Source of the DNA: Myxococcales bacterium
Lineage (GTDB): Bacteria; Myxococcota_A; Polyangia; Polyangiales; Polyangiaceae
Direction: 5' to 3'
Assembly (NCBI GenBank): GCA_043779025.1
Contig: JAYWGI010000096.1
Location: 1 to 42,191 of the forward strand
DNA length: 42,191 nt
In this document: one piece after another, positions 1 to 42,191 of the stretch
Numbering within the stretch: the first letter of the stretch is position 1
Layout of the letters: each line of letters opens with the position of its first letter
Translations under genes and position numbers: made by a program
The notes under the pieces: model-generated
What the model was told of the DNA's origin: nothing
Seen by the model: only the letters and a program-made list of their open reading frames with translations
Database searches by the model: none

Positions 1-281
1 CGCTCCCCCGGATCGCTCACAATGGGCGTACCGGCATCACTCACATACGCCAGTGTTTTGCCGAGCAAAAGCTCGTCGGCGAGCGCTTGGACTTCGGCGT
101 CCGTGGAGTGGTCATGCAGCGCGCGCACGGTCTTCCCGCCCAGCTCCAGATGCGAGAGCAGGTTGCGTGTGTGGCGCGTGTCTTCGGCTACGACGATGTC
201 CGCAAGTTTGAGCGTATCGACGGCGCGGAGTGTAATGTCCCCCAAATTTCCAATGGGTGTGGACACCACGTAAAGCGTCAT
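1..281 (-). CDS. rsmI: 16S rRNA (cytidine1402-2'-O)-methyltransferase RsmI, N-terminal ~93 codons; the 3' end runs off the window
   Basis: The minus-strand frame is open to the window edge. It is absent from the ORF track because no stop lies in the window. ATG is at 281..279. The translation MTLYVVSTPIGNLGDITLRAVDTLKLADIVVAEDTRHTRNLLSHLELGGKTVRALHDH...LAYVSDAGTPIVSDPGE matches the RsmI N-terminus as I recall it (..PTPIGNL..AEDTRH..SDAGTP..DPG). Confidence 0.85.
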   Translation of the reverse strand, partial: MTLYVVSTPIGNLGDITLRAVDTLKLADIVVAEDTRHTRNLLSHLELGGKTVRALHDHSTDAEVQALADELLLGKTLAYVSDAGTPIVSDPGE

Positions 282-1306
282 GTGAGATCCGTCGCGTCGC
301 CCAGCTCTGCTTTTAGGTAGTCGCGCAGGCGCCCGGTCACACGTTGCTCAATCTGGCGCACGCGTTCGCGGGAGACACTGTAGCGATCGCCCAACTCCTG
401 CAGCGTCATGGGTTCGTCAGCCACGAGGCGTTCATCAAAAATAGCAAGCTCCTTTTCGTGCCGCAGCAGCGTGAGCCTGAAGCTCGCAAGCTTGTCCTTG
501 AGCATGGTTTGCAGTTCCTCGCCCGCGGCCAGCACCTCGGGGCCATCGGCGCTGGAGGCCAGCAAATCACCACGTGAAATGGTGCGTCCTTCGCCGTCGT
601 TGAGCGGCGCGTCCAGCGATTTCTCACCGCTCGAGAGACGGATGTCCATCTCGGTCACGTCGGTCTCCGAGACGCCAAGCTCTTTGGCGACGACCTCGGC
701 CGTGGGGCGAATCCCCATGGCTTCGAGCTGCGCTTTGGTCTTTTGCAAGTTGAAGAACAGCCGGCGCTGGTTCTGCGTCGTGCCTACCTTCACGAGGCGC
801 CAGTTGTTCAAAATGAACCGCAGCATATAGGCACGGATCCACCACGCCGCGTAGGACGACAGCTTCACCCCGCGGTATGGGTCGTAGCGCTTCACCGCTT
901 GCATGAGGCCGATGTTGCCCTCCTGCACGAGGTCCATAATGTTCTTGTACGCGCGCCGGTACTCGTACGCGAGCTTGACCACCAAGCGCAGGTTCGAGGT
1001 CACCAGCTTGGCTGCCGCTGCGGGGTCTTGATGCTCCACATAGCGGACGGCCAGGTCGCGCGTTTCGTCAGCGGTGAGCAACCGGTGGCGCTGCACCTCA
1101 CGCATGTAGGCCGCGAACGGGTCCAGGCGCGCGAGCGAGGCCTCACCGGCCTTGCCGGTACTCCGAGTGCGCACCGGCTTGATTGGGAGTTCGAGGTCCT
1201 TTTCATCGATGTCGGCGAGCAGATCCGGCTCGGCATCGTCATCCACGATTTCGGTTTCGAGTTCTTCGCCCGCGGCGGTCTGAGACTTGGGATTTTCGTC
1301 GCTCAC
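278..1306 (-). CDS. rpoH: RpoH-like (sigma-32 family) RNA polymerase sigma factor, 342 aa
   Basis: This is the C-terminal 342 codons of track ORF 278..1852. Region 2 reads DLVQEGNIGLMQAVKRYDPYRGVKLSSYAAWWIRAYM. An RpoH-box-like QNQRRLFFNLQK is present. Region 4.2 reads TLQELGDRYSVSRERVRQIEQR. I chose GTG at 1306..1304, preceded by AAGAGG with 7-nt spacing (VSDENPKSQ...). The longer ATG-started ORF would run through the divergent gene at 1397. Confidence 0.85.
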   Translation of the reverse strand: MSDENPKSQTAAGEELETEIVDDDAEPDLLADIDEKDLELPIKPVRTRSTGKAGEASLARLDPFAAYMREVQRHRLLTADETRDLAVRYVEHQDPAAAAKLVTSNLRLVVKLAYEYRRAYKNIMDLVQEGNIGLMQAVKRYDPYRGVKLSSYAAWWIRAYMLRFILNNWRLVKVGTTQNQRRLFFNLQKTKAQLEAMGIRPTAEVVAKELGVSETDVTEMDIRLSSGEKSLDAPLNDGEGRTISRGDLLASSADGPEVLAAGEELQTMLKDKLASFRLTLLRHEKELAIFDERLVADEPMTLQELGDRYSVSRERVRQIEQRVTGRLRDYLKAELGDATDLT

Positions 1307-1396
1307 GTGTATACCTCTTAGGGGCAAAGACAGGGGTCGTGTAGCACGCCCAAGCCCACGTGGGCGAGCGCTCTCCTTGCCAGTATTTCGAAGCCC

Positions 1397-2542
1397 ATGA
1401 CATCCATCCCGCCTGCCGCTCCGCACGAAGCGCTCCACCAGCCAAGCTTCGCCTTGGACGAGGCGGACTTCGAGTGGTTGCGAGGTGCGGAAAGCTCGCG
1501 CGCAGACGCGGCGGCCTTCGTGCTTCGGGTTCAGGCGTGGCTGGATGCCGAGCTCGCGGCGGTGGGGCATCACGTCGACGGCCTCAGCACCGATTTGCAG
1601 TTCGATGTGCCCTCCGGCCGGGTGCGGGTGCGGCTTGGGTTGCAGGCGCGGGGTCCACGCAGTGGCGCCACCGTAGACTTGGAGATGGATGCCGTGGGTG
1701 TGCAGGCCTACTTGGTCATCCCCACGGCGCAGCGCGGTGGGGCGTACGTAGACGCAAAAAACTTTCATGCTGCACTCGCGGATGCTGCGGGCGCCGAGCG
1801 CCTCATGAAGTCGCTGGGCGATCTGCCCGATGTGTTCGTGATGGGCGCGCACGGTAAGCTGGTCACGGTGGGTCGCGACCCTGACCCCAAACGCGTGCAG
1901 CGCGCCATCGAAGATGCCGAGCTCCGCGACCTACCGTTTCTCTTGGGCTGCTCCTTTCCGCGCGCGACCGTGATGGCCTTGGGCGAGGATCTCGCCGACG
2001 CGCTCGACACGGTGCTGATGGCGCTCCTGCCTTTGCTGCATCAGATCGCTTGGTCGCCCGACAATGATTGGCTCCCCGCCCAACCGCGTTCCAGATCGCG
2101 AAGCGCCGTCGCGCGCGCACGTCGCCGCGGCCCCCCGCGAGACGCGGAGCGACGCCGATCCATTCTGGAATCGCTTGCGCTAGACGGCGAACCTCCTGCC
2201 GACATGGCGGGCACAAACGAATCTGATCGCGCGCCGCCGCGAGTCGCACTGGCCCTGCCTCGTCCAAAGTTGCATTCTACAACTTCTACGAGGGGCCTGC
2301 GAAGCTTGGTCTCGGCCGATCGCGTCGATGCTGGAATTCCTCTCGCTGTTGGAGCCAAGGTACGCGCTTCCACCGGCGCCTTCGAGGGTAAGGTGGGCAC
2401 GGTGCTCGAACTGGACGAGGCGCATGCACGCGTCGCGTTTGGGCCACTCACGGCGCGCTGCCGCAACGATGAACTGGGCGTGGTGGTTCCCCCGCGTACG
2501 CAGCCGCCGCTTGGCAGCTCGCACCGAAAGAAGAGCAAATGA
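1397..2542 (+). CDS. hypothetical protein with Arg/Pro-rich linker and C-terminal KOW-like segment
   Basis: The ORF is 381 aa with GC3-rich coding character and no catalytic motif that I recognise. The C-terminal GAKVRASTGAFEGKVGTVLELDE..ARVAFG resembles a KOW motif. Its stop overlaps the next start (ATGA at 2539-2542). The start codon lacks a clear RBS. Confidence 0.55.
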   Translation: MTSIPPAAPHEALHQPSFALDEADFEWLRGAESSRADAAAFVLRVQAWLDAELAAVGHHVDGLSTDLQFDVPSGRVRVRLGLQARGPRSGATVDLEMDAVGVQAYLVIPTAQRGGAYVDAKNFHAALADAAGAERLMKSLGDLPDVFVMGAHGKLVTVGRDPDPKRVQRAIEDAELRDLPFLLGCSFPRATVMALGEDLADALDTVLMALLPLLHQIAWSPDNDWLPAQPRSRSRSAVARARRRGPPRDAERRRSILESLALDGEPPADMAGTNESDRAPPRVALALPRPKLHSTTSTRGLRSLVSADRVDAGIPLAVGAKVRASTGAFEGKVGTVLELDEAHARVAFGPLTARCRNDELGVVVPPRTQPPLGSSHRKKSK

Positions 2543-4329
2543 GCGTAGAACCTCCCATTGTGGCTTCCGTCTCCGCAGCGGTGGCCGAGCCCATCACGCT
2601 CAAGGGCGCGTTCATGCGGCACTTGCCGAAAACATTGGCGGGGTGGGCTTGCTTGGCACTGTTTCAGTACGCGATGAACCGCATAGACTGGAACACCAAG
2701 ACGGCCGTAGACGGAATGGAGTTGAGCGCCGCCGACGTCGTCACCCACGCAGTAATCACGCTGCTGGTGTACGCCGGGGTTGCGTTTACAACCCGCGTGG
2801 CATCCCGTTGGTTCTTGTTCAACGTTGGGCGCGATGTAGAGTTCGAGATGCGCGAGTCCTTGCTCGCGCGCTTGCATGAGCTTGGGTCCTCGTTCTATCG
2901 CCGTATGCCTCCGGGCGAGGTAATGAGCCGCGCGACGAACGACCTGGCTCAGGTGCGACTGCTCTTTGGATTCGGCCTGCTCAACTTAGCCAACGTCGTG
3001 TTTGCGCTGGCGAGCGCGCTGCAGGTGTTGCTGGCGGTTTCCGTGCGTCTTACATGCATTTCTCTGCTCAGCGTGCCGGTTGTCTTGTTCTCAGCGCGGT
3101 ACGCGTCGCGCGCGCTGTTCAAGCTCAACCGGGAGAACCAAGAGACGCTGGGGCAACTTTCGGATCGTGTTCAGACCAACCTCGCGGGAGTTCGTGTGGT
3201 TCGCTCCTTTGCGCTCGAGCATCACGAGCTCGCGCGCTTCGATATTGTAAATGCAAACTACATCAAAGCGTCACTGGCACTGGCCCGGCTACGCGGCATG
3301 TTGGGCCCGATTACCGGAGCGGCGGGCGCCTTCGGTGTGCTTGCACTATTTGCCTATGGCGGCCGCATGTTGCTCGTGGGGGAGATCACCAAGGGGCAGT
3401 TCTTCGCCTTCTCGATGGCCTACTCGCGCATGACGTGGCCTCTTATTGCGCTCGGCTTTTCGCTAGCCATTGTGCAGCGCGGTCGCGCCGGGTTTGCGCG
3501 CCTCAAAGACGTGTTCGACGCCGTCCCGGATGTGCCTACGTCTGGGCTTACGCTCAGCGCGGCCCAAGCGGGCGGCGGCCTCTCGGTGCGTGGCCTCTCG
3601 TTTGGGCATGAGGCGCGCGCGGTGCTGGCCAATGTTTCCTTCGATCTAGCGCCGGGCCGCAGCTTGGCCATCGTGGGCCGAACAGGCAGTGGCAAGTCCA
3701 CGCTGGGCCAGCTGCTGGTGCGCCTGCTTCCTACGCCCGCGGGCGCCGTGTTCGTAGGCGGCGTCGACGTTTGCGATGTGGCCCCCGCCAGCCTGCGGCG
3801 CCATGTGGCTTTTGCGCAGCAGGAGGCCTTTCTATTCTCCATGACCGCCGCGCGGAACATCGGGTTCTCGAGCGACAATGTGCAGAGCGCACGTATCGAA
3901 GAGGTCACGCGAGACGCGCAGGTGTGGGACGAAATCGCGGCGTTGCCGGAGGGCCTCGAGACCACCGTGGGCGAGCGTGGTGTGCAGCTCTCGGGTGGAC
4001 AGCGGCAGCGTGTTGCCTTGGCGCGCGCGCTACTTCGGGAATCGGAAATCCTCGTCCTCGATGACCCCATGAGCGCCGTAGACACGGCAACAGAGGCGCG
4101 CATTTTGCAGGCACTTCGAAGCAAGGCCTCGGGCTGCACGCTCGTACTCATCACGCACCGCGTGGCGGCTGCAAAGCTGTGTGACGATGTGATCGTTCTC
4201 GACCAGGGCCGCATCACGCAACACGGTACGCACGACTCGTTGGCGAAGGAGCCCGGACTCTACGCCGAGTTTGTGCGCGAGCAACAGTCGCCGGGAACTG
4301 CGGCAACCAAAGCTGTGGAGGCACACTGA
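2539..4329 (+). CDS. ABC exporter, fused permease/ATPase subunit (degenerate-site half: Walker B followed by Asp)
   Basis: 596 aa with an N-terminal 6-TM-type region. Walker A is GRTGSGKST, the Q-loop is FAQQEAF, and the signature LSGGQRQRVALARA is canonical. Walker B is ILVLDDPMSAVD, with Asp in place of the catalytic Glu (codons at 4060-4065). The H-loop is LITHR. Confidence 0.9.
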   Translation: MSVEPPIVASVSAAVAEPITLKGAFMRHLPKTLAGWACLALFQYAMNRIDWNTKTAVDGMELSAADVVTHAVITLLVYAGVAFTTRVASRWFLFNVGRDVEFEMRESLLARLHELGSSFYRRMPPGEVMSRATNDLAQVRLLFGFGLLNLANVVFALASALQVLLAVSVRLTCISLLSVPVVLFSARYASRALFKLNRENQETLGQLSDRVQTNLAGVRVVRSFALEHHELARFDIVNANYIKASLALARLRGMLGPITGAAGAFGVLALFAYGGRMLLVGEITKGQFFAFSMAYSRMTWPLIALGFSLAIVQRGRAGFARLKDVFDAVPDVPTSGLTLSAAQAGGGLSVRGLSFGHEARAVLANVSFDLAPGRSLAIVGRTGSGKSTLGQLLVRLLPTPAGAVFVGGVDVCDVAPASLRRHVAFAQQEAFLFSMTAARNIGFSSDNVQSARIEEVTRDAQVWDEIAALPEGLETTVGERGVQLSGGQRQRVALARALLRESEILVLDDPMSAVDTATEARILQALRSKASGCTLVLITHRVAAAKLCDDVIVLDQGRITQHGTHDSLAKEPGLYAEFVREQQSPGTAATKAVEAH

Positions 4330-6158
4330 TGGCACACCCCAATATGGCCGCAACCGGCCCGGCCAAAACGAGCAACGCGCTCGACTGGAAGCTCTGGCTA
4401 CAGGTGTGGCCCTACGTCAAACCTCACGCACGCTACCTGGGCTTGGCGATGGTCATGATGGCCATGCTTGCCACTTTGGGCGTGTGCAGACCGCTACTCA
4501 TGGGCGAGGTGGTGCGCGCCGCCGGCAACAAAGATGGCGACACATTGATGCGCAATGGCGTGCTTCTCGCCGTCGCGGTCGTCGTGATTCAGCTCCTTAC
4601 ATTCGTGCAGAGCTACGTGCTCCAAATGGCGGGCGCACGCGCCATGGGCGACTTACGCCGCGACTTGTTCAACAAGTGTCAGCGCCTGTCGCTTCGCTAC
4701 TTGGACAAGACCCCGGTGGGCAAGTTGGTCTCGCGGGTCACAAACGATGTCGATTCGGTGGGCGAGCTTTTTGCCTCGGGCGTGCTGATCTCGCTCGGGG
4801 ACATGGCGCTGCTCGGCGGCATCATTGCCAAGATGCTTCAGTTGGACGCCAAGCTCTCCGTCATTGCGTTTGCGTCCGTGCCGATTGTGCTGCTCATTGT
4901 GCGCTCGGTGCGTGATAAGAGCCGCGAGGCCTACCGCGACATTCGCGAGCGCACGTCGCGGCTTAATGCCTTTCTGAGCGAGCAAGTGAGCGGCATTGCC
5001 GTAGTGCAAGCGTACTCGCGCGAGGCCGCGATGGCGGCCGAGTTCAAGGTCATCAACGACGAGTACCGCGACGCCAACAAGCGTGCGGTGTTCTACGAGG
5101 CGGTGCTCGATGCGTCGGTGGAGATGATCACGACGCTGTGTGTGGCGAGCATTTTGTGGTGGGTGGGCGCCAAGGCCGGCGTGCACGTCGGCTTTCCAGT
5201 GGTGGTCGTCTTTACGCAGTACGTGCGGCAGTTCTTCGAGCCCATTTCCCTGCTCTCGCAGCGCTACACCGTGCTGCAGAGCGCCATGTCGGGCATTGAA
5301 CGCATTGTGGAGTTTGAGCAATCCGTGGAGTACGAGCCGCGCGGCCAAGCCACGGAGGGCCCCGAGTCCTCGGACGCGCGCCCCGTTGTGTTAGAACTCA
5401 AAAACGTGCATTTTGCATACAAGCCCGAAGCGCCTGTGCTGCGCGGCGTGAGCCTCGCGATTCGCAAGGGCGAGCGTGTTGCGCTTGTTGGAGCGACGGG
5501 CGCCGGCAAGACCACCGTGGCCTCTTTGCTGCTGGGCTTATACGACGTGACCGACGGTGAGGTTTGCTGTTTTGGTCGTCCGCTTGGGCAATGGGACAGG
5601 CAAGCCCTACGCAGGCGCTTTGCCGTGGTTCCGCAAGATGTCGTTCTCTTCGCGGGCACGATGCTTGGTAACGTGGGCGTGGGCGCGAGCACGCCCGATG
5701 CCGAACGTGCCGCTTGGTGCATGCGTCAAGTGGGCGCCGACGACCTTTTGGCCTCGCGGGGCCTCGACGCGGTCGTCGAAGAGCGGGGCATGAATTTCAG
5801 CGCAGGCGAAAAGCAACTGATCGCTTTTGCGCGTGCACTCTACATGGATGCGCCTGTGTTGGTGCTTGATGAAGCCACCGCCAACATCGACTCCAACACG
5901 GAAGCGAAGCTGCAGGTGGGGGTCGAGCGCCTGCTCGAAGGTCGCACCGCGCTGGTCATCGCGCATCGCCTCTCGACCATCCGCGCGCTAGACCGCATTG
6001 TGGTTTTCAAGGCGGGGGAGATCGTCGAGGACGGAAGCCACGACGAGCTCCTCGCGCAGGGGGGCGTGTACGCAAGCTTGTACGCCGCGCGCGAAGGCGA
6101 CGATGGATCGGAGCCTCTTGCGCAAGTAGGCTTGGACGCTCTGATGGTGGCGCACTAA
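4329..6158 (+). CDS. ABC exporter, fused permease/ATPase subunit (consensus-site half with non-canonical signature)
   Basis: 609 aa. Walker A is GATGAGKTT. The signature FSAGEKQLIAFARA (5796-5810 encodes FSAGE) is non-canonical. Walker B VLVLDEATANID has the catalytic Glu. The H-loop is VIAHR. The start overlaps the upstream stop (TGATG). Confidence 0.9.
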   Translation: MAHPNMAATGPAKTSNALDWKLWLQVWPYVKPHARYLGLAMVMMAMLATLGVCRPLLMGEVVRAAGNKDGDTLMRNGVLLAVAVVVIQLLTFVQSYVLQMAGARAMGDLRRDLFNKCQRLSLRYLDKTPVGKLVSRVTNDVDSVGELFASGVLISLGDMALLGGIIAKMLQLDAKLSVIAFASVPIVLLIVRSVRDKSREAYRDIRERTSRLNAFLSEQVSGIAVVQAYSREAAMAAEFKVINDEYRDANKRAVFYEAVLDASVEMITTLCVASILWWVGAKAGVHVGFPVVVVFTQYVRQFFEPISLLSQRYTVLQSAMSGIERIVEFEQSVEYEPRGQATEGPESSDARPVVLELKNVHFAYKPEAPVLRGVSLAIRKGERVALVGATGAGKTTVASLLLGLYDVTDGEVCCFGRPLGQWDRQALRRRFAVVPQDVVLFAGTMLGNVGVGASTPDAERAAWCMRQVGADDLLASRGLDAVVEERGMNFSAGEKQLIAFARALYMDAPVLVLDEATANIDSNTEAKLQVGVERLLEGRTALVIAHRLSTIRALDRIVVFKAGEIVEDGSHDELLAQGGVYASLYAAREGDDGSEPLAQVGLDALMVAH

Positions 6159-6172
6159 GGCTCCGACTCTCG

Positions 6173-7396
6173 ATGTCCGACGAAGCCCCAAGTTCGGTTC
6201 GCGTGCTGCGTCCACGCCGGAGCGCCCCGGAGGATATCGTGCGTCCCACACGCGCAGAGATCTCTCTGGACGCGCTTCGTCACAATTTGCGTTCTGTCTG
6301 CACGCATCTCGCGCAGCTCAGTGGTTTACCACCCAAAGTGTGGCCCGTGCTCAAAGCCGATGCCTATGGCCATGGAGCCCCTGCGGTTGCCCGCACCTTG
6401 GAGCGCGCCGGTGCCGACGGCTTCTGTGTTGCCCTCGCCGAGGAGGGCATCGAGTTGCGTGAGGCGGGGATTCGGGCCCCCATTCTGGTGATGGGCGGCT
6501 ACTACGGCCACGCGTACGCCGACCTTGCGCACTACCGCCTTACGCCGGTGGTGTACGGCGAGAACCACGAGGAGGCGCTCCGATTGCTGTCGCTCGGGGA
6601 GGCCGAAGGGGAGGGGGGCGCGCGTCTCGGCGTGCATCTCAAAGTGGACACCGGAATGGGTCGTTTGGGCGTATTGCCTGCGCAAGCACGCGGTCATTTT
6701 GAGCGTCTCAATGCGTTGCCCAATGTGTACGTCTCAGGGCTGATGACGCACTTTGCCGAGGCCGACACTCCAGACCTGACGAGTATGCGCGCGCAGCTGA
6801 AAGCCTTCGAAGCGACGCTCCTCGATCTGCGAGCGCGTAGCGCGGCGCCTGTGGTGGTGCATGCCGCTAACAGTGCGGCCACATGGAGAGGCTTGGGCTT
6901 GTACGATGCGGTGCGGCCTGGACTTGCGATGTACGGCGCGCCGTCGGCGGTCGGGGAGCTCTTGCTGGGTGACGCAGCGCTCCGGCCAGCGCTGCGATTG
7001 CGCACGGAGATCGTAGACTTGCGCCAAGTCCAGGCGGGCGGGGCTGTGGGCTATGGCGGCGCGGGGCGCGTGACTCGGACATCCCGTGTGGCCACCGTGC
7101 CCATCGGATATGCCGACGGCTATGTGCGCGCGCACAGCCGCGCAGGCCGCATGCTGGTGCGCGGCACCTTTGCCCCAGTGCTGGGCGTGGTGTCGATGGA
7201 CATGTGCATGCTCGATGTCACCGATGTGCCCGGCGTAAGCATGGCCGACGAGGTGGTTGTGCTTGGGACCCAGAGCGGACCTCTAGGCCAGAATTCCATT
7301 TTTATGAGTGAATTTGCTCAGAGCGCAGGCCAGATCCCGTGGGAAGTCATGACGACACTGTCCCGTCGTGTGCCACGTTTTTACCGAGAAGAATAA
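6173..7396 (+). CDS. alr: alanine racemase
   Basis: The PLP-lysine motif VLKADAYGHGA is present, and the protein shows full-length Alr-like features (ISLDALRHNL.., ..GYADGY.., ..SMDM..). An alternative start is GTG 6239, preceded by GGAGGA, giving VRPTRAEISLDALRHN, which aligns better with typical Alr N-termini. Confidence 0.9.
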   Translation: MSDEAPSSVRVLRPRRSAPEDIVRPTRAEISLDALRHNLRSVCTHLAQLSGLPPKVWPVLKADAYGHGAPAVARTLERAGADGFCVALAEEGIELREAGIRAPILVMGGYYGHAYADLAHYRLTPVVYGENHEEALRLLSLGEAEGEGGARLGVHLKVDTGMGRLGVLPAQARGHFERLNALPNVYVSGLMTHFAEADTPDLTSMRAQLKAFEATLLDLRARSAAPVVVHAANSAATWRGLGLYDAVRPGLAMYGAPSAVGELLLGDAALRPALRLRTEIVDLRQVQAGGAVGYGGAGRVTRTSRVATVPIGYADGYVRAHSRAGRMLVRGTFAPVLGVVSMDMCMLDVTDVPGVSMADEVVVLGTQSGPLGQNSIFMSEFAQSAGQIPWEVMTTLSRRVPRFYREE

Positions 7397-7398
7397 TC

Positions 7399-8316
7399 AT
7401 GAGTTCTGCACCCATTCTGTTTTTCACGCCTGCTTACGAGCCTATGCGGGCCGCACTTGTGGCTCGTACGGGCGGCGAAACGGGCGCGCTCGAGATCAAT
7501 TACTTCCCGGACGGAGAGCGCTACGCACGTGTGCATACTGCAGTGATCGCACGCGACGTTTGGCTGGTCGGAGGAACGGTTTCCGACATGGACACGCTGC
7601 TCATCTACGACCTGGCCAGCACGCTCGTGAAAGCGGGCGTCCGCTCGCTCACCTTGGTTGTGCCCTACTTTGGCTACTCCACCATGGAGCGCGCGCTACG
7701 GCCTGGCGAGGTCGTGACAGCCAAGACTCGAGCGCGCCTGCTGTCCAGCATTCCGGCTGGCGATATCCCCAATCGCGTGGTGTTGCTCGACACCCACACC
7801 GAGGGACTACAGCACTACTTCGAGGGGAGCGTGGTGCCTGTGCATGCGACGGCGAGTGAGACCATCGTTGGGCTTGTGGATTCGTTCGTTCCAGAGCGCG
7901 CCGAGCTCGTGCTCGCTTGTACCGACGCTGGGCGCGCCAAGTGGGTCGAGGCGCTGGCCAACCGGATGGGCGTAGGCGCGTCCTTCGTGTTCAAGAAACG
8001 CCTAGACGGCGAACGCACAGAGGTCAGGGCGGTCGACGCCCAGGTGCGCGGCAAAGACGTGGTCGTCTACGATGACATGATTCGCACTGGCAGTTCACTC
8101 ATCGGAGCTGCCGAGGCCTACAAAGCCGCGGGCGCACGCGCCATCTGGGCGCTCACCACGCACGGCGTCTTACCTGCCGAGTCACTAGCGAAGATCCAGC
8201 GCTCAGGTCTGTTTCGCGGCGTCGGCGCAACCGACAGTCATCCGCGCGCGGTGCAGCTCGCCGGCGACTTCTTGCGGGTGGTGTCGTGCGCCGATGCCCT
8301 ATGCGGAGCGCTCTAA
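7399..8316 (+). CDS. ribose-phosphate diphosphokinase (Prs)-like phosphoribosyltransferase-fold protein, divergent
   Basis: I used the ATG at 7399, 2 nt after the alr stop (MSSAPILFFTP...), not the track start at 7339. YFPDGERYARV resembles the Prs FSDGE motif, and VVPYFGYSTMER resembles PYFGYARQDR. The PRPP loop is VVVYDDMIRTGSS. Confidence 0.75.
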   Translation: MSSAPILFFTPAYEPMRAALVARTGGETGALEINYFPDGERYARVHTAVIARDVWLVGGTVSDMDTLLIYDLASTLVKAGVRSLTLVVPYFGYSTMERALRPGEVVTAKTRARLLSSIPAGDIPNRVVLLDTHTEGLQHYFEGSVVPVHATASETIVGLVDSFVPERAELVLACTDAGRAKWVEALANRMGVGASFVFKKRLDGERTEVRAVDAQVRGKDVVVYDDMIRTGSSLIGAAEAYKAAGARAIWALTTHGVLPAESLAKIQRSGLFRGVGATDSHPRAVQLAGDFLRVVSCADALCGAL

Positions 8317-8339
8317 AGCGCTCCGCGCGAAGTCCACTG

Positions 8340-8891
8340 CTAAGGCTGCGGCAAAAGCGAATGCTGCACCAAGGGCGATTCCACCGTAGAGCCTGCAAAC
8401 GTGACGTACAGCAGCCCATCGGTGCGCACCACTTCGATGGCCATTTTGCGATCCAGCTTGGCCTCCAGTGCGTCGAGCAGCGCGGGCTCCACGCGCCAGG
8501 TCTCCACACTCTCGAGCTTGTGCACGGCACGCGACGCCATTTCTTTGCGCAGCAGCGCCAGGTCCGCAAAAGTGTAGAGCGCAACTTTGCGCGCAGCCTT
8601 GGTGGCTTTGTGAATGCGATCGGCCGACGGAGAGCCTACATCGACCCAAGCCAGCAAAATCCCTGTTGGATCTGTCACTGAAACGGGGGGCAGATCGGTG
8701 TCCGAGAGGCCGCCTTTGCTAAATGAGATGCCTTCTTCGTAGCTGAGCGCGTAGGCCAAGAGGCGCGTGAACATGTAGCGAACCGACTCCGATGGGTGCC
8801 TTGCCACACGCAAGTCTAGGGTCTCATAAACGCCGCGGTCCACGTCCGACAGCGTGAGACTCATCTGATGCATCGTTGCGGTGAGGGCCAT
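8340..8891 (-). CDS. yaeQ: YaeQ family protein
   Basis: 183 aa. The N-terminus MALTATMHQMSLTLSDVDRGVYETLDLRVARHPSES aligns with E. coli YaeQ as I recall it (MALKATIYKATVNVADLDR...LARHPSET). Confidence 0.8.
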   Translation of the reverse strand: MALTATMHQMSLTLSDVDRGVYETLDLRVARHPSESVRYMFTRLLAYALSYEEGISFSKGGLSDTDLPPVSVTDPTGILLAWVDVGSPSADRIHKATKAARKVALYTFADLALLRKEMASRAVHKLESVETWRVEPALLDALEAKLDRKMAIEVVRTDGLLYVTFAGSTVESPLVQHSLLPQP

Positions 8892-9013
8892 GGCCAGTGC
8901 ATAGCCTAAGCGCCCACCCTGCGGCGCGAGATGTAGGTCAGCATGCTACCGAAATATAGCCGTGCACGAACGAAGGTTGCCCGGTCTTCCGGCGCGCCCG
9001 TACGCTACCGCTG

Positions 9014-9787
9014 ATGTTGAAGTATCTAGGAGCATGTTTTGTGATTGGCGTTATGGCCTGCGGCGCCGAATCCACCGCGAGCGACGAGGATGCGCTCGCG
9101 AATGCTTGCACGGCCAAAATTACCTACTGGCAAAAGGATGCCTACAAGGATTTGGGCGGGCCCCTCACATTGGGGTGGCCTCCGCACACCACCACCTCTC
9201 TCACCGTGAGCTGCGCCGGGAAGGCTCCGCGGGCCTCATCAATGGTAAATCATAGCGATGTTCAGGTGGGGCAGAAGGACGCCAATGGTGTCGCGATCCT
9301 CACAGAGGTGTACTCCGAGAGTGTGACCGGCAGCGAAGCGCAAACAACAAGGCTCGAGCAGGCCTACCGAAACTGCGAGTGCGAGGCAGGCACGTTCTTC
9401 AGCCTGGGAAAGTTGGAGGCGGGACCCGCCTCAAAGCTTTTCGCAACGCTCAAGAGTGCGCTTGAGAGTGACATCGTGTGCACCGGCACGGGCAAGCAAG
9501 ACTTGCTCGCGGCGCTCACGGCGCAAGATGCCACCAAGGCGACCACCGCGTGGGCGAAGTGCACCGTGCCTGCTGACAAGACACAGTCGGCCTTCGAGAA
9601 GGGTCTACTCGCCGCCCAGCAGGCGCAGCAGGTCGACTTGTCGGGCTACCATGTGTGCAACAACGACGCGGCGCTGCAGGCCAAGCTGGTGCGTGACTTC
9701 AAGAGCTCGCGCACCATCGCGGCGTGCAGCAAGACCAGCACACTCTGCAAGGGCCCAGCTTTCTCCTACAACCCGAAGACGCAGTAA
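9014..9787 (+). CDS. Cys-rich secreted lipoprotein, function unknown
   Basis: 257 aa. The signal/lipobox-like N-terminus is MLKYLGACFVIGVMAC. Multiple paired Cys residues are present and I recognise no enzyme motif. Confidence 0.6.
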   Translation: MLKYLGACFVIGVMACGAESTASDEDALANACTAKITYWQKDAYKDLGGPLTLGWPPHTTTSLTVSCAGKAPRASSMVNHSDVQVGQKDANGVAILTEVYSESVTGSEAQTTRLEQAYRNCECEAGTFFSLGKLEAGPASKLFATLKSALESDIVCTGTGKQDLLAALTAQDATKATTAWAKCTVPADKTQSAFEKGLLAAQQAQQVDLSGYHVCNNDAALQAKLVRDFKSSRTIAACSKTSTLCKGPAFSYNPKTQ

Positions 9788-9810
9788 GGGGATTTCGCTT
9801 CGGCACCGAA

Positions 9811-9844
9811 GGTGGGCCTCCAAGTCGTGGAGCCCCGCCTTTTT
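9811..9844 (+). terminator. probable intrinsic terminator after the lipoprotein gene
   Basis: GGTGGGCCTCCA-AGTCG-TGGAGCCCCGCC forms a stem of about 11 bp with one mismatch and one wobble. It is followed by TTTTT and lies 24 nt after the stop at 9787. Confidence 0.45.
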
Positions 9845-9904
9845 CGCGTGGGTCGGCAATCAACTTGCATAAACCTAACGTGCGCGTAACGTGCTGGCTT
9901 CGTC

Positions 9905-11995
9905 ATGAAAGAGCCTACCGCAGTACCTCTCGGGCCGGTGTTCTCGCTTGCCGACAATCTGCGCGGTCTTGCCACGAGCTGGACGGGAGAATGGCGCGAT
10001 GTCGTTGCGCAGAGGGCCTTTGTCGCCGACCTGCTTGCGGGCTTGACGGTTGCCGCGGTCGCGCTCCCGTTGAATCTTGCACTTGCCGTGGCGAGCGGGC
10101 TGCCCGCGAGCGCGGGGCTCGTTTCGGGGGCGATTGGTGGCGGCATCGCGGGCTTCTTTGGTGGGGCATCGTTGCAAGTCACAGGGCCAGCGGCGGCACT
10201 CTCCACCATGGTACTCGCGCTCGCCGTGGAGTTTGGTGCCGAGGGCGTGGCGGTGGCCTGTTTGGTTGTAGGGGTGGTGCAGCTTGCGATGGGCCTCTCG
10301 GGGGCCGGTCGACTCGCGAGGTACGTGCCCGAGTCCGTGCTGGCCGGATTCACGACGGGCGTTGGTCTGAAATTGCTCGATGGTCAGGTGCCCGAGTTTC
10401 TGGGCTTCAAGATCTTGGGCTTCGACCACAAGCTCATCGACATCGCAAAAATGATGCACGAGCCCAAGTGGCTGCATCATGTGTCGTGGCTCTCGGTGAC
10501 ATGTGGCTTGGCGGTCGCATTTATGGTCACCAAATTTGCAGCCTACAAGCGCTTTCCGGCCGCCATTGTAGGCATTGCGTTGGCGACATTTGTATCCGTG
10601 TACTTGGACTGGGACATCTCGCGCGTGGGTGAGGTGCCGTCTTCGCTTCCGCATCCCAGCCTCCCATCGCTGGACGACGACCGCTTGCTCGACCTTCTGG
10701 TCGCGGCCGTGCCGCTCGGTGTGCTTGCGGGCGTTGAGTCCTTGCTGTCTGCGCGCGGCGTCGACCGTATGGTGCCAACGCGCAAGGCGCACAATTCAAA
10801 CCTCGAGCTGGTTGGACAAGGCCTGGCAAACGCGGCTGTGGGACTCATGTCAGGCTTGCCGGTCAGCGGCGTCGTGGTGCGTTCTACCGTGAACGTGCAG
10901 AGCGGAGCGAAGACGCGTTTGGCGTCCATCACGCACGCGGCGCTGCTGGTCGTGGCCGTGCTGTACCTCAGCAAGTTCATTGCTCAAGTGCCCGTGGCCG
11001 CGCTGGCGGGCCTCTTAATCGTGATCGCAATTCGGCTCGTGGAGGTGCGCGAGCTTGTGCATCTTGCGAAGACCGACGTTGCGGGTGCCCTGGCCTTTGT
11101 GGTCGCCTCAGTCGGTACCCTATCGGGGCATCTTATGCTGGGCCTGGTGGGGGGGCTCGTCGTGCATCATGTAAGCGCGTATTTACGGCGCCTTGATCCT
11201 ACGACGACGCCTCGTGTGCTGCGAGAGGCGGGCAGTCAGGGCCAGGAACACGGCGTGCGAGCAACGCTCGGGCGCGCGCAGGCCCTGGCCCGCCGACCGT
11301 TGGGGCGAGGTCATGGGCCTGTGCCCGAAACCGCCAAGTGGCTGTCACAGATTCAAGGGCGCGGCTTGCGTGCGCGCAGTTCGTTTGTGCATGAGCAGGC
11401 GTCCGTCGTGGGGCGCGTGTTCATGGGCGACAACGTGCATATTGCAGCGGGTAGCTCGGTGCGTGCTGACGAGGGAACGCCATTTTTTATCGGCGCCAAC
11501 ACCAATCTACAGGACGGAGTGACCTTGCATGCGCTCAAGGACAAGACCGTGAACGTGGCCGGTGAAGCGTGGGCCATCTACATCGGACAAGATGTCTCGG
11601 TTGCGCACAACGCTTTGGTGCATGGCCCTTGTTACGTTGGCGATCGCACCTTCATTGGTTTCAAGTCCATCGTGCACGACTCGGTGGTGGGATCCGACTG
11701 CTTCATTGGGCATGGGGCGACCGTGGTGGGCGTGGAGATACCGGACGGTCGCCATGTGCCTAGCGGCCGCATCGTGGACTCCGCCGAGGCCGTGGCCAAG
11801 CTGCCGCTCGCCACGGCGCAGCAACATGAGTTCAACGAGGATGTGGTGTACGTGAACATTGGTTTGGCCGAGGCGTATCAAAAGGATCGCATCTCGCCGG
11901 CTCAGCCGGGAATGTCCGTGCAAGTGCGCAAAGATTCGCTGGCCAGCTGGGAGTCCAGCTGGGTACCGGCGCCGTTTTCGAAGGAGAGGTTCTAA
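9905..11995 (+). CDS. SulP-family anion transporter fused to a Cam-type gamma-carbonic anhydrase domain (no STAS domain)
   Basis: 696 aa. The N-terminal ~430 aa is SulP-like polytopic membrane (..GLPASAGLVSGAIGGGIAGFFGGASLQVTGPAAAL..). A linker of about 60 aa is Arg-rich. The C-terminus (nt ~11380-11992) reads VRADEGTPFFIGANTNLQDGVTLHAL...VSVAHNALVHGP...IPDGRHVPSGRIV...EDVVYVNIGLAEAYQK. This parallels Methanosarcina Cam as I recall it (IRSDEGMPIFVGDRSNVQDGVVLHAL..VSLAHQSQVHGP..IPDGRYIPAGMVV..EAVVYVNVHLAEGYKE), including the three His ligand positions. Confidence 0.85.
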   Translation: MKEPTAVPLGPVFSLADNLRGLATSWTGEWRDVVAQRAFVADLLAGLTVAAVALPLNLALAVASGLPASAGLVSGAIGGGIAGFFGGASLQVTGPAAALSTMVLALAVEFGAEGVAVACLVVGVVQLAMGLSGAGRLARYVPESVLAGFTTGVGLKLLDGQVPEFLGFKILGFDHKLIDIAKMMHEPKWLHHVSWLSVTCGLAVAFMVTKFAAYKRFPAAIVGIALATFVSVYLDWDISRVGEVPSSLPHPSLPSLDDDRLLDLLVAAVPLGVLAGVESLLSARGVDRMVPTRKAHNSNLELVGQGLANAAVGLMSGLPVSGVVVRSTVNVQSGAKTRLASITHAALLVVAVLYLSKFIAQVPVAALAGLLIVIAIRLVEVRELVHLAKTDVAGALAFVVASVGTLSGHLMLGLVGGLVVHHVSAYLRRLDPTTTPRVLREAGSQGQEHGVRATLGRAQALARRPLGRGHGPVPETAKWLSQIQGRGLRARSSFVHEQASVVGRVFMGDNVHIAAGSSVRADEGTPFFIGANTNLQDGVTLHALKDKTVNVAGEAWAIYIGQDVSVAHNALVHGPCYVGDRTFIGFKSIVHDSVVGSDCFIGHGATVVGVEIPDGRHVPSGRIVDSAEAVAKLPLATAQQHEFNEDVVYVNIGLAEAYQKDRISPAQPGMSVQVRKDSLASWESSWVPAPFSKERF

Positions 11996-12924
11996 TGGGA
12001 TTCGTAGCTTTTTTGCTCGGGTTTTTGATCTACGGTCTGTGGGTAGCGCGCGCCTGCTTCTTCCGCGTCGACGAGGGATCTCTCGCTGTGCTGACGCGGT
12101 TTGGTGCGGCCGAGTTTGTGCCCGGGACCAAGCGACTGCACACCTACGGCCCCGGGCTTCACCCCAAGGCGCCGTGGGATCGCGCGCTTCATGTCTCGAT
12201 GAAGGAGCAGAGCCTAGATCTCTCAGGCGAGCATGGCGGGCTACTTGCGATGGCAAGCGACGGCACGGTGCTCCGCTTGGACACCGTGCTTCGCTACGTG
12301 CCGGACGAGGCGGACTTGGCGCACTTCTTGTTCGGCATGAAGGACCCGCTCACGCACATCACGCGCCTGTTCTCGTGCTTGGTGCGAAACAAGATCGCCA
12401 ACTTCCGCGCCACGGATGCCGACTCCGTTCCCGAGGGCACATCCGTCCTTAGCCATGTTCGCAGCGATGGGAGCGATGGGTCTTACGCCATGATCCGCGG
12501 CGAGCGCCAGCTGCTGAGTGAGCGCATCGAATCGTTCTGTAAAGAGCACATTGGCCAGCGCTATGGCGTGCGCTTCTACGGCGTAGACATTGTCGATATC
12601 TTGGCGCCCGACGAGCTTGCCGAGGCGCTCAACGCCGTGATCAACGCCAGCAGCGAGGCGGAGCGCGCCTACTACCGCGCAGAGGCCGCCTGTCAGGCGC
12701 GCGTCGTTGGTGCGGAGGAGGGCGTGGCAATCGCAGCGATGCGTGCCAAAGCGATGCACTCGGAGATCGTTACCCTCGGAAATTTCCTTCAGGCGGAGCA
12801 TGTGCGTGGCGAACTCGCAACCTACGTGCGTCGTCGTCGCGCGGAGGTCTTCGCGGAGTCCAGAACGCTGTACGTCAAAGAATCCGTTATTCAGCACGGT
12901 ACGCGCGTAGGAGCCCCACAATGA
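11995..12924 (+). CDS. SPFH/band-7 (stomatin/HflK/C-like) membrane protein
   Basis: 309 aa. It has an N-terminal TM (FVAFLLGFLIYGLWVA) followed by VDEGSLAVLTRFG.. and an SPFH-like core, with a coiled Ala/Glu/Arg-rich C-terminus. The start overlaps the SulP stop (TAATG). Confidence 0.75.
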   Translation: MGFVAFLLGFLIYGLWVARACFFRVDEGSLAVLTRFGAAEFVPGTKRLHTYGPGLHPKAPWDRALHVSMKEQSLDLSGEHGGLLAMASDGTVLRLDTVLRYVPDEADLAHFLFGMKDPLTHITRLFSCLVRNKIANFRATDADSVPEGTSVLSHVRSDGSDGSYAMIRGERQLLSERIESFCKEHIGQRYGVRFYGVDIVDILAPDELAEALNAVINASSEAERAYYRAEAACQARVVGAEEGVAIAAMRAKAMHSEIVTLGNFLQAEHVRGELATYVRRRRAEVFAESRTLYVKESVIQHGTRVGAPQ

Positions 12925-13784
12925 GTGCGTCTTTGATGCTTTGGTTTGCGCTCGGCCTTGCGCTGGTGCCCGGGTTCGGGTTCCTGTTTCGCGCGTTGAC
13001 GGTGAGCGTCGAGGACGAAGAGGCCGTGGTCGTGACGCGCTTTGGTAAGTTGCAGCAGGTGCTTGTACGGCCCGGTTTGCACATCTTGCCAGAAAAATTG
13101 CTGCCTTGGGTGAAAGTAACACCCGTCTCGCTGCGGCGTGATTTTCGTGACTTCAATGGCGTCCACGTAAACGCCGCCAGTGGCACGACGGTGATCGTGG
13201 ACTTGTGGGTAGAGTTCCGGGTGAAGGATCCGGTGCGTGCTTTGTACGCGGTCGAGGATCGCGAGCGCGCACTCTCAAACTTGGTTGCGCACGCTGCGAC
13301 TGGGATCCTTGCAAGTTGTACCTTCGACCGAATTCTGCGTAACCGAATGGAGCTCAGCGAGCGACTTCGACTCGAGGTTCAAGCCGAAACCGAGCGCTGG
13401 GGCCTGGAGGTCGAGTTCGCTTTTGTGCGCAAAGTCAATCTGCTGCCCGATGTGTCGAGGCAGGTCATGGAATCCATCGCAGCGCGTTTGGAGCGTGCCA
13501 AAGCCGACGTTGAGGAAGCCGGTCACCTGCAGATCGCCAAACTCAACGCCCAGACCGATGGGCTCATCGCTGAGCGCATCGCAACGGCCAAGGGGCAGTA
13601 TCTGCAAGAGGTAGGACGCGGTATGGCCGCGCTCCGTGCGACACCCGAGGTGTATGCATCCTACAATGAGCTCTATGAGCTCTCGCTGCTGCACCCTCAT
13701 CGCACGGTCGCGTTTCGCGGCTTCGACTCGGGTGAGCTGCGCGCAGCCGACGCGGCGATGATGCAGTTGCCACCCACCGAGTAG
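12921..13784 (+). CDS. SPFH/band-7 domain membrane protein
   Basis: 287 aa. It has an N-terminal TM followed by VEDEEAVVVTRFGKLQQVLVRPGLHILP...VDLWVEFRVKDPVRALYAV...WGLEVEFAFVRKV, which is typical SPFH. The start overlaps the upstream stop (ATGA). Confidence 0.85.
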   Translation: MSASLMLWFALGLALVPGFGFLFRALTVSVEDEEAVVVTRFGKLQQVLVRPGLHILPEKLLPWVKVTPVSLRRDFRDFNGVHVNAASGTTVIVDLWVEFRVKDPVRALYAVEDRERALSNLVAHAATGILASCTFDRILRNRMELSERLRLEVQAETERWGLEVEFAFVRKVNLLPDVSRQVMESIAARLERAKADVEEAGHLQIAKLNAQTDGLIAERIATAKGQYLQEVGRGMAALRATPEVYASYNELYELSLLHPHRTVAFRGFDSGELRAADAAMMQLPPTE

Positions 13785-13823
13785 GCGCCCCATCGGGGCC
13801 AAAGTGTGGCAAGAGTTGGGCCC

Positions 13824-14678
13824 ATGTCGGTAGTCGATCTCCTAGGCCATCATGTTTCGCTGCCTGTCGTGCGCTTCGGTTCTCCCGGCGCATTCTTGGC
13901 CGTGGATCCCGCCAGCACGGACGAGCGAGACCCTGTTGTTTTGCTTGTAGGAACGGAGATGCCCGAAGGCCTCAAGGTAGGCGACTGCGTGAGGGTGTAC
14001 ATTCACCTCGACTCGCAAGGGCGCCCAATTGCCACCGTGCGTGAGGCGAAGCTTGAGCTTCATCAGGTGGCGTTTCTTGACGTCACCGAGGTGAACGAGG
14101 TCGGTGCATTTGTCGATTGGGGCTTGGCCAAAGAGCTGCTCGTGCCGTTCAAGGAGCAAACGCGAGAACTCAAACCCGGCGAGCAGCATCCAATTGCACT
14201 CTACATCGATTCCAGCGGTCGTATGGCAGGCACGATGCGCATTCGCGAGATGCTCGGCGTGCTACCGCATGCCTATGCCTTAGACGCGTGGGTGGAGGGC
14301 GAAGCTTGGAGAAACGAGCCTGGGGTAGGGATGTTCGCCATTTTGGACAAGACACAAATCGGCCTTTTGCCCGCCCATGAGCCGCATCGGCTTTCGCGCG
14401 GCGAAAAGGCCCAGTTTCGCATCGCGCATGTGCACCCCGATGGCCACGTCGAGCTCTCCCTACGCGCACACGCGCACGAGGCCATCGACGGTGATGCTGA
14501 GCACATTCATAAGGCCCTGTCGGCGAATAAGACCATGCAAGTGAGCGACAAATCACCACCCGAAGAGATCGAGAAGCACTTCGCTCTCAGTAAAAAGGCC
14601 TTCAAGCGCGCCGTGGGCAAGTTGCTTCGTGGTGGCCGGGTCCGCATGGAGCGAGACGGCACCATCCGCGCCATCTAA
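13824..14678 (+). CDS. CvfB/YitL family S1-domain RNA-binding protein
   Basis: The protein has repeated S1-like segments. The C-terminal winged-helix tail ..PPEEIEKHFALSKKAFKRAVGKLLRGGRV.. matches the B. subtilis YitL tail as I recall it (..SKAAFKRALGHLMKNGRI..). I preferred the ATG at 13824; the track start at 13806 is a GTG 6 codons upstream. Confidence 0.75.
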   Translation: MSVVDLLGHHVSLPVVRFGSPGAFLAVDPASTDERDPVVLLVGTEMPEGLKVGDCVRVYIHLDSQGRPIATVREAKLELHQVAFLDVTEVNEVGAFVDWGLAKELLVPFKEQTRELKPGEQHPIALYIDSSGRMAGTMRIREMLGVLPHAYALDAWVEGEAWRNEPGVGMFAILDKTQIGLLPAHEPHRLSRGEKAQFRIAHVHPDGHVELSLRAHAHEAIDGDAEHIHKALSANKTMQVSDKSPPEEIEKHFALSKKAFKRAVGKLLRGGRVRMERDGTIRAI

Positions 14679-14847
14679 GTGAAGTGGTGGAGTGATGACG
14701 GGATAGAGCGAATTCCAGTTGGGTTGAGATTCGCTGCCTCGGCGAGGCGGACTCCGAGCACCGGACGTAAACGTGGGATGCCACGTGCGCCCGGAGCGCA
14801 GGAGCCAACGAAGCCGAGGTGCGGATATCGGCCCAAATGGAACCGCT

Positions 14848-16584
14848 CTAAGCCGGGCCGCCACCTGCTGTGCAGTTCGCGTTGCAATTCTCTGTGCCGT
14901 CGCATTGCTCGCCACCCGCTGTTTGAAGCACGCCGTCGCCACAATATCCCCCGCGCGAGCGGCAGTCGGCGGCGCACTTACCATAAGCGGGCGTAGTGCT
15001 GGGGTCATTTCCGGCGCCTTCATCGCACGCTTCCGTACGGGTCTTGACGCTGTCGCCGCAGCGCGGTGTGCATACGGATTTGGCGCGCTCAAAGCCGCGC
15101 AGTGTGAGCTTGTAGTTGGACTCGTCGGTGTGCCGCTCCGCTTGGAATACGGCAATCTCGTAGACGCCCTTGTCGATCAATCCAAGGTCAGTACCTGCGA
15201 TTTTGCAGACATCCGTCACGGTGTTTGGCACGCCAATGCACGTCGGGTGAATTGTCACACTTTTGCTCAGCGCGCCGTGCACGCCCCCAATGTCTACAGC
15301 CAGCCGCCCGTTGACGAAGACGAATACGTCGTCGTCTCCGCTAAACTCAAGCTTCGGCGCAGGAGCGCTGGCATCGTGCGAGAACCAAAATTTTACCTCG
15401 CTCGTGAAGTGATAGTTGTAGCCCGCCAACAGCGCTTCGCGCTGAGCGGCGGGCACGCTGGCCGCAGTCCAGCCTTTGTTGGTGAGCGGAAAGAACTGGC
15501 CGGATGGGTTTGGCGTCCCGTCTGGGTTGCTCAACGCGCTGTCGAACACGTAGCTTTGGTCGGCCTGCTTTTTCAGTCGAAGGCCTCCGAGCTCCGTCTT
15601 GTTGAGCGCGTCGTCCCGGAACCACTTGGCAAACTCTGCAGGGCTCGTCAGAAGCCCTTGTGACGAGAGGAAAACGGGCTTGCCATCGCCGTCGAGTAGC
15701 CCGGCAACCATGCCCGTTGGGGACCCGCAACAAAACGCTTGGAAATCTGGGTGCCCGCTGGCAGCAAGATTTGCCGCCCCATCGCCGCGCTTAAAGTCGC
15801 GGTAGACTACAGGGAGGTCGACGAAGTCAGGCAGCGCCTGAACCTGAGTTGCACAGGTGAATCCTGCCTCTTCGGTGCAGGTCGCGCTGCAGCCGTCACC
15901 GCTGCGCGTATTGCCATCATCACAGCTTTCGGTCGGGTACTTGAGACCATCCCCGCACACGGCGCTGCAGCCGGCGCCTGCCGTGCAGACCGGCTCCTTA
16001 TGGCATGTCGGGTCGCAGCCGTCGTAGGCGCGCAGGTTGCCATCGTCACATTGTTCACCGCCCTCGGGCGTGCCGTTGCCGCAAACAGTAACCGTACACG
16101 CGGCTCCCGGAGTGACACACTGATAGCCATCTTGAAGCTTGCAGCTGGTGTCGCAACCGTCGCCTGACGCTGCGTTTCCATCGTCGCAATCCTCGTCGCC
16201 AACCCGTAGCCCGTCGCCACAACGTGCGGCATTGCATACGGCTCCGTCGATGGCGCAAATCCACCCCGTTTCGACTTCACACGTTAAGCTGCAGCCGTCG
16301 CCCCCCGTGGCGTTTCCGTCGTCGCAGCTCTCATTGCGGGAACGGCGTGAATCACCGCATACAGCCAAGACCGACCCGTCCGTGCTGGGTTGGACATTGC
16401 CGGTGTCCGCAGAGCCACTCCCGAGGATGGGGCCGGTCGCGTCGTTGCCTGAGCCGCCAGCTGCGTCTACTGGAAGTGGAAACACGTTTCCTATTTCCGT
16501 GGTTCCGCAAGCCGGACCCAGGGCGCCGGCTGCAAGCAGAGGCAACAATCCAAGGGAGCTCCAAGCAACGCGGCGTCTGTTCAT
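14848..16584 (-). CDS. secreted cysteine-rich-repeat protein with PA14/fibro-slime-type domain
   Basis: 578 aa. The signal peptide is MNRRRVAWSSLGLLPLLAAGALG. Four N-terminal CGDG..E.CDDGN...GDGC..C repeats are present. The central domain reads ..LPVVYRDF...HPDFQ...FTSEVKFWF...FSGDDDVFVFVNGRLAVDIGGVH.., which is PA14-like. Degenerate Cys repeats occur at the C-terminus. Confidence 0.85.
   Translation of the reverse strand: MNRRRVAWSSLGLLPLLAAGALGPACGTTEIGNVFPLPVDAAGGSGNDATGPILGSGSADTGNVQPSTDGSVLAVCGDSRRSRNESCDDGNATGGDGCSLTCEVETGWICAIDGAVCNAARCGDGLRVGDEDCDDGNAASGDGCDTSCKLQDGYQCVTPGAACTVTVCGNGTPEGGEQCDDGNLRAYDGCDPTCHKEPVCTAGAGCSAVCGDGLKYPTESCDDGNTRSGDGCSATCTEEAGFTCATQVQALPDFVDLPVVYRDFKRGDGAANLAASGHPDFQAFCCGSPTGMVAGLLDGDGKPVFLSSQGLLTSPAEFAKWFRDDALNKTELGGLRLKKQADQSYVFDSALSNPDGTPNPSGQFFPLTNKGWTAASVPAAQREALLAGYNYHFTSEVKFWFSHDASAPAPKLEFSGDDDVFVFVNGRLAVDIGGVHGALSKSVTIHPTCIGVPNTVTDVCKIAGTDLGLIDKGVYEIAVFQAERHTDESNYKLTLRGFERAKSVCTPRCGDSVKTRTEACDEGAGNDPSTTPAYGKCAADCRSRGGYCGDGVLQTAGGEQCDGTENCNANCTAGGGPA
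15853..16359 (-). repeat. four tandem ~35-45-aa cysteine-rich repeats (coding) in the PA14 protein gene
   Basis: Residues C76 to C244 contain four units: CGDSRRSRNESCDDGNATGGDGCSLTC.., CGDGLRVGDEDCDDGNAASGDGCDTSC.., CGNGTPEGGEQCDDGNLRAYDGCDPTC.. and CGDGLKYPTESCDDGNTRSGDGCSATC.. Confidence 0.8.
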
Positions 16585-16908
16585 ACCCTAAGGGTGCATG
16601 GTGCCTCCTGCCCGGGCAAGTCCGTTGTTTAACTTCTTCCCCCGGCCCGTGAGTCTGGCTGATGGAGCGGTTCGCAACAATGGAGTGGGCCCGCCCACCA
16701 CATGCGCACATGACGTGCACACGGAGTCCACGCTGCGAGCAAAAAAGCGCCTTTTTGCGTACATGTCGCACCCTGTGCGCTCTACTGCCGATCGGCGGCA
16801 TTCCACATTCGGCCGTATCGCAAATCGCGGAAGATCGCGGCGTTCTTGTTCGCCCAAATAGTTATGCATGGCGAGTGCACGTTGTCGAGGCGCCCTACAA
16901 ACTTTTTT

Positions 16909-16924
16909 TGGCACGGTGCTTGCT
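16909..16924 (+). promoter_or_regulatory. sigma-54 (-24/-12) promoter for the downstream sigma-factor gene
   Basis: TGGCACGGTGCTTGCT equals the TGGCACG-N4-TTGCW consensus exactly. GG is at 16910-11 and GC at 16922-23. It lies 45 nt upstream of ATG 16969, which has a GAGGAG RBS at 16958-16963, and it is preceded by a T7 tract. Confidence 0.6.
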
Positions 16925-16968
16925 GGGGGTTCTACGGACACCCCAGTCCACCTTTTGAGGAGCACCGA

Positions 16969-18477
16969 ATGAGCCGTCACCGCGCCGAAGCCCCCGCAGT
17001 TGCCTTTCCAACCAAAGACTTGGAGCCGATTTCCGCGCGTTCGTTCGAGCTAGAAGATCGCGGTCCGGCTTCGGTCCCCATGTCGGTGGGGCCTCGCAGC
17101 CGTATGCCCGCGAGCAAGGTTCTTGAGCTGTCGCCCTCAGAGGACGACGAGGTCGAGTCGCCATCGGAGAACGAGGGCCTCGCTCCTGAGAGCACGGTGG
17201 TTGTGCGCAGTACGCAAGCTTCGGAAGAGGGGGCGGACAACATGCTGTCTCGCTACTTCCGCGACATGTCGAATCACGACGTGATGACGCAAGAAGCCGA
17301 AGCGCAGCTCGCCAACTCGGTGGAGGATGCTGAGAGCAATCACTGGAGCACGCTGCTTAGCTACGAGTCTGAATCGGTTGCTTTGCTCAACTTCGTTGCT
17401 GGCGAGGCCGCCAAGCTTGCAGAGAGCACGGCCGTGCGCGGTTTGGCGGAGTTGACTGCGCTGTTCACCAAACGCGCTTCGGGAAAGAGTGTGCGTGCGA
17501 AGGACCTCGCAAATGAAAAAATCTGGCTGCGCGAGTTCGGTGAAGATGTGCGGCGATTGGATGTCGATCGTGAGTGGATGTACGCCGCGGCCCGTTTCGC
17601 CAAGACAGGCCGTCTTGATGGTCGCAGTTCCTCATTTGATAGCTCCGAAGACGAACAGACTTCTCGTAACGCTGTGAAGACTGAGACCGAGGACGATGAC
17701 CGTCCCAGCCTGCGTGTGGTGGATACTGCGCGTCTTGCATGGATTGCGCGCATTGACGAAAGCACCCGTGTGGTGCGCTCGGCCAAGGATCGCTTCGTGC
17801 GCGCCAACCTCCGTTTGGTCGTCTCCATCTCGCGTCGTTACAACCGTGGTCGCATGTCACTCATCGACATCATCCAGGAGGGAAACATCGGCCTTATGAA
17901 GGCGGTAGAGCGCTTCGATTACAAGAAGGGCTTCCGCTTCTCTACCTACGCGTCGTGGTGGATTCGTCACGCCATCAGCCGCGCCATGGCCGACAAAGGC
18001 CGCGCAGTCCGCGTCCCTGTGCACATGCTCGACTCGCACTACAAGGTACAGAAGATCACGTCCGCCATGCGCACTTTGGTGGGCCGCGCCCCTACGCTCG
18101 CTGAGCTTGCCGAGACCACGGGCTTGCCCGAGGACAAGCTGAGCAAGATGTTGCCTGGTGTGACGGAGACCCCGCTGTCGCTGGATCGCACGGTGGGCGA
18201 TGACGAAGGCTTACGCTTCATCGACTTCTTGGAAGACGAGAGCCCCTGCGACCCTTCGGAGCGCATGCAAAACGAGGCGTGGCGCTCGGAAGTGGAGCGT
18301 CTCATGGGCCAGCTCTCGCCGATGGAAAACCGTATCTTGCGTCTGCGTTTTGGTTTCGAGAATGAAACCGAGCTCACGCTGAAGGAGATCGGCGAGCAGT
18401 ACAACCTCTCCCGTGAACGCATCCGTCAACTTCAGGAGCAGGCGCTCGGGAAGATGCGCAAGCAGCTCGACGACTGA
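16969..18477 (+). CDS. RpoD-family (group 1/2-like) sigma-70 factor, 502 aa
   Basis: The ATG at 16969 has a GAGGAG RBS. The track start at 16846 would place the sigma-54 promoter inside the CDS. The region 1.2-like stretch is MLSRYFRDMSNHDVMTQEAE. Region 2 is IQEGNIGLMKAVERFDYKKGFRFSTYASWWIRHAISRAMAD. Region 3 is VRVPVHMLDSHYKV. Region 4.2 is TLKEIGEQYNLSRERIRQLQEQALGKMRK. Confidence 0.85.
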   Translation: MSRHRAEAPAVAFPTKDLEPISARSFELEDRGPASVPMSVGPRSRMPASKVLELSPSEDDEVESPSENEGLAPESTVVVRSTQASEEGADNMLSRYFRDMSNHDVMTQEAEAQLANSVEDAESNHWSTLLSYESESVALLNFVAGEAAKLAESTAVRGLAELTALFTKRASGKSVRAKDLANEKIWLREFGEDVRRLDVDREWMYAAARFAKTGRLDGRSSSFDSSEDEQTSRNAVKTETEDDDRPSLRVVDTARLAWIARIDESTRVVRSAKDRFVRANLRLVVSISRRYNRGRMSLIDIIQEGNIGLMKAVERFDYKKGFRFSTYASWWIRHAISRAMADKGRAVRVPVHMLDSHYKVQKITSAMRTLVGRAPTLAELAETTGLPEDKLSKMLPGVTETPLSLDRTVGDDEGLRFIDFLEDESPCDPSERMQNEAWRSEVERLMGQLSPMENRILRLRFGFENETELTLKEIGEQYNLSRERIRQLQEQALGKMRKQLDD

Positions 18478-18489
18478 TCCGATGCTCTG

Positions 18490-20049
18490 GTGAAACTTGC
18501 ACCCCCAAGTGCATTGTTTCCTCGCCTCAACAAGCCTCACGATGCCATTCTTGCATCGGTGAGGTTTTTGACTTTTCTGGCCGTGATGGTGTGTGTGTCT
18601 TGTATGCATTCGCGCACGGATACTCCGGCCATTGGTGCGAGCGATGCGGTCGAGATGTTGCTCACCACGGAGCCCGACACGGTGGACCCGCGTTACGCGA
18701 GCGATGCGATTTCGTCGCGGGCTTCCAGGTTGATCCATGCGGGGCTCTTCAAATTGGACCCGAAGACGTTTGAGCCGGCACCTGATGTGGCTCAAAGCTG
18801 GGTGCAAGAATCGCCTACCCGCGTGCGCGTGCTTTTGCGTTCTGACGCGACCTTCCACAGCGGGGCGCCTCTGACCTGCGAGGACGTACGGGCGACGTTA
18901 TCCGCCGTGGCGTCGCCGGAGACGCGTTCGCGTGCGGGGCAGGCGTTTCGGAATATTCTGGTCACATCCTGTGTTTCTCCTCATGAAGTGCTTCTGGAGC
19001 TGCGCGCGCCCCAAGCTTCGCTCCTGGCAGACTTGTGTTTTCCCGTCTTGCGCGCCGATCAAGCGGCTGCTGCCGCGTCGGACACACAAGATGGCTTGGG
19101 TCCCTATCGCGTGCGGTCCCGCGAGCTCGGCCTTTGGACACTTGAACCTGCGTTTCCCGGGCAGCCTGGCGCGCCTACGCGCGTCGTACGCTTGCGTGCG
19201 GTAGGAGACGAAAATGCGCGCGCGCTCCGGCTCTTGTCGGGGCGTGCCGACATTGCCTCAGGCGTGCTTTCGCCCATGCTCGCAGACGCGCTCGGGCGCC
19301 GTGGCATGCGTGTGCGCGAGACCGATGGTGTAAACCTCACCTATCTGGTCGCGCGTACGGACGCCGGCCCCTCTGCCGCGCGCGGGCTTCGCAGCTACCT
19401 GCGCACGCACACGCCGCGCGCGGAGATCATTGCGGGCATGCTTGCGGGCCACGCGCGCATCGCGGAGCAGATCTTACCGCCGCGCGTGTTGGCTCTTGCC
19501 GCTGAGCCTCAGCCTGGCCAGCCCGGCCAGCTCGGCCAGCCCGTGGCGCCAACCGAGGCCGCACACATCGCAGGCGCACATGCAGAGTTGCTGGTCGGAA
19601 CCGATCGCATGCGCGTGGCCATCGCGCGCGCCATGGCAGATGAGTGGGCCAAGGGCGGCGTGACGGTCGATGTGGTCCCCCTGGACCTCGGTGTGCTCTT
19701 GGGGCGCCTTAGTCGCGGCGAGTTCATGTTCGCCATGTTGCAACTGCCGGACCTTACCGAGCCCGGCCTACTTCGCACGTTGTTGCATTCCAAATCTTTA
19801 CCGCCCTACGGCATGAATCGGAGCCGCTACGCCAATGCGCGGGTGGACGCTTGGCTGGACGCGGCCGAGAGCGAGCTCAACCTCGTGCAGCGCCGGGCGC
19901 TCTACGCTCGTGTTGAGGAAGCTAATGCGCATGACTTGGCGTTGATGCCGCTCTGGCGGGAGCAACATGTCGCCGTGGTGTCTGAGCGCGCGCTCAGCTA
20001 CGCGCCCGGCGCGGATGGACATTGGGGGGCGCTATGCGATCTTCGGTAG
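18490..20049 (+). CDS. family-5 (OppA/DppA-like) ABC solute-binding protein, orphan
   Basis: ..TEPDTVDPRYASDAISSRASRLIHAGLFKLDP.TFEPAPDVAQSW.....TRVRVLLRSDATFHSGAPLTCEDV.. is typical of SBP_bac_5. A hydrophobic signal region FLTFLAVMVCVSC is present. The start is uncertain (GTG 18490, GTG 18559 or ATG 18586). No permease or ATPase genes are adjacent. Confidence 0.75.
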   Translation: MKLAPPSALFPRLNKPHDAILASVRFLTFLAVMVCVSCMHSRTDTPAIGASDAVEMLLTTEPDTVDPRYASDAISSRASRLIHAGLFKLDPKTFEPAPDVAQSWVQESPTRVRVLLRSDATFHSGAPLTCEDVRATLSAVASPETRSRAGQAFRNILVTSCVSPHEVLLELRAPQASLLADLCFPVLRADQAAAAASDTQDGLGPYRVRSRELGLWTLEPAFPGQPGAPTRVVRLRAVGDENARALRLLSGRADIASGVLSPMLADALGRRGMRVRETDGVNLTYLVARTDAGPSAARGLRSYLRTHTPRAEIIAGMLAGHARIAEQILPPRVLALAAEPQPGQPGQLGQPVAPTEAAHIAGAHAELLVGTDRMRVAIARAMADEWAKGGVTVDVVPLDLGVLLGRLSRGEFMFAMLQLPDLTEPGLLRTLLHSKSLPPYGMNRSRYANARVDAWLDAAESELNLVQRRALYARVEEANAHDLALMPLWREQHVAVVSERALSYAPGADGHWGALCDLR

Positions 20050-21926
20050 CGCTATCGTTACTCGCTCTCTCGGGTCTCGCCCCTCGCGCGGCGCTTGCAA
20101 GTAGCGTGGCCGTAGAGCGCTTGCCCGATTTGGCGCCCAAGCGCGGTGATGGTACGCAGCGCTGCAGCGTTGAGACGGCAGTCGACGTACTGGTGCCCAA
20201 GGACTGGTTTTTTTCACGCGAAAGCAATGTGTGTGAATTGCGAACCGCAGACCGTGAGTTCATCGCTCGCCTGGTGGTGGTGCCCGCTCAAAATGTCGCG
20301 GATGCGTTTCATCAGGCCTGGGAGATGGCCTGGCCGAACCGTGGTCAGGGAGCCTATCAGGTGCAAGAGGCGCAGGACCCGGAGCCCTATGATTCCGAGA
20401 CCACACGTCATTATGTTCTAGGCTCTGGCGGCTACCGCGAGCGCGCCGTGGTTCGCATGCATGGTGCACGCGCTTCGGTGCTGTTGGTGCGCGCAAGTGA
20501 TCGCGCGTGGGGCGCCGCGGACAGGTCGAGCATTGAGTTGCTGCGAGGGATGCACGCGTGGGGCCTCAAGGAGCCTGACTTGTCGCTGACGAAACTGCGG
20601 GCGCTCTCCGAAGATGACTGGACGGCAATGAGGCGCCTTGCGGTGCGTGCTGGTCGTGCGGCGGGCGCCTCGTCCGTGTCGTATTGCGTGGTTCGTCGCG
20701 GTGCTGCCGACCATTGCGAGACGGTGGGTACCGACGCCACGCCGCGCGAGCGATTCCCCCGCTACCTGATAGGCTCGCTGAGCAAGGTGCTCAGCACGGC
20801 GGCGCTGGACCTACAGAACGAGGGTGTGTGGACGCCTGCCCAGCGCGAGGGCTTTTGCGCTTGCTCAGGTCATTCGCGTCACGACATGCCGCTGCTCATC
20901 GGCGCGCCACCAGAGCTCTTTGCGCTGCGAAGCTATGCCCTCGATACGCCTGCAATCGCGCCCGTCGGAGAGCTTTATTCTTACAACAATGCGCTTTCTG
21001 CAATCACTGCCTACGAGGCAGCCGGAGCCGCAGAGCCAGGGAAGCCACTCGCTGAGGCCTATACGGCCTGGCTGCGTACCCGTCTACTCGGGCCGCTAGA
21101 TATGCAATCTACGTTGACCGATTGGTCGCCCACAACGTGGACGTCAAGCGCGCGTCCGCATGCGCCTGACATGTCCGGTGTGGTGCATGCCTTGCCCATG
21201 CTGACGGAGAGCTTCGCGCGCAGCATCATGCCTGCCGCTGGGATCGCGTCTACCGCGCCCGACCTGGCGCGGTATCTCCGTTTCGAGCTCGCCCTTCCGT
21301 GGGCATCGTCGTCGGGCGTTGGTCTTTCGACGCGCACGCCGGCGCGCAACTTCACACTGCGCGCACCTGGCGTCTCTGTCGATAGTCGATGGTCGTATGC
21401 TCTGGGCGTTATGGTAGGATCTCTGCGCGGCGTCTATTCGGTGCAGCATACAGGGGCCACATTGGGCTTCGGATCGATGCTCACCATGTTTCCCTCCAAG
21501 GGGCTGGGTCTTGTCGTACTCACGGATGTGCAACGCGGCGCCAACGTGGGCACGGTACTGCGGGATGAGCTTTTGGCGCGTAGTTTGGGCGGGCCACACG
21601 TGGGCCCCGCCGCCTTGCGCGCGCTCGCGCCCATGGCCAAAGTCGCACCCGGCACGCGCAGCTCGGGCTCCGACGTGCTCGCGTGGGCAGGAGCGTACGA
21701 TCACCCATTGGCGGGGCGCGTCTCGCTCCTCGTGCTCGGCGACGAGGTCATGTTGCGGACCCCCGGGCAGGGGGATCTGCGTTTGGGCGTCTGGCTCGAG
21801 CAGGGCCGTTACCGCTTGTACGCGCTCGATGGACCTTTTGCCGGGCTTTTGGTCGACGTCACCGCCGACGCCCTGGCCCTGCGCGGCGCGGATGCGGTCA
21901 GCACCGTTTTCGCGCGCATACACTGA
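20034..21926 (+). CDS. beta-lactamase-fold serine hydrolase with N-terminal unknown domain, secreted
   Basis: The ATG at 20034 gives the signal peptide [22 protein letters not shown]; the track start is a TTG at 20022. An SxxK motif lies in [15 protein letters not shown]. The gene overlaps the upstream SBP gene by 16 nt. Confidence 0.75.
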
Positions 21927-22015
21927 GCGTTGGCAATTTAGGACAGCGTTGTGATACCCGGTGCGTCCGTTCATGCAGGCACTTCGCCACCGCATTCGAC
22001 ACGGAGTATTCGCCC

Positions 22016-23680
22016 ATGCCACGAAAGTCGACCAAGTACATTTTGGTAACGGGTGGTGTGGTCTCGTCCATCGGAAAGGGCCTTGCAAGTGCCGCCGTGG
22101 GCGCCCTGCTCGAAGCGCGTGGCCTCAAGATTACGCACCTTAAACTAGACCCGTACATCAACGTCGACCCCGGGACGATGAGCCCCTACCAACACGGCGA
22201 AGTATTCGTCACCGACGACGGCGCCGAGACGGATTTGGACTTGGGGCACTACGAGCGATTCACGTCGGCCGTGCTGACACGCGCGAACAACATTACCAGC
22301 GGCAGAGTCTACCAAGCGGTCATTCAGAAAGAACGACGAGGCGAATACCTGGGTGCCACGGTACAAGTCATTCCTCACGTGACCGACGAAGTGAAGGCTC
22401 GTATCCACGCCGCGACCGCGGGCGCCGACGTGGCCATCCTTGAGGTTGGGGGCACCGTGGGAGACATCGAGTCGCTGCCGTTTCTCGAGGCGTTGCGACA
22501 ACTTAAGATCGAGCTCGGACCCTCAAACGCCATCAGCATGCACGTCACTTTGGTGCCGTACATCGAGACGGCCGGCGAGCTCAAGACGAAGCCCACACAG
22601 CATTCCGTCAAGGAAATGCGAGGCATTGGTATCCAGCCAGACGTGCTCCTGTGTAGAAGCAAAGAGGCGCTTACGGCGTCGACCAAAGCGAAGATTTCCT
22701 TGTTCTCCAACGTGCCAGTGGAGGCAGTGATCTCCGCAGTGGATGTAGGATGCATCTACGAACTGCCCCAGAAGTTGCATGATGAGGGATTAGACGCGCT
22801 GCTCTGCGAGCGCCTCAACATCTGGTCTAGGCAGCCAGATCTGTCGGCGTGGTCGCGGGTGGTTGAGCGCTTCAAGCGCCCCAGTGATCCCGTGGTGCGC
22901 ATTGGTGTGGTGGGCAAGTACGTGAACCTCAAGGACGCGTACAAATCTCTTCACGAGGCGCTCGTCCACGGGAGTCTCTCGGTAGGGCGCAGGGTTGAGC
23001 TGGAGTACATCGACTCCGAGGAAGTGGAGCGCCAAGGCGCGGACTCCTTGCTCTCCCATCTGGATGGCGTGCTGGTCCCAGGGGGCTTTGGCGATCGCGG
23101 GACCGAGGGAAAGATCTCGTCGATTCAGTATGCGCGCACCAACGCGATCCCCTTCTTCGGTATTTGCTTGGGCATGCAGATGGCCGTGGTGGAGTACGGC
23201 CGCAACGTTGCGGGCCTCGCGGGGGCCCACTCCAGTGAGTTCGTACAGGGCCTCAGACACCCCGTTGTCGATCTGATGGACGGCCAGAAAGACGTCGATG
23301 GAAAAGGCGGCACAATGCGACTAGGCGCGTTCCCGTGCGCGCTTAAGCCTGGCACGCGGGCCTTTGAGGCATATGGCATGGCGGACATCTCCGAGAGGCA
23401 TCGCCACCGGTACGAGGTCAACAACGCCTATCGCCCGCAGCTTGAACAAGCGGGCCTTACGTTCTCGGGCGTCTCGCCTGATGGCGCACTGGTGGAGATG
23501 GTTGAGCTCGCCGGGCACCCCTACTTTGTGGCGTGTCAGTTTCACCCGGAGTTCAAGAGCAAGCCGCTGGCACCGCATCCATTGTTTGTACACTTCGTCA
23601 AAGCGGCCACGGAGCGCAGCGATTTGCGGAAGCGCTTGGCCTCCGAGGCCAAGAAGAGCAGTACGGCCGTCTCGGTGTAG
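22016..23680 (+). CDS. pyrG: CTP synthase
   Basis: The start is [22 protein letters not shown] at ATG 22016. Other matches are ..[25 protein letters not shown].., the glutaminase GICLGMQ, and HRHRYEVN. The track ORF start at 21683 is a spurious 5' extension. Confidence 0.95.
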
Positions 23681-23747
23681 TCTGCGAGCACGGAGGCGCG
23701 GCACGTGCTTGCGGCATAGGCGCGCCTTCAGTACAACGAGCCCTACA

Positions 23748-24026
23748 ATGGCCACCAAACGCGTTCACCTCATCATTCGCGGTCGCGTTCAGGGCGTATT
23801 TTTTCGCGCAGCTGCGCAGCGGGAGGCTCGTCGTCTCGGCCTTACCGGGTGGACCAAGAACCGCCTCGACGGGTCCATCGAGGTGCTGGCCGAAGGTGAG
23901 GAGGACGCCGTGCGTGAGCTCACGCATTGGTCGCAGCACGGCCCATCGGTGGCGCGGGTGGACCACGTAGACGTGCGTTGGCGCGGCTACACGGGTGAAT
24001 TCTTCGAGTTCGCCACCATCGACTGA
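23748..24026 (+). CDS. acyP: acylphosphatase
   Basis: 92 aa. The sequence reads MATKRVHLIIRGRVQGVFFRAAAQREARRLGLTGWTKNRLDGSIEVLAEGEE, containing the acylphosphatase signature V.G.VQGV.FR. Confidence 0.85.
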   Translation: MATKRVHLIIRGRVQGVFFRAAAQREARRLGLTGWTKNRLDGSIEVLAEGEEDAVRELTHWSQHGPSVARVDHVDVRWRGYTGEFFEFATID

Positions 24027-24033
24027 AGGGGCC

Positions 24034-25131
24034 TCAAAACCCGCGCGCTCCGAGGTCGCGGGCGATGCCCCGGTAGAACGCTACGTGGTCGAAGCCCGTC
24101 CACACATCCGGCGCAAGCAGGAAGGGCTGTCCCACCTCTTGCAGGTGGTCGGCGCCAATGCAGCCCTGAAAGTTTCCGTGTTTGGCGGACTCTATGGTGA
24201 CCAGACCGTCCTGCAACGACGTTGCACCCGAGGAAACAACGGAAGCGCCCAGCACGAGCTGGGGATTCATGAAATCCGCGTAGGCGATGCGGCCTTCGTA
24301 GTGGCCTCCGCACGCGGCGCGAACGCCGCGCTGTTCATCAGCAAACCGCCAGCCTCCCGTGGCCTTGGAGACACCAGCCCAAGATGCATAGTACACGCGT
24401 GCATCGTCTGCCGTGGCCGCATTGAACGCAGCCGAATGCGCCACCGTAAGCGCCTCGGCGCCCGCACGCAAATCGGGGTTCTTCGCAAGCTCCGCGGAAG
24501 TCACAGCCAGCCCGAACGCGGTCGCCAAGCGATTGAATCCCGCTTCATTGAAACTCCGGTCGCTCCCCAAAAGGCCGAGCGCCGCGTCCGCCAACATAGA
24601 GCCGTGGTGTGGCGTGGAGATTGTCGTGAGCGACGCGACTCTGGCGCCATAGCCCAAGCGGCTGATGGCATAGCGCGCGTCTAGGCCGCCCATCGAGTGA
24701 GCGATGATGTTGACGCGCGTTGAGCGCGGGCAAGCCGCCACGCCGAACTTTCGCGCGGAACAAAAATCCGCGATCGCGCGATCGAGCTGAGGTGCCAGCG
24801 TTCCCGCGCGGGCTTCTACCGAAGCAAAGGGCTGCACTTCGGTCACCACCACAAAGTGACCGTCGCGCTCCAGCGCATCCTTCACACCGAAAAATGTCGT
24901 GACGCTCGCCTTCGACGCGCCGAAACCGTGTGCGAGGACAATAGGGCCACCCAGAGCCGCGGCGGTGCCCGGAAACGCGGAACCTTCGGACTGAAGTGTG
25001 TCTTCAAACTCGGCATTCAAACCGCATGAGCCTGCGCCCAAGGAGATGCCAAAACATGCGATCAGGCACGCGACCGCGCGTGTGAGTGGGGTGCAACAAC
25101 GACGACAATTCGCGGAGCCAATGTCAGACAT
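24034..25131 (-). CDS. secreted alpha/beta-hydrolase, triacylglycerol-lipase-like
   Basis: 365 aa. The N-terminal hydrophobic/Cys signal region is ..AVACLIACFGISLGAGSC. An oxyanion-type PIVLAHGF is present, and the nucleophile elbow is IIAHSMGGLDARY. It is convergent with acyP, with a 7-nt gap. Confidence 0.8.
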   Translation of the reverse strand: MSDIGSANCRRCCTPLTRAVACLIACFGISLGAGSCGLNAEFEDTLQSEGSAFPGTAAALGGPIVLAHGFGASKASVTTFFGVKDALERDGHFVVVTEVQPFASVEARAGTLAPQLDRAIADFCSARKFGVAACPRSTRVNIIAHSMGGLDARYAISRLGYGARVASLTTISTPHHGSMLADAALGLLGSDRSFNEAGFNRLATAFGLAVTSAELAKNPDLRAGAEALTVAHSAAFNAATADDARVYYASWAGVSKATGGWRFADEQRGVRAACGGHYEGRIAYADFMNPQLVLGASVVSSGATSLQDGLVTIESAKHGNFQGCIGADHLQEVGQPFLLAPDVWTGFDHVAFYRGIARDLGARGF

Positions 25132-25196
25132 TCCGGTGTCTTAGCTGCATTTGTTCAATATGCAACGTTCGCCCTAAGGGCGACAACAACCTCAAG

Positions 25197-25760
25197 TCAG
25201 ACTGCGGCCGCCGGACGTCGCTTCGGCGCTTTGGCGAGCCTTGCAGCCTTCGTCGACGCAATGCCAGAGATTGGCTTGCTCGGCGCGCGGGCGCCCGAGT
25301 TCGGCGTGCGCGCGACGTCGACCTTCCCGCCATCGAGGGCAGGGATGTCGTCCTCAATGCCGAGACGAACAATGAGATGATCAACGAACGCCGCAGGAAT
25401 CCAAACGCCCTGATCGAACGGAGTGTGCTCCAAGATTTCCAAATCCTGCTCCAAATCCTTGAGCCGCTCCAGCTCCGCCCGAACAAGTCGCTTTCGGTTC
25501 TGGACCTCGTTCGCCAGCCACGTTTTGCGCTCTTTGATTGGCATGTCTCGTGTCTTGATCACGAATCGCGCGATCTCAGCAAGCGACAGGCCCAAGCCTT
25601 GCGCCCAACCAATGATCACCAACATTCGTTGGTCGGCAGGGCCGAACACGCGATGCCCGGCTGCGTTCCGTGACGCTGCGGGAAGTACGTTTGCACGCTC
25701 ATAGAAGCGAACAGTTTCGACGGATATTCCTGCTTTGGCTGCTACTTCACGTATTCGCAT
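25197..25760 (-). CDS. MerR-family transcriptional regulator
   Basis: 187 aa. The N-terminal HTH is MRIREVAAKAGISVETVRFYERANVLP...GHRVF. The protein has a coiled-coil middle and a basic Ala/Lys/Arg tail. Confidence 0.85.
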   Translation of the reverse strand: MRIREVAAKAGISVETVRFYERANVLPAASRNAAGHRVFGPADQRMLVIIGWAQGLGLSLAEIARFVIKTRDMPIKERKTWLANEVQNRKRLVRAELERLKDLEQDLEILEHTPFDQGVWIPAAFVDHLIVRLGIEDDIPALDGGKVDVARTPNSGARAPSKPISGIASTKAARLAKAPKRRPAAAV

Positions 25761-25800
25761 AAGGCCCTCATTTCTCTGCTTGATCTATAAAAACTGTGAC

Positions 25801-26189
25801 TCAGAATCCGGGGCGCGCCAGGTCGACCACAAGATTTCTGAAGAACACGATGTGGTCAAAACCCCGGTGTAGTGATCGGATTGGGTTTTGCTTCGCTGCC
25901 CGACTTCTTGCATGTGGTCTGCAGGGATGCACCCCATGCCCTTACCGTGTTTGCTACTTGCTCCAGTGTTCATCTCGTCCTGAAGTTCGGAGTCAAAGTG
26001 GCCAACGATTTCGGCAAGGTGTGTCATGAACCCACCTGTAGCCATCGAGGCGCGCGCGGAATCCAAAGCCCTGGTGGACGGGCCCGTCTTTGGCTGGCTC
26101 AACCCAACGCTTGCAATGCGCCCGACGGTCAGGTAACTACGCCAACCCGCTCCGTTCTTGGAGCGCGACATGGCTTGGGCTTGGTTCCA
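25801..26189 (-). pseudogene. 5'-truncated, frameshifted remnant of a lipase paralogous to 24034..25131
   Basis: Frame A (the tail of track ORF 25785..26639) reads ..DWNQAQAMSRSKNGAGWR...FMTHLAEIVGHFDSELQDEMNTGASSKHGKGMGCIPADHMQEVGQRSKTQSDHYTG. A second frame continues GFDHIVFFRNLVVDLARPGF* with its stop at 25801-25803. The intact lipase reads ..SWAGVSKATGGWR...FMNPQLVLG..SLQDGLVTIESAKHGNFQGCIGADHLQEVGQPFLLAPDVWTGFDHVAFYRGIARDLGARGF*. The frame change lies in the G4T4 run (plus strand 25858-25865). The catalytic N-terminal two thirds are absent. Confidence 0.55.
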
Positions 26190-26264
26190 ATCACCATGTC
26201 CCCGCGAAGAAGCACCTCCGAAGGGTGCGTAAAACGGTTCGAAAACCAACGAAAAGAGAAGAAA

Positions 26265-26897
26265 ATGGCTCGTTATACTGGTCCTGTTTGCAAGTTGTGC
26301 CGCCGCGAAGGCATGAAGTTGTTCCTTAAGGGCGACCGCTGCGAAGGCGAGAAGTGCTCGTTCACACGCCGTGCGTATCCGCCAGGCCCCCACGGTCCTA
26401 CCGCACGCATCAAGCTGTCTGAGTACGCGGTTCGCCTGCGCGAAAAGCAGAAGGTGCGTCGCATTTACGGTGTGCTCGAGAAGCAGTTCCAAAAGTACTA
26501 TGCGGAGGCGACCCGTCGTCGTGGTCGTACCGGCGAAGAGTTGCTCAACTTGGTCGAGAGCCGCTTCGACAACGTCGTGTTCCGAATGGGCTTTGCGTCC
26601 ACGCGTTCCGAGGCTCGCCAGCTCGTGAAGCACAATCACTTCACGCTCAACGGCAAGAAAGCCAACATCCCAAGCATGCTGCTCCGAGCGGGCGACAAGG
26701 TCGTCGTGCGCGAGCCTTCACGCGCTTTGGGAAGCATCACCACGGCGATGGCTCAGGTCGAGAAGCGTGCCGCGCTCAGTTGGATCGAGCTCGACAAGAC
26801 GAACTTCACAGGCACCTTCAAGGGTCAGTTCTCGCGCGAGGAGCTCAACGAGCCAGCCATCCGCGAGCAGCTCATTATCGAGTACTACTCCCGCTAA
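26265..26897 (+). CDS. rpsD: 30S ribosomal protein S4
   Basis: The sequence is MARYTGPVCKLCRREGMKLFLKGDRC...LESRLDN-type core (VESRFDNVVFRMGFASTRSEARQLVKHNHFTLNG). The ATG at 26265 follows an A-rich GAAAAGAGAAGAAA leader. The track start at 25872 is a spurious extension. Confidence 0.95.
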   Translation: MARYTGPVCKLCRREGMKLFLKGDRCEGEKCSFTRRAYPPGPHGPTARIKLSEYAVRLREKQKVRRIYGVLEKQFQKYYAEATRRRGRTGEELLNLVESRFDNVVFRMGFASTRSEARQLVKHNHFTLNGKKANIPSMLLRAGDKVVVREPSRALGSITTAMAQVEKRAALSWIELDKTNFTGTFKGQFSREELNEPAIREQLIIEYYSR

Positions 26898-27020
26898 AAG
26901 CGTGGGGCCTCTTCATCGAGGCCCACCCTCTACACGTCGCGGAGCGCCCCGGAGAGCGGGTTCAATGGAGCGCTTGGGACGACGTGTGGCTAACCCTCAA
27001 TCAAGAAAGAGCATGCACAC

Positions 27021-28040
27021 ATGAATCTGGTTACACGCAATTGGCGCGATCTTATCCGTCCACGCGGCGTCAGCATCGAGGCGGAGACTCTCTCGCCCTT
27101 CTACGGCCGTTTTACATGCGAGCCGCTAGAGCGTGGCTACGGCATCACGCTCGGCAATTCGCTGCGCCGCGTGCTTTTGGCTTCGTTGCAGGGTGCAGCC
27201 ATCACGGCCATCCGTATCGACGGTGCGTTGCACGAGTTCACCTCGGTTCCCGATGTGCTCGAGGATGTGACCGACATCATCCTCAACCTCAAGGAAGTTG
27301 TCTTCAAGGCCCACGTCGCCAAAACCTTCACGGTTAATTTGGTGAAAGAAGGCCCCGGCCCCGTGTACGCCAAGGACATTCAGCTCGTTGACGGCCTCGA
27401 GGTGATGAACCCCGACCACCTCATCGCTACGCTCGACAAGAAAGGCCCGATGAACGTCGAGCTCACCGTCAACGTGGGTCGCGGTTACGTCTCCGCCGAC
27501 AAGAACAAGACGGCCACCATGCCGCTTGGGACCATCCCGATCGACGCGCTCTTCGCGCCCGTTCGCAAAGCCAACTACACCGTTACCAATGCACGCGTTG
27601 GACAGGTCACAGACTTCGACAAGCTTACGCTCGAAGTCTGGACCAATGGCGCTGTGGCTCCGGCAGACGCGGTGGCTTACGCCGCCAAGATACTCAAAGA
27701 ACAGCTCACCATCTTCGTGAACTTCGAAGAGACCGAAGAGATGAGCTACCAGATCGAGGGCAGCTCCGAGGAGCCGCTCAACGAGAATTTGTTCCGCTCG
27801 GTCGACGAGTTGGAGCTCAGCGTTCGTTCGGCTAACTGCTTGCAGAATGCAAATATCTCGCTCATCGGCGAACTGGTTCAGCGTACCGAGCAAGACATGC
27901 TCAAGACGAAGAACTTCGGTCGCAAGAGCCTCAAGGAGATCAAAGAGATCCTGTCCAACATGGGCCTCTCATTGGGCATGAAAATCGACGGCTGGCCTGG
28001 CCTCGTCGAAAAGTGGAAGTCGTCACAGACCGTGAACTGA
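27021..28040 (+). CDS. rpoA: DNA-directed RNA polymerase alpha subunit
   Basis: 339 aa. Matches include ..[33 protein letters not shown].. and the C-terminal domain ..[23 protein letters not shown].. Confidence 0.95.
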
Positions 28041-28080
28041 CTTTCGCAAATCCAATTTTTAACCTTCAAGGAATTCGAAC

Positions 28081-28524
28081 ATGCGTCACTCAAACTCTGG
28101 CCGTAAATTCGGTCGCAATACCAGCCACCGTAAGGCGATGTTTCGCAACCTTACCGCGAACATCGTTCTTCACGAGCGCATCATGACCACCGACGCGAAG
28201 GCGAAGGAACTCCGCCGCACGGCAGAGAAGCTCATCACCATCGCCAAGCGAGTCGGTGAGGCCGCTTACACGCCCAACAAGGAACTCTCGGAGGCTCAGA
28301 AGGCCACCCGCCTTGCGGCTGAACGCCGCATCGGGTCCGAGATCCCACGCTTCGGCACCCGCACTGAAAAGGGCGGCGAGTTCACGAAGGTCGACTTGGT
28401 CGAAAAAGTCATGGTCGAGCTTTCGAAGCGCTTTGCGGGTCGTCCAGGCGGCTACACGCGCATCATCAAGGTCGGGCAGCGCCGCGGCGACGCAGCGCAC
28501 ATGTCGATCATCGAGTTCGTGTAG
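28081..28524 (+). CDS. rplQ: 50S ribosomal protein L17
   Basis: [53 protein letters not shown] is a typical L17 N-terminus. Confidence 0.95.
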
Positions 28525-28542
28525 TCCTCACAGACTGCACCA

Positions 28543-28590
28543 ACGGCAAAGGCCCACTCCTCGGAGTGGGCCTTTGCCGTTTTGTTCGTT
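28543..28590 (+). terminator. strong intrinsic terminator of the rpsD-rpoA-rplQ unit
   Basis: A perfect 18-nt inverted repeat is present: ACGGCAAAGGCCCACTCC / GGAGTGGGCCTTTGCCGT (28543-28560 and 28563-28580). It is followed by TTTGTTCGTT and lies 19 nt after the rplQ stop. It also sits about 30 nt downstream of the convergent gene ending at 28613, but the tail on that strand is not U-rich. Confidence 0.75.
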
Positions 28591-28612
28591 GCGCTGCAAG
28601 TGAGCACACCCG

Positions 28613-29206
28613 TCAGGGGGTGGACGGCGTGAACGTGAGTGGGTTCGTGACTGCCGCGCTATTGCCACCCCGTACTGCGCCGCCGCCGACAAAGAAGAAC
28701 ATACCAGAATCACGCACTTGGTCGACACTCGCCTCAAGCGTGATCGGCGCGCCTGCGGTATTTTGGAAATTGAGAACAGGGATCTCTCGCCCGACGGCGG
28801 TGTCGAGCTGCAGCGCGGTAGTTGAGCCGAGTACGTCGGCGACGGGGATGTCCGTGAGCGTGACGTTGCTTAGTGCTGAGCCGGAGACTCTCACCTTGAA
28901 TGCACACGCTTGGGTGGATTGCGCCGTGTCACAGGAGAGTGCAATCCGCCAGAACCCACCTTTCTTGTATTCTACAAACACACCTACACCTGCACCACCC
29001 ACGGCATTCATGGTCATGTCCGCATCCACGACCACGTTGTCACTTGGGGCAGCCTCGGGGGCCGTGCTGGTCCCGGTGTCGGTAGGGGGATAGCGAACCT
29101 CCTGAAAGCCTCCGCGAACACCGCGGCGGTCGCGGTCTTCGGCCCACACCGTACAAGCGGAACTCGCGGCCCCGAGGACCATCATCACAATAAAGGCGTG
29201 TTTCAT
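28613..29206 (-). CDS. secreted hypothetical protein
   Basis: 197 aa. The signal peptide is MKHAFIVMMVLGAASSAC. The composition is beta-rich and I recognise no motif. The start lies 4 nt after the stop of the upstream gene (29211), which implies an operon. Confidence 0.6.
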   Translation of the reverse strand: MKHAFIVMMVLGAASSACTVWAEDRDRRGVRGGFQEVRYPPTDTGTSTAPEAAPSDNVVVDADMTMNAVGGAGVGVFVEYKKGGFWRIALSCDTAQSTQACAFKVRVSGSALSNVTLTDIPVADVLGSTTALQLDTAVGREIPVLNFQNTAGAPITLEASVDQVRDSGMFFFVGGGAVRGGNSAAVTNPLTFTPSTP

Positions 29207-29210
29207 TGCG

Positions 29211-30485
29211 CTAGCGTCTCCTCATCCCGCCCATACTTGGCGCGGAGAATCGTGGTTGGTTGTAGCTCGGGCTGCTGGGCGCGATTGGCGCGGAGAACCG
29301 TGGCTGACTGTAGCTCGGGCTGCTTGGTCCGCTGGGCGCGCTTGGCGCGGAGAATCGTGGTTGGCTGTAGCTAGGCGGGGTGAAGGTTGGAGCTGGCCTG
29401 TAGCTAGGCGGCGTGAAGGTTGGGGCTGGGGCGTAGCTAGGCGCTTGGGCTTGAGGCGTGAAGGTCGGGGCGGGCCTGTAGCTAGGCGGCGTGAAGGTCG
29501 GGGCGGGCCTGTAGGCGGGTAACGTGGCTTGCGGGGCGGCGTAGCTAGGTGGTGTAAACGTTAGCGCAGGTCTTGGGGCAAGCGCTGGAGCCTGCGCAGC
29601 GGCTGACTCGGCCATGCGCACGGGGCCTGCCTTCGTCACAGCGGACGGGGACAGTCCCAATGCGCTCGGCGAGGGCGAGGCGAGCGTGGGGGTTGCGGGC
29701 TGAGGTGACCCCAGCGTGGGGGCCGCATAGGTGCGCCCTTGCCCAGGACCGCCCGAAGTGCCCGCGCCTGTCGAGCTGGGGTAGGCGGGCGGCGCAAAGG
29801 TCGTTGCGCGATGCGCGATGCGTCCCGCGTCGGGGCCACGTACGACGAACGCGCCAACATTGGGCGCAAACAACGAGCTCCGGTGGCAGTACGAATACGG
29901 CGCGTAGTAAGCCGACCCGTAGATCCAACGGGCGGATCCGCCAAACCAGTAGTAGCTGGGCCCCAGGGGCGCCCAGCCTACATAGCCCAACGGGTCGGTG
30001 CGCCACGAGACCCACGCGCCGCGATACACCGCGCCGGGCACCCATGACCAACCGTAGGCCGTCACCCAAGTCCAGCGACCATAGTGAAACGGCGCGTCGG
30101 AAAACGCGTAGGTGGAGTTCCACACATAGTCGCTCCCGTACGCCCAGTGGCCACCTGTGGTGTAGGGCACGAAGTCGGCGCCTACATACTGGGTGCTAGG
30201 AATCCAGAGCGTGCCGTAGCTAGGGTCCTCAACCCAGTTGCCGTAGGGTGCAAGCTGGCCTCGAAAGTCTTGGATGGCGTCGGCGCGCACCTCGTTGGGG
30301 TCGGGAGAGCCCAACGGCGCAGCGGGTTGCTGCGTCGTCACATCGCCGCTGCTGGCTTCGCTCTGCGCGGTTGCGGGCGCCGGCGATGCAACCGCAGCCG
30401 AACCCCCAAGCGCTGGTTGCTGCGCGACACTGGCGCTGGGGTCGAGTGCAGCAAGCAAGGTCAACGCAAGGCGTAGGGTGTTCAT
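29211..30485 (-). CDS. secreted protein: W/Y/G-rich N-terminal domain plus proline-rich tandem-repeat tail
   Basis: 424 aa. The signal peptide is MNTLRLALTLLAALDPSASVAQ. The domain reads ..LAPYGNWVEDPSYGTLWIPS...GGHWAYGSDYVWNS...HYGRWTWVTAYGWSWVPGAVYRGAWVSWR... The C-terminal 117 aa consist of PSY/PAPTFTP and SQPRFSAP repeats and end in RRR. Confidence 0.75.
   Translation of the reverse strand: MNTLRLALTLLAALDPSASVAQQPALGGSAAVASPAPATAQSEASSGDVTTQQPAAPLGSPDPNEVRADAIQDFRGQLAPYGNWVEDPSYGTLWIPSTQYVGADFVPYTTGGHWAYGSDYVWNSTYAFSDAPFHYGRWTWVTAYGWSWVPGAVYRGAWVSWRTDPLGYVGWAPLGPSYYWFGGSARWIYGSAYYAPYSYCHRSSLFAPNVGAFVVRGPDAGRIAHRATTFAPPAYPSSTGAGTSGGPGQGRTYAAPTLGSPQPATPTLASPSPSALGLSPSAVTKAGPVRMAESAAAQAPALAPRPALTFTPPSYAAPQATLPAYRPAPTFTPPSYRPAPTFTPQAQAPSYAPAPTFTPPSYRPAPTFTPPSYSQPRFSAPSAPSGPSSPSYSQPRFSAPIAPSSPSYNQPRFSAPSMGGMRRR
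29214..29564 (-). repeat. two families of in-frame tandem repeats (coding)
   Basis: About five copies of an 11-aa unit (R/A)PAPTFTPPSY are present (33-nt period, for example GTAGCTAGGCGGCGTGAAGGTCGGGGCGGGCCT on the plus strand). Three copies of a ~16-19-aa unit SQPRFSAPxAPSxPSY are also present (plus strand ...GGCGCGGAGAATCGTGGTTGG.TGTAGCT...). Confidence 0.85.
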
Positions 30486-30627
30486 GCTGGGTCTCCGGTG
30501 GGGCTGCTTTGAGGTACACGCTTCCTAGGAGTAGAACGCGCGAGCAATGCGCTTTGTTCCACGGACCGCCACGACATACACGATGCAGTTTGCCTCCATT
30601 GCCCGGGCTCGGGTACGCTTTTCTCAA

Positions 30628-31548
30628 ATGCGTTACCCTATCACGGCTTTGTTGGCGATCGGCTCCTTCGCTGTCCGGGCATTTGCCGACCCCCCGCCAA
30701 CAGTCGTCGCCCCCGCCAGCAACGGCACGGCGCCTCCCTCCGAGACTCCCACGCCAGCGGTGGCGAAACCGCCCACCGCGACCTCCCCAGAGAAGCTGCG
30801 CTTTGACCTTGTTGAGCAAGAACATCGAACGTACATCTACGCGGGGGTGCGATACCGCGGTGTTTTGCTGCCAAAGTTTATGCTCAATGCGGTCGTGAAC
30901 GAGGGAGCCAGTGTCTACTCCAATGTAATCGGTGTCGAGGCCGACTTCCGAACCAATGGGTTGAGCATCATTCCGGCGCTGAGTTTTCAAGAGTGGGGGC
31001 TGCCCGATACTTTGTTCGTCGAGAAGGGAAAGCCCGACACCGTTGCGTCCAATTGGTCGGTGGTGAACAGCAAGTTGATGGCCCTGAACGCGACGGTCGA
31101 TGTTCTTTGGTCCAAGAAACTTCGGCCCAATTTAGACTTTGAGTACGGCGCGGGGGCGGGGCTTGGAGTGGCGTTTGGGAGCCTAGGCGTGAATTGGACC
31201 TACTTTGACGAACCGGGAATCTACCGGACCTCCGACGGTCGAGGCATGTCGCCCTGCCAAACGGAATCGGGGACCGCGGCTGGCTGTACACGTCGCGAGC
31301 ATTCGTTCGCGAGTGAGGCCAAAGTGGGGGGGTATGAGGAAAAAAGCTGGATAAACGGCGGCGCAAAACCGAACCTAATCCCGTGGATCACGCCTCAGGT
31401 GGGCTTGCGCTACCGTCCTAGCCCCGAGGTCGTCACCCGACTGGGCGTGGGCGTCGCGCTGACGGGTGTCTGGTTCGGTGTCAGTGCCGACTACGGGGTT
31501 GCCGTCAAGCGACAGGCGCAAAAATCGACCGTGATCTACGAAGAGTGA
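30628..31548 (+). CDS. secreted beta-rich (outer-membrane-like) hypothetical protein
   Basis: The ATG at 30628 gives the signal peptide [20 protein letters not shown]; the track start at 30547 is probably a 5' extension. A Pro/Thr-rich linker is followed by alternating-hydrophobicity strands (..[11 protein letters not shown].., ..[19 protein letters not shown]..). Confidence 0.6.
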
Positions 31549-31561
31549 TGGGCGATTCCTT

Positions 31562-34500
31562 TTGAGAATTCCCGTTCGTTATAGGCTGTTGAAACCCTTG
31601 GGTTCGGGCGGCGCAGGTAGCGTGTGGTCGGTGCAAGATCGGGTGACGGGAGAGCGGCTGGCGCTCAAGCTTGTTCATGAAGGCGCGTCTGTGGGCGAGC
31701 TCGACGCATTGGTCCGAGAGGCAAGCGCGCTTGCAGCACTGTCACAAGCTGGGCTGCCCGGTGTGCGGGCCATCGGTCTTTTGCCGGGTACCCATCGTCG
31801 CTACCTGGTGCGCGAATTGGTTGAGGGGATCAGTTTGGACGATGTGCTCGAAAGCGACTTGCCTTGGCTGGGCGCATTCCTTTCCGCGTGCGATCAGCTT
31901 GCGCTGCTTCATCGTGCCGGGTCGCTTCACGGGGACATCAAGCCCGCCAACGTCATTGTGTCCAAGAGTGGCAGGGGGTGCCTTGTGGACTTGGGGCTCT
32001 CGGCGCCTCTCACACTTGGGGGCACACGAACGTTGGGGCTTACCCCGCGTTTTGCGGCGCCCGAGCTGCTCGAGGGCGAGCGCCTAACCGTGCGTGCCGA
32101 GGTCTATTCGGTGGGGGCAACGTTGCGCGATTGTGTCGCGCGACGCGGAGATGAACTGCGCGAGGATTTGCGCCTTGGCCTCACCCGAGCGGTGAACCGC
32201 GCGATCTCCTTGCAGCCGGCTGCGCGTCACCCGTCGGTAGACGAATTTCTTGCCGAAATTGCGGCCGTTCCGGGCGTCGAGTTGCCTGCGCGCTCGCGGG
32301 CGCTGGTTTGGCGCGTGGACGGAATTTCCGACACGGTACGTGGAATCGCCGACAGCGTACGGGCGCTGCAGCACGGACAAATACTTGGGATGTGGGGCCC
32401 CACAGGAAGCGGTCGCAGCACGCTCGGGCGCGAGCTTGCGTGGAGCTTCGCCGCCGGCGGAGAGGACGTGGTTCATATCGTCCCCGCTGTGGACCAGCGC
32501 GCGGAATTGCAGTCGCTTGGGGCCAAAGTCTTGGCGATTTATGCGGAGGAACTTGCGGCACGCCCCGATGCCGTGCTGGTTGTGGACGACTTCGATCGCT
32601 TGAGCGAAGAGTCGCGCATGGCCTTACTCGCGCTGCAAGAGGCGAAGCATCGCGCGGTGCTTGTTGGGCATGATGCGCATGCTTTTGGGGGTCTAGAGAT
32701 TGCAGCCCACTACGAGGTTCAGCCGCTGAGCATCGCGAGCCAAGAGTCCCTCGTTCGTACGGCCATCCCTTCGGCCTCACGCACGGCCGTCCTGGCGATA
32801 GTGGACCATGCAAAGGGGAGGCCCGGAGCGCTACGCGAGCTGGTGGAGCGCTGCGCAGGGAGTGCGATGGTGAGCCGTGGTGATGTTGAGCGAGCCAAGT
32901 TTGGTGCGGCGACGCACGGCACCCAAGACTGGAACGAGGTGCTGCGTTCGGCGCTCAACTCAGGCCGTTTCGCCGCGGCGCGCGTGGCGCTACAGGAGCT
33001 CGAAAAAGGAGCCGCGACGGCGCATGCTTTTGAGCGCTGCCTAGGTGAGGTGCGGGTGCGCATTGCGCAGGGCGACAACGAAGGGGCTGGTATGTGGTTG
33101 GGGCGCGCCGAGGCAGCGGGCGCAAGTCGCCACGAGCGTGTAGAAGTGCACTTGTATCGAGCGCGCTTGATGCTGCGAAGTGGCGACTATGACGGGATTG
33201 AGCCTGTGCTTTCGAGCGCCGTTTCGCTGGGTGAAGCCACCTTCGAGCTGCGCGTCGTGGCCGCGCTGGCACAAGCCATGGCGCGCCCTACTCTGCAAAA
33301 CGTTGCCGTGTTGCATGCGCTGCATCGTGACATGTCGCCCGAGCAAGGGCCGCGTGCTCGCGCCATCGCAGCAGGTTCGCTCGCCATCGCGGAGCAGCGT
33401 GCAGGGGATACCGAAGCCGCGCGCGCGCACTATGCTGAAGCGGTTGTGAACGCTGAAGAAGCGGGCGACGGCTGGGTCCTATGTTCAACTTACGTGAACA
33501 GTGCCGGCCTTGCGCACGTGGCAGGTCAAATGGTCGATGCGCTGCGCCTCTGTGAAGCCGCCATCGACCTTGCCGAACGTTTGGGTGCCGATTTGGCGGC
33601 GTATACGGCGACCCTAAACTTGATCGCTTTCAATCTTCAGCTGGGACGCTATGAGCGAGCGGCAAAAAGTATCGGCTCGCTCGAGGACTACGATCTCTCG
33701 CCCTACGCCGACGCGCAATTGTACGGCCTGCGTGCGGAGCTATTGGAGCGTGGCCTCAATTGGGACGAGGCAAGTGTAAACTACACTCAATGCGCCGAAC
33801 GCTTCCGTGCCATCGGTATGCATGCCGACGCCTGCGAAGCGGAGCTCAACTTGCTTTCGTGCGATACCGCACGGGCGCAGATCGCAAACTCAGATTTGGA
33901 GCGCCGTCTCGAGGCGTTGCGTTTGACCTCTGAAGAGGCGGGCGCGACAGAGATTCAGTCCCTGTGGAATTACGTGGCTGCTCGTGTGATGCGCCGCGTG
34001 CGGGGGCCGCACGAAGGGCTCGCCGCCTACTTGACGGCTGCAGATGTGGCGCGAAAGTCGTCTTCGAAGGAGCTGCTTTGGCAAGCATTGCAGGGCGTTG
34101 CCGAGGCGCATCGTGACTTAGGGGCGCCTGCGCTGGGGCATCGCGCGGCCACCGAGGCGCTCGAAGTATTGGAGGCGATTGCGTTGCCGTTGCCGCGAGA
34201 CCTCTGTGAGGTGTTCTGGAATGACGTGCGCCGATCGGAATTGCGTGGTCTTGCGGCCTCTCCCTCGCTTGGGGGCGTGTCCGTGGGGGCGCCCACCGTG
34301 GGGGCGGCATCGTCGATGGCCATGCAGCACTTGATCCAAAGCGCGCGTGCGTTGGTTCGAGTGCACGACCCCGAGCGAGTACTGCATGACACCTTAGAAC
34401 ACGCCGTAGCGATCGTCGGCGGTGTGCGGGGCATGCTCTACTACCGCGACCCGTTGGGCCGCCCCGCATGGGTGACGCCTTACAACTTTGAACCCGCGCA

Positions 34501-35860
34501 AAACGCGAACGTCCGGGCGCGTTTGGAGCAGTGCGCCGATTCGGGAGAAGTGCAGCTGAGCGCCGAAGGCGATGCGGGGGCATTTGTCTGCATGCCCATC
34601 CCCCGAACACCGATGCAGGTGGGGTTGTCGACCACAGTGGGCGGCCTTAACCAGGGGGCAATTTACGTGCAGACTGCAAGTACATCTCAGACACGTCTTA
34701 ACGAAAATGCAGGCGTGCTCGCTGCTCTGCTTGCGCAGGCCGCCGCGGTTTTAGACACGGCCCGTTTGGTGGCGAGACTCAAGCGTCAGAAGGAGCGCGT
34801 GTCCGAACTTTTGGACAAGCGCAGCCGCTCGCTGCATAGCTCCCGGGCAGAGTTGCGGGCGGTCAGGTCGGAGCTCAAGGAGAGCCAGAGCTTTGGCGCG
34901 ATGGTGGGAAGTTCGAAGCCGATGCGGATGCTCTTCGAAGCGATTCGCCGTGTCGCACCATCGGACATACCTGTGCTGGTGCGGGGCGAGAGCGGGACTG
35001 GAAAGGAGCTGGTCGCGCGCGCACTGCATGAGGCCTCGCCGCGGAAGGATGCGCCCTTTGTCGCGATCAACTGTGCTGCAATTCCGGCATCGGTGCTCGA
35101 AGGCGAGCTATTTGGCTATAGAAAAGGCGCGTTCACAGGGGCAACGCGAGACCACGAGGGCTTAGCGTTGGCAGCGCGTGACGGTACATTTTTTCTGGAT
35201 GAAGTGGGCGAGATGCCACTGGCAATGCAGGCCGCGATGCTGCGCGTGCTCCAGGAGCGCGTGGTGCGTCCACTTGGTTCCTCCGACGAGGTGCCGATGC
35301 GTGCGCGCGTCATCGCTGCAACGCATCGTGACCTTGCCGCGATGGTGCGCGAGGGCACCTTCCGCGAAGACCTCTACTATCGCATCGAAGTCGTCACACT
35401 GCACGTGCCGTCGCTTCGGGAACGCCGCGAAGACATCGGACTGCTTGCCGACTCCTTTTTGCGACGCGCGAGTGTGGCGCACAATCGTCCTCGAAAAACG
35501 TTGAGTCGTAGTGCTCGCGAATTGCTGATGTCCGCGCCCTGGCCCGGCAACGTGCGTCAGCTGGAGCATACACTGACTTCCGCTGTGCTCTTCTCGGATG
35601 ACGAAACGCTGCATGCGGCAGACTTGAACCTTGTGCGCGCCGACGCCGAGACTCCTATGCGTTTGGGCACCGTGCCTAGCGGCAAAGATGTGGCCGGGTT
35701 GAGCTCCCAGCTGTGTGACAAGGAGCGCTGTTTGCAGGCCCTGGAAGTCGCGGGGGGCAATCGTGTTCGCGCGGCGAGTGCACTCGGAATCCCGAGACGA
35801 ACCTTCTATAGGCGCCTCGCAGAACTCGGAATTGGCGCAAAAATCTCAAAAAAAGCCTAG
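31562..35860 (+). CDS. multidomain regulator: Ser/Thr protein kinase - P-loop NTPase (STAND-like) - TPR-like helical region - GAF - sigma-54 AAA+ activator - Fis-type HTH, 1432 aa
   Basis: The kinase has [27 protein letters not shown] (HGD at 31928-31936), VDLGLS and FAAPELL. The P-loop is [14 protein letters not shown] (Arg codon at 32414-32416 where Lys is expected), with Walker [12 protein letters not shown] long Ala/Leu-rich helical repeat region follows. The GAF-like stretch is ..[31 protein letters not shown].. The EBP has [25 protein letters not shown] (35126-35143), [19 protein letters not shown] and FREDLYYRI. The HTH is [26 protein letters not shown]. The only possible starts upstream of the glycine loop are TTG codons (31562 or 31589). 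Confidence 0.85.
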
Positions 35861-35922
35861 AAAACAATGCGTGCTCCCCCGCCTGTGCCGACTGTGGTAG
35901 CAGATTGGGGGGTAGCACAACG

Positions 35923-37359
35923 ATGAGCGATTCCATTCATGATGAACCCCAGCATACGGACGCACCCGCGCGCGGCCCGGAGCTCCCAAAACTCCCCTCC
36001 TTCCGAGTCGAAGGTGAGCCCGCTCCGGCACGTACAAGCGAGATTGAGCGAAGCCGCGAGAGCCAGCCTATGGCGGCCGATGACCGTCATGGGGGTACAG
36101 GCTTGGTGCGCCACGACGTAGTTTTGGACCCCGCGCGAATTGATGCGGATGCAGCATCGGTGGTCCTCCGTTTAGTAGCTGCGGGCTTTGAGGCGTATTT
36201 GGTCGGCGGGTGTGTGCGAGACTTGTTGCTGGGCAGTACGCCCAAAGATTTCGACGTCGCTACAAGCGCCAGGCCTGAAGATGTACGTGGCTTGTTTCGA
36301 AATTGTCGAATCATCGGTCGCCGTTTTCGGTTGGCGCATGTTGTGTTTGGTCAAAAGGTGATCGAGGTGGCCACGTTCAGGCGCAACCCGCAGACCGAGA
36401 CCACGCTGCCGCGTGATATCGAGGCTTCCAGTGATCGCGGCGAGCCGGAGCCCTTTGAGGGCGAAGAACTGCTTATCCGCAACGACAACGCGTTTGGCGA
36501 AGCCGACGAAGATGCGCTCCGTCGCGACTTCACACTCAATGCCTTGTTCTACGATCTGGAGCGGAAGCAGGTGCTCGACTGGACAGGCGGGATGGCCCAT
36601 GTGCGAGAGCGTACGTTGCGCACCATCGGCGACCCCGATGTACGCTTCCAAGAAGACCCCGTTCGCATTCTGCGCGCCGTCAAATTTGCCGGGAGGCTCG
36701 ATATCGGCATTGCCCCGATGGTGTACGATTCGATGCTCGCGAACCGCGATCATATCGCGCTTGCTGCGCGTCCTCGCTTGGGCGAGGAGATCGTACGCTT
36801 GCTCCGCGGCGGCGAAGCCCAGCACTCCATGTGGTTGCTTTGGGATACCGGTGCCATGCACATCTTGTTGCCCGAGCTCGCCGCCTTTCTTGACGACCAT
36901 GGCGTTGTCAACGGGCCCGCCGAGCGCTTCTGGCTGCGCATGAACGCCCTCGATGCATTTATCGAAGAGCATGGTGTTCCGCACGACTTCATGCTGTGGA
37001 CCGTGCTGCTTTTTGACGTCATCGCGGAGGCCGTCGCAGGCGCTGCGGATGCGCGCGCGACGCTCGAAGACTTTTTGGAGCACCTCATTGCGCGGGTCTC
37101 GATGCCACGTCGCGTCGCTGACGCTGTCCGCCGCATCTACACGCATTTGCCAGCCATTGCGGCAGGTCGAGGCCGCACATGGCAAGGCTCCGACTTCTTT
37201 GGCGCCGCCCTCGATGTGCTCGAGGTGCACACCTTGATGCGCGGCGTAGGCCGTGAAAAAGTGGATGCGCTGCGCGAGCGCTACGGCGTCGCTGCAGCCG
37301 CACCGGTTGCGGCTCAGCCCAAGAAGTTGCGTCGCCGCTTCCGCGGACCACGCCGTTAA
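35923..37359 (+). CDS. pcnB: poly(A) polymerase I / tRNA nucleotidyltransferase family
   Basis: ..VVLRLVAAGFEAYLVGGCVRDLLLGSTPKDFDVATSARPEDVRGLFRNCRIIGRRFRLAHVVFGQKVIEVATFR...RRDFTLNALFYD...EDPVRILRAVKFAGRL.. closely parallels E. coli PcnB as I recall it. The C-terminal tail is basic. I preferred the ATG at 35923 over the TTG at 35905. Confidence 0.85.
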   Translation: MSDSIHDEPQHTDAPARGPELPKLPSFRVEGEPAPARTSEIERSRESQPMAADDRHGGTGLVRHDVVLDPARIDADAASVVLRLVAAGFEAYLVGGCVRDLLLGSTPKDFDVATSARPEDVRGLFRNCRIIGRRFRLAHVVFGQKVIEVATFRRNPQTETTLPRDIEASSDRGEPEPFEGEELLIRNDNAFGEADEDALRRDFTLNALFYDLERKQVLDWTGGMAHVRERTLRTIGDPDVRFQEDPVRILRAVKFAGRLDIGIAPMVYDSMLANRDHIALAARPRLGEEIVRLLRGGEAQHSMWLLWDTGAMHILLPELAAFLDDHGVVNGPAERFWLRMNALDAFIEEHGVPHDFMLWTVLLFDVIAEAVAGAADARATLEDFLEHLIARVSMPRRVADAVRRIYTHLPAIAAGRGRTWQGSDFFGAALDVLEVHTLMRGVGREKVDALRERYGVAAAAPVAAQPKKLRRRFRGPRR

Positions 37360-37386
37360 ATGCCTCGCCGGTCCCGCTAGGCCGGG

Positions 37387-38829
37387 TCAGCCCTTGGCCG
37401 GGGTGAGCAAGCCGCCGATAAAGGTCTTCAGAAGTTTTTCGAGTACGGGCTTTGGCAGCTCGTTTAGAATGGCGTTTACCTCGGCCATTTGCTCAGGCAA
37501 ATCGGTGCCTCCTAGGCCCCCCATGGCCAGCATGGCGTTCAGTGTCTCGTCGGTGAGCGTCGCCGGATCGAGCCCCGCAAGGATGGGCCCTAGCTGTTGC
37601 ACCATCGGGCCTAACGCGCGCCCTTCGGCGACGGTCATGGCCGCACGGAGATCAGACAGAAACAAGGGCAGGTGTTCGAGGCTGCGCGGCGTGATGGTGA
37701 GATGGATGTTCTCGGGGCCCGTCGCAGTTTTGTACTGAGGCTGCATGAACCAGCCTCGCTCGCGCATCGCATCGATGAGCAGAAACGGGTTCACATGCGT
37801 GGACTCGAATGCAATCAAACTCATCACGGGGTCACCAAGTACACGCAGCCCTGCAAGGGTCGGCAACTCGCGCAGAAGCACGTCGGTGGCCTCGAGCATT
37901 TTGCGTGCGAGTTCCAGGTATCCGGCGTCGCCCAAGTAGTTGAGTGTGGCCCAGGCAGCGGCCACGGGGCCTCCCGATTTGCTGCTCAACATCGTGAGAT
38001 TCACCACGCTGTAGCCTGTCCAATCGGCGCAGGCGAAGGCCTGATGACTGCGCATGGCGGCTTCGCGATAGAGCACCACGCTGGCCCCTTTCGGGCAGAA
38101 GCCGTACTTGTGCAAATCCATCGAGATGGACGTCACGCCGGGCACCCGGAAGTCAAACACCGGCACGTCTCGCCCGAGGCGTGCAAAGTAGGGAAGCAGC
38201 CAACCGCCGATGCAGGCGTCCACATGAAGCGCTACCCCGAGCTCCAGGGCGAGCTCGCCGATCTCGGTGATGGGGTCCATCACGCCGTGGGCGTACGAAG
38301 GAGCGGAGGCCACCAAGAGGCAGGTGTTCTTGTTGCACTTTGCACGCATATCGCTGGCCGCGACTTGGTACGTCGTGGGGCTCACGTCGACCAGATGCAT
38401 CACAACGTCGAAGTAGTGCGCCGCTTTGGCGAATGCAGCGTGCGCCGTTACGGGAACCACAATCTCGGGTTCCGCGATGCCTCGGCTGCGCGCCCAGTCG
38501 CGTGCGGCTTTGACGGCCATCATACAGCTCTCGGTGCCCCCACTTGTGAACGCCCCCACTGAGCCCTCCGGCGCGTTCAGATGCGACAAGCTCGTGCCTA
38601 CAACCTCGTTCTCAAATCGCTTCAGCGACGGAAACACCGTTGGGTCCAGGGCGTTCTCGGTGAGATAGGCGTTGTAGGCGCGCTTCTGCACCTCCTCGAG
38701 CTCGGGCTCGACGGGGTACACATACGCCCATACTTTGCCCGAGCGCCAATCCAGGTCTCGCTTGCGCGCTTCAGCGAGTTCGGTATCCAACACGTCTGCA
38801 GAAAGGCCAGCGGAGCGAAGTGCAATCAT
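37387..38829 (-). CDS. PLP-dependent group II decarboxylase-fold enzyme, sphingosine-1-phosphate-lyase-like
   Basis: 480 aa. Matches include ..FTSGGTESCMMAVKAARDW.., ..HVDACIGGW.. and the PLP-Lys motif SMDLHKYGFCPKGASVVLYR. For comparison, S1P lyases have S.D.HKYG.APKG.S..LYR. There is no N-terminal TM segment. Confidence 0.75.
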   Translation of the reverse strand: MIALRSAGLSADVLDTELAEARKRDLDWRSGKVWAYVYPVEPELEEVQKRAYNAYLTENALDPTVFPSLKRFENEVVGTSLSHLNAPEGSVGAFTSGGTESCMMAVKAARDWARSRGIAEPEIVVPVTAHAAFAKAAHYFDVVMHLVDVSPTTYQVAASDMRAKCNKNTCLLVASAPSYAHGVMDPITEIGELALELGVALHVDACIGGWLLPYFARLGRDVPVFDFRVPGVTSISMDLHKYGFCPKGASVVLYREAAMRSHQAFACADWTGYSVVNLTMLSSKSGGPVAAAWATLNYLGDAGYLELARKMLEATDVLLRELPTLAGLRVLGDPVMSLIAFESTHVNPFLLIDAMRERGWFMQPQYKTATGPENIHLTITPRSLEHLPLFLSDLRAAMTVAEGRALGPMVQQLGPILAGLDPATLTDETLNAMLAMGGLGGTDLPEQMAEVNAILNELPKPVLEKLLKTFIGGLLTPAKG

Positions 38830-38901
38830 GTGAAGCGCGCTACTGTTGTCGCCCCTGGCCTGTCAATGTGGCGTTCTTTATGATGAACCGATGGTTGCGT
38901 A

Positions 38902-38920
38902 GTTGAAAGTCATTTTCAAC
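38902..38920. promoter_or_regulatory. perfect palindrome GTTGAAA-N5-TTTCAAC in the divergent promoter region
   Basis: The sequence GTTGAAAGTCATTTTCAAC lies in the locally AT-richer 241-bp spacer between the divergent genes starting at 38829 (-) and 39071 (+). The binding protein is unknown. Confidence 0.3.
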
Positions 38921-39070
38921 AACAGAGCCCTTGTCAAGTCCTCAGAAGTAACAATTCGATTCTTTCGGTAACCCTTTTGGCTCGGGCACGTACTCACGCG
39001 AATCCACGTGGAGGAATTCTCTCTTCGTGGGGCACAGACGTCGCGTGACGTCCTTCAGGAGAGCCCACAA

Positions 39071-40297
39071 ATGCAACTACGCACCCAATCCATTTTCATC
39101 GCAGCGGCATCCAGTGTCGTCTCGTTGGGACTACTTGCTGCTTGCAGCAGCGACGACAACAAGACCGTGGTCACAACCCCGACCAAAGACACCGGCACCA
39201 TTATGCCCGTCGACTCCGGCATGCCGCCGGCTGTAGATTCTGGCACCCCCCAAACGGCTTGTCAGAAGTATGGCGGCGCCGCCAACATCGACAAAATCGT
39301 GCAGACGGACCTAGTCACGGCCCTCGCTGGTGACTGCCGCATTAGCCGTCACTTTACCGACCTCATCAACGGCTCCGACGCATCCCGTTTGGTTCACGTC
39401 AGCGAGTGCTTGAGCACCCAGGTGCAAGAGCTTTTCGGCTGCGAGGGCGTGAAGTACGAGGGCTCCAAAGACAAGGCCGGCGCTGCATGCCGCAATATGG
39501 TTGCAGCGCATGCCAACGCTCCGAACAAGATTGCGCAAAAGGACTTTGATGCGCTCATTGAGGACGTCGTCGCGGTGCTGACCGCCAAGGGCGTTTCGGC
39601 GGCCGACATCGGCGCAGTAGCACCCGCGCTCACAAGCCCCGGTATGAAAGCTGCCGTTATCACTGCGCCCGCGGCCACGCCCACCAACTGCAATGTGCAG
39701 CCCGACACCACCTCAGCCGACGGCAAATGCGCCGCGGCAACGGGCATCACCACGTGTAGCTCGCCCGCGCAGAGCGCTTGCGTCAAGTACGGTGGTCGCG
39801 CCAACATCGACAAGATCGTCCAGGAGGACTTGGTCACCGCGCTTGCTGGCGACTGCCGTATCAGCAAGCACTTCACGGATTTGGTTAGCTCCACGGGCGA
39901 TGCAACCCGCTTGGTCCACGTTAAGGAGTGCTTGAGCACCCAAGTGCAAGAGCTCTTCGGCTGCCCAGGTGCCAGCTACGCCGGGTCCAAGGACAAGGCC
40001 GGCGTTCTCTGTCGAGACATGGTGGCCGCACACGCAAGCGCACCTAGCAAAATTGCGCAAAAAGACTTCGATGCGCTTATCGAAGATGTGGTCGCAGTCT
40101 TGACCGCGAAGGGCGTCACAGCGGCCGACATCGGCGCGGTGGCCCCGGCGCTCACGAGCACCAGCATGAAGGCCGCAGTCATCACGGCCCCCGGTGCCGC
40201 ACCCACCAACTGCAACATCAAGCCGGACACCTCCGCGGGCAAGAAGTGCGCGGTAGGCGGAGCATCGCCCACGACCACCTGCGCTACAGGCACCTGA
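39071..40297 (+). CDS. lipoprotein with two tandem truncated-hemoglobin-like (2-on-2 globin-like) Cys-rich domains
   Basis: The ATG at 39071 follows CAGGAGAG. The signal plus canonical lipobox is MQLRTQSIFIAAASSVVSLGLLAAC. There are two units of about 151 aa. Each reads ..C.KYGG.ANIDKIVQ.DLVTALAGDCRIS.HFTDL......RLVHV.ECLSTQVQELFGC.G..Y.GSKDKAG..CR.MVAAHA.AP.KIAQKDFDALIEDVVAVLTAKGV.AADIGAVAPAL.. This pattern lines up with trHbN/GlbN motifs: K.GG, D.RI..FF, a GG-type hinge, M..AH and FDA...GV. The fold call is from memory, not from a search. Confidence 0.7.
   Translation: MQLRTQSIFIAAASSVVSLGLLAACSSDDNKTVVTTPTKDTGTIMPVDSGMPPAVDSGTPQTACQKYGGAANIDKIVQTDLVTALAGDCRISRHFTDLINGSDASRLVHVSECLSTQVQELFGCEGVKYEGSKDKAGAACRNMVAAHANAPNKIAQKDFDALIEDVVAVLTAKGVSAADIGAVAPALTSPGMKAAVITAPAATPTNCNVQPDTTSADGKCAAATGITTCSSPAQSACVKYGGRANIDKIVQEDLVTALAGDCRISKHFTDLVSSTGDATRLVHVKECLSTQVQELFGCPGASYAGSKDKAGVLCRDMVAAHASAPSKIAQKDFDALIEDVVAVLTAKGVTAADIGAVAPALTSTSMKAAVITAPGAAPTNCNIKPDTSAGKKCAVGGASPTTTCATGT
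39257..40231 (+). repeat. internal tandem duplication (period 519 nt / 173 aa) within the lipoprotein gene
   Basis: Unit 1 spans 39257-39709 (A63-T213) and unit 2 spans 39776-40231 (A236-T387). The units are about 80 percent identical at protein level by eye, with many differences at synonymous positions. Compare AAGATTGCGCAAAAGGACTTTGATGCGCTCATTGAGGACGTCGTCGCGGTGCTGACC with AAAATTGCGCAAAAAGACTTCGATGCGCTTATCGAAGATGTGGTCGCAGTCTTGACC. Confidence 0.9.
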
Positions 40298-40310
40298 GAA
40301 AGGCACGCTC

Positions 40311-41090
40311 ATGAACAACACATCGCCAACGCCCCGTAGCTATCGTCGGTTCCTGAAGCCCTTGAGCATCATCGCCGGCGTTGTCGTCACGTACATTGGT
40401 GTGGTGGGCTTTGCCCACACTCCCAAAGGTCGGCCGCTGCTCCCTTACTTGGGGCTGCAGTACTTCGGCTCTGCGGCGGCGTCGGCGATGTGTCCCGTGG
40501 GCGGAAAAGATCCAAGCCCTGAGCGTCTTGAGGCTCAGCGGGTTAATGCCATGCAAACGATGCGTGGCACTGGCTTAGCGCCTTCCAATCAGGTGCTCGG
40601 GTTCACGCTCGAGAAAACGCAAAAGTCCGAGGTTCTGGCTTGGGCGGCAGCTTCGCACATTGCGTGTAAGTTGCAGGTTTCAGAGCAGGCCTTGGATTGC
40701 TCCGACGTACACACCAATGCACTGCCGCGCGACTCTGAGGTTGCGAGCGCCGCAGGCGCAGACCGCACCATCGATTCGTTGTTTATGCGCTTCCGTCCCG
40801 ACGGCGTGCTTGTAGGCATCGATGCCATGTTGACGGACAGTTCTGGCAACGGACAGCGTGCGGCCGAACACTATGCTGCGGCGTCTCAAGATCTGGCCTC
40901 GCGCTTCGGCGCTCCGAACTTGCAGAGCGCGCAGACTGCGGGCTCCACCGACGAGCTCCTGGCCAAACCCTTTAGTCAGCGGCAGGTCGTTTATCGCTAC
41001 GAAAACCTTGCGGTGGACGTACGCCTGCTCTCCACGAGCGGTGGGCGGCTGATGTGGCGCGCGCAGTACCGTTCTGTGCCGCGCGTGTAA
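40311..41090 (+). CDS. single-pass membrane-anchored hypothetical protein
   Basis: 259 aa. The N-terminal anchor is RRFLKPLSIIAGVVVTYIGVVGFA, followed by a domain of about 210 aa with no motif I recognise. It starts 13 nt after the lipoprotein stop and is preceded by GAAAGG. Confidence 0.6.
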   Translation: MNNTSPTPRSYRRFLKPLSIIAGVVVTYIGVVGFAHTPKGRPLLPYLGLQYFGSAAASAMCPVGGKDPSPERLEAQRVNAMQTMRGTGLAPSNQVLGFTLEKTQKSEVLAWAAASHIACKLQVSEQALDCSDVHTNALPRDSEVASAAGADRTIDSLFMRFRPDGVLVGIDAMLTDSSGNGQRAAEHYAAASQDLASRFGAPNLQSAQTAGSTDELLAKPFSQRQVVYRYENLAVDVRLLSTSGGRLMWRAQYRSVPRV

Positions 41091-41133
41091 TGTACACTTG
41101 AGCGTTGCCCGGGCTTCCACAACGCCCCTCTCT

Positions 41134-42177
41134 ATGAGACGCTCAAAACTAAGCGCGATGGCCGAGAAGAAATCCGAACATCAGACCGAACGCGAGGTGG
41201 TAAAGCCTCGCGCTTCCTTGTTGCCGGGAGACTTGTCGGGCTTTCGGCTTTCGTCGATCCCATCGATCGACGAAAACGATGTACCTACCGAAGAAAAGGT
41301 GCCGACGCTCGCCTCCTTGGGTGGTGAAGCCTGCGGAATACTCACTGTGCTCAGCGGGTTCAATGCAGGGCAAGTTCAGGTGCTCGCGGTCGGCGACTGC
41401 GTGGTTGGCCGAGGCCAGGACGCCGATTTTTGGGTCGACGATGCGGGCGTCAGTCGTAAGCACTCGCGGTTCATCAAGCGAGGGGACAGCTTCTACGTAG
41501 AGGACTTGGGGTCCACCAATGGCACGTTTGTCGACTCCCAAAAAGTGGTGGGCGCGCAGCGGTTGGGCCCATCGCATCGTGTGCAGTTGGGGGCCTCCGT
41601 GCAGGCCTCTTTCGAGATCGTCGACGTGGCCCAGGCGCTGCTCCGAAAGCGCCTTTACGACACGTCTACCCGAGATGCGCTTACGGGTGTCTATACCCGA
41701 AAGTATTTTTTGGACCGCTTGCCCACGGAGATCGCCTACGCGCGCCGTCACCGCAGCGAACTTGCGCTTTTAGGTATCGATATCGATCACTTCAAAAAAG
41801 TAAACGACACCCATGGCCATGCTGCTGGCGACGCGGTACTCCGCGGTGTGGCCGATCGACTGCTGCAGCTTATTCGAATCGAAGACGTGCTCGTCCGCTT
41901 CGGCGGCGAAGAGTTTTTTATCTTGGCTCGAACCACCGAGGCCGTGCAGTCGGGGGCGCTGGCGGAGCGTATCCGCCGCGCGATTGAGATATTTGTTGTA
42001 CCGTTTGAGCTTACGCCTTTGAGCGTCACGCTGAGCATCGGGGCATGCAACCTCTCGGAGGTTGCATCGGGCGACGCCGAAGAGTTCTTACGTATCGCAG
42101 ACACGCGCATGTACACCGCCAAGCAAACCGGACGAAACCGCGTGTGCTTCAAGGATCCGCTACCTGTTTCCGAATAG
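41134..42177 (+). CDS. FHA-domain diguanylate cyclase (GGDEF) with RxxD I-site
   Basis: The FHA region is ..VVGRGQDADFWVDDAGVSRKHSRFIKRGDSFYVEDLGSTNGTFVD.. The GGDEF region is ..DALTGVYTRKYF...IDIDHFKKVNDTHGHAAGD..RIEDVLVRFGGEEFFIL. GGEEF is at 41902-41916, and RIED at 41875-41886 lies five residues upstream. The start is uncertain (TTG 41098, ATG 41134 or ATG 41158). Confidence 0.85.
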   Translation: MRRSKLSAMAEKKSEHQTEREVVKPRASLLPGDLSGFRLSSIPSIDENDVPTEEKVPTLASLGGEACGILTVLSGFNAGQVQVLAVGDCVVGRGQDADFWVDDAGVSRKHSRFIKRGDSFYVEDLGSTNGTFVDSQKVVGAQRLGPSHRVQLGASVQASFEIVDVAQALLRKRLYDTSTRDALTGVYTRKYFLDRLPTEIAYARRHRSELALLGIDIDHFKKVNDTHGHAAGDAVLRGVADRLLQLIRIEDVLVRFGGEEFFILARTTEAVQSGALAERIRRAIEIFVVPFELTPLSVTLSIGACNLSEVASGDAEEFLRIADTRMYTAKQTGRNRVCFKDPLPVSE

Positions 42178-42191
42178 TTCGCGGTAAACTC

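Follow-up and report, generated by a model that had tools for sequence, protein, structure and literature searches.

A C-terminal STAS domain is typical of the SulP/SLC26 family (TC 2.A.53) but not universal. To our knowledge, SPFH/stomatin/HflKC cages have been seen by cryo-EM across life, few of them with a defined client and fewer still with one dictated by an operon. In the account given in PMC6458275, STAS-less SulP genes located beside, or fused to, a beta-class carbonic anhydrase (CA) are predicted to encode bicarbonate carriers (Felce & Saier 2004). Our literature search returned only such beta-CA fusions or unrelated papers and no published gamma-CA–SulP fusion or SPFH–SulP link, in agreement with the original prediction that a SulP transporter ending in a gamma-class CA had not been characterised.

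The window, i.e., the whole stretch of 42,191 nt that was analysed (Myxococcales bacterium, GCA_043779025.1, contig JAYWGI010000096.1), encodes such a protein. Its CA is gamma rather than beta, and the fusion must therefore have arisen independently; it represents a second, independent origin of the CA-on-SulP design, now with a trimeric enzyme.

The SulP–gamma-CA fusion protein

The features of the fusion gene, with the evidence on which each is based, are the following:

9905..11995, + strand: SulP–gamma-CA fusion gene (ORF list, domain matches, 120 full-length homologues at 56-68 % identity)
9947..10012, + strand: N-terminal cytoplasmic helix, aa 15-36, with a conserved W-x3-W-(R/K)-D-V motif (AF2 pLDDT >90)
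10019..11200, + strand: SulP/SLC26 membrane domain (transport and scaffold), aa ~39-432 (PF00916, AF2, Foldseek)
11201..11335, + strand: basic linker at the STAS position, aa ~433-477 (no STAS match, length in 120 homologues, AF2)
11336..11893, + strand: gamma-CA domain of the Cam/CcmM clade, aa ~478-663 (Cam/CcmM alignment, invariant residues, AF2)
11528-11530, 11606-11608 and 11621-11623, + strand: metal ligands H542, H568 and H573 (residue-level Cam alignment)
11894..11992, + strand: disordered C-terminal tail with a conserved W-x2-3-W and a terminal RF-COOH (pLDDT <50, homologue ends)

According to the ORF list, the gene encodes 696 aa, from an ATG start to a TAA stop at 11993-11995, and an independent gene call on another contig gives identical boundaries. 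The SulP core spans aa ~11-432, with the Sulfate_transp family (PF00916) matched at aa 39-400 (E 5e-67, 226.6 bits against a Pfam cut-off of 23.2). In the AF2 model, aa 11-430 have pLDDT >90 and adopt the 14-TM, 7+7 inverted-repeat fold of the family. Foldseek gives the BicA transmembrane domain (6ki1, TM-score 0.86) as the best match, together with SLC26Dg (0.87), SULTR4;1 and prestin, and BicA is also the PDB sequence match (E 2e-43), which confirms the SulP-like character assigned to the membrane domain at the outset. In the N-terminal helix, W30 is at least 90 % conserved in the homologue alignment, and the W-x3-W-(R/K)-D-V motif is visible in the N-termini of the homologues.

The anion site is formed by Glu278, Ser282, Val324 and Arg326, where BicA has the Na+ triad D258/T262/T302. 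Conservative substitutions thus affect two of the Na+ ligands (E278, S282) and the third is missing (V324); Arg326 occupies the position of a BicA glycine and resembles that of sulfate and other SLC26 carriers. Glu278 (TM8) and Arg326 (TM10) are invariant in the family. The score against the NCBIfam BicA equivalog (NF050096) is 161 bits compared to a cut-off of 880, and the protein lies far under the equivalog cut-offs of NCBIfam for BicA, DauA and Cam alike. The site thus gives no specific pointer to bicarbonate, which is suggested by the fusion rather than by the transporter sequence.

The original prediction held that some 60 Arg-rich residues separate the membrane and CA domains, leaving no room for a STAS domain. 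Both statements are borne out. Between the last hydrophobic segment, which ends at aa ~432, and the start of the Cam alignment at aa 490/491 there are 58 aa, including 9 Arg and 1 Lys; depending on the boundary used, the linker is about 45-58 aa long, and it measures 48-58 aa across the 120 homologues. It consists of a helix (aa 434-448), a conserved G450-x-R452-A453 and a coil, with pLDDT <50 for aa 447-506. No Pfam match to STAS (PF01740/PF13466) is found in the protein even at E<=1, and PF01740 is listed in none of the 120 homologues. A cryptic STAS fold in the linker is thus excluded by the profile searches, by the linker length and by the AF2 model, which has one helix followed by low-confidence coil. 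STAS is indeed absent, but the claim that it was replaced by the CA is too simple, because two relatives (P0130 and P0138) have the architecture SulP–STAS–gamma-CA. Probably, then, the CA was appended to SulP first and STAS was lost later.

We give a negligible probability to the alternative that a STAS-less SulP gene and a gamma-CA gene, separate in reality, were joined through an error of sequencing or assembly; nothing was found in its favour. The single ORF recurs in no fewer than 120 protein clusters, drawn from NCBI, JGI, ENA and Logan assemblies, and a contig scan with the family alignment located it in 80 species-level genomes. Among these are the isolates Labilithrix luteola DSM 27648 and Cystobacter fuscus Cbf 10, both with complete chromosomes, and 5 independent contigs encode exactly the same protein. 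This conservation refutes the frameshift objection, and we take the fusion as genuine. The carriers are predatory soil and water bacteria belonging to the Myxococcota, with Labilithrix luteola and Cystobacter fuscus among them, and to a few Bdellovibrionota. In P0126, this CA module is attached to DUF1275, a membrane domain of unrelated type.

The CA domain matches the NCBIfam CcmM N-domain (aa 491-661, E 2e-52) and Cam-type CA (aa 491-660, E 3e-49) models, Pfam Hexapep/LbH at aa 558-625, and in the PDB both Cam (1qrg/1thj) and CcmM (3kwc) with E of ~1e-41 to 1e-42. Acyltransferase-type left-handed beta-helix (LbH) proteins (PaaY, CaiE, LpxD, GlmU, CysE) were considered and rejected, with 15-47 bits as compared to 168-178 bits for the Cam/CcmM models. 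The left-handed beta-helix strands and the C-terminal helix (aa 640-663) are visible in the AF2 monomer model, where the pLDDT of the domain is only 50-78. At the residue level, Cam R59, D61, E62, N73, Q75, D76 and H81 correspond to R520, D522, E523, N534, Q536, D537 and H542, and Cam H117, H122 and N202 to H568, H573 and N651. These residues lie in part in the motifs RADEG (R520, D522, E523), VTLHALK (H542), VAHNALVHGP (H568, H573) and VVYVNIGLAEAYQ (N651). The full-length LbH domain, its Cam metal histidines and its C-terminal helix, to which VVYVNIGLAEAYQ had been assigned, were thus all correctly recognised beforehand. The three metal His, and with them seven further residues of Cam catalysis, do not vary among the 120 homologues, which are only 56-68 % identical overall; this argues for selection on catalysis and not on the fold alone, and the domain is predicted to be catalytically competent.

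The same alignment shows that RADEG had been mislabelled as the acidic loop. It holds the counterparts of Cam Arg59, Asp61 and Glu62, while the true acidic loop (Cam residues ~84-93, terminology of PMC9389205) is missing through a 10-residue deletion, and Lys545 stands at the position of Glu84, which is Lys in 115 of the 120 homologues. The acidic loop and the proton shuttle Glu84 that mark the Cam subclass sensu stricto are therefore both absent, as they are in the active TeCcmM (PMC9389205). Of the proposed Cam-type gamma-CA there remains a complete, long-type enzyme with intact metal and catalytic residues, which by its sequence is CcmM-like rather than strictly of the Cam subclass. The likeness is confined to the CcmM N-terminal domain: the CcmM scaffold model (NCBIfam NF053794) gives 178.5 bits compared to a cut-off of 550, and the match extends over no more than positions 24-195 of its 320. 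A CcmM-like Cys194-Cys200 redox switch was ruled out, as the window sequence contains no Cys after the C-terminal helix. The protein ends instead in a 33-aa tail, with a C-terminal RF in 110 of the 120 homologues and a terminal F in 118.

The downstream SPFH gene pair

A pair of SPFH genes is conserved directly downstream of the fusion gene. This is a new finding, absent from the original prediction. The corresponding features are:

11981..11989, + strand: Shine-Dalgarno-like AAGGAGAGG within the 3' end of the fusion gene (direct sequence reading)
11995..12924, + strand: SPFH-A, HflC-like Band 7 protein, 309 aa (PF01145, HflC profile, AF2, Foldseek)
12921..13784, + strand: SPFH-B, HflK/stomatin-like Band 7 protein, 287 aa (PF01145, 87.4 bits)

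The SPFH-A ATG, 6 nt downstream of AAGGAGAGG, overlaps the stop codon of the fusion gene (TAATG), and the start of SPFH-B overlaps the SPFH-A stop (ATGA). The three genes form an operon in the order SulP–gamma-CA, SPFH-A, SPFH-B, a tight one as judged by the two overlaps and the internal Shine-Dalgarno sequence. A promoter and terminator scan gave matches no more numerous than in shuffled sequence.

The SPFH-A family profile matches HflC in the PDB (E 3e-14). Its AF2 model, built on an alignment of database homologues, has a pLDDT of 88.7 with HflC (7vhq_G) as the top Foldseek match, and consists of a TM segment (2-20), the SPFH domain (22-203) and two helices of 65 and 29 aa (206-270 and 274-302). 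SPFH-B matches stomatin, HflK and QmcA with E of ~4e-9, and NCBIfam hflK with E 3e-13, under the cut-off. The two proteins are paralogous (hhalign probability 97 %). They have the makings of an HflK/HflC-type pair, i.e., adjacent paralogous PF01145 genes with, from the SPFH-A model, a TM segment and long helices; at the HflK/HflC equivalog level the scores (22.9/21.4 and 49.9 bits) stay far below the cut-offs (159.4/134.4). No FtsH is present among the window neighbours scanned.

SPFH-A followed by SPFH-B is found downstream, on the same strand, at all 78 loci with downstream sequence (median spacers of 12 nt and -4 nt), and the reciprocal search, from the SPFH pair to the fusion gene, succeeds in 3 out of 3 cases. 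Downstream of a relative that retains STAS (L081) and of a divergent SulP–gamma-CA (L084/L085) the pair is found as well; the SulP–STAS–gamma-CA relative P0138 has no SPFH neighbours. Across the 78 loci no other neighbour is conserved. The alanine racemase, the PRPP synthetase-like protein, YaeQ, a 257-aa protein, the CvfB-like protein, the DUF4215 protein and the sigma factor were therefore discarded as cassette partners, their adjacency to the cassette not being conserved. The RF tail was likewise rejected as a strict SPFH docking signal: P0132 lacks the tail and yet has an SPFH-A-like start downstream, so that the link between tail and SPFH is not a strict one.

No Lys or Arg precedes the SPFH-A TM segment in any of 69 orthologues, and about two follow it. 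By the positive-inside rule, the basis used here, this charge pattern predicts that the SPFH domains, like the CA, lie on the cytoplasmic side.

Proposed function and alternative readings

The locus suggests an uncharacterised bicarbonate-handling membrane machine. The best reading, to which we assign a probability of roughly 55 %, is a bicarbonate transport metabolon within an SPFH scaffold, with putative substrate, direction and activity. An elevator-type SulP/SLC26 anion carrier would bear the gamma-CA on a short basic cytoplasmic tether. The active sites of gamma-CAs lie between adjacent subunits, so that three chains would have to assemble through their CA domains, placing the CA trimer directly beneath the cytoplasm-facing openings of the transporters. 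In this position it would interconvert CO2 and HCO3- (+H+) where bicarbonate passes and erase the local gradient, carrier and enzyme forming a covalent "transport metabolon". The HflC-like/HflK-like pair may build a ring-like or cage-like SPFH structure that confines or stabilises the assembly in a membrane patch. In support of this reading, among solved structures the bicarbonate transporter BicA comes closest to the membrane domain, and SPFH-A has the build (TM, SPFH domain, long helix) of cage-forming SPFH proteins. We infer bicarbonate from the fusion to a CA, and trimerisation of the CA and its physical association with the SPFH proteins are likewise presumed.

Predation and amino-acid catabolism with release of ammonia are known traits of Myxococcota and Bdellovibrionota, as is carbonate mineral precipitation of myxobacteria. 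As to direction, an outward route, in which metabolic CO2 is hydrated and HCO3- exported while H+ is retained, is favoured only weakly, little better than evenly, over HCO3- uptake; it would serve amino-acid-catabolising predators as a pH-stat.

Placing a trimeric CA on a transporter that is normally a dimer creates a symmetry mismatch without a known solution. It is possible, but doubtful, that the 3-fold CA and the 2-fold SulP together assemble the transporter–enzyme units into hexamers or a small honeycomb array inside a cytoplasmic HflC/HflK-like cage, creating a nano-compartment in the membrane where CO2/HCO3- would be converted and exported or imported. In such an arrangement the RF-COOH tail might be the docking peptide. 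If true, this would be a bacterial, operon-encoded counterpart of AE1–CAII–stomatin and a new class of SPFH-cage client.

Two other readings compete with the metabolon. The gamma-CA could be a regulatory or oligomerisation module in the role of STAS, sensing CO2/HCO3- or trimerising the carrier and so gating a transporter of another anion (sulfate, dicarboxylate, chloride), with catalysis incidental. The Glu278 and Arg326 site, closer to AtSULTR4;1, prestin and SLC26Dg than to BicA, is consistent with this, as is the occurrence of the same CA on DUF1275 (P0126), which suggests a portable accessory domain. Scaffold-only gamma-CA homologues, however, typically lose catalytic residues, and here all Cam catalytic residues except the dispensable Glu84 are invariant in 120 diverged sequences. 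Non-catalytic gamma-CA scaffolds do exist elsewhere, such as some cyanobacterial CcmM and plant complex I gamma-CA subunits (PDB matches; activity differences, PMC8000050), but the independent joining or adjacency of beta-CA to STAS-less SulP argues for a link through the substrate, and we consider a regulatory module unlikely.

We regard as similarly improbable a pmf- or Na+-driven bicarbonate importer, on the model put forward for BicA and the beta-CA fusions, in which the CA dehydrates HCO3- to supply CO2 or to consume cytoplasmic H+ (acid tolerance) and the SPFH proteins are general quality-control or stability factors. A TM8 acidic residue is tied to cation or proton coupling in SULTR4;1, and also in BicA, the closest solved structure; Glu278, the invariant TM8 acid, fits this picture, and the published predictions on SulP–CA pairs speak of uptake (PMC6458275). 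Against it, these bacteria are predators living as aerobic heterotrophs, for which a CO2-concentrating step has no evident use; HCO3- taken up in symport with H+ and then dehydrated amounts to no more than CO2 entry; and the strict reciprocal SPFH linkage exceeds a generic chaperone relation.

Under the metabolon reading, the cassette would represent a system for the handling of inorganic carbon or pH, as yet unstudied, in Myxococcota and Bdellovibrionota. It couples an SPFH scaffold with a single assayable client, and its trimeric CA on a dimeric carrier provides a test of how far SLC26 oligomerisation depends on STAS.

Comparison with known systems

The SulP–beta-CA fusions, the can2-sulP pairs and the clade C SulP of Acidithiobacillus ferrooxidans, as described in PMC6458275, share with the present protein a STAS-less SulP combined with a CA, predicted to form a bicarbonate couple. 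The beta-class partner (dimer/tetramer) of the Felce & Saier 2004-type pairs is here a gamma-CA, a left-handed beta-helix and obligate trimer, which introduces a 3-fold/2-fold mismatch; in addition, an SPFH gene pair is attached and the taxa are Myxococcota and Bdellovibrionota. BicA (6ki1) is the best match in both sequence and fold, with 30 % identity, but has STAS and the Na+ site D258/T262/T302, whereas the window protein has E278/S282/V324, an extra Arg326 and no STAS.

With Cam of Methanosarcina thermophila and the CcmM N-domain of Thermosynechococcus (3kwc), the CA domain shares ~45 % identity over 170 aa, the three metal His, Arg59, Asp61, Glu62, Asn73, Gln75, Asp76, Asn202 and the C-terminal helix. 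It differs from Cam, as CcmM does, in lacking the acidic loop and in having Lys545 for Glu84, and from CcmM in lacking the Rubisco-small-subunit-like repeats and the Cys pair after the C-terminal helix; unlike both, it is tethered to the membrane and is neither soluble nor part of a carboxysome.

HflK/C face the periplasm. The SPFH pair resembles the E. coli HflK/HflC–FtsH cage (7vhp, 7wi3, 9cz1) in its two adjacent paralogous genes and in the succession of TM segment, SPFH domain and long coiled coil, a build characteristic of cages around a membrane client, but its presumed client is a transporter–enzyme fusion, no FtsH is nearby, and its SPFH domains are predicted to be cytoplasmic rather than periplasmic.

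The closest analogue in terms of how the system would work is the erythrocyte AE1 (band 3)–CAII–stomatin system (PMC5383999; bioRxiv 10.1101/2025.08.30.673307), which combines a 7+7 inverted-repeat anion carrier, a CA at the cytoplasmic face and a Band 7/SPFH protein in the control of HCO3- flux. That assembly is non-covalent, eukaryotic and unrelated in sequence (SLC4, alpha-CA), whereas in the bacterial cassette the CA is fused to the carrier and the HflC/HflK-like SPFH pair is encoded in the same operon.

Domain architecture of the SulP-gammaCA fusion

The gene at the center of this analysis encodes a protein of 696 aa from an ATG start, its boundaries being exactly as originally predicted, and the same protein was obtained from an independent gene call in another assembly. 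It is followed by two Band 7 genes, with which it forms a three-gene cassette.

Features of the window (coordinates, strand, description)
9014-9787, +, 257-aa Cys-containing protein, just upstream of the cassette
9905-11995, +, SulP transporter fused to a gamma-class carbonic anhydrase domain (gammaCA)
11995-12924, +, SPFH-A, HflC-like Band 7/SPFH protein, overlapping the next gene by ATGA
12921-13784, +, SPFH-B, HflK/stomatin-like Band 7/SPFH protein, starting within the end of SPFH-A (ATGA)
14848-16584, -, 577-aa protein with repeated Cys-rich DUF4215 modules (Pfam)
21683-23680, +, CTP synthase ORF as listed, GTG start
31562-35860, +, 1432-aa Ser/Thr-kinase and sigma54-activator fusion (Pfam domains)

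In the Pfam scan of the fusion protein, Sulfate_transp covers aa 39-400 (E 5e-67) and hexapeptide/LbH repeats are matched at aa 558-625. The NCBIfam models for the N-terminal gammaCA domain of CcmM (E 2e-52) and for Cam-type carbonic anhydrase (E 3e-49) match in the region of aa 491-661. An acyltransferase-type LbH identity of the C-terminal domain was rejected, the NCBIfam scores being merely 15-47 bits. Hits among solved structures are the BicA membrane domain (6ki1, E 2e-43) for the N-terminal part and Cam (1qrg, 1thj) and CcmM (3kwc), both at E ~1e-42, for the C-terminal part. The proposed SulP-like membrane domain is thus supported, and all the motifs quoted in the original prediction are found in the protein.

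The full-length monomer model calculated with AlphaFold2 from a 120-sequence alignment has a pLDDT above 90 for aa 11-430. According to Foldseek, the nearest fold of the membrane domain is BicA (TM-score 0.86), followed by SLC26Dg, SULTR4;1, and prestin. The pLDDT of the CA domain is merely 50-78 in this monomer model, and its assignment therefore rests on sequence. A C-terminal helix (640-663) is followed by a disordered tail, which carries a conserved W-x2-3-W ... RF-COOH motif (window 11894-11992; RF end in 110 of the 120 homologues). The N-terminal helix (window 9947-10012) has a W-x3-W-(R/K)-D-V motif resembling that of the tail.

The prediction that about 60 Arg-rich residues leave no room for a STAS domain is upheld. 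Between ~aa 432, where the last hydrophobic segment ends, and aa 490/491, where the alignment to Cam begins, lies a spacer of 58 residues with 9 Arg, 1 Lys, and 3 acidic ones; across the 120-sequence family it measures 48-58 aa (median 51). In the model, a single helix (434-448) and a low-confidence coil lead from the membrane domain to the beta-helix strands. A cryptic STAS domain in the linker was looked for and is absent: no STAS family of Pfam matches the protein even at E<=1, and the full-length model contains no alpha/beta STAS-like fold.

The best 120 database matches all have the SulP + LbH architecture (658-743 aa, 92-100 % coverage), with a STAS domain listed in none of them. Relatives are encoded in 256 genomes, sampled at one genome per species, and the best 80 of these all cover both domains; the fusion can therefore not be a frameshift artefact. 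Labilithrix luteola DSM 27648 and Cystobacter fuscus Cbf 10, both with complete chromosomes, are among these 80. Of the best 80 genomes, 76 carry Myxococcota labels or old or doubtful higher-rank names ("Deltaproteobacteria", "Pseudomonadota"), and four belong to Bdellovibrionota (Bacteriovoracaceae, Pseudobdellovibrionaceae, Oligoflexus). The sequences are public and generically annotated, only as "SulP family inorganic anion transporter", "sulfate permease", or "hypothetical". SulP-CA fusions with beta-CA have reportedly been known since 2004. A full-text literature search covering part of the journals turned up only these and no description of a gamma-CA-SulP fusion or of any SulP-SPFH link, in line with the expectation that the protein had not been characterised.

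Carbonic anhydrase active site

In the HMMER alignment to Cam (mature numbering), R59, D61, and E62 correspond to R520, D522, and E523; N73, Q75, and D76 to N534, Q536, and D537; H81, H117, and H122 to H542, H568, and H573; and N202 to N651. All ten residues are invariant among the 120 aligned homologues, whose identity to the window protein is only 56-68 %. The RADEG segment, originally taken for the acidic loop, is indeed present but is the Arg59/Asp61/Glu62 segment, a different part of the protein; at the true acidic loop the alignment to Cam shows a 10-residue gap. The position of the proton shuttle Glu84 is occupied by Lys545, with Lys in 115 of the 120 family members. The acidic loop defines the Cam subclass, and TeCcmM, which lacks Glu84 and the loop in the same pattern, is catalytically active; Glu84 is not conserved in further active gamma-CAs either (PMC9389205). 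These losses are therefore no argument against activity. From its sequence, the domain is best described as a CcmM-like member of the Cam/CcmM clade. It is not CcmM itself, because the Rubisco-small-subunit-like repeats and a cysteine pair after the C-terminal helix are missing.

The SPFH gene pair, genomic surroundings, and variant architectures

At the junction of the fusion gene and SPFH-A, the stop codon TAA and the ATG overlap (TAATG), and AAGGAGAGG lies 6 nt upstream of this ATG. When ten window proteins were compared with 80 related loci by tblastn, SPFH-A and then SPFH-B were found directly 3' of the fusion gene on the same strand in 78 loci, the sequence of the other two stopping at the fusion gene, while none of the seven other neighbours tested was conserved. 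The median spacers are 12 nt (fusion/SPFH-A) and -4 nt (SPFH-A/SPFH-B). SPFH-A belongs to a small family of 273 clusters (E<=1e-5). In a reciprocal check of three SPFH-A homologues from long contigs, each was flanked by a SulP-gammaCA gene on one side and a second Band 7 gene on the other.

The SPFH-A orthologue profile matches HflC in HflK/C cage structures (E 3e-14). SPFH-B is nearest to stomatin, HflK, and QmcA (E ~4e-9), and NCBIfam hflK matches it at E 3e-13, far below the cut-off; hhalign (probability 97 %) identifies SPFH-A and SPFH-B as distant paralogues. The SPFH-A model (pLDDT 88.7) consists of an N-terminal TM helix, the SPFH domain, a 65-residue helix, and a second helix, with HflC, prohibitin, stomatin, HflK, erlin, QmcA, and flotillin, all cage-forming SPFH proteins, as best fold matches. 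No Lys/Arg precedes the TM helix in any of 69 SPFH-A orthologues and about two follow it; SPFH-B shows a similar trend (none before the TM in 49 of 67). On the positive-inside rule, these flanking charges predict an N-out/C-in topology, in which the SPFH domains, like the CA domain, would face the cytoplasm. This is the orientation of QmcA and the opposite of that of HflK/C.

The surroundings are ordinary high-GC chromosome (~62 % GC) with housekeeping genes (alanine racemase, PRPP synthetase-like, CTP synthase, poly(A) polymerase-like, ABC exporters), and no signs of mobile elements around the cassette were found in the window. The 257-aa protein has no Pfam/NCBIfam match and is not conserved beside the cassette in related loci. 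Its gene is followed at 9814-9844 by a terminator-like hairpin, read by eye as GGGCCTCCA-agtcg-TGGAGCCCC and then gccTTTTT; the terminator scan made no call there. In the related loci L088 (453-1805, -) and L090 (463-1818, -), a divergent gene for an FHA + sigma-54 activator protein lies upstream of the cassette and may be a lineage-specific regulator; the matching position in the window has no such gene. The 1432-aa protein comprises an N-terminal Ser/Thr kinase, an AAA/TPR middle, a sigma-54 activator AAA+, and a Fis-type HTH. In the listed CTP synthase ORF, about 117 codons separate the GTG from the first residue matched by Pfam, and the ORF overlaps the preceding beta-lactamase-family ORF (20022-21926). 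The true start is probably further downstream.

The CA module (aa 435-696) also served as the query for a search of 1.8 billion cluster representatives, from which selected matches were scanned with Pfam. P0130 (775 aa) has the order SulP + STAS + gammaCA; its CA is 53 % and its membrane domain 33 % identical to the window protein, and the membrane site is of the BicA-like D/T/T type. P0138 (846 aa) has the same order. P0129 is a divergent SulP-gammaCA without STAS. Two Band 7 genes follow P0130 and P0129 on the 3' side, an SPFH-A-like start follows P0132, and there are none at the P0138 locus. In P0126 (locus L083), a DUF1275 (YoaK-like) membrane domain carries the same gamma-CA type (57 % identity). 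P0126 ends in ...ARF, and its contig ends before its neighbours. Among the variants compared, the CA modules are 43-57 % alike, versus 27-37 % for the membrane domains carrying them, and an RF-COOH end is common to many of the modules; a strict tie between the RF tail and the SPFH pair is ruled out by the P0132 locus. In P0121 (824 aa) and P0122 (828 aa), three to four tandem Cam-type gamma-CA domains per chain may form single-chain pseudo-trimers.

The original prediction that STAS was replaced thus holds for the end state, a SulP-gammaCA without STAS, but the event itself is questioned by the SulP + STAS + gammaCA relatives. These suggest a gain of gamma-CA on the C-terminal side of STAS in at least some lineages, followed by loss of STAS in the window's family. 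Alternatively, the CA module may have moved between carriers.

Oligomeric state, substrate, and transport direction

In SLC26/SulP proteins both termini and the STAS domain are cytoplasmic, and the CA domain is therefore cytoplasmic as well, with which the Arg-rich linker is consistent. The gamma-CA active site lies between subunits (in Cam, H81 and H122 from one chain and H117 from the next), so that CA activity needs a trimer. STAS normally adds to SLC26 dimerisation. The SLC26 cores themselves dimerise via TM13/14 (bioRxiv 10.1101/2022.06.08.495363). Lacking STAS, the window protein must assemble as a trimer of carriers joined through their CA domains, as a hexamer (3x2), or as an open lattice. 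This trimer-on-dimer problem and the obligate SPFH pair would be the features surprising to a specialist.

The reading with the best support is a covalent metabolon for bicarbonate transport: at the carrier's inner mouth the CA domain would equilibrate CO2 with HCO3-, and the transporter-CA assembly would be corralled or stabilised by the HflC/HflK-like pair. Bicarbonate is inferred as the substrate because the carrier is fused to a CA and because STAS-less SulP genes adjoining or fused with beta-CA set a precedent (PMC6458275); this inference does not draw on the binding site. The Na+ ligands of BicA, D258/T262/T302 (bioRxiv 10.1101/2022.06.08.495363), correspond to E278/S282/V324 in the window protein. 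Arg326 in TM10, invariant across the family, is shared with SULTR4;1 and prestin, whereas BicA has Gly and SLC26Dg Gln at this site. As to direction, H+/HCO3- symport followed by dehydration would amount merely to CO2 entry. If metabolic CO2 were hydrated first and the HCO3- then released by electrogenic or exchange-type efflux, protons would be retained, a situation suited to predators that catabolise amino acids and release ammonia; it is this direction that we weakly favour.

Compared with the SulP-beta-CA fusions, in which the CA is dimeric or tetrameric, the symmetry problem is peculiar to the gamma-CA fusion. The nearest functional analogue of the proposed metabolon is the association of AE1, CAII, and stomatin in the erythrocyte (PMC5383999; bioRxiv 10.1101/2025.08.30.673307).

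Follow-up and report, generated by a model that had tools for sequence, protein, structure and literature searches.

Genetic organization of the sigma factor locus

The window (i.e., the entire 42,191-nucleotide stretch of DNA analyzed here) harbors a gene at positions 16969 to 18477 (+ strand) whose 502-amino-acid product is predicted to be an RpoD-like alternative sigma factor, with a region 1.2-like segment, regions 2, 3, and 4, and a long nonconserved region. Sigma70 regions 2, 3, and 4 were identified by Pfam, with no match to the r1_2 model and no detectable region 1.1. The 1.2-like segment, ML.RYFR.M, is invariant across the sigma family to which this factor belongs, which is large and is conserved in Polyangia, a class of the Myxococcota. 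In region 2.4, WWIRHAISR takes the place of the WWIRQAITR of RpoD. RpoD structures match the product at E = 1e-65, and RpoD models represent its best NCBIfam matches, yet the scores lie under the respective cutoffs (NF004208, 299 versus 555; TIGR02393, 255 versus 354), and those of RpoS are likewise missed (TIGR02394, 215 versus 378.7; NF004207, 200 versus 394). Because its scores fall under the curated RpoD equivalog cutoffs, the factor is described as RpoD-like and is not classed as a housekeeping sigma factor. The window encodes a second, RpoH-like sigma factor (278 to 1852, - strand), which is 31% identical to the 502-amino-acid factor and upstream of which the window scan detected no sigma-54 motif.

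The 384-nucleotide (nt) intergenic region upstream of the RpoD-like gene is bounded by a divergent gene (14848 to 16584, - strand), whose product is assigned by Pfam as a DUF4215 cysteine-rich repeat protein and whose synteny with the sigma gene is retained in close relatives. Downstream lies a gene for an SBP_bac_5 solute-binding protein (Pfam; 18490 to 20049, + strand), in a gene order also found in relatives. Only a weak terminator-like site is located between the sigma gene and the SBP_bac_5 gene, which are possibly cotranscribed.

A sigma-54-type promoter element upstream of the sigma factor gene

Positions 16909 to 16924 (+ strand) are occupied by the element TGGCACGGTGCTTGCT, which agrees with the extended sigma-54 consensus TGGCACG-N4-TTGCW at 12 of 12 specified positions and in which the -24 GG (16910 to 16911) and the -12 GC (16922 to 16923) display the canonical GG-N10-GC spacing, as stated in the original prediction on this DNA. 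The accompanying claim that no other full match exists on either strand was borne out by a scan of the 42-kb window, in which TGGCACGGTGCTTGCT was the sole match without mismatches and the second-best site, with GG and GC fixed, carried two. Dinucleotide shuffles yielded a mean of 0.04 exact matches per window, at least one being present in 4 of 100 shuffles. The element is intergenic and lies on the same strand as the sigma gene, with 44 nt between its end and the ATG at 16969 to 16971; this start, 45 nt after the motif end, and its GAGGAG ribosome-binding site (16957 to 16962, + strand), read directly from the sequence and kept in relatives as GAGGAGCACC, agree with the coordinates first proposed. 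A T-tract, TTTTTT (16903 to 16908, + strand), abuts the -24 element and runs on into the T of TGGCAC. A simple consensus scan confined to sigma-70-type promoters found none in the 384-nt intergenic region.

On the basis of standard sigma-54 geometry, transcription is predicted to start at about position 16935 (16933 to 16937, + strand), 12 nt past the C of the -12 GC. The leader implied by this start would be about 34 nt in length and unstructured (folding z = -0.1, equal to shuffles). An RNA element within the leader was rejected in view of the absence of an Rfam match in the predicted leader and of a folding energy which is the same as that of shuffled sequences.

Conservation in close relatives and assignment of the start codon

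Three distinct loci (L001, L004, and L007), whose sigma factors share 84 to 89% protein identity and whose gene order is that of the window, were available for close comparison; the closest relative is assembly GCA_043778435.1. The sequence TTTGGCACG-NN-GCTTGCT is invariant in these three relatives, change being confined to unspecified positions, with the two NN bases varying as GT, TC, and GC, in a spacer which is 60% identical overall. In the window and in all three relatives, TGGCAC is directly preceded by a stretch of 3 to 9 T residues.

The ATG at 16969 is in frame with a longer open reading frame (ORF) from TTG 16846, with which it shares its end at 18477. Within the window clade, motif-to-ATG distances are 60, 62, 55, and 61 nt, which correspond to phases 0, 2, 1, and 1, and a TGA is present 12 nt before the ATG in both L001 and L007. 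The leaders of relatives differ by indels that are not multiples of three and contain in-frame stops; these features, in combination with a strong ribosome-binding site and an N terminus conserved as MS[KR].., identify ATG 16969 as the start, and a long ORF from TTG 16846 or ATG 16864 was discarded as the true start in the window clade by reason of the same indels and stops. The originally assigned start codon was therefore correct, but the argument by which it had been reached, namely, that the longer ORF would contain its own promoter, does not hold in general, since the longer ORF does so in many relatives.

Further conserved sequence was observed 5' of the element. The blocks AGTTATGCATGG and GTTGTC(C/G)A (16860 to 16889, + strand), situated at about -75 to -46 relative to the predicted start, are shared by the window, L001, and L004 (and by L007 where present) within a spacer that has otherwise diverged, and are candidates for a site recognized by the activator, IHF, or another regulator. 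A more distal block, GCAACAATGGAGTGGGC..CCACAT (16673 to 16703, + strand), includes the inverted repeat ATGGAGTGGGC/GCCCACCACAT and is separated from the predicted start by about 235 to 260 nt and from the divergent gene by about 100 nt, a position from which it could serve either gene. A 20-nt near-palindrome at 16739 to 16758 was rejected as an activator site, as it is not kept in relatives.

Distribution of the element across the Polyangia sigma family

When genome contigs were scanned with the full-length family alignment, the search was drawn to IQEGNIGL and FSTYASWW, and nearly all of the hits were generic RpoD genes, L008 to L010 being the only useful loci; the scan proved effective when repeated on metagenome contigs with an alignment limited to the family-specific N-terminal part. 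The motif, with at most two mismatches, was present on the coding strand within 600 nt upstream of the sigma gene in 56 of 79 distant family loci, a count which overstates the number of independent lineages, as many of the positive loci are closely related and represent about a dozen distinct sequence contexts. Matches at these distant loci were distributed as 58 forward versus 1 reverse, and their density upstream of the sigma genes, 1.255 per kb, exceeded the background density of 0.0275 per kb by 46-fold; a separate count in family loci gave 64 forward and 2 reverse. Many of the remaining loci carry weaker variants of the form GG[TA]A[CT][GA]-N4-[TG]TGCA (11 forward, 0 reverse), and no convincing motif was found upstream of the family members L170, L171, and L008. 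Conservation upstream of orthologous sigma genes, which had been put forward as a check on the original prediction, is thus evident in close and distant relatives alike.

The family profile comprises C, A, C, and G after the GG, TT before the GC, and A or T after it, and its most variable positions, 8 and 11, both fall in the 4-nt gap left unspecified by the consensus. In large subgroups, the motif is followed by GAAAAC, which is conserved and lies outside the sigma-54 consensus. Relative to the sigma frame, each of the three codon phases is represented among the motifs of the family. In-frame stops separate the motif from the start in at least 12 loci, and it is also found in leaders that are clearly untranslated; these properties indicate that it is a DNA element and not a peptide. 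The promoter would accordingly appear, from its distribution, to be an old, conserved feature of the Polyangia sigma family.

N-terminal extensions and possible isoforms in relatives

The large MTSR, MSQR, and MPTR subgroups possess an ORF which runs through the motif without interruption, and the resulting extension displays frame-preserving indels and excess third-position variation. It includes a motif-encoded peptide, A-R-N-L-L-K or A-R-I-L-Q-K, whose flanking residues are poorly conserved. The extension thus appears to be real in lineages outside the window clade, and a translated upstream extension in many relatives implies a second, upstream promoter. As other promoters may also act on the window gene, the strict sigma-54 dependence and on/off input initially envisaged for this gene were not upheld. 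A Shine-Dalgarno sequence is associated with the internal start S2, always 3' of the motif, in 24 of 25 cases, versus 7 of 25 at the upstream start, and such an S2 located after the motif fits a transcript which begins at the motif. The window clade appears, from its leader sequences, to make the short form only. It is conceivable, although we lean against it, that in most Polyangia lineages the promoter is embedded in a translated extension of 50 to 90 residues which is basic and rich in Pro, Ser, Ala, and Thr, such that an upstream promoter and the start S1 (upstream) would give rise to a long form and the internal sigma-54 promoter and S2 to a short form, and that the window clade has lost the extension and retained only the sigma-54-driven short form.

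A sigma-54 activator gene in the window and the search for linked activators

The window encodes a 1,432-amino-acid Ser/Thr kinase-TPR-sigma-54 activator fusion (31562 to 35860, + strand), unlinked to the sigma gene, which matches the Pfam domain Sigma54_activat (2.9e-67) in addition to Pkinase and HTH_8, and whose GAFTGA loop is intact (residue 1189). Its presence lends indirect support to the view that the organism runs sigma-54 transcription. The rpoN gene is absent from the 42-kb window; myxobacteria encode RpoN. A tblastn search with the AAA+ core of the window activator detected no activator gene adjoining the sigma gene in 94 family loci (407 kb, with about 2.5 to 3 kb around each gene), and a comparison of the 240-nt segments preceding 27 representative motifs yielded no 7-mer shared above shuffled controls, as would mark a family-wide upstream activator site.

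Proposed regulation of the sigma factor gene and alternative explanations

The original proposal that the element is a sigma-54 promoter for an RpoD-family sigma gene gains strong support from footprinting in close relatives and from the strand-specific, family-wide enrichment of the -24/-12 motif, and the window in addition encodes the GAFTGA-containing activator. Given the exactness and rarity of the match, its conservation, its DNA-level nature, and the activator gene, we propose that the 16-nt element is in all likelihood a genuine sigma-54 (RpoN) -24/-12 promoter which drives the RpoD-like sigma gene as part of a two-tier cascade. Sigma-54 promoters are silent until fired by an ATP-hydrolyzing activator. 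RNA polymerase containing sigma-54 would bind positions 16909 to 16924 as a closed complex, which would then be remodeled by an ATP-hydrolyzing enhancer-binding protein (EBP) encoded elsewhere; initiation near 16935 would produce a short, unstructured leader whose strong ribosome-binding site directs translation from ATG 16969. Sigma-54 and its activator would in this manner govern a sigma-70-family factor and, through it, the regulon of that factor. Such a cascade is defined by a sigma-70-family gene immediately preceded by a sigma-54 promoter, an arrangement present here at the level of sequence, from which the actual transcription, start site, and activator dependence of the sigma gene are predicted; the retention of the promoter upstream of this gene family across Polyangia makes a real sigma-54-to-sigma-70-family cascade very probable.

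That the element is a chance match without function is scarcely credible, as the occurrence of an exact match in 4 of 100 shuffled windows is set against its conservation in both close and distant relatives, the 58-to-1 excess on the coding strand, and the 46-fold enrichment. It is also very improbable that the motif has been kept because it specifies a conserved peptide within a longer sigma product translated from TTG 16846 or an upstream ATG. The open frame, frame-preserving indels, and excess third-position variation of the MTSR, MSQR, and MPTR subgroups would accord with such a role, but it is refuted in the window clade by the differing motif phases of its four loci and the TGA codons of L001 and L007, and it is opposed family-wide by the use of three codon phases, the untranslated leaders, and the poor conservation of the flanking residues. 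The conservation of flanks beyond the consensus (the T-tract in the window clade and GAAAAC in large subgroups) might instead suggest that the element serves an unrelated regulator, or functions at the RNA level as a signal within a longer leader, and that its resemblance to the -24/-12 consensus is coincidental. We regard this as improbable, since, in about a dozen contexts, conservation peaks at the sigma-54-specified positions and is lowest at gap positions 8 and 11, chance alone would supply a 12/12 match only 0.04 times per 42 kb, and neither an Rfam match nor a stable structure was observed.

A further explanation, also judged unlikely, accepts binding by the sigma-54 holoenzyme but holds it to be nonproductive, the closed complex being poised or repressive (a roadblock or occluder of a different promoter) or lacking a cognate activator whatever the condition. 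Conserved but silent sigma-54 sites, often intragenic, have been documented in E. coli (PMC4591121), and the location of the motif inside a translated extension in many relatives, the lack of a linked activator gene at the 94 loci, and the lack of a shared upstream activator site are compatible with such a site. In the window clade, however, the element displays the geometry of a working promoter in terms of strand, an approximately 34-nt leader, a strong Shine-Dalgarno sequence, and the absence of any other recognizable promoter, and the preferential association of Shine-Dalgarno sequences with S2 in relatives is in keeping with a transcript that begins at the motif.

Comparison with known sigma cascades and significance

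Cascades from sigma-54 to a sigma-70-family factor are already known in other bacteria (Borrelia RpoN-RpoS, hrpL, and fliA), and the Polyangia sigma family has so far been uncharacterized. Direct sigma-54 transcription of a sigma-70-family gene is established for Borrelia rpoS (PMC3037356, PMC11109971), and the Rrp2-RpoN-RpoS system of Borrelia burgdorferi resembles the proposed arrangement in that a -24/-12 promoter lies immediately upstream of an RpoD/RpoS-type gene and a single ATP-dependent activator input gates a secondary regulon (PMC3037356, PMC11109971, PMC4014564). Here, in contrast, the system belongs to the class Polyangia of the Myxococcota, is known from sequence, and has as its target not RpoS but a 502-amino-acid RpoD-like factor with a long nonconserved region; moreover, these organisms encode many activators, as opposed to the one of Borrelia. 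Direct sigma-54 control is also established for hrpL of Pseudomonas syringae and Erwinia, where a sigma-54 promoter and the enhancer-binding proteins HrpR/HrpS similarly lead to a sigma-70-family factor (PMC5263251). HrpL is, however, a small group-4 (ECF) sigma factor, and the hrpR and hrpS genes are adjacent, whereas the factor described here is group-1/2-like and no activator gene was found within about 3 kb at the 94 loci. In the flagellar hierarchies of Vibrio, Pseudomonas, Legionella, and Campylobacter, sigma-54 acts with FleQ, FlrA, FlrC, or FlgR upstream of fliA/sigma-28. These hierarchies, among which the V. cholerae RpoN regulon has been described (PMC3439928), are comparably tiered, with sigma-54 placed above a sigma-70-family factor, but target a group-3 sigma-28, and nothing flagellar is apparent here.

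Within the same phylum, Myxococcus xanthus relies heavily on sigma-54 and possesses dozens of activators (53, as cited in PMC3162934), and its sigma-54 core promoters, as described for Nla6, Nla28, and ActB, are often intragenic (bioRxiv 10.1101/2021.11.28.470282), as the motif is in many of the window gene's relatives. No report of a sigma-70-family gene as a direct sigma-54 target in myxobacteria was found in the literature searched, an absence which is not proof. The pattern suggested for these relatives, in which one of two promoters lies inside a longer frame and long and short isoforms result, resembles that of Streptomyces coelicolor sigR, where p1 and p2 specify SigR and the N-terminally extended SigR' (PMC4921905, PMC5472188), with the difference that the window clade appears to make the short form only.

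The placement of a sigma-70-family factor behind a sigma-54 promoter would allow one sensory input to operate a regulon-wide switch, as in the Lyme disease spirochete. Should the two-isoform interpretation hold true, the signal sensed by the EBP would determine which isoform of a conserved RpoD-like sigma factor is made and not just how much of it. The promoter embedded in the relatives' genes makes such isoform switching a testable hypothesis. The Polyangia count Sorangium and further natural-product producers among their members. The proposed wiring offers an entry point to the signal, the activator, and the regulon involved.

The probable promoter element and its sigma gene

The RpoD-like sigma gene (16969-18477, + strand) is preceded by TGGCACGGTGCTTGCT (16909-16924, + strand), which matches TGGCACG-N4-TTGCW at 12 of 12 specified positions and, with GG at 16910-16911 and GC at 16922-16923, has the canonical GG-N10-GC geometry. 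It is the only exact consensus match on either strand of the window, for which 0.04 such matches are expected by chance (at least one arose in 4 of 100 dinucleotide-preserving shuffles), and the runner-up in a scan with GG/GC fixed carries two mismatches. The element lies within the 384-nt intergenic region between the sigma gene and a divergent DUF4215 gene (14848-16584, - strand), and is followed by GAGGAG (16957-16962) and the sigma ATG (16969-16971), which shares its frame with an ORF that opens at TTG 16846 and ends at 18477. Sequence reading and scanning confirmed in every detail the originally predicted match, position, spacing and uniqueness, as well as the placement of the GAGGAG ribosome binding site and ATG.

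The 502-aa product translated from ATG 16969 harbors Sigma70 regions 2, 3, and 4 (Pfam), and solved RpoD structures align with its C-terminal 230 residues (E = 1e-65). RpoD models are its top NCBIfam matches, all far under their curated cut-offs (299 versus 555 for NF004208), and the cut-offs of the RpoS and RpoH models are likewise not reached; region 2.4 reads WWIRHAISR versus WWIRQAITR in RpoD, and region 4.2 retains its RERIRQ segment. Because of these scores and regional comparisons, the product is assigned as an RpoD-like alternative sigma factor rather than a housekeeping factor. The Gln of RpoD region 2.4 contacts the -12 base of the -10 hexamer, and its replacement by His is family-wide in the alignment (sigma residues about 330 to 340; window 17770-18477). 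Taken with the retained RERIRQ of region 4.2, this may mean that the -35 element is read as by RpoD and the -10 element differently. The family is large and well conserved, comprising thousands of database proteins, with named members from Polyangiaceae, Labilithrix, Minicystis, Sorangiineae, and "Myxococcales" MAGs; the window's gene and its close relatives with the same gene order (the window clade) form a divergent branch with approximately 45% identity to the family bulk, which is internally 73 to 80% identical.

A second sigma-70-family gene (278-1852, - strand), upstream of which no sigma-54 motif was found, encodes a 524-aa product 31% identical to the 502-aa sigma; its C-terminal 270 residues score above the NCBIfam sigma-32 subfamily cut-off (269 versus 241), and its N-terminal extension, of roughly 240 aa, is unusual and has no domain match.

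Conservation among close relatives

Three distinct proteins, 84 to 89% identical to the window sigma, were traced to contigs of conserved gene order, in which the DUF4215 gene diverges from the sigma gene and SBP_bac_5 and beta-lactamase-like genes follow. Mean identity across the intergenic alignment is just 60%, and TTTGGCACG-NN-GCTTGCT is invariant within it, variation being confined to the two unspecified spacer bases (GT, TC, or GC). Judged from the alignment, such an invariant element in a diverged spacer is a phylogenetic footprint of the classical kind, here that of a -24/-12 promoter.

In the window clade, motif and ATG are 60, 62, 55, and 61 nt apart (phases 0, 2, 1, and 1), and an in-frame TGA lies 12 nt ahead of the ATG in two relatives (L001 and L007). 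This makes the leader non-coding and places the start at ATG 16969, consistent with the N-terminus MS[KRNQ]K.. seen throughout the family. While this start codon stands as originally predicted, the argument advanced for it, namely, that the longer ORF could not contain its own promoter, fails, as many relatives appear to possess such an ORF.

The main family (Polyangiaceae-type loci L168 to L171) has different neighbors, a divergent ABC-F-type ATPase gene ahead of the sigma gene and a Peptidase_S13 (PBP4-like) gene after it; each of the two neighborhoods encodes a penicillin-binding-type enzyme.

Enrichment across the family

A first genome-wide scan of the family was swamped by ordinary RpoD genes, and a second, with the alignment limited to the family-specific N-terminal part, yielded 80 metagenomic loci. 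When a 600-nt stretch ahead of the conserved N-terminal match was searched for TGGCACG-N4-TTGCW (GG/GC fixed, at most two mismatches), 58 matches fell on the coding strand versus 1 on the opposite strand, and 56 of 79 loci were positive, these counts not being independent events, since many loci are close kin; allowing for this leaves about a dozen clearly different contexts. Motif density was 1.255 per kb upstream versus 0.0275 per kb elsewhere in the same loci (46-fold enrichment), and widening the scan to 900 nt gave 64 versus 2 matches. Many other loci carry weaker variants, such as GGTACG-N4-GTGCA and GGAATG-N4-TTGCA (11 forward and 0 reverse at up to three mismatches); no convincing motif was found upstream in L170, L171, or L008. 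The profile from 49 distinct sequence contexts reads [C/T]GG[C/a/t]ACG..A.TTGC[A/T]. Conservation at orthologous sigma genes extends from the close relatives, where the motif is present, to distant loci, where it is enriched.

The main rival explanation is that sigma-54 occupies the site without productive transcription of the sigma gene, as it is able to do at conserved sites without productive promoter activity (PMC4591121); the window-clade geometry is, however, that of a working promoter. A simple consensus scan found no sigma-70 promoter in the 384-nt intergenic region, and the leader has no Rfam match and folds unremarkably (z = -0.1). On this comparative evidence, 16909-16924 is very probably a functional sigma-54 promoter serving the sigma gene.

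An apparent N-terminal extension in relatives

In the large subgroups designated "MTSR", "MSQR", and "MPTR", the sigma ORF is open for 156 to 261 nt upstream of the conserved internal start S2 (MS.K), beginning at a conserved ATG, S1, with the motif inside the extension (L101, 2048-2294; L091, 2096-2312; L108, 1559-1715; about 40 similar loci among L088 to L167). L010, L124, L135, and L168 also carry a sigma-54-like motif within the extension, which in most family lineages is basic, rich in Pro/Ser/Ala/Thr, 50 to 90 codons long, and begins M[TSP].R..[QK].K; gene callers give sigma versions of two lengths, a long one of about 550 aa and a short one of about 465 aa. Frame is preserved in the S1-to-motif and motif-to-S2 distances over at least 12 different lengths, and in-frame stops number 0, whereas the other two frames hold 76 and 43 (MTSR) or 20 and 13 (MSQR). 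Diversity is higher at third positions than at first and second ones (0.31 versus 0.21 and 0.18; 0.34 versus 0.225 and 0.217), an excess that tracks the frame when it is shifted. Constraint is much weaker than past S2 and base composition is atypical of coding sequence; the extension nevertheless appears to be translated in these subgroups.

The motif occupies codon phase 2 in the MTSR, MSQR, and MPTR subgroups, phase 3 in the Polyangiaceae-type L010, L124, L135, and L168, and, in the window, phase 1; at least 12 loci have in-frame stops between it and the start. The conserved entity is, therefore, a DNA element rather than a peptide. A Shine-Dalgarno-like sequence precedes S2 in 24 of 25 loci versus S1 in 7 of 25, which fits an mRNA initiated from the motif and translated from S2.

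Strict sigma-54 dependence, as originally predicted, is a possibility rather than a finding; in relatives, the apparently translated extension upstream of the promoter implies at least one further promoter. These features raise the possibility that relatives produce two sigma isoforms from two promoters, sigma-54 choosing the short form, an architecture likened to SigR/SigR' of Streptomyces, two isoforms of one sigma (PMC4921905, PMC5472188). If so, the window clade would retain only the short, sigma-54-driven form. Loci of the L101 and L091 types contain conserved non-coding blocks approximately 30 to 75 nt upstream of S1 (about -140 to -190 from the motif) and an additional block about 300 nt upstream, with the sequences TG[GA]ATCT...ACGTA[CT]T and an inverted repeat, GGAACA.A-N12-14-T.TGT (for example, TAGACTTTGTCTA). 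These blocks, absent from the window clade, could be the upstream promoter of the long form or activator-binding sites.

Candidate regulators and sites

The window clade has conserved upstream blocks of its own in the otherwise diverged spacer, namely, AGTTATGCATGG, which includes an ATGCAT palindrome, and GTTGTCCAA (16860-16889), and GCAACAATGGAGTGGGC..CCACAT (16673-16703), with an inverted repeat at 16680-16703. Regulators of the sigma gene or of the divergent DUF4215 gene may bind at these blocks; no upstream k-mer common to the whole family was found. A 20-nt near-perfect palindrome, GCAAAAAAGCGCCTTTTTGC (16739-16758), also lies in this region and is not conserved in close relatives, the window having an insertion there.

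The window lacks rpoN, and in 94 family loci the roughly 3 kb around the sigma gene contain no activator gene. At 31562-35860 (+ strand), the window encodes a 1432-aa fusion of a Ser/Thr kinase, TPR repeats, and a sigma-54 activator, with an AAA/STAND-like segment, a strong Sigma54_activat domain, an HTH_8 DNA-binding domain, and an intact GAFTGA loop, an uncommon one-polypeptide path from kinase signaling to sigma-54 activation. Activators contact sigma-54 through GAFTGA, and its loss is a mark of homologues that have stopped using sigma-54 (PMC3162934). An FHA-GGDEF diguanylate cyclase gene at the window edge (41098-42177, + strand) is another sign of dense Ser/Thr-phosphorylation-linked signaling in the source organism. 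A possible second, weaker sigma-54 promoter is the intergenic CGGCAATCAACTTGCA (9854-9869, + strand; GG-N10-GC, three mismatches), 51 nt ahead of ATG 9905, the start of a gene for a SulP-family transporter fused to a hexapeptide-repeat domain.

A probable sigma cascade in Polyangia

Sigma-54 directly transcribes fliA in several flagellar hierarchies, and also E. coli rpoH from one of its promoters. Borrelia rpoS is transcribed directly by sigma-54 with the activator Rrp2 (PMC3037356, PMC11109971, PMC4014564), as is Pseudomonas syringae hrpL with HrpR/HrpS (PMC5263251), and myxobacteria possess large sigma-54/activator networks and intragenic sigma-54 promoters (bioRxiv 10.1101/2021.11.28.470282; PMC3162934). 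In the papers covered by a literature search, neither this Polyangia RpoD-like family nor any sigma-70-family sigma gene targeted by sigma-54 in myxobacteria was described. The proposed cascade from sigma-54 to a sigma-70-family gene is supported by promoter conservation across the family; this type of circuit is already known elsewhere, and what is new is a promoter conserved across a whole Polyangia sigma family.

Follow-up and report, generated by a model that had tools for sequence, protein, structure and literature searches.

A Polyangia protein family in which a Ser/Thr kinase, a P-loop NTPase and a sigma-54 activator form a single chain

The window, a stretch of 42,191 nucleotides from a Myxococcales bacterium of the Polyangiaceae (contig JAYWGI010000096.1), carries a gene for a large six-module regulator and, directly upstream, a gene for a predicted exported protein (Table 1). 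The regulator frame has zero internal stops over its 1432 codons, and codon-position composition is even along all of it. No transmembrane segment was found in the 1432-aa protein. As the initial annotation had noted, the only start-type codons 5' of the G-loop are TTG. The one at 31562 follows the upstream stop after a gap of 13 nt. A public gene call (P0001) begins 12 codons shorter. We favored the start at 31562 because an 'xPxRY' segment N-terminal of the G-loop is kept in homologs and because an ortholog at 67% identity starts MKFPVRYQALRPLG.

Table 1. Features of the regulator gene and its upstream partner, in window coordinates; residues refer to the 1432-aa regulator
Feature	Residues	Position (nt)	Strand	Basis or remark
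Partner gene, 306-aa exported beta-rich protein, conserved		30628..31548	+	ATG matches public call P0121
Whole kinase-NTPase-TPR-GAF-sigma54 AAA+-HTH gene		31562..35860	+	1432 aa, TTG start
Hanks-type Ser/Thr kinase	~4-245	31571..32296	+	Pfam Pkinase, PDB sequence matches
Compact P-loop NTPase, five-stranded core and four-helix lid	~255-447	32324..32902	+	AF2, Foldseek, Pfam
Walker A GPTGSGRST	279-287	32396..32422	+	Sequence motif
Walker B VLVVDD	338-343	32573-32590	+	DD pair invariant across homologs
TPR-like alpha-superhelix, ~22 helices	~457-899	32930..34258	+	AF2, Foldseek, Pfam
Divergent GAF	~916-1062	34307..34747	+	Homolog alignment, AF2, Foldseek
Long helical GAF-to-AAA+ linker	~1063-1113	34748..34900	+	AF2, alignment
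Sigma-54 interaction AAA+ domain and lid	1114-1356	34901..35629	+	Pfam
Fis-type HTH_8 DNA-binding domain	1388-1421	35723..35824	+	Pfam HTH_8, E 6e-10

Full-length, colinear homologs of 1420-1570 aa numbered at least 120 in Polyangia (Labilithrix, Polyangiaceae), drawn from NCBI, JGI, ENA and Logan assemblies; the complete Labilithrix luteola DSM 27648 genome is among the sources. Seemingly full-length matches in L006-L008 and L072-L074 were left out of these counts; on inspection of L006 and L072 as candidate full-length fusions, kinase and EBP proved to be separate genes. Median pairwise identity within the main clade was 62%. The 67% ortholog, on the independently assembled contig L081, has an identical gene context, and the regulator gene was present as a single copy in every locus examined. 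The length of the protein is unusual and its start is a TTG, and nothing further pointed to an assembly or frameshift artefact fusing two or more genes. The uninterrupted frame and uniform codon-position composition speak against such an artefact, the comparative data refute it, and we regard its likelihood as negligible. The single-chain, six-module reading of the initial annotation is thus upheld across independent assemblies.

Public metagenomes also contain a sister family of ~1700 aa with the order Pkinase-AAA_16-TPR-GAF-Sigma54-HTH_8. Its members share the identical six-module order, the HGD kinase and a Walker A with K or R. They differ in having a larger, AAA_16-type NOD and in carrying DFG where the window protein has DLG, and they resemble the window protein in the TPR region only (E 1e-13 to 1e-17). 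The layout had initially been described as hard to place; the at least 120 colinear Polyangia homologs and this sister family now place it. Myxobacterial kinome surveys reportedly mention fusions of kinases and sigma-54 activators. In the literature we found neither a functional study nor a description of the kinase-sigma54 family, and no biochemical or genetic data on any member. The family is a conserved, uncharacterised one of soil myxobacteria, and the window protein is a real but ordinary, if divergent, member of it.

The kinase domain was recognized by Pfam Pkinase (residues 7-192, E 6e-21), and its best matches in a PDB sequence search were M. tuberculosis PknA and PknB (E 3e-17, residues 4-228). 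All the features of a Hanks-type kinase were present, namely the G-loop (GSGGAGSVW, 14-22), the beta3 Lys (K36, in LALK), D-x-K-x-x-N (within HGDIKPAN, 123-130), the Mg-binding Asp (DLG, 143-145) and APE (166-168). An RD motif was not found: HGD (codons at nt 31928-31936) occupies this position in the window protein and in 120/120 homologs, which places the domain in the non-RD subclass, still inside the Hanks-type superfamily. DLG (nt 31988-31996) was conserved in 118/120. The G-loop glycines, K36, D125, K127, N130, D143 and APE were invariant in 117-120 of the 120 homologs, bearing out the earlier description of a non-RD kinase with a complete catalytic set. Judged from these alignments, the "odd" HGD and DLG motifs are family signatures. 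DLG and non-RD motifs are both found among active kinases.

Over the NTPase, only Pfam AAA_22 passed its cutoff (residues 271-361, E 5e-7, 30.6 bits against 27); nSTAND3, nSTAND5, nSTAND6 and AAA_16 over the NTPase region all scored below gathering thresholds. The AF2 model of the domain (pLDDT 90) is STAND/AAA+-like, and a Foldseek search with the NTPase-TPR model returned 6mfv, the STAND-TPR protein PH0952, as the top match (E 1.3e-8), with RFC small subunits next. A P-loop nucleotide-binding domain followed by a repeat sensor, the order seen in STAND proteins, was thus present according to AF2 and the 6mfv match. The canonical Walker A GxxxxGK[ST] was not: as had been noted initially, Arg stands in the slot of the Lys (R285) and Walker B is intact. 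In the DSSP trace of the model, a secondary-structure reading, the interval between the last core strand and the TPR region consists of four helices only, with no beta-hairpin. The trace passes from lid to TPR without a winged-helix domain, and on this reading the NTPase would depart from the classical NOD.

Conservation around R285 bears on whether the site still functions. The homologs carried Arg (110/120) or Lys (10/120) at this position and nothing else, and the nearest neighbors of the Lys-bearing proteins, at 76-87% identity, have Arg. Turning the R285 codon (CGC, 32414-32416) into one for Lys would take at least two base changes. G279, G284, T287, D342, D343, P421 and R425 were invariant. 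Since these remaining nucleotide-site residues do not vary and position 285 interchanges between Arg and Lys, the site looks conserved, not decayed. The P-loop therefore shows no degeneration peculiar to the window protein, Arg being the family norm. An NTPase that works as a switch and not as a hydrolase, as first suggested, is plausible. The same data weigh on the possibility that the kinase and/or the Arg-bearing NTPase is catalytically dead and serves a GAF-regulated EBP only as a surface for dimerisation or sensing. HGD for HRD, DLG for DFG, Arg for the Walker A Lys and the weak Pfam NTPase matches could all be read this way. However, the invariance of the kinase catalytic residues, of the P-loop Gly and Thr, of the Walker B DD and of the lid P and R, together with a strictly basic position 285, would be unusual for decayed sites, and the kinase motifs alone do not imply inactivity. 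We consider this pseudoenzyme scaffold decidedly unlikely.

Beyond the NTPase, Pfam TPR_12 and TPR_MalT matched residues 592-701 weakly, and the modelled superhelix resembled the PH0952 TPR, LGN, OGT and APC subunits in Foldseek. The GAF assignment of the initial annotation held, but not through Pfam. No Pfam family, GAF, GAF_2 and GAF_3 included, matched residues 901-1113 even at E<=10. By alignment, the region corresponds to the GAF domain that Pfam does recognize in P0003 and other family members, and its AF2 model (pLDDT 86) matched the NifA GAF 8jrc (top, E 1.5e-6) and the Nlh1 GAF 4g3k, as well as PDE and DosS GAF structures, all with a probability of 1.00. Pfam thus recovered the kinase, NTPase, TPR, sigma-54 AAA+ and HTH modules, and alignment and fold comparison supplied the GAF. 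Compared with the main clade, this GAF has a ~13-residue deletion and an ~8-aa insertion, and the linker to the AAA+ domain is 14 residues shorter (an alignment gap); the AF2 model of the GAF-linker region has an unbroken helix over model residues 136-200. As the deleted GAF segment is nearly invariant among main-clade proteins, the lineage of the window protein may have changed or given up control through the GAF.

The C-terminal module was described initially as a fully canonical EBP, and the searches agreed. Pfam Sigma54_activat (PF00158) matched residues 1114-1280 over model positions 1-167 of 168 (E 2.9e-67), and AAA_lid_14 matched residues 1286-1356 (E 1e-20). A Walker A of the form GxxGxGKE (GESGTGKE, 1142-1149), GAFTGA (1189-1194, codons at nt 35126-35143), a Walker B with DE (FLDEVGEM, 1211-1218) and the Fis-type HTH were all in place. 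Here, as in the kinase and NTPase, every motif quoted earlier from the sequence was found in its domain. NCBIfam EBP equivalog models scored up to 334 bits, all under their trusted cutoffs, so no named EBP is its ortholog.

We compared the regulator with the closest known systems. Like NifA and Aquifex aeolicus Nlh1, its C-terminal 520 residues comprise a GAF, a long helix, a sigma-54 AAA+ domain with GAFTGA and a Fis-type HTH, and the NifA equivalog model aligns to residues 1030-1423. It differs from both in its ~915 additional N-terminal residues (kinase, NTPase and TPR) and in its trimmed, Pfam-invisible GAF. The order of N-terminal Hanks kinase, P-loop NTPase and TPR-type sensor is that of M. 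tuberculosis PknK and other STAND kinases, and many homologs are auto-named 'PknK' by JGI pipelines. PknK (Rv3080c), set apart here on architecture, has no GAF-EBP output. The NTPase of our protein is compact, with no winged helix evident, and the family Walker A mostly bears Arg. MalT, AfsR and PH0952 likewise couple a P-loop NTPase and a TPR/SUPR sensor to a DNA-binding output. In place of a LuxR or SARP DNA-binding domain, the present protein uses as its output a sigma-54 AAA+ ring driven by ATP, and it thus combines a kinase with two distinct P-loop modules. PH0952 (6mfv) was the best structural match, yet the low TM-scores of 0.32-0.34 indicate that the parts are alike but differently arranged overall.

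The upstream gene, taken at first for an incidental 'OM-like' neighbor, is a conserved partner. In 14/15 loci examined (the window, L081, L001-L005, L082/83 and L085-L089), a homolog immediately precedes the kinase-EBP gene. Its mechanical ORF begins at 30547, upstream of the ATG adopted here. The product has a signal peptide ending AFA|D, a Pro/Thr-rich linker and two invariant Cys, and its conservation and amphipathic beta-strand pattern suggest a beta-rich protein. It had zero matches in Pfam, NCBIfam, PADLOC and a PDB profile search; single-sequence and profile database searches returned 'hypothetical' relatives only, two of them with an added PEGA+TPR N-terminus. We read partner and regulator as an operon because of the 13-nt gap, which holds no terminator-like site, and because the pair recurs at nearly all loci. 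As a point against the explanation preferred below, a direct physical link between an exported partner and a regulator without a membrane segment would need explaining.

We also looked for sigma-54 promoters. None adjoined the gene pair in the window and 12 related loci, and operon autoregulation was discarded when nothing convincing appeared on either strand in the 900 nt upstream in 11 loci or in the intergenic regions. Across 14 loci, matches to at least 10 of 11 consensus bases were limited to position 16909 of the window (16909-16924, the sole perfect consensus there) and single sites in L002 and L084. The scans thus offered no candidate target next to the gene pair, which counts against the explanation preferred below. 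Main-clade loci keep the sequence GTGTAGCAT in the interval separating the abhydrolase gene from the partner gene; the window lacks it. It was rejected as an operator, its minus strand reading TGcTACACT, which we infer to be the extended -10 of the divergent abhydrolase gene. Abhydrolase and AhpC were likewise dismissed as parts of the core module, as neither of these conserved main-clade neighbors occurs close to the window gene. The gene for an FHA-GGDEF protein lies 5 kb downstream of the regulator and is not conserved in contig L081.

Genomic context also bears on whether the protein is a STAND-type conflict or defence sensor (Avs/NLR-like) with an incidental transcriptional effector. That a multicellular lineage of bacteria combines kinase, STAND and TPR in one protein invites this comparison, Avs3 appeared at rank 31 in Foldseek, and the PADLOC candidate 'kinase' model matched residues 13-744 weakly. 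The remaining PADLOC matches were generic (kinase, RtcR/PspF sigma-54 AAA+), with none for the partner. The gene stays in conserved synteny with housekeeping functions, which are rpsD and rpoA in the window and, among relatives, PrkA, AhpC and ATP synthase, and the main-clade identity is unlike that of fast-diversifying defence genes. A defence role was rejected as very improbable on the PADLOC result and genomic context.

The STAND mechanism has been described, and PknK is listed among STAND kinases (PMC4381067). The whole of our evidence is best explained by an in-frame fusion between a STAND kinase like PknK (kinase, P-loop NTPase and TPR) and a GAF-type EBP like NifA or Nlh1. On this explanation the product is a real sigma-54 transcriptional activator of a Polyangia family, cytoplasmic and made of a single chain, and its gene is predicted to be co-transcribed with that of the exported beta-rich partner. 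TPR/NTPase and GAF would gate AAA+ hexamer assembly and the kinase would be active. To this reading as a whole we assign a joint probability of about 0.6. By analogy with GAF-type EBPs and STAND proteins, the GAF and the long helical linker would keep the AAA+ domain non-hexameric and inactive at rest. A ligand or partner protein on the TPR sensor would then flip the NTPase to a nucleotide-bound, self-associating state, as in STAND proteins. The Walker A Arg would retain phosphate binding and probably slow hydrolysis, and the NTPase would therefore serve as a long-lived binding switch, not a fast timer. Clustered protomers could assemble the AAA+ ring, in which GAFTGA and ATP hydrolysis would open sigma-54 promoters elsewhere in the genome. 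The non-RD kinase, presumed competent, probably phosphorylates the regulator itself or partner proteins upon protomer clustering.

Alternatively, the STAND-like switch might mainly activate the kinase toward separate substrates (e.g. FHA-domain proteins), with the GAF-EBP answering its own ligand and the fusion only co-localising two pathways. A STAND effector usually lies N-terminal to the NOD, as in PknK (PMC4381067), the C-terminal GAF-AAA+-HTH alone makes a complete EBP, and the downstream FHA-GGDEF gene could encode such a substrate. That gene is not conserved in the L081 context, however, and the strict colinearity of six modules in two sister families points to functional coupling. We think such a two-output hub unlikely.

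Myxobacteria have very large sets of Ser/Thr kinases and sigma-54 activators. This family physically joins the two, with a nucleotide switch between them. One copy per examined locus, together with a fixed partner gene, offers a clean system for studying phosphorylation and STAND-type oligomerisation as inputs to sigma-54 transcription, and the natural Arg/Lys interchange at position 285 is an evolutionary experiment on the need for the canonical Walker A Lys. These ideas are testable, as an ortholog with identical motifs occurs in Labilithrix luteola DSM 27648, a strain in culture. More tentatively, the regulator and its partner may form an undescribed signalling module in which a STAND-type oligomerisation switch, with a P-loop that functions as well with Arg as with Lys and so binds nucleotide without burning it, directly drives sigma-54 AAA+ ring assembly, the kinase tunes it and the co-transcribed exported partner links it to envelope state. 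Taken jointly, these elements make a doubtful proposition; if true, it would represent a mode of EBP control distinct from receiver-domain phosphorylation, from small-ligand sensing by GAF, PAS or V4R domains, and from anti-activator proteins.

The kinase-EBP (EBP, enhancer-binding protein) had been read in the initial annotation as one polypeptide of six modules, in the order kinase, NTPase, TPR, GAF, sigma-54 AAA+ and HTH, with a TTG start. A single open frame carried the whole layout, and every quoted kinase, NTPase and EBP motif, including FLDEVGEM, was found at its position in the translation. Against an assembly or frameshift error as the source of the fusion stand at least 120 full-length, colinear homologs of 1420-1570 aa, recovered from NCBI, JGI, ENA and Logan assemblies with 99% of the query aligned and identical Pfam content, and P0002, a 67%-identical ortholog from an independent assembly, has the same neighbour genes as the query. 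Among the homologs is a 1509-aa protein of Labilithrix luteola DSM 27648, a cultured strain whose genome is complete, and it contains HGD, DLG and GPRRAGRTT. The kinase-EBP is one gene encoding a single chain, not an assembly artefact.

Homologs retain a segment, xPxRY, ahead of the G-loop, and the N-terminus of P0002 reads MKFPVRYQALRPLG. The public gene call of the query, P0001 (1420 aa), begins 12 codons late, at 31598 rather than 31562, and drops this conserved segment together with the first kinase beta-strand; the upstream TTG is therefore the supported start. Many named EBPs of NCBIfam aligned to the last ~350 residues, every one scoring below its trusted cutoff, and the protein is thus an EBP but no ortholog of a named EBP. 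Over residues 4-228 the kinase domain was closest in sequence to PknA and PknB of M. tuberculosis. When the whole protein was scanned for membrane helices no stretch was sufficiently hydrophobic, so that the protein is cytoplasmic.

Coordinates of features in the window and at related loci (Pfam domains in query residues)
Feature	Position	Strand	Remarks
kinase-EBP ORF	31562..35860	+	1432 codons, single open frame, TTG first codon
Pkinase	residues 7-192		Pfam, E 6e-21
AAA_22	residues 271-361		Pfam
TPR_12 + TPR_MalT	residues 592-701		Pfam, weak
Sigma54_activat	residues 1114-1280		Pfam, E 3e-67, full model covered
AAA_lid_14	after Sigma54_activat		Pfam
HTH_8	residues 1388-1421		Pfam
Walker-A Arg codon (CGC)	32414-32416
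Partner gene	30628..31548	+	from ATG; 13 nt upstream of kinase-EBP
DUF6600 gene	29211..30485	-	directly upstream of partner; DUF6600 also near cluster in L086
Perfect TGGCAC-N5-TTGCW	16909-16924	+	TGGCACGGTGCTTGCT
sigma-70-family gene	16970..18477	+	regions 2, 3, 4; long N-terminal extension; 15 kb from the pair
FHA-GGDEF gene	41098..42177	+	5 kb downstream of kinase-EBP
Second sigma-70-family gene (regions 1.2-4), rpsD, rpoA (one entry)	278..1852; 25872..28040	-; +
kinase-EBP of L. luteola	L001 5935..10464
sigma-54 consensus match, 10/11	L084 12751-12766	+	TGGCACAGGCGTGGCA
Second Pkinase-GAF-Sigma54 gene	L088 1..2409	-	1358 aa, cut by locus end, Polyangia MAG
(A/T)GT(G/A)TAGCAT(C/G)	L082 ~6960, L084 ~6975, L085 ~6950, L086 ~3975
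(A/T)GT(G/A)TAGCAT(C/G)	L087 ~3850, L088 ~3665, L089 ~2330

Kinase and nucleotide-site residues were compared across 120 homologs. HGD was present in all and DLG in 118; K36, D125, K127, N130, D143 and the APE motif were invariant, as was the DD pair of Walker B. The Walker-A residue was Arg in 110 and Lys in ten, always followed by Ser or Thr and then Thr. At ~30% identity to the query, a 46-sequence alignment still held G279, G284, T287, D342, D343 and, in the lid, P421 and R425 without exception. These invariant catalytic and nucleotide-site residues speak against the rival reading of the protein as a pseudoenzyme scaffold. Arg at the Walker-A Lys position next to an intact Walker B (GPTGSGRST and VLVVDD) had been correctly recognised at the outset, and the P-loop had been called degenerate; judged from sequence conservation, HGD, DLG and the Walker-A Arg are family signatures and not private oddities. 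The query codon is two substitutions from any Lys codon, so the Arg is no single-base error. The ten Lys-bearing homologs are scattered and their nearest neighbours, at 76-87% identity, have Arg, a distribution that points to several independent K/R switches; both residues were also mixed in the wider set from the exhaustive search. In our reading, purifying selection acts on this nucleotide site, at which a basic residue, not specifically Lys, is needed. When the Walker-A Lys is replaced by Arg in engineered proteins, as in RecA K72R, nucleotides are usually still bound but most of the hydrolysis is lost, and the natural Arg would fit an NTPase that works as a binding switch.

The AlphaFold2 (AF2) model of residues 245-930 (pLDDT 90.4, pTM 0.88) consisted of a five-stranded P-loop core, a four-helix lid and about 22 helices of a TPR-like superhelix. 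Its top PDB match was the STAND-TPR protein PH0952 (6mfv; E 1.3e-8, 719 columns), followed by AAA+ clamp-loader subunits and TPR proteins. In contrast to the textbook NOD, no winged-helix hairpin was seen in the model, and we therefore term the module STAND-like.

The GAF assignment was less straightforward, as no Pfam GAF profile matched residues 901-1113 of the query even at E<=10, nor the equivalent region of P0002. The counterpart in P0003, a main-clade homolog, is a clear GAF (GAF_2, E 1e-15), and a MAFFT alignment showed the query region to be homologous to it at both ends. Compared with the main clade, the query lacks ~13 residues of a near-invariant segment (..ERLAxAVSVHQLM..), carries an insertion of ~8 residues, and has a helix into the AAA+ domain that is 14 residues shorter. 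Against the PDB, the AF2 model of residues 915-1115 (pLDDT 86, pTM 0.73) gave GAF domains as its best matches, from NifA (8jrc, E 1.5e-6), A. aeolicus Nlh1 (4g3k), PDE2/5/6 and DosS. On the strength of this homology and the predicted fold, the GAF is real but trimmed in the query lineage.

The gene immediately upstream, which had been noted as an OM-like gene, encodes an exported protein (the partner) with a signal peptide (ending ..AVRAFA, followed by D), a Pro/Thr-rich linker, a Gly-rich, beta-strand-patterned body and two invariant Cys. It had no match in Pfam, NCBIfam, PADLOC or PDB sequences. All of its relatives are 'hypothetical' (64 clusters in a single-sequence search, 92 in a profile search), and two clusters have an extra PEGA+TPR N-terminus. 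The kinase-EBP is directly preceded, on its own strand, by a partner homolog in the window, on the ortholog contig L081, and at L001-L005, L082/83 and L085-L089, with gaps of 3 to 205 nt where genes were called; at L084 the homolog is 5 kb distant. A divergent Abhydrolase_1 gene is also common to main-clade loci, and often an AhpC/Redoxin gene follows downstream and PrkA is close by. Of this neighbourhood, the pair alone is retained in the query lineage, and in the window the two genes have no terminator-like site between them; the kinase-EBP and its operon partner thus form the conserved core unit.

No sigma-54 promoter was found upstream of the pair in the window or related loci. The only perfect match in the window lies within a 385-nt divergent intergenic region, 46 nt before an ATG preceded by GAGGAG; at least one such match occurred in 12 of 100 shuffles. 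The sigma-70-family gene that follows is possibly sigma-54-dependent, and the site is at best a candidate target of the kinase-EBP. At L084, the one locus where partner and kinase-EBP are separated, the 10/11 match to the sigma-54 consensus precedes the start of the kinase-EBP by 87 nt. Main-clade loci conserve the motif (A/T)GT(G/A)TAGCAT(C/G) between the divergent Abhydrolase_1 and partner genes; its minus-strand reading, TGcTACACT, resembles an extended -10 element of the abhydrolase gene, and the motif is absent from the window. Elsewhere in the window, rpsD and rpoA place the DNA in the core chromosome, not an island. The FHA-GGDEF protein, a phospho-threonine reader joined to a diguanylate cyclase, is conceivably a kinase substrate; this neighbour is not conserved in L081.

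In Nlh1 and other GAF-type EBPs that have a long helical linker, the protein stays inactive until the GAF frees the AAA+ domain for hexamerisation. In STAND proteins, sensor-bound inducer opens the NOD, permitting ATP binding and multimerisation, and hydrolysis resets the switch (PMC4381067). Combining the two behaviours, we propose that input sensed by the TPRs and the NTPase switch would cluster protomers, that clustering would promote AAA+ ring assembly against GAF/linker repression, and that an active non-RD kinase may contribute auto- or trans-phosphorylation. Less likely rival readings would make the protein a two-output hub or, with much lower probability, a defence sensor.

Median pairwise identity within the main clade (P0003-P0120) was 62%. 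The query and P0002 branch apart from this clade, each of whose members is about 40% identical to them. An index-free HMMER search of 1.84 billion representative proteins with the NTPase-TPR module gave only 182 matches at E<=1e-3, of which 29 reached E<=1e-30; nearly all were ~1420-1530-aa proteins with the module in the same position, or fragments of these. A second group of ~1650-1715 aa from public metagenomes (P0233, P0235-P0237, P0246, P0248, P0250 and others) matched in the TPR part only. This sister family shares the six-module order and the HGD kinase, with K or R in Walker A, but differs in a larger AAA_16-type NOD and in DFG. The second fusion gene at L088 adjoins the abhydrolase/partner/kinase-EBP cluster, so paralogous kinase-EBP fusions can stand side by side.

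Homologs with a named source come from Labilithrix, Polyangiaceae, Polyangiales and Polyangia under generic names ('PknK', 'transcriptional regulator with GAF, ATPase and Fis domain', 'sigma 54-interacting transcriptional regulator'). Myxobacterial genome and kinome surveys reportedly mention kinase-sigma-54 fusions; no functional or descriptive paper on this family turned up in the literature searched. The layout had seemed hard to place; since it is common and automatically annotated in public data, the query is a further, divergent member of a kind already known and as yet uncharacterised. To that kind the present analysis adds a family-wide Arg/Lys Walker A, a conserved partner gene and, in the query lineage, a trimmed GAF.

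Follow-up and report, generated by a model that had tools for sequence, protein, structure and literature searches.

Work on truncated haemoglobins (trHbs) has nearly always treated them as small proteins of the cytoplasm that deal with O2 or render NO harmless, and we know of no established function or haem supply for haem globins outside the bacterial cytoplasm. Cytochrome c′, a periplasmic protein with a His-ligated haem of the five-coordinate type, has a distal pocket of apolar character, in which NO and CO are bound and O2 is disfavoured. It is a four-helix bundle with covalent haem c and no homology to globins, and its likeness to the globin described here is an analogy of pocket composition. 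Lcp, by comparison, is exported by the Tat pathway. It is a secreted globin-fold haem-b protein of Gram-positive rubber-degrading bacteria (PMC5522427). Unlike the protein described here, Lcp is a single-domain rubber dioxygenase with a 3-on-3 fold and is not a lipoprotein.

Two further systems come nearer in fold. In cable bacteria, periplasmic fusions of multihaem cytochromes with trHb domains (lPHCtX) have been reported (Kjeldsen 2019, as outlined in PMC11976967). These place one or two trHb domains per protein behind a signal peptide in the cell envelope, which is also the arrangement predicted for the present protein; the latter, however, has no CXXCH in its 408 aa and no cytochrome Pfam match, and it differs in its lipoprotein anchor, its disulfide stapling, its phylum and its partner gene. 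According to the review PMC7475203, which cites Hade et al. 2017, multi-unit trHbs have been found in silico; those of the T1/N type were reported in ciliates, and the bacterial ones belong to the O and P groups. The present protein shares with these the tandem 2-on-2 globin units in one polypeptide, but is bacterial N-type, exported and Cys-rich.

In the databases, exported multi-domain relatives from Myxococcota and Bacteroidota are already annotated as Bac_globin or group I truncated hemoglobin. Examples are a five-domain lipoprotein (P0083), a seven-domain protein (P0081) and a three-domain lipoprotein of Emticicia (WP_435352538.1, 'group I truncated hemoglobin'), and fusions of such trHb domains to DUF4394 or a P/Homo-B domain are found in Polyangia and in Nannocystis pusilla. 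The exported Bac_globin proteins and the protein studied here have in common the lipobox, tandem trHbN-type domains and, in the domains inspected, an aliphatic residue at B10. A Cys pair linking the E helix and the pre-F region is likewise common to both, although absent from the Emticicia protein, and the P0083 gene is also followed by one whose TM-anchored product bears a weak similarity to the partner described below. In contrast, PF01152 recognises the exported Bac_globin proteins but not the present subfamily, which additionally has two further conserved predicted disulfides (6-66 and 31-tail, in alignment columns), KYGG in every unit, and a conserved partner with the AHT/GRPLL/GCP motifs. 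The phrase 'new type of globin' used in an earlier note on this DNA is thus too strong, since exported multi-domain relatives are already on record; what is new is a divergent, disulfide-stapled subfamily with an altered pocket and a partner gene. No study of this family turned up in the literature when we searched for truncated haemoglobins that are exported, are lipoproteins or come from myxobacteria.

The gene lies near the end of the window, by which we mean the whole 42,191-nt stretch of DNA that was analysed. Its features are collected in Table 1. The ATG at 39071 is favoured over an in-frame GTG at 39008 because of the AGGAG situated 9 nt upstream of the former.

Table 1. Features of the globin gene, its product and the two genes downstream of it (positions in the window; residue numbers refer to the 408-aa globin product).
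Feature	Position	Strand	Evidence or detail
SD-like AGGAG	39057..39061	+	9 nt 5′ of ATG; direct reading
Tandem trHb lipoprotein CDS, 408 aa	39071..40297, incl. stop	+	ORF list; 38 homologues; purifying selection on both units
Predicted type II signal peptide	39071..39145	+	Lipobox LLAAC, aa 21-25; lipidated Cys25 at 39143-39145
Pro/Thr/Asp-rich flexible linker, aa 26-60	39146..39241	+	Composition
Globin unit 1, 2-on-2 fold	39242..39700	+	HMM envelope; AF2; Foldseek; residue mapping
Unit 1 sites	His147 39509-39511; B10 Val82 39314-39316; Gln117 39419-39421	+	Residue mapping
Unit 1 Cys	Residues 64, 89, 113, 124, 140, 207		
Inter-unit tail	39701..39760	+	Cys220-x8-Cys229 mini-loop
Globin unit 2	39761..40222	+	HMM envelope; 80% identity to unit 1; dN/dS
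Unit 2 sites	His321 40031-40033; B10 Val255 39833-39835; Gln291 39941-39943	+	
Unit 2 Cys	Residues 237, 262, 287, 298, 314, 381		
C-terminal tail	40223..40294	+	Cys393-x10-Cys404 mini-loop
Partner, 259 aa	40311..41090	+	Starts 13 nt after globin stop
FHA-GGDEF diguanylate cyclase	41098..42177	+	Pfam; 7 nt after partner

The earlier note had pointed to a lipobox followed by a Pro/Thr linker. A PROSITE-type lipobox rule (basic n-region, hydrophobic core, [LVI][ASTVI][GAS]C, Cys at position 15-35), run in place of LipoP or SignalP, bears this out: residues 1-25 read MQLRTQSIFIAAASSVVSLGLLAAC, and Arg4 and Cys25 fit the rule. The feature recurs among homologues, with a lipobox in at least 99 of the 155 N-complete family members and low-complexity linkers of varying length. 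As read from the sequence, the gene product is a predicted Sec and signal-peptidase-II substrate, the mature part of which would be tethered through Cys25 and the flexible linker. In Myxococcus, Lys at +2 after the lipobox Cys serves for inner-membrane retention. The residue at this position here is Ser, and outer-membrane sorting of the globin lipoprotein is our guess.

When the whole protein was searched as a single sequence against Pfam, NCBIfam and the PDB, no match was obtained, neither to PF01152 nor to an NCBIfam globin model; of 35 family units, just three match Pfam Bac_globin, weakly (best E 0.002). A profile built from the 35 units, on the other hand, has 22 matches in the PDB with E-values from 7e-12 to 1e-4, all of them group I trHbs and with the family His aligned with F8, and hhalign against a canonical trHbN alignment gives a probability of 98.9% and an E-value of 2e-17. 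Given these E-values (7e-12 for the profile, 2e-17 for hhalign), the resemblance is far above chance. The globin kinship is visible solely through the family profile and not through single sequences. For unit 1, an AF2 model (pLDDT 90.7, pTM 0.84) was compared with the PDB by Foldseek; the best 38 matches are all truncated haemoglobins, group I best, with probabilities of 0.82-1.0 (mostly 1.0) and target-normalised TM scores up to 0.83. The earlier proposal of trHb-like domains is therefore upheld both by the profile methods, used in place of HHpred and matching only group I trHbs, and by the predicted structure, a 2-on-2 globin that matched only truncated haemoglobins. By computation, the mature part consists of two domains in tandem, each with the group I (N-type) truncated-haemoglobin fold, and we regard the gene product as very probably an exported tandem lipoprotein of that fold.

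Self-comparison yields a repeat offset of 173 aa, or 174 beyond one indel, in agreement with the period of 173 aa noted earlier. The two units are 77-80% identical in amino acids and 71.5% in nucleotides. The dN/dS ratio between them, 0.087 overall, falls to 0.053 when the core alone is taken, and dS has reached saturation (about 2); so low a ratio indicates strong purifying selection on both copies, as had been suspected from the sequence (0.05-0.09 in all). Both units also contain the motifs that had been picked out: KYGG, DCRISxHF, FGCxG..Y.G, MVAAH and FDALIEDVVAVLTAKGV. In different lineages of the family, sibling units are often mutual nearest relatives, which argues for repeated duplication, and bacterial polypeptides carry from 2 to 7 globin domains. 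The close family is almost entirely from Myxococcota. A wider family comprises 388 clusters at 50% identity (E <1e-10), not all of which are exported or Cys-rich. Among cultured bacteria, Chondromyces crocatus Cm c5 and Nannocystis pusilla carry related gene pairs or domains.

Among the known systems closest to the window protein are the group I trHbs M. tuberculosis HbN, Synechocystis/Synechococcus GlbN, those of Tetrahymena and Paramecium, the Chlamydomonas trHb and Shewanella benthica trHb1. Shared with these are the 2-on-2 fold, the AB Gly-Gly hinge, Phe CD1, Y-x-G, His F8 and the pattern of the G and H helices. Both units keep Phe CD1 (Phe95 and Phe268), the F8 His, the KYGG hinge and the pre-F segment Y-x-G/M-x-x-x-H. 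His147 and His321 align with Mtb His81, Synechocystis His70 and Tetrahymena His73, and this His of MVAAH, whose conservation had been left to be checked, is invariant in 35/35 units and kept in 270 of the 273 domains of the wider family. In the same 273 domains, CD1 is Phe in 258 and the Y-x-G Tyr is present in 269; the AB-corner Gly-Gly, found as KYGG in both units, has its first Gly in 260 and its second in 192. The window protein departs from the group I set in that it is predicted to be exported and lipid-anchored with two domains per chain, the others being cytoplasmic, and in having six structural Cys per domain, including one on the E helix whose predicted mate lies in an 8-residue insertion before F. 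At the EF corner it has Gly-Cys (FGC) in place of Gly-Gly, this Cys belonging to the conserved disulfide set; Val takes the place of Tyr at B10, Val/Leu stand at the positions read as Gln E7/E11, and an invariant Gln at that read as Phe E14.

The six Cys per unit with an additional mini-loop (C220-x8-C229 and C393-x10-C404) are present as the earlier note described. In the family alignment the first tail Cys proves to be a member of the conserved six, and the extra Cys-Cys mini-loop is specific to the sub-clade of the window protein. Cys55 and Cys82 (alignment columns) co-occur in 229/229 domains (r = 1.00), and the rare four-Cys domains pair {31, tail} and {6, 66}. From co-occurrence alone, with two of the pairs based on just 4 and 2 informative domains, we infer three conserved disulfides per domain. 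Formed after export, these would lock each domain by joining the pre-A Cys to the EF-hinge Cys, the B/C-corner Cys to the tail Cys, and the E-helix Cys to that in the 8-residue pre-F insertion. In unit 1 the predicted bonds would be Cys64-Cys124, Cys89-Cys207 and Cys113-Cys140, with Cys220-Cys229 closing the mini-loop.

The B10 residue had been read as Leu. Three independent alignments instead place Val82 and Val255 at B10 and the adjacent Leu at B9, and among the 273 domains B10 is V/I/L in 223 and Tyr in just 22. Along the E helix the register differs between MAFFT, HMMER and hhalign, the last giving a third register; the invariant Gln, present in 219 of the 273 domains, is E14 by MAFFT (273 domains) and E10 by HMMER, and Leu occupies the position read as E11 in 215. 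We prefer the gap-free MAFFT register, since it matches where DSSP begins and ends the helices of the model, although we do not take it as final. A polar network of Tyr B10 with Gln E7/E11 was not found, E7 and E11 being aliphatic in both the MAFFT and the HMMER registers.

Each domain is predicted from these alignments to bind one haem b through His147 or His321, and we consider haem binding by the globin likely. The distal pocket would then be aliphatic, lined by Val B10, Val/Leu E7, Leu E11 and Leu G8 together with one invariant E-helix Gln, the hydrogen-bond network of Tyr B10, Gln E7 and Gln E11 having been lost. Such a pocket would disfavour stable O2 and favour NO or CO, possibly also sulfide on ferric haem. 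An envelope haem protein of this kind could capture or buffer NO-like small ligands in the periplasm, in a role analogous to that of cytochrome c′ and unlike that of a cytoplasm-style NO dioxygenase; scavenging of NO or small ligands is nonetheless a tentative assignment, and a rather doubtful one.

The globin gene would be co-transcribed with that of an orphan, membrane-anchored periplasmic partner. The latter has one N-terminal TM helix, followed by the invariant motif GFAHTxxGRPLL...GCP[VMLAI] and an alpha/beta domain with two more invariant Cys (AF2 pLDDT 86.6). In 22 of 27 non-redundant loci, including that of the cultured Chondromyces crocatus, it is encoded directly downstream of the globin gene on the same strand, and the source names of all 41 proteins of its family are from Myxococcota. 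A PDB profile search for its relatives was empty, Pfam on 40 members gave noise, and Foldseek reached TM scores of only about 0.2. His36 is invariant, and C61-P62-[V/M/L/A/I] occurs in 40/40 partners just past aa 53-59 (pLDDT <50). In haem-regulatory motifs, a Cys-Pro with a hydrophobic residue after it lies in a flexible segment and binds haem by its thiolate; the dipeptide by itself is a weak signature. Its APGC was rejected as a lipobox, as it lies about 25 residues past the TM helix, and the protein was rejected as an anti-sigma factor, its cytoplasmic tail comprising just ~10-25 residues. We think it probable that globin and partner form an obligate functional pair. With its His and Cys-Pro-hydrophobic motif beside the membrane, the partner is a candidate for loading the Sec-exported apo-globin with haem or for acting on it as redox partner; that it is a haem loader is unlikely by our estimate. 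Still less likely is the full scheme of a dedicated two-gene system, in which the exported apo-globin would be oxidatively folded and loaded with haem by the partner via His36/Cys-Pro at the membrane surface.

Within the 42-kb window, no haem, NO or respiratory/redox genes were found; the genes are housekeeping and regulatory. The FHA-GGDEF gene is probably co-transcribed at this locus. As a component of the system it was rejected, since it is near the globin gene in 3/27 loci, which are closely related. Across the 27 loci, an ECF sigma gene adjoins in 9 and a gene for a ChrR-type cupin anti-sigma factor in 7, a hint of an envelope stress regulon. Eleven of the loci have genes for receptor-type Ser/Thr kinases beside that of the globin, arranged in at least three ways, and in 5 of 6 such kinases examined a TM helix follows the kinase domain.

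Other readings of the globin were weighed against this evidence. It might be a haem-capture or storage lipoprotein, a hemophore- or receptor-like haem sink at the surface or in the periplasm of a predatory bacterium, for which ligand chemistry would be irrelevant. The lipid anchor, the flexible linker and the repeated duplication to 2-7 module copies fit such a role, the last resembling the NEAT-domain arrays in its tandem haem modules; an aliphatic pocket without ligand-stabilising residues is expected where haem affinity alone counts, and the partner's His and Cys-Pro could pass haem on. However, no TonB-dependent receptor, haem ABC importer or haem oxygenase is among the identified or recurrent neighbours, the Pfam and Foldseek results revealed no sequence or fold kinship to known hemophores, and the conserved Phe CD1, invariant Gln and Leu G8 suggest a selected iron-site chemistry, so that we hold this role to be improbable. 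The frequency of kinase, ECF sigma and anti-sigma genes, and an FHA-GGDEF gene beginning 7 nt past the partner in the window, would suit a co-receptor for gas (NO, O2, CO) or redox state that signals through the partner to these proteins, and an apolar, O2-excluding pocket is the design principle of H-NOX. Yet with so few cytoplasmic residues the partner cannot transduce a signal alone. The kinase enrichment is not independent evidence, given the great abundance of Ser/Thr kinases in Myxococcota and the common ancestry of the loci, the FHA-GGDEF neighbour is confined to its three closely related loci, and the 5-7-domain arrays of relatives fit a stoichiometric binder better; a sensory role, too, seems to us improbable.

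Globin families without haem exist (PMC8717448), and the fold might here have become a disulfide-stabilised scaffold or a binder of another hydrophobic ligand, as in phycobiliproteins, RsbR or photoglobins, in keeping with sequences too divergent for Pfam Bac_globin, with the loss of canonical polar distal residues and with the 8-residue insertion and disulfide beside the F region. Against this, the proximal His persists, across deep divergence, in all but three of the 273 domains and is matched in conservation by Phe CD1, Met F4 and the Y-x-G Tyr, and the AF2 model superposes on haem-bound trHbN with a TM score of ~0.8, which makes loss of haem binding very improbable. We give even less credence to a periplasmic O2-reducing or electron-transfer haem protein. 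Cytochrome-c-like genes do occur within a few kb in two related loci (L001 and L006), but linkage to a cytochrome gene is not a consistent feature of the 27 loci, the protein is without a CXXCH motif or cytochrome domain, and an aliphatic pocket makes a poor site for O2 activation when residues that stabilise O2 are missing. It is for the cable-bacteria fusions that such a role was proposed, their periplasmic trHb domains being seen as alternative terminal oxidases (PMC11976967). The reading that we prefer, with moderate confidence, is that of a periplasm-facing haem-b globin which would bind small ligands, NO being favoured, and act with its partner. Speaking against it is that the periplasm has no obvious reductase for catalytic turnover.

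What emerges from the sequences is a predicted, sizeable extracytoplasmic trHb clade centred on Myxococcota, lipid-anchored, tandem and disulfide-stapled, with an aliphatic distal pocket. This raises the question of what chemistry a haem globin could perform in the envelope of a predatory soil bacterium, where conditions are oxidising and reductases scarce. It also raises that of how haem b reaches a Sec-exported protein, a long-standing gap for periplasmic b-type haem proteins, for which the orphan partner, syntenic and carrying an invariant His and a Cys-Pro motif, is a specific candidate. If the two-gene scheme holds true, it would represent a new kind of periplasmic haem-b chaperone together with a new class of envelope globins that bind NO or sulfide, widespread in Myxococcota.

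For the globin gene, the ATG at 39071 was preferred to an in-frame GTG at 39008 because AGGAG lies 9 nt 5' of that ATG in the window sequence. Residues 1-25 of the encoded protein, MQLRTQSIFIAAASSVVSLGLLAAC, fit the standard lipobox rule and are followed directly by a Pro/Thr/Asp-rich stretch, as the lipobox and linker of the earlier note require. Self-comparison recovers the two-unit repeat described there, with an offset of 173 aa that becomes 174 past a single indel; the units share 77-80% identity in protein and 71.5% in DNA. Every motif listed in that note is found in both units, and its cysteine count also holds, with six Cys per unit and an extra loop, C-x8-C in unit 1 and C-x10-C in unit 2. 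Purifying selection on both units, which had been read from synonymous differences, is borne out by a Nei-Gojobori dN/dS of 0.087 overall and 0.053 in the core. Given that dS is near saturation, we conclude that the duplication is old and that both copies are constrained.

The whole window protein has no significant match in Pfam, NCBIfam or PDB sequences. A homology search yielded 38 relatives, 16 of them two-unit, and wherever a source is named, it is a Myxococcota metagenome bin. A profile built from 35 units matched 22 PDB sequences (E 7e-12 to 1e-4), all group I truncated haemoglobins (trHbs): those of Tetrahymena, Chlamydomonas, Paramecium and Shewanella benthica, cyanobacterial GlbN proteins and M. 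tuberculosis HbN. Their proximal F8 His aligns with the family's invariant His. Comparison by hhalign with a canonical N-type alignment, whose M. tuberculosis and Synechocystis sequences were checked against published residue numbering, gave a probability of 98.9% (E 2e-17). The AlphaFold2 model of unit 1 is of high confidence and all-helical (pLDDT 90.7, pTM 0.84), and its best 38 Foldseek matches in the PDB are all trHbs, group I at the top, with TM scores up to 0.83 (normalised to target). Thus, the proposed globin fold is supported, since the profile search, hhalign and Foldseek, any of which could have spoken against it, all return trHbs. The window domain shares with group I the fold, the profile, the F8 His, the CD1 Phe and the AB hinge, but falls below the single-sequence Pfam threshold and lacks the EF Gly-Gly hinge and the Tyr B10 and Gln E7-E11 pattern. 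It is therefore a divergent superfamily member and not a typical trHbN.

The pocket was compared in a gap-free MAFFT alignment of 273 wider-family domains with HbN and Synechocystis GlbN. Of these domains, 270 keep the proximal His, which answers the question of its conservation in favour of a globin; Phe CD1 is kept in 258, the Y-x-G Tyr in 269, and a Met four residues N-terminal to the His in 254. Judged from sequence, the conservation of these residues argues strongly that the family retains haem binding. On its distal side the pocket is rebuilt, B10 being Val, Ile or Leu in 223 of the 273 domains and Tyr in only 22. The earlier note was right that Tyr B10 is replaced, but not that Leu replaces it: three methods agree on B10 as Val82 in unit 1 and Val255 in unit 2, so the Leu it named is the adjacent B9. 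The same alignment has Val at E7, a conserved Cys at E10, Leu at E11 and, in place of the Phe of canonical proteins, an invariant Gln at E14. The E helix falls in other registers with HMMER and hhalign; that of MAFFT appears to be the best fit to the helix limits of the AlphaFold2 model. Whichever of the two complete registers is taken, MAFFT or HMMER, the residues at E7 and E11 are aliphatic, and one Gln is the sole polar pocket candidate.

In the 273-domain alignment, the Cys on the E helix is always found together with that of an 8-residue pre-F insertion (229/229, r = 1.00), which indicates a predicted disulfide between this helix and the pre-F loop. Four more Cys are conserved, those at unit positions 6, 31 and 66 and the first tail Cys; they co-occur as a block, and the rare four-Cys domains, with 31 and tail in four cases and 6 and 66 in two, suggest the putative pairings 31-tail and 6-66. 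Each unit has an even Cys count, which, with predicted Sec export, is consistent with periplasmic oxidative folding.

Searched exhaustively with the profile, a set of 1.84 billion representative proteins yielded 1456 clusters at E <= 0.001, 388 at <= 1e-10 and 91 at <= 1e-30. HMMER matched one to nine stretches per protein, or up to seven near-full-length domains, and of the 155 best-matching proteins with a complete N-terminus at least 99 carry a lipobox. Automatic annotation has already labelled some multi-domain relatives, with examples from Polyangia, Nannocystis pusilla and one Bacteroidota species, "hemoglobin", "truncated hemoglobin YjbI" or "group I truncated hemoglobin"; these match Pfam PF01152, and they include fusions to extracytoplasmic domains such as DUF4394, P/Homo-B and CarboxypepD_reg. 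The close subfamily was found in 24 genome loci, all in Myxococcota but one in Blastocatellia. The nearest relative of a unit is often its sibling in the same protein, in separate lineages; hence, duplication has recurred. Furthermore, the single-unit relative P0002 is 91% identical to window unit 1 yet has a unit-2-like tail, a join suggesting that copy number may have changed by recombination between units. It should also be noted that one globin-partner copy (L022) is broken over several reading frames on a MAG contig, where it is a pseudogene or else reflects an error of long-read assembly.

Coordinates of the globin genes, the partner and their neighbours
Feature	Location	Strand	Remarks
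Globin lipoprotein ORF	window 39071..40297	+	408 aa
Partner gene	window 40311..41090	+	259 aa; starts 13 nt past globin stop codon
C. crocatus trHb lipoprotein	L006 5418..5993 (CP012159)		191 aa; poly-Thr linker; directly upstream of partner homologue
Five-domain trHb lipoprotein P0083	L031 5001..8008		matches Pfam Bac_globin
ECF sigma genes	L004 6934..8104	-	also at P0024 locus (JGI) and at 7 others
Ser/Thr kinase genes	L004 1335..2996; L010 3456..5369; L025 4125..5975; L027 749..2689		others exist
Broken globin-partner copy	L022 2989..4496		MAG contig
trHb fusions P0245-P0332	e.g. L032 5001..6722 (Nannocystis pusilla)		many annotated truncated haemoglobin; fused to DUF4394, P/Homo-B, CarboxypepD_reg, DUF4215; named sources all Myxococcota; no literature found
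Kinase fusion	window 31562..35860	+	1432 aa; Ser/Thr protein kinase, AAA/TPR regions, sigma-54 activator AAA+, Fis-type HTH
SulP-family permease	window 9905..11995	+	fused C-terminal hexapeptide-repeat (left-handed beta-helix) domain
Sigma-70-family protein	window 278..1852	-	N-terminal extension, ~280-310 residues
Sigma-70-family protein	window 16846..18477	+	N-terminal extension, ~280-310 residues

In 22 of 27 non-redundant loci, the globin gene is followed immediately, and on its own strand, by a partner homologue. The partner has one N-terminal TM helix; shortly after it, close to the outer face of the membrane, comes the invariant segment GFAHTxxGRPLL...GCP[VMLAI], and the protein also has an alpha/beta domain in which two further Cys are invariant. 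No relative of this family was found in Pfam, PDB sequences or Foldseek, and its Cys-Pro-hydrophobic segment resembles a haem-regulatory motif. The cultured Chondromyces crocatus is among the species with the partner; its shorter upstream trHb is more canonical, without the pre-F insertion and with a different Cys pattern. The P0083 gene overlaps by 4 nt a downstream gene for a TM-anchored 283-aa protein, in which hhalign sees weak similarity to the C-terminal half of the partner (probability 61%).

ECF sigma factor genes stand beside the operon in about a third of the loci (9/27) and ChrR-type cupin anti-sigma genes recur in seven, a hint of a regulon for envelope or photo-oxidative stress. 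Ser/Thr kinase genes adjoin the globin gene in 11 of 27, in several arrangements; five of six kinases examined are of receptor type, with the kinase domain followed by a single TM helix and an extracytoplasmic tail. The FHA-GGDEF gene 3' of the window partner recurs in only 3/27. The remainder of the window is ordinary chromosomal content; the N-terminal extensions of its two sigma-70-family proteins have no domain match.

Taken together, the globin gene encodes an exported precursor of the lipid-anchor type, whose two 2-on-2 globin domains are both constrained and whose membrane partner is syntenic. Each domain probably binds one haem b, on His147 and His321, and is probably stapled by disulfides. 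The aliphatic pocket may be poor at binding O2 and good at binding NO or CO. The protein could then act as an envelope binder of NO or another small ligand, analogous to cytochrome c', perhaps expressed under an envelope-stress sigma factor; it would have to acquire its cofactor after Sec export, and the partner might supply haem or redox equivalents. Weighed against this small-ligand binder are a haem-capture or haem-storage lipoprotein, a periplasmic oxidase, a sensor co-receptor for the neighbouring kinases or sigma system, and a haem-free scaffold.

No study in the literature that we searched deals with exported trHb lipoproteins of myxobacteria. Hade 2017 catalogued multi-unit trHbs in silico, as cited in review PMC7475203, which places the multi-unit forms of the N-type in ciliates only. 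Lcp is a secreted 3-on-3 globin-fold haem protein (PMC5522427). The "new type of globin" of the earlier note stands as a divergent trHb with a rebuilt pocket, but exported trHb domains have a precedent in the cytochrome-trHb fusions of cable bacteria (PMC11976967). The interest of the family therefore rests mainly on its rebuilt pocket, conserved disulfide architecture and orphan partner, and the Chondromyces crocatus locus offers a culturable way into the globin-partner system.
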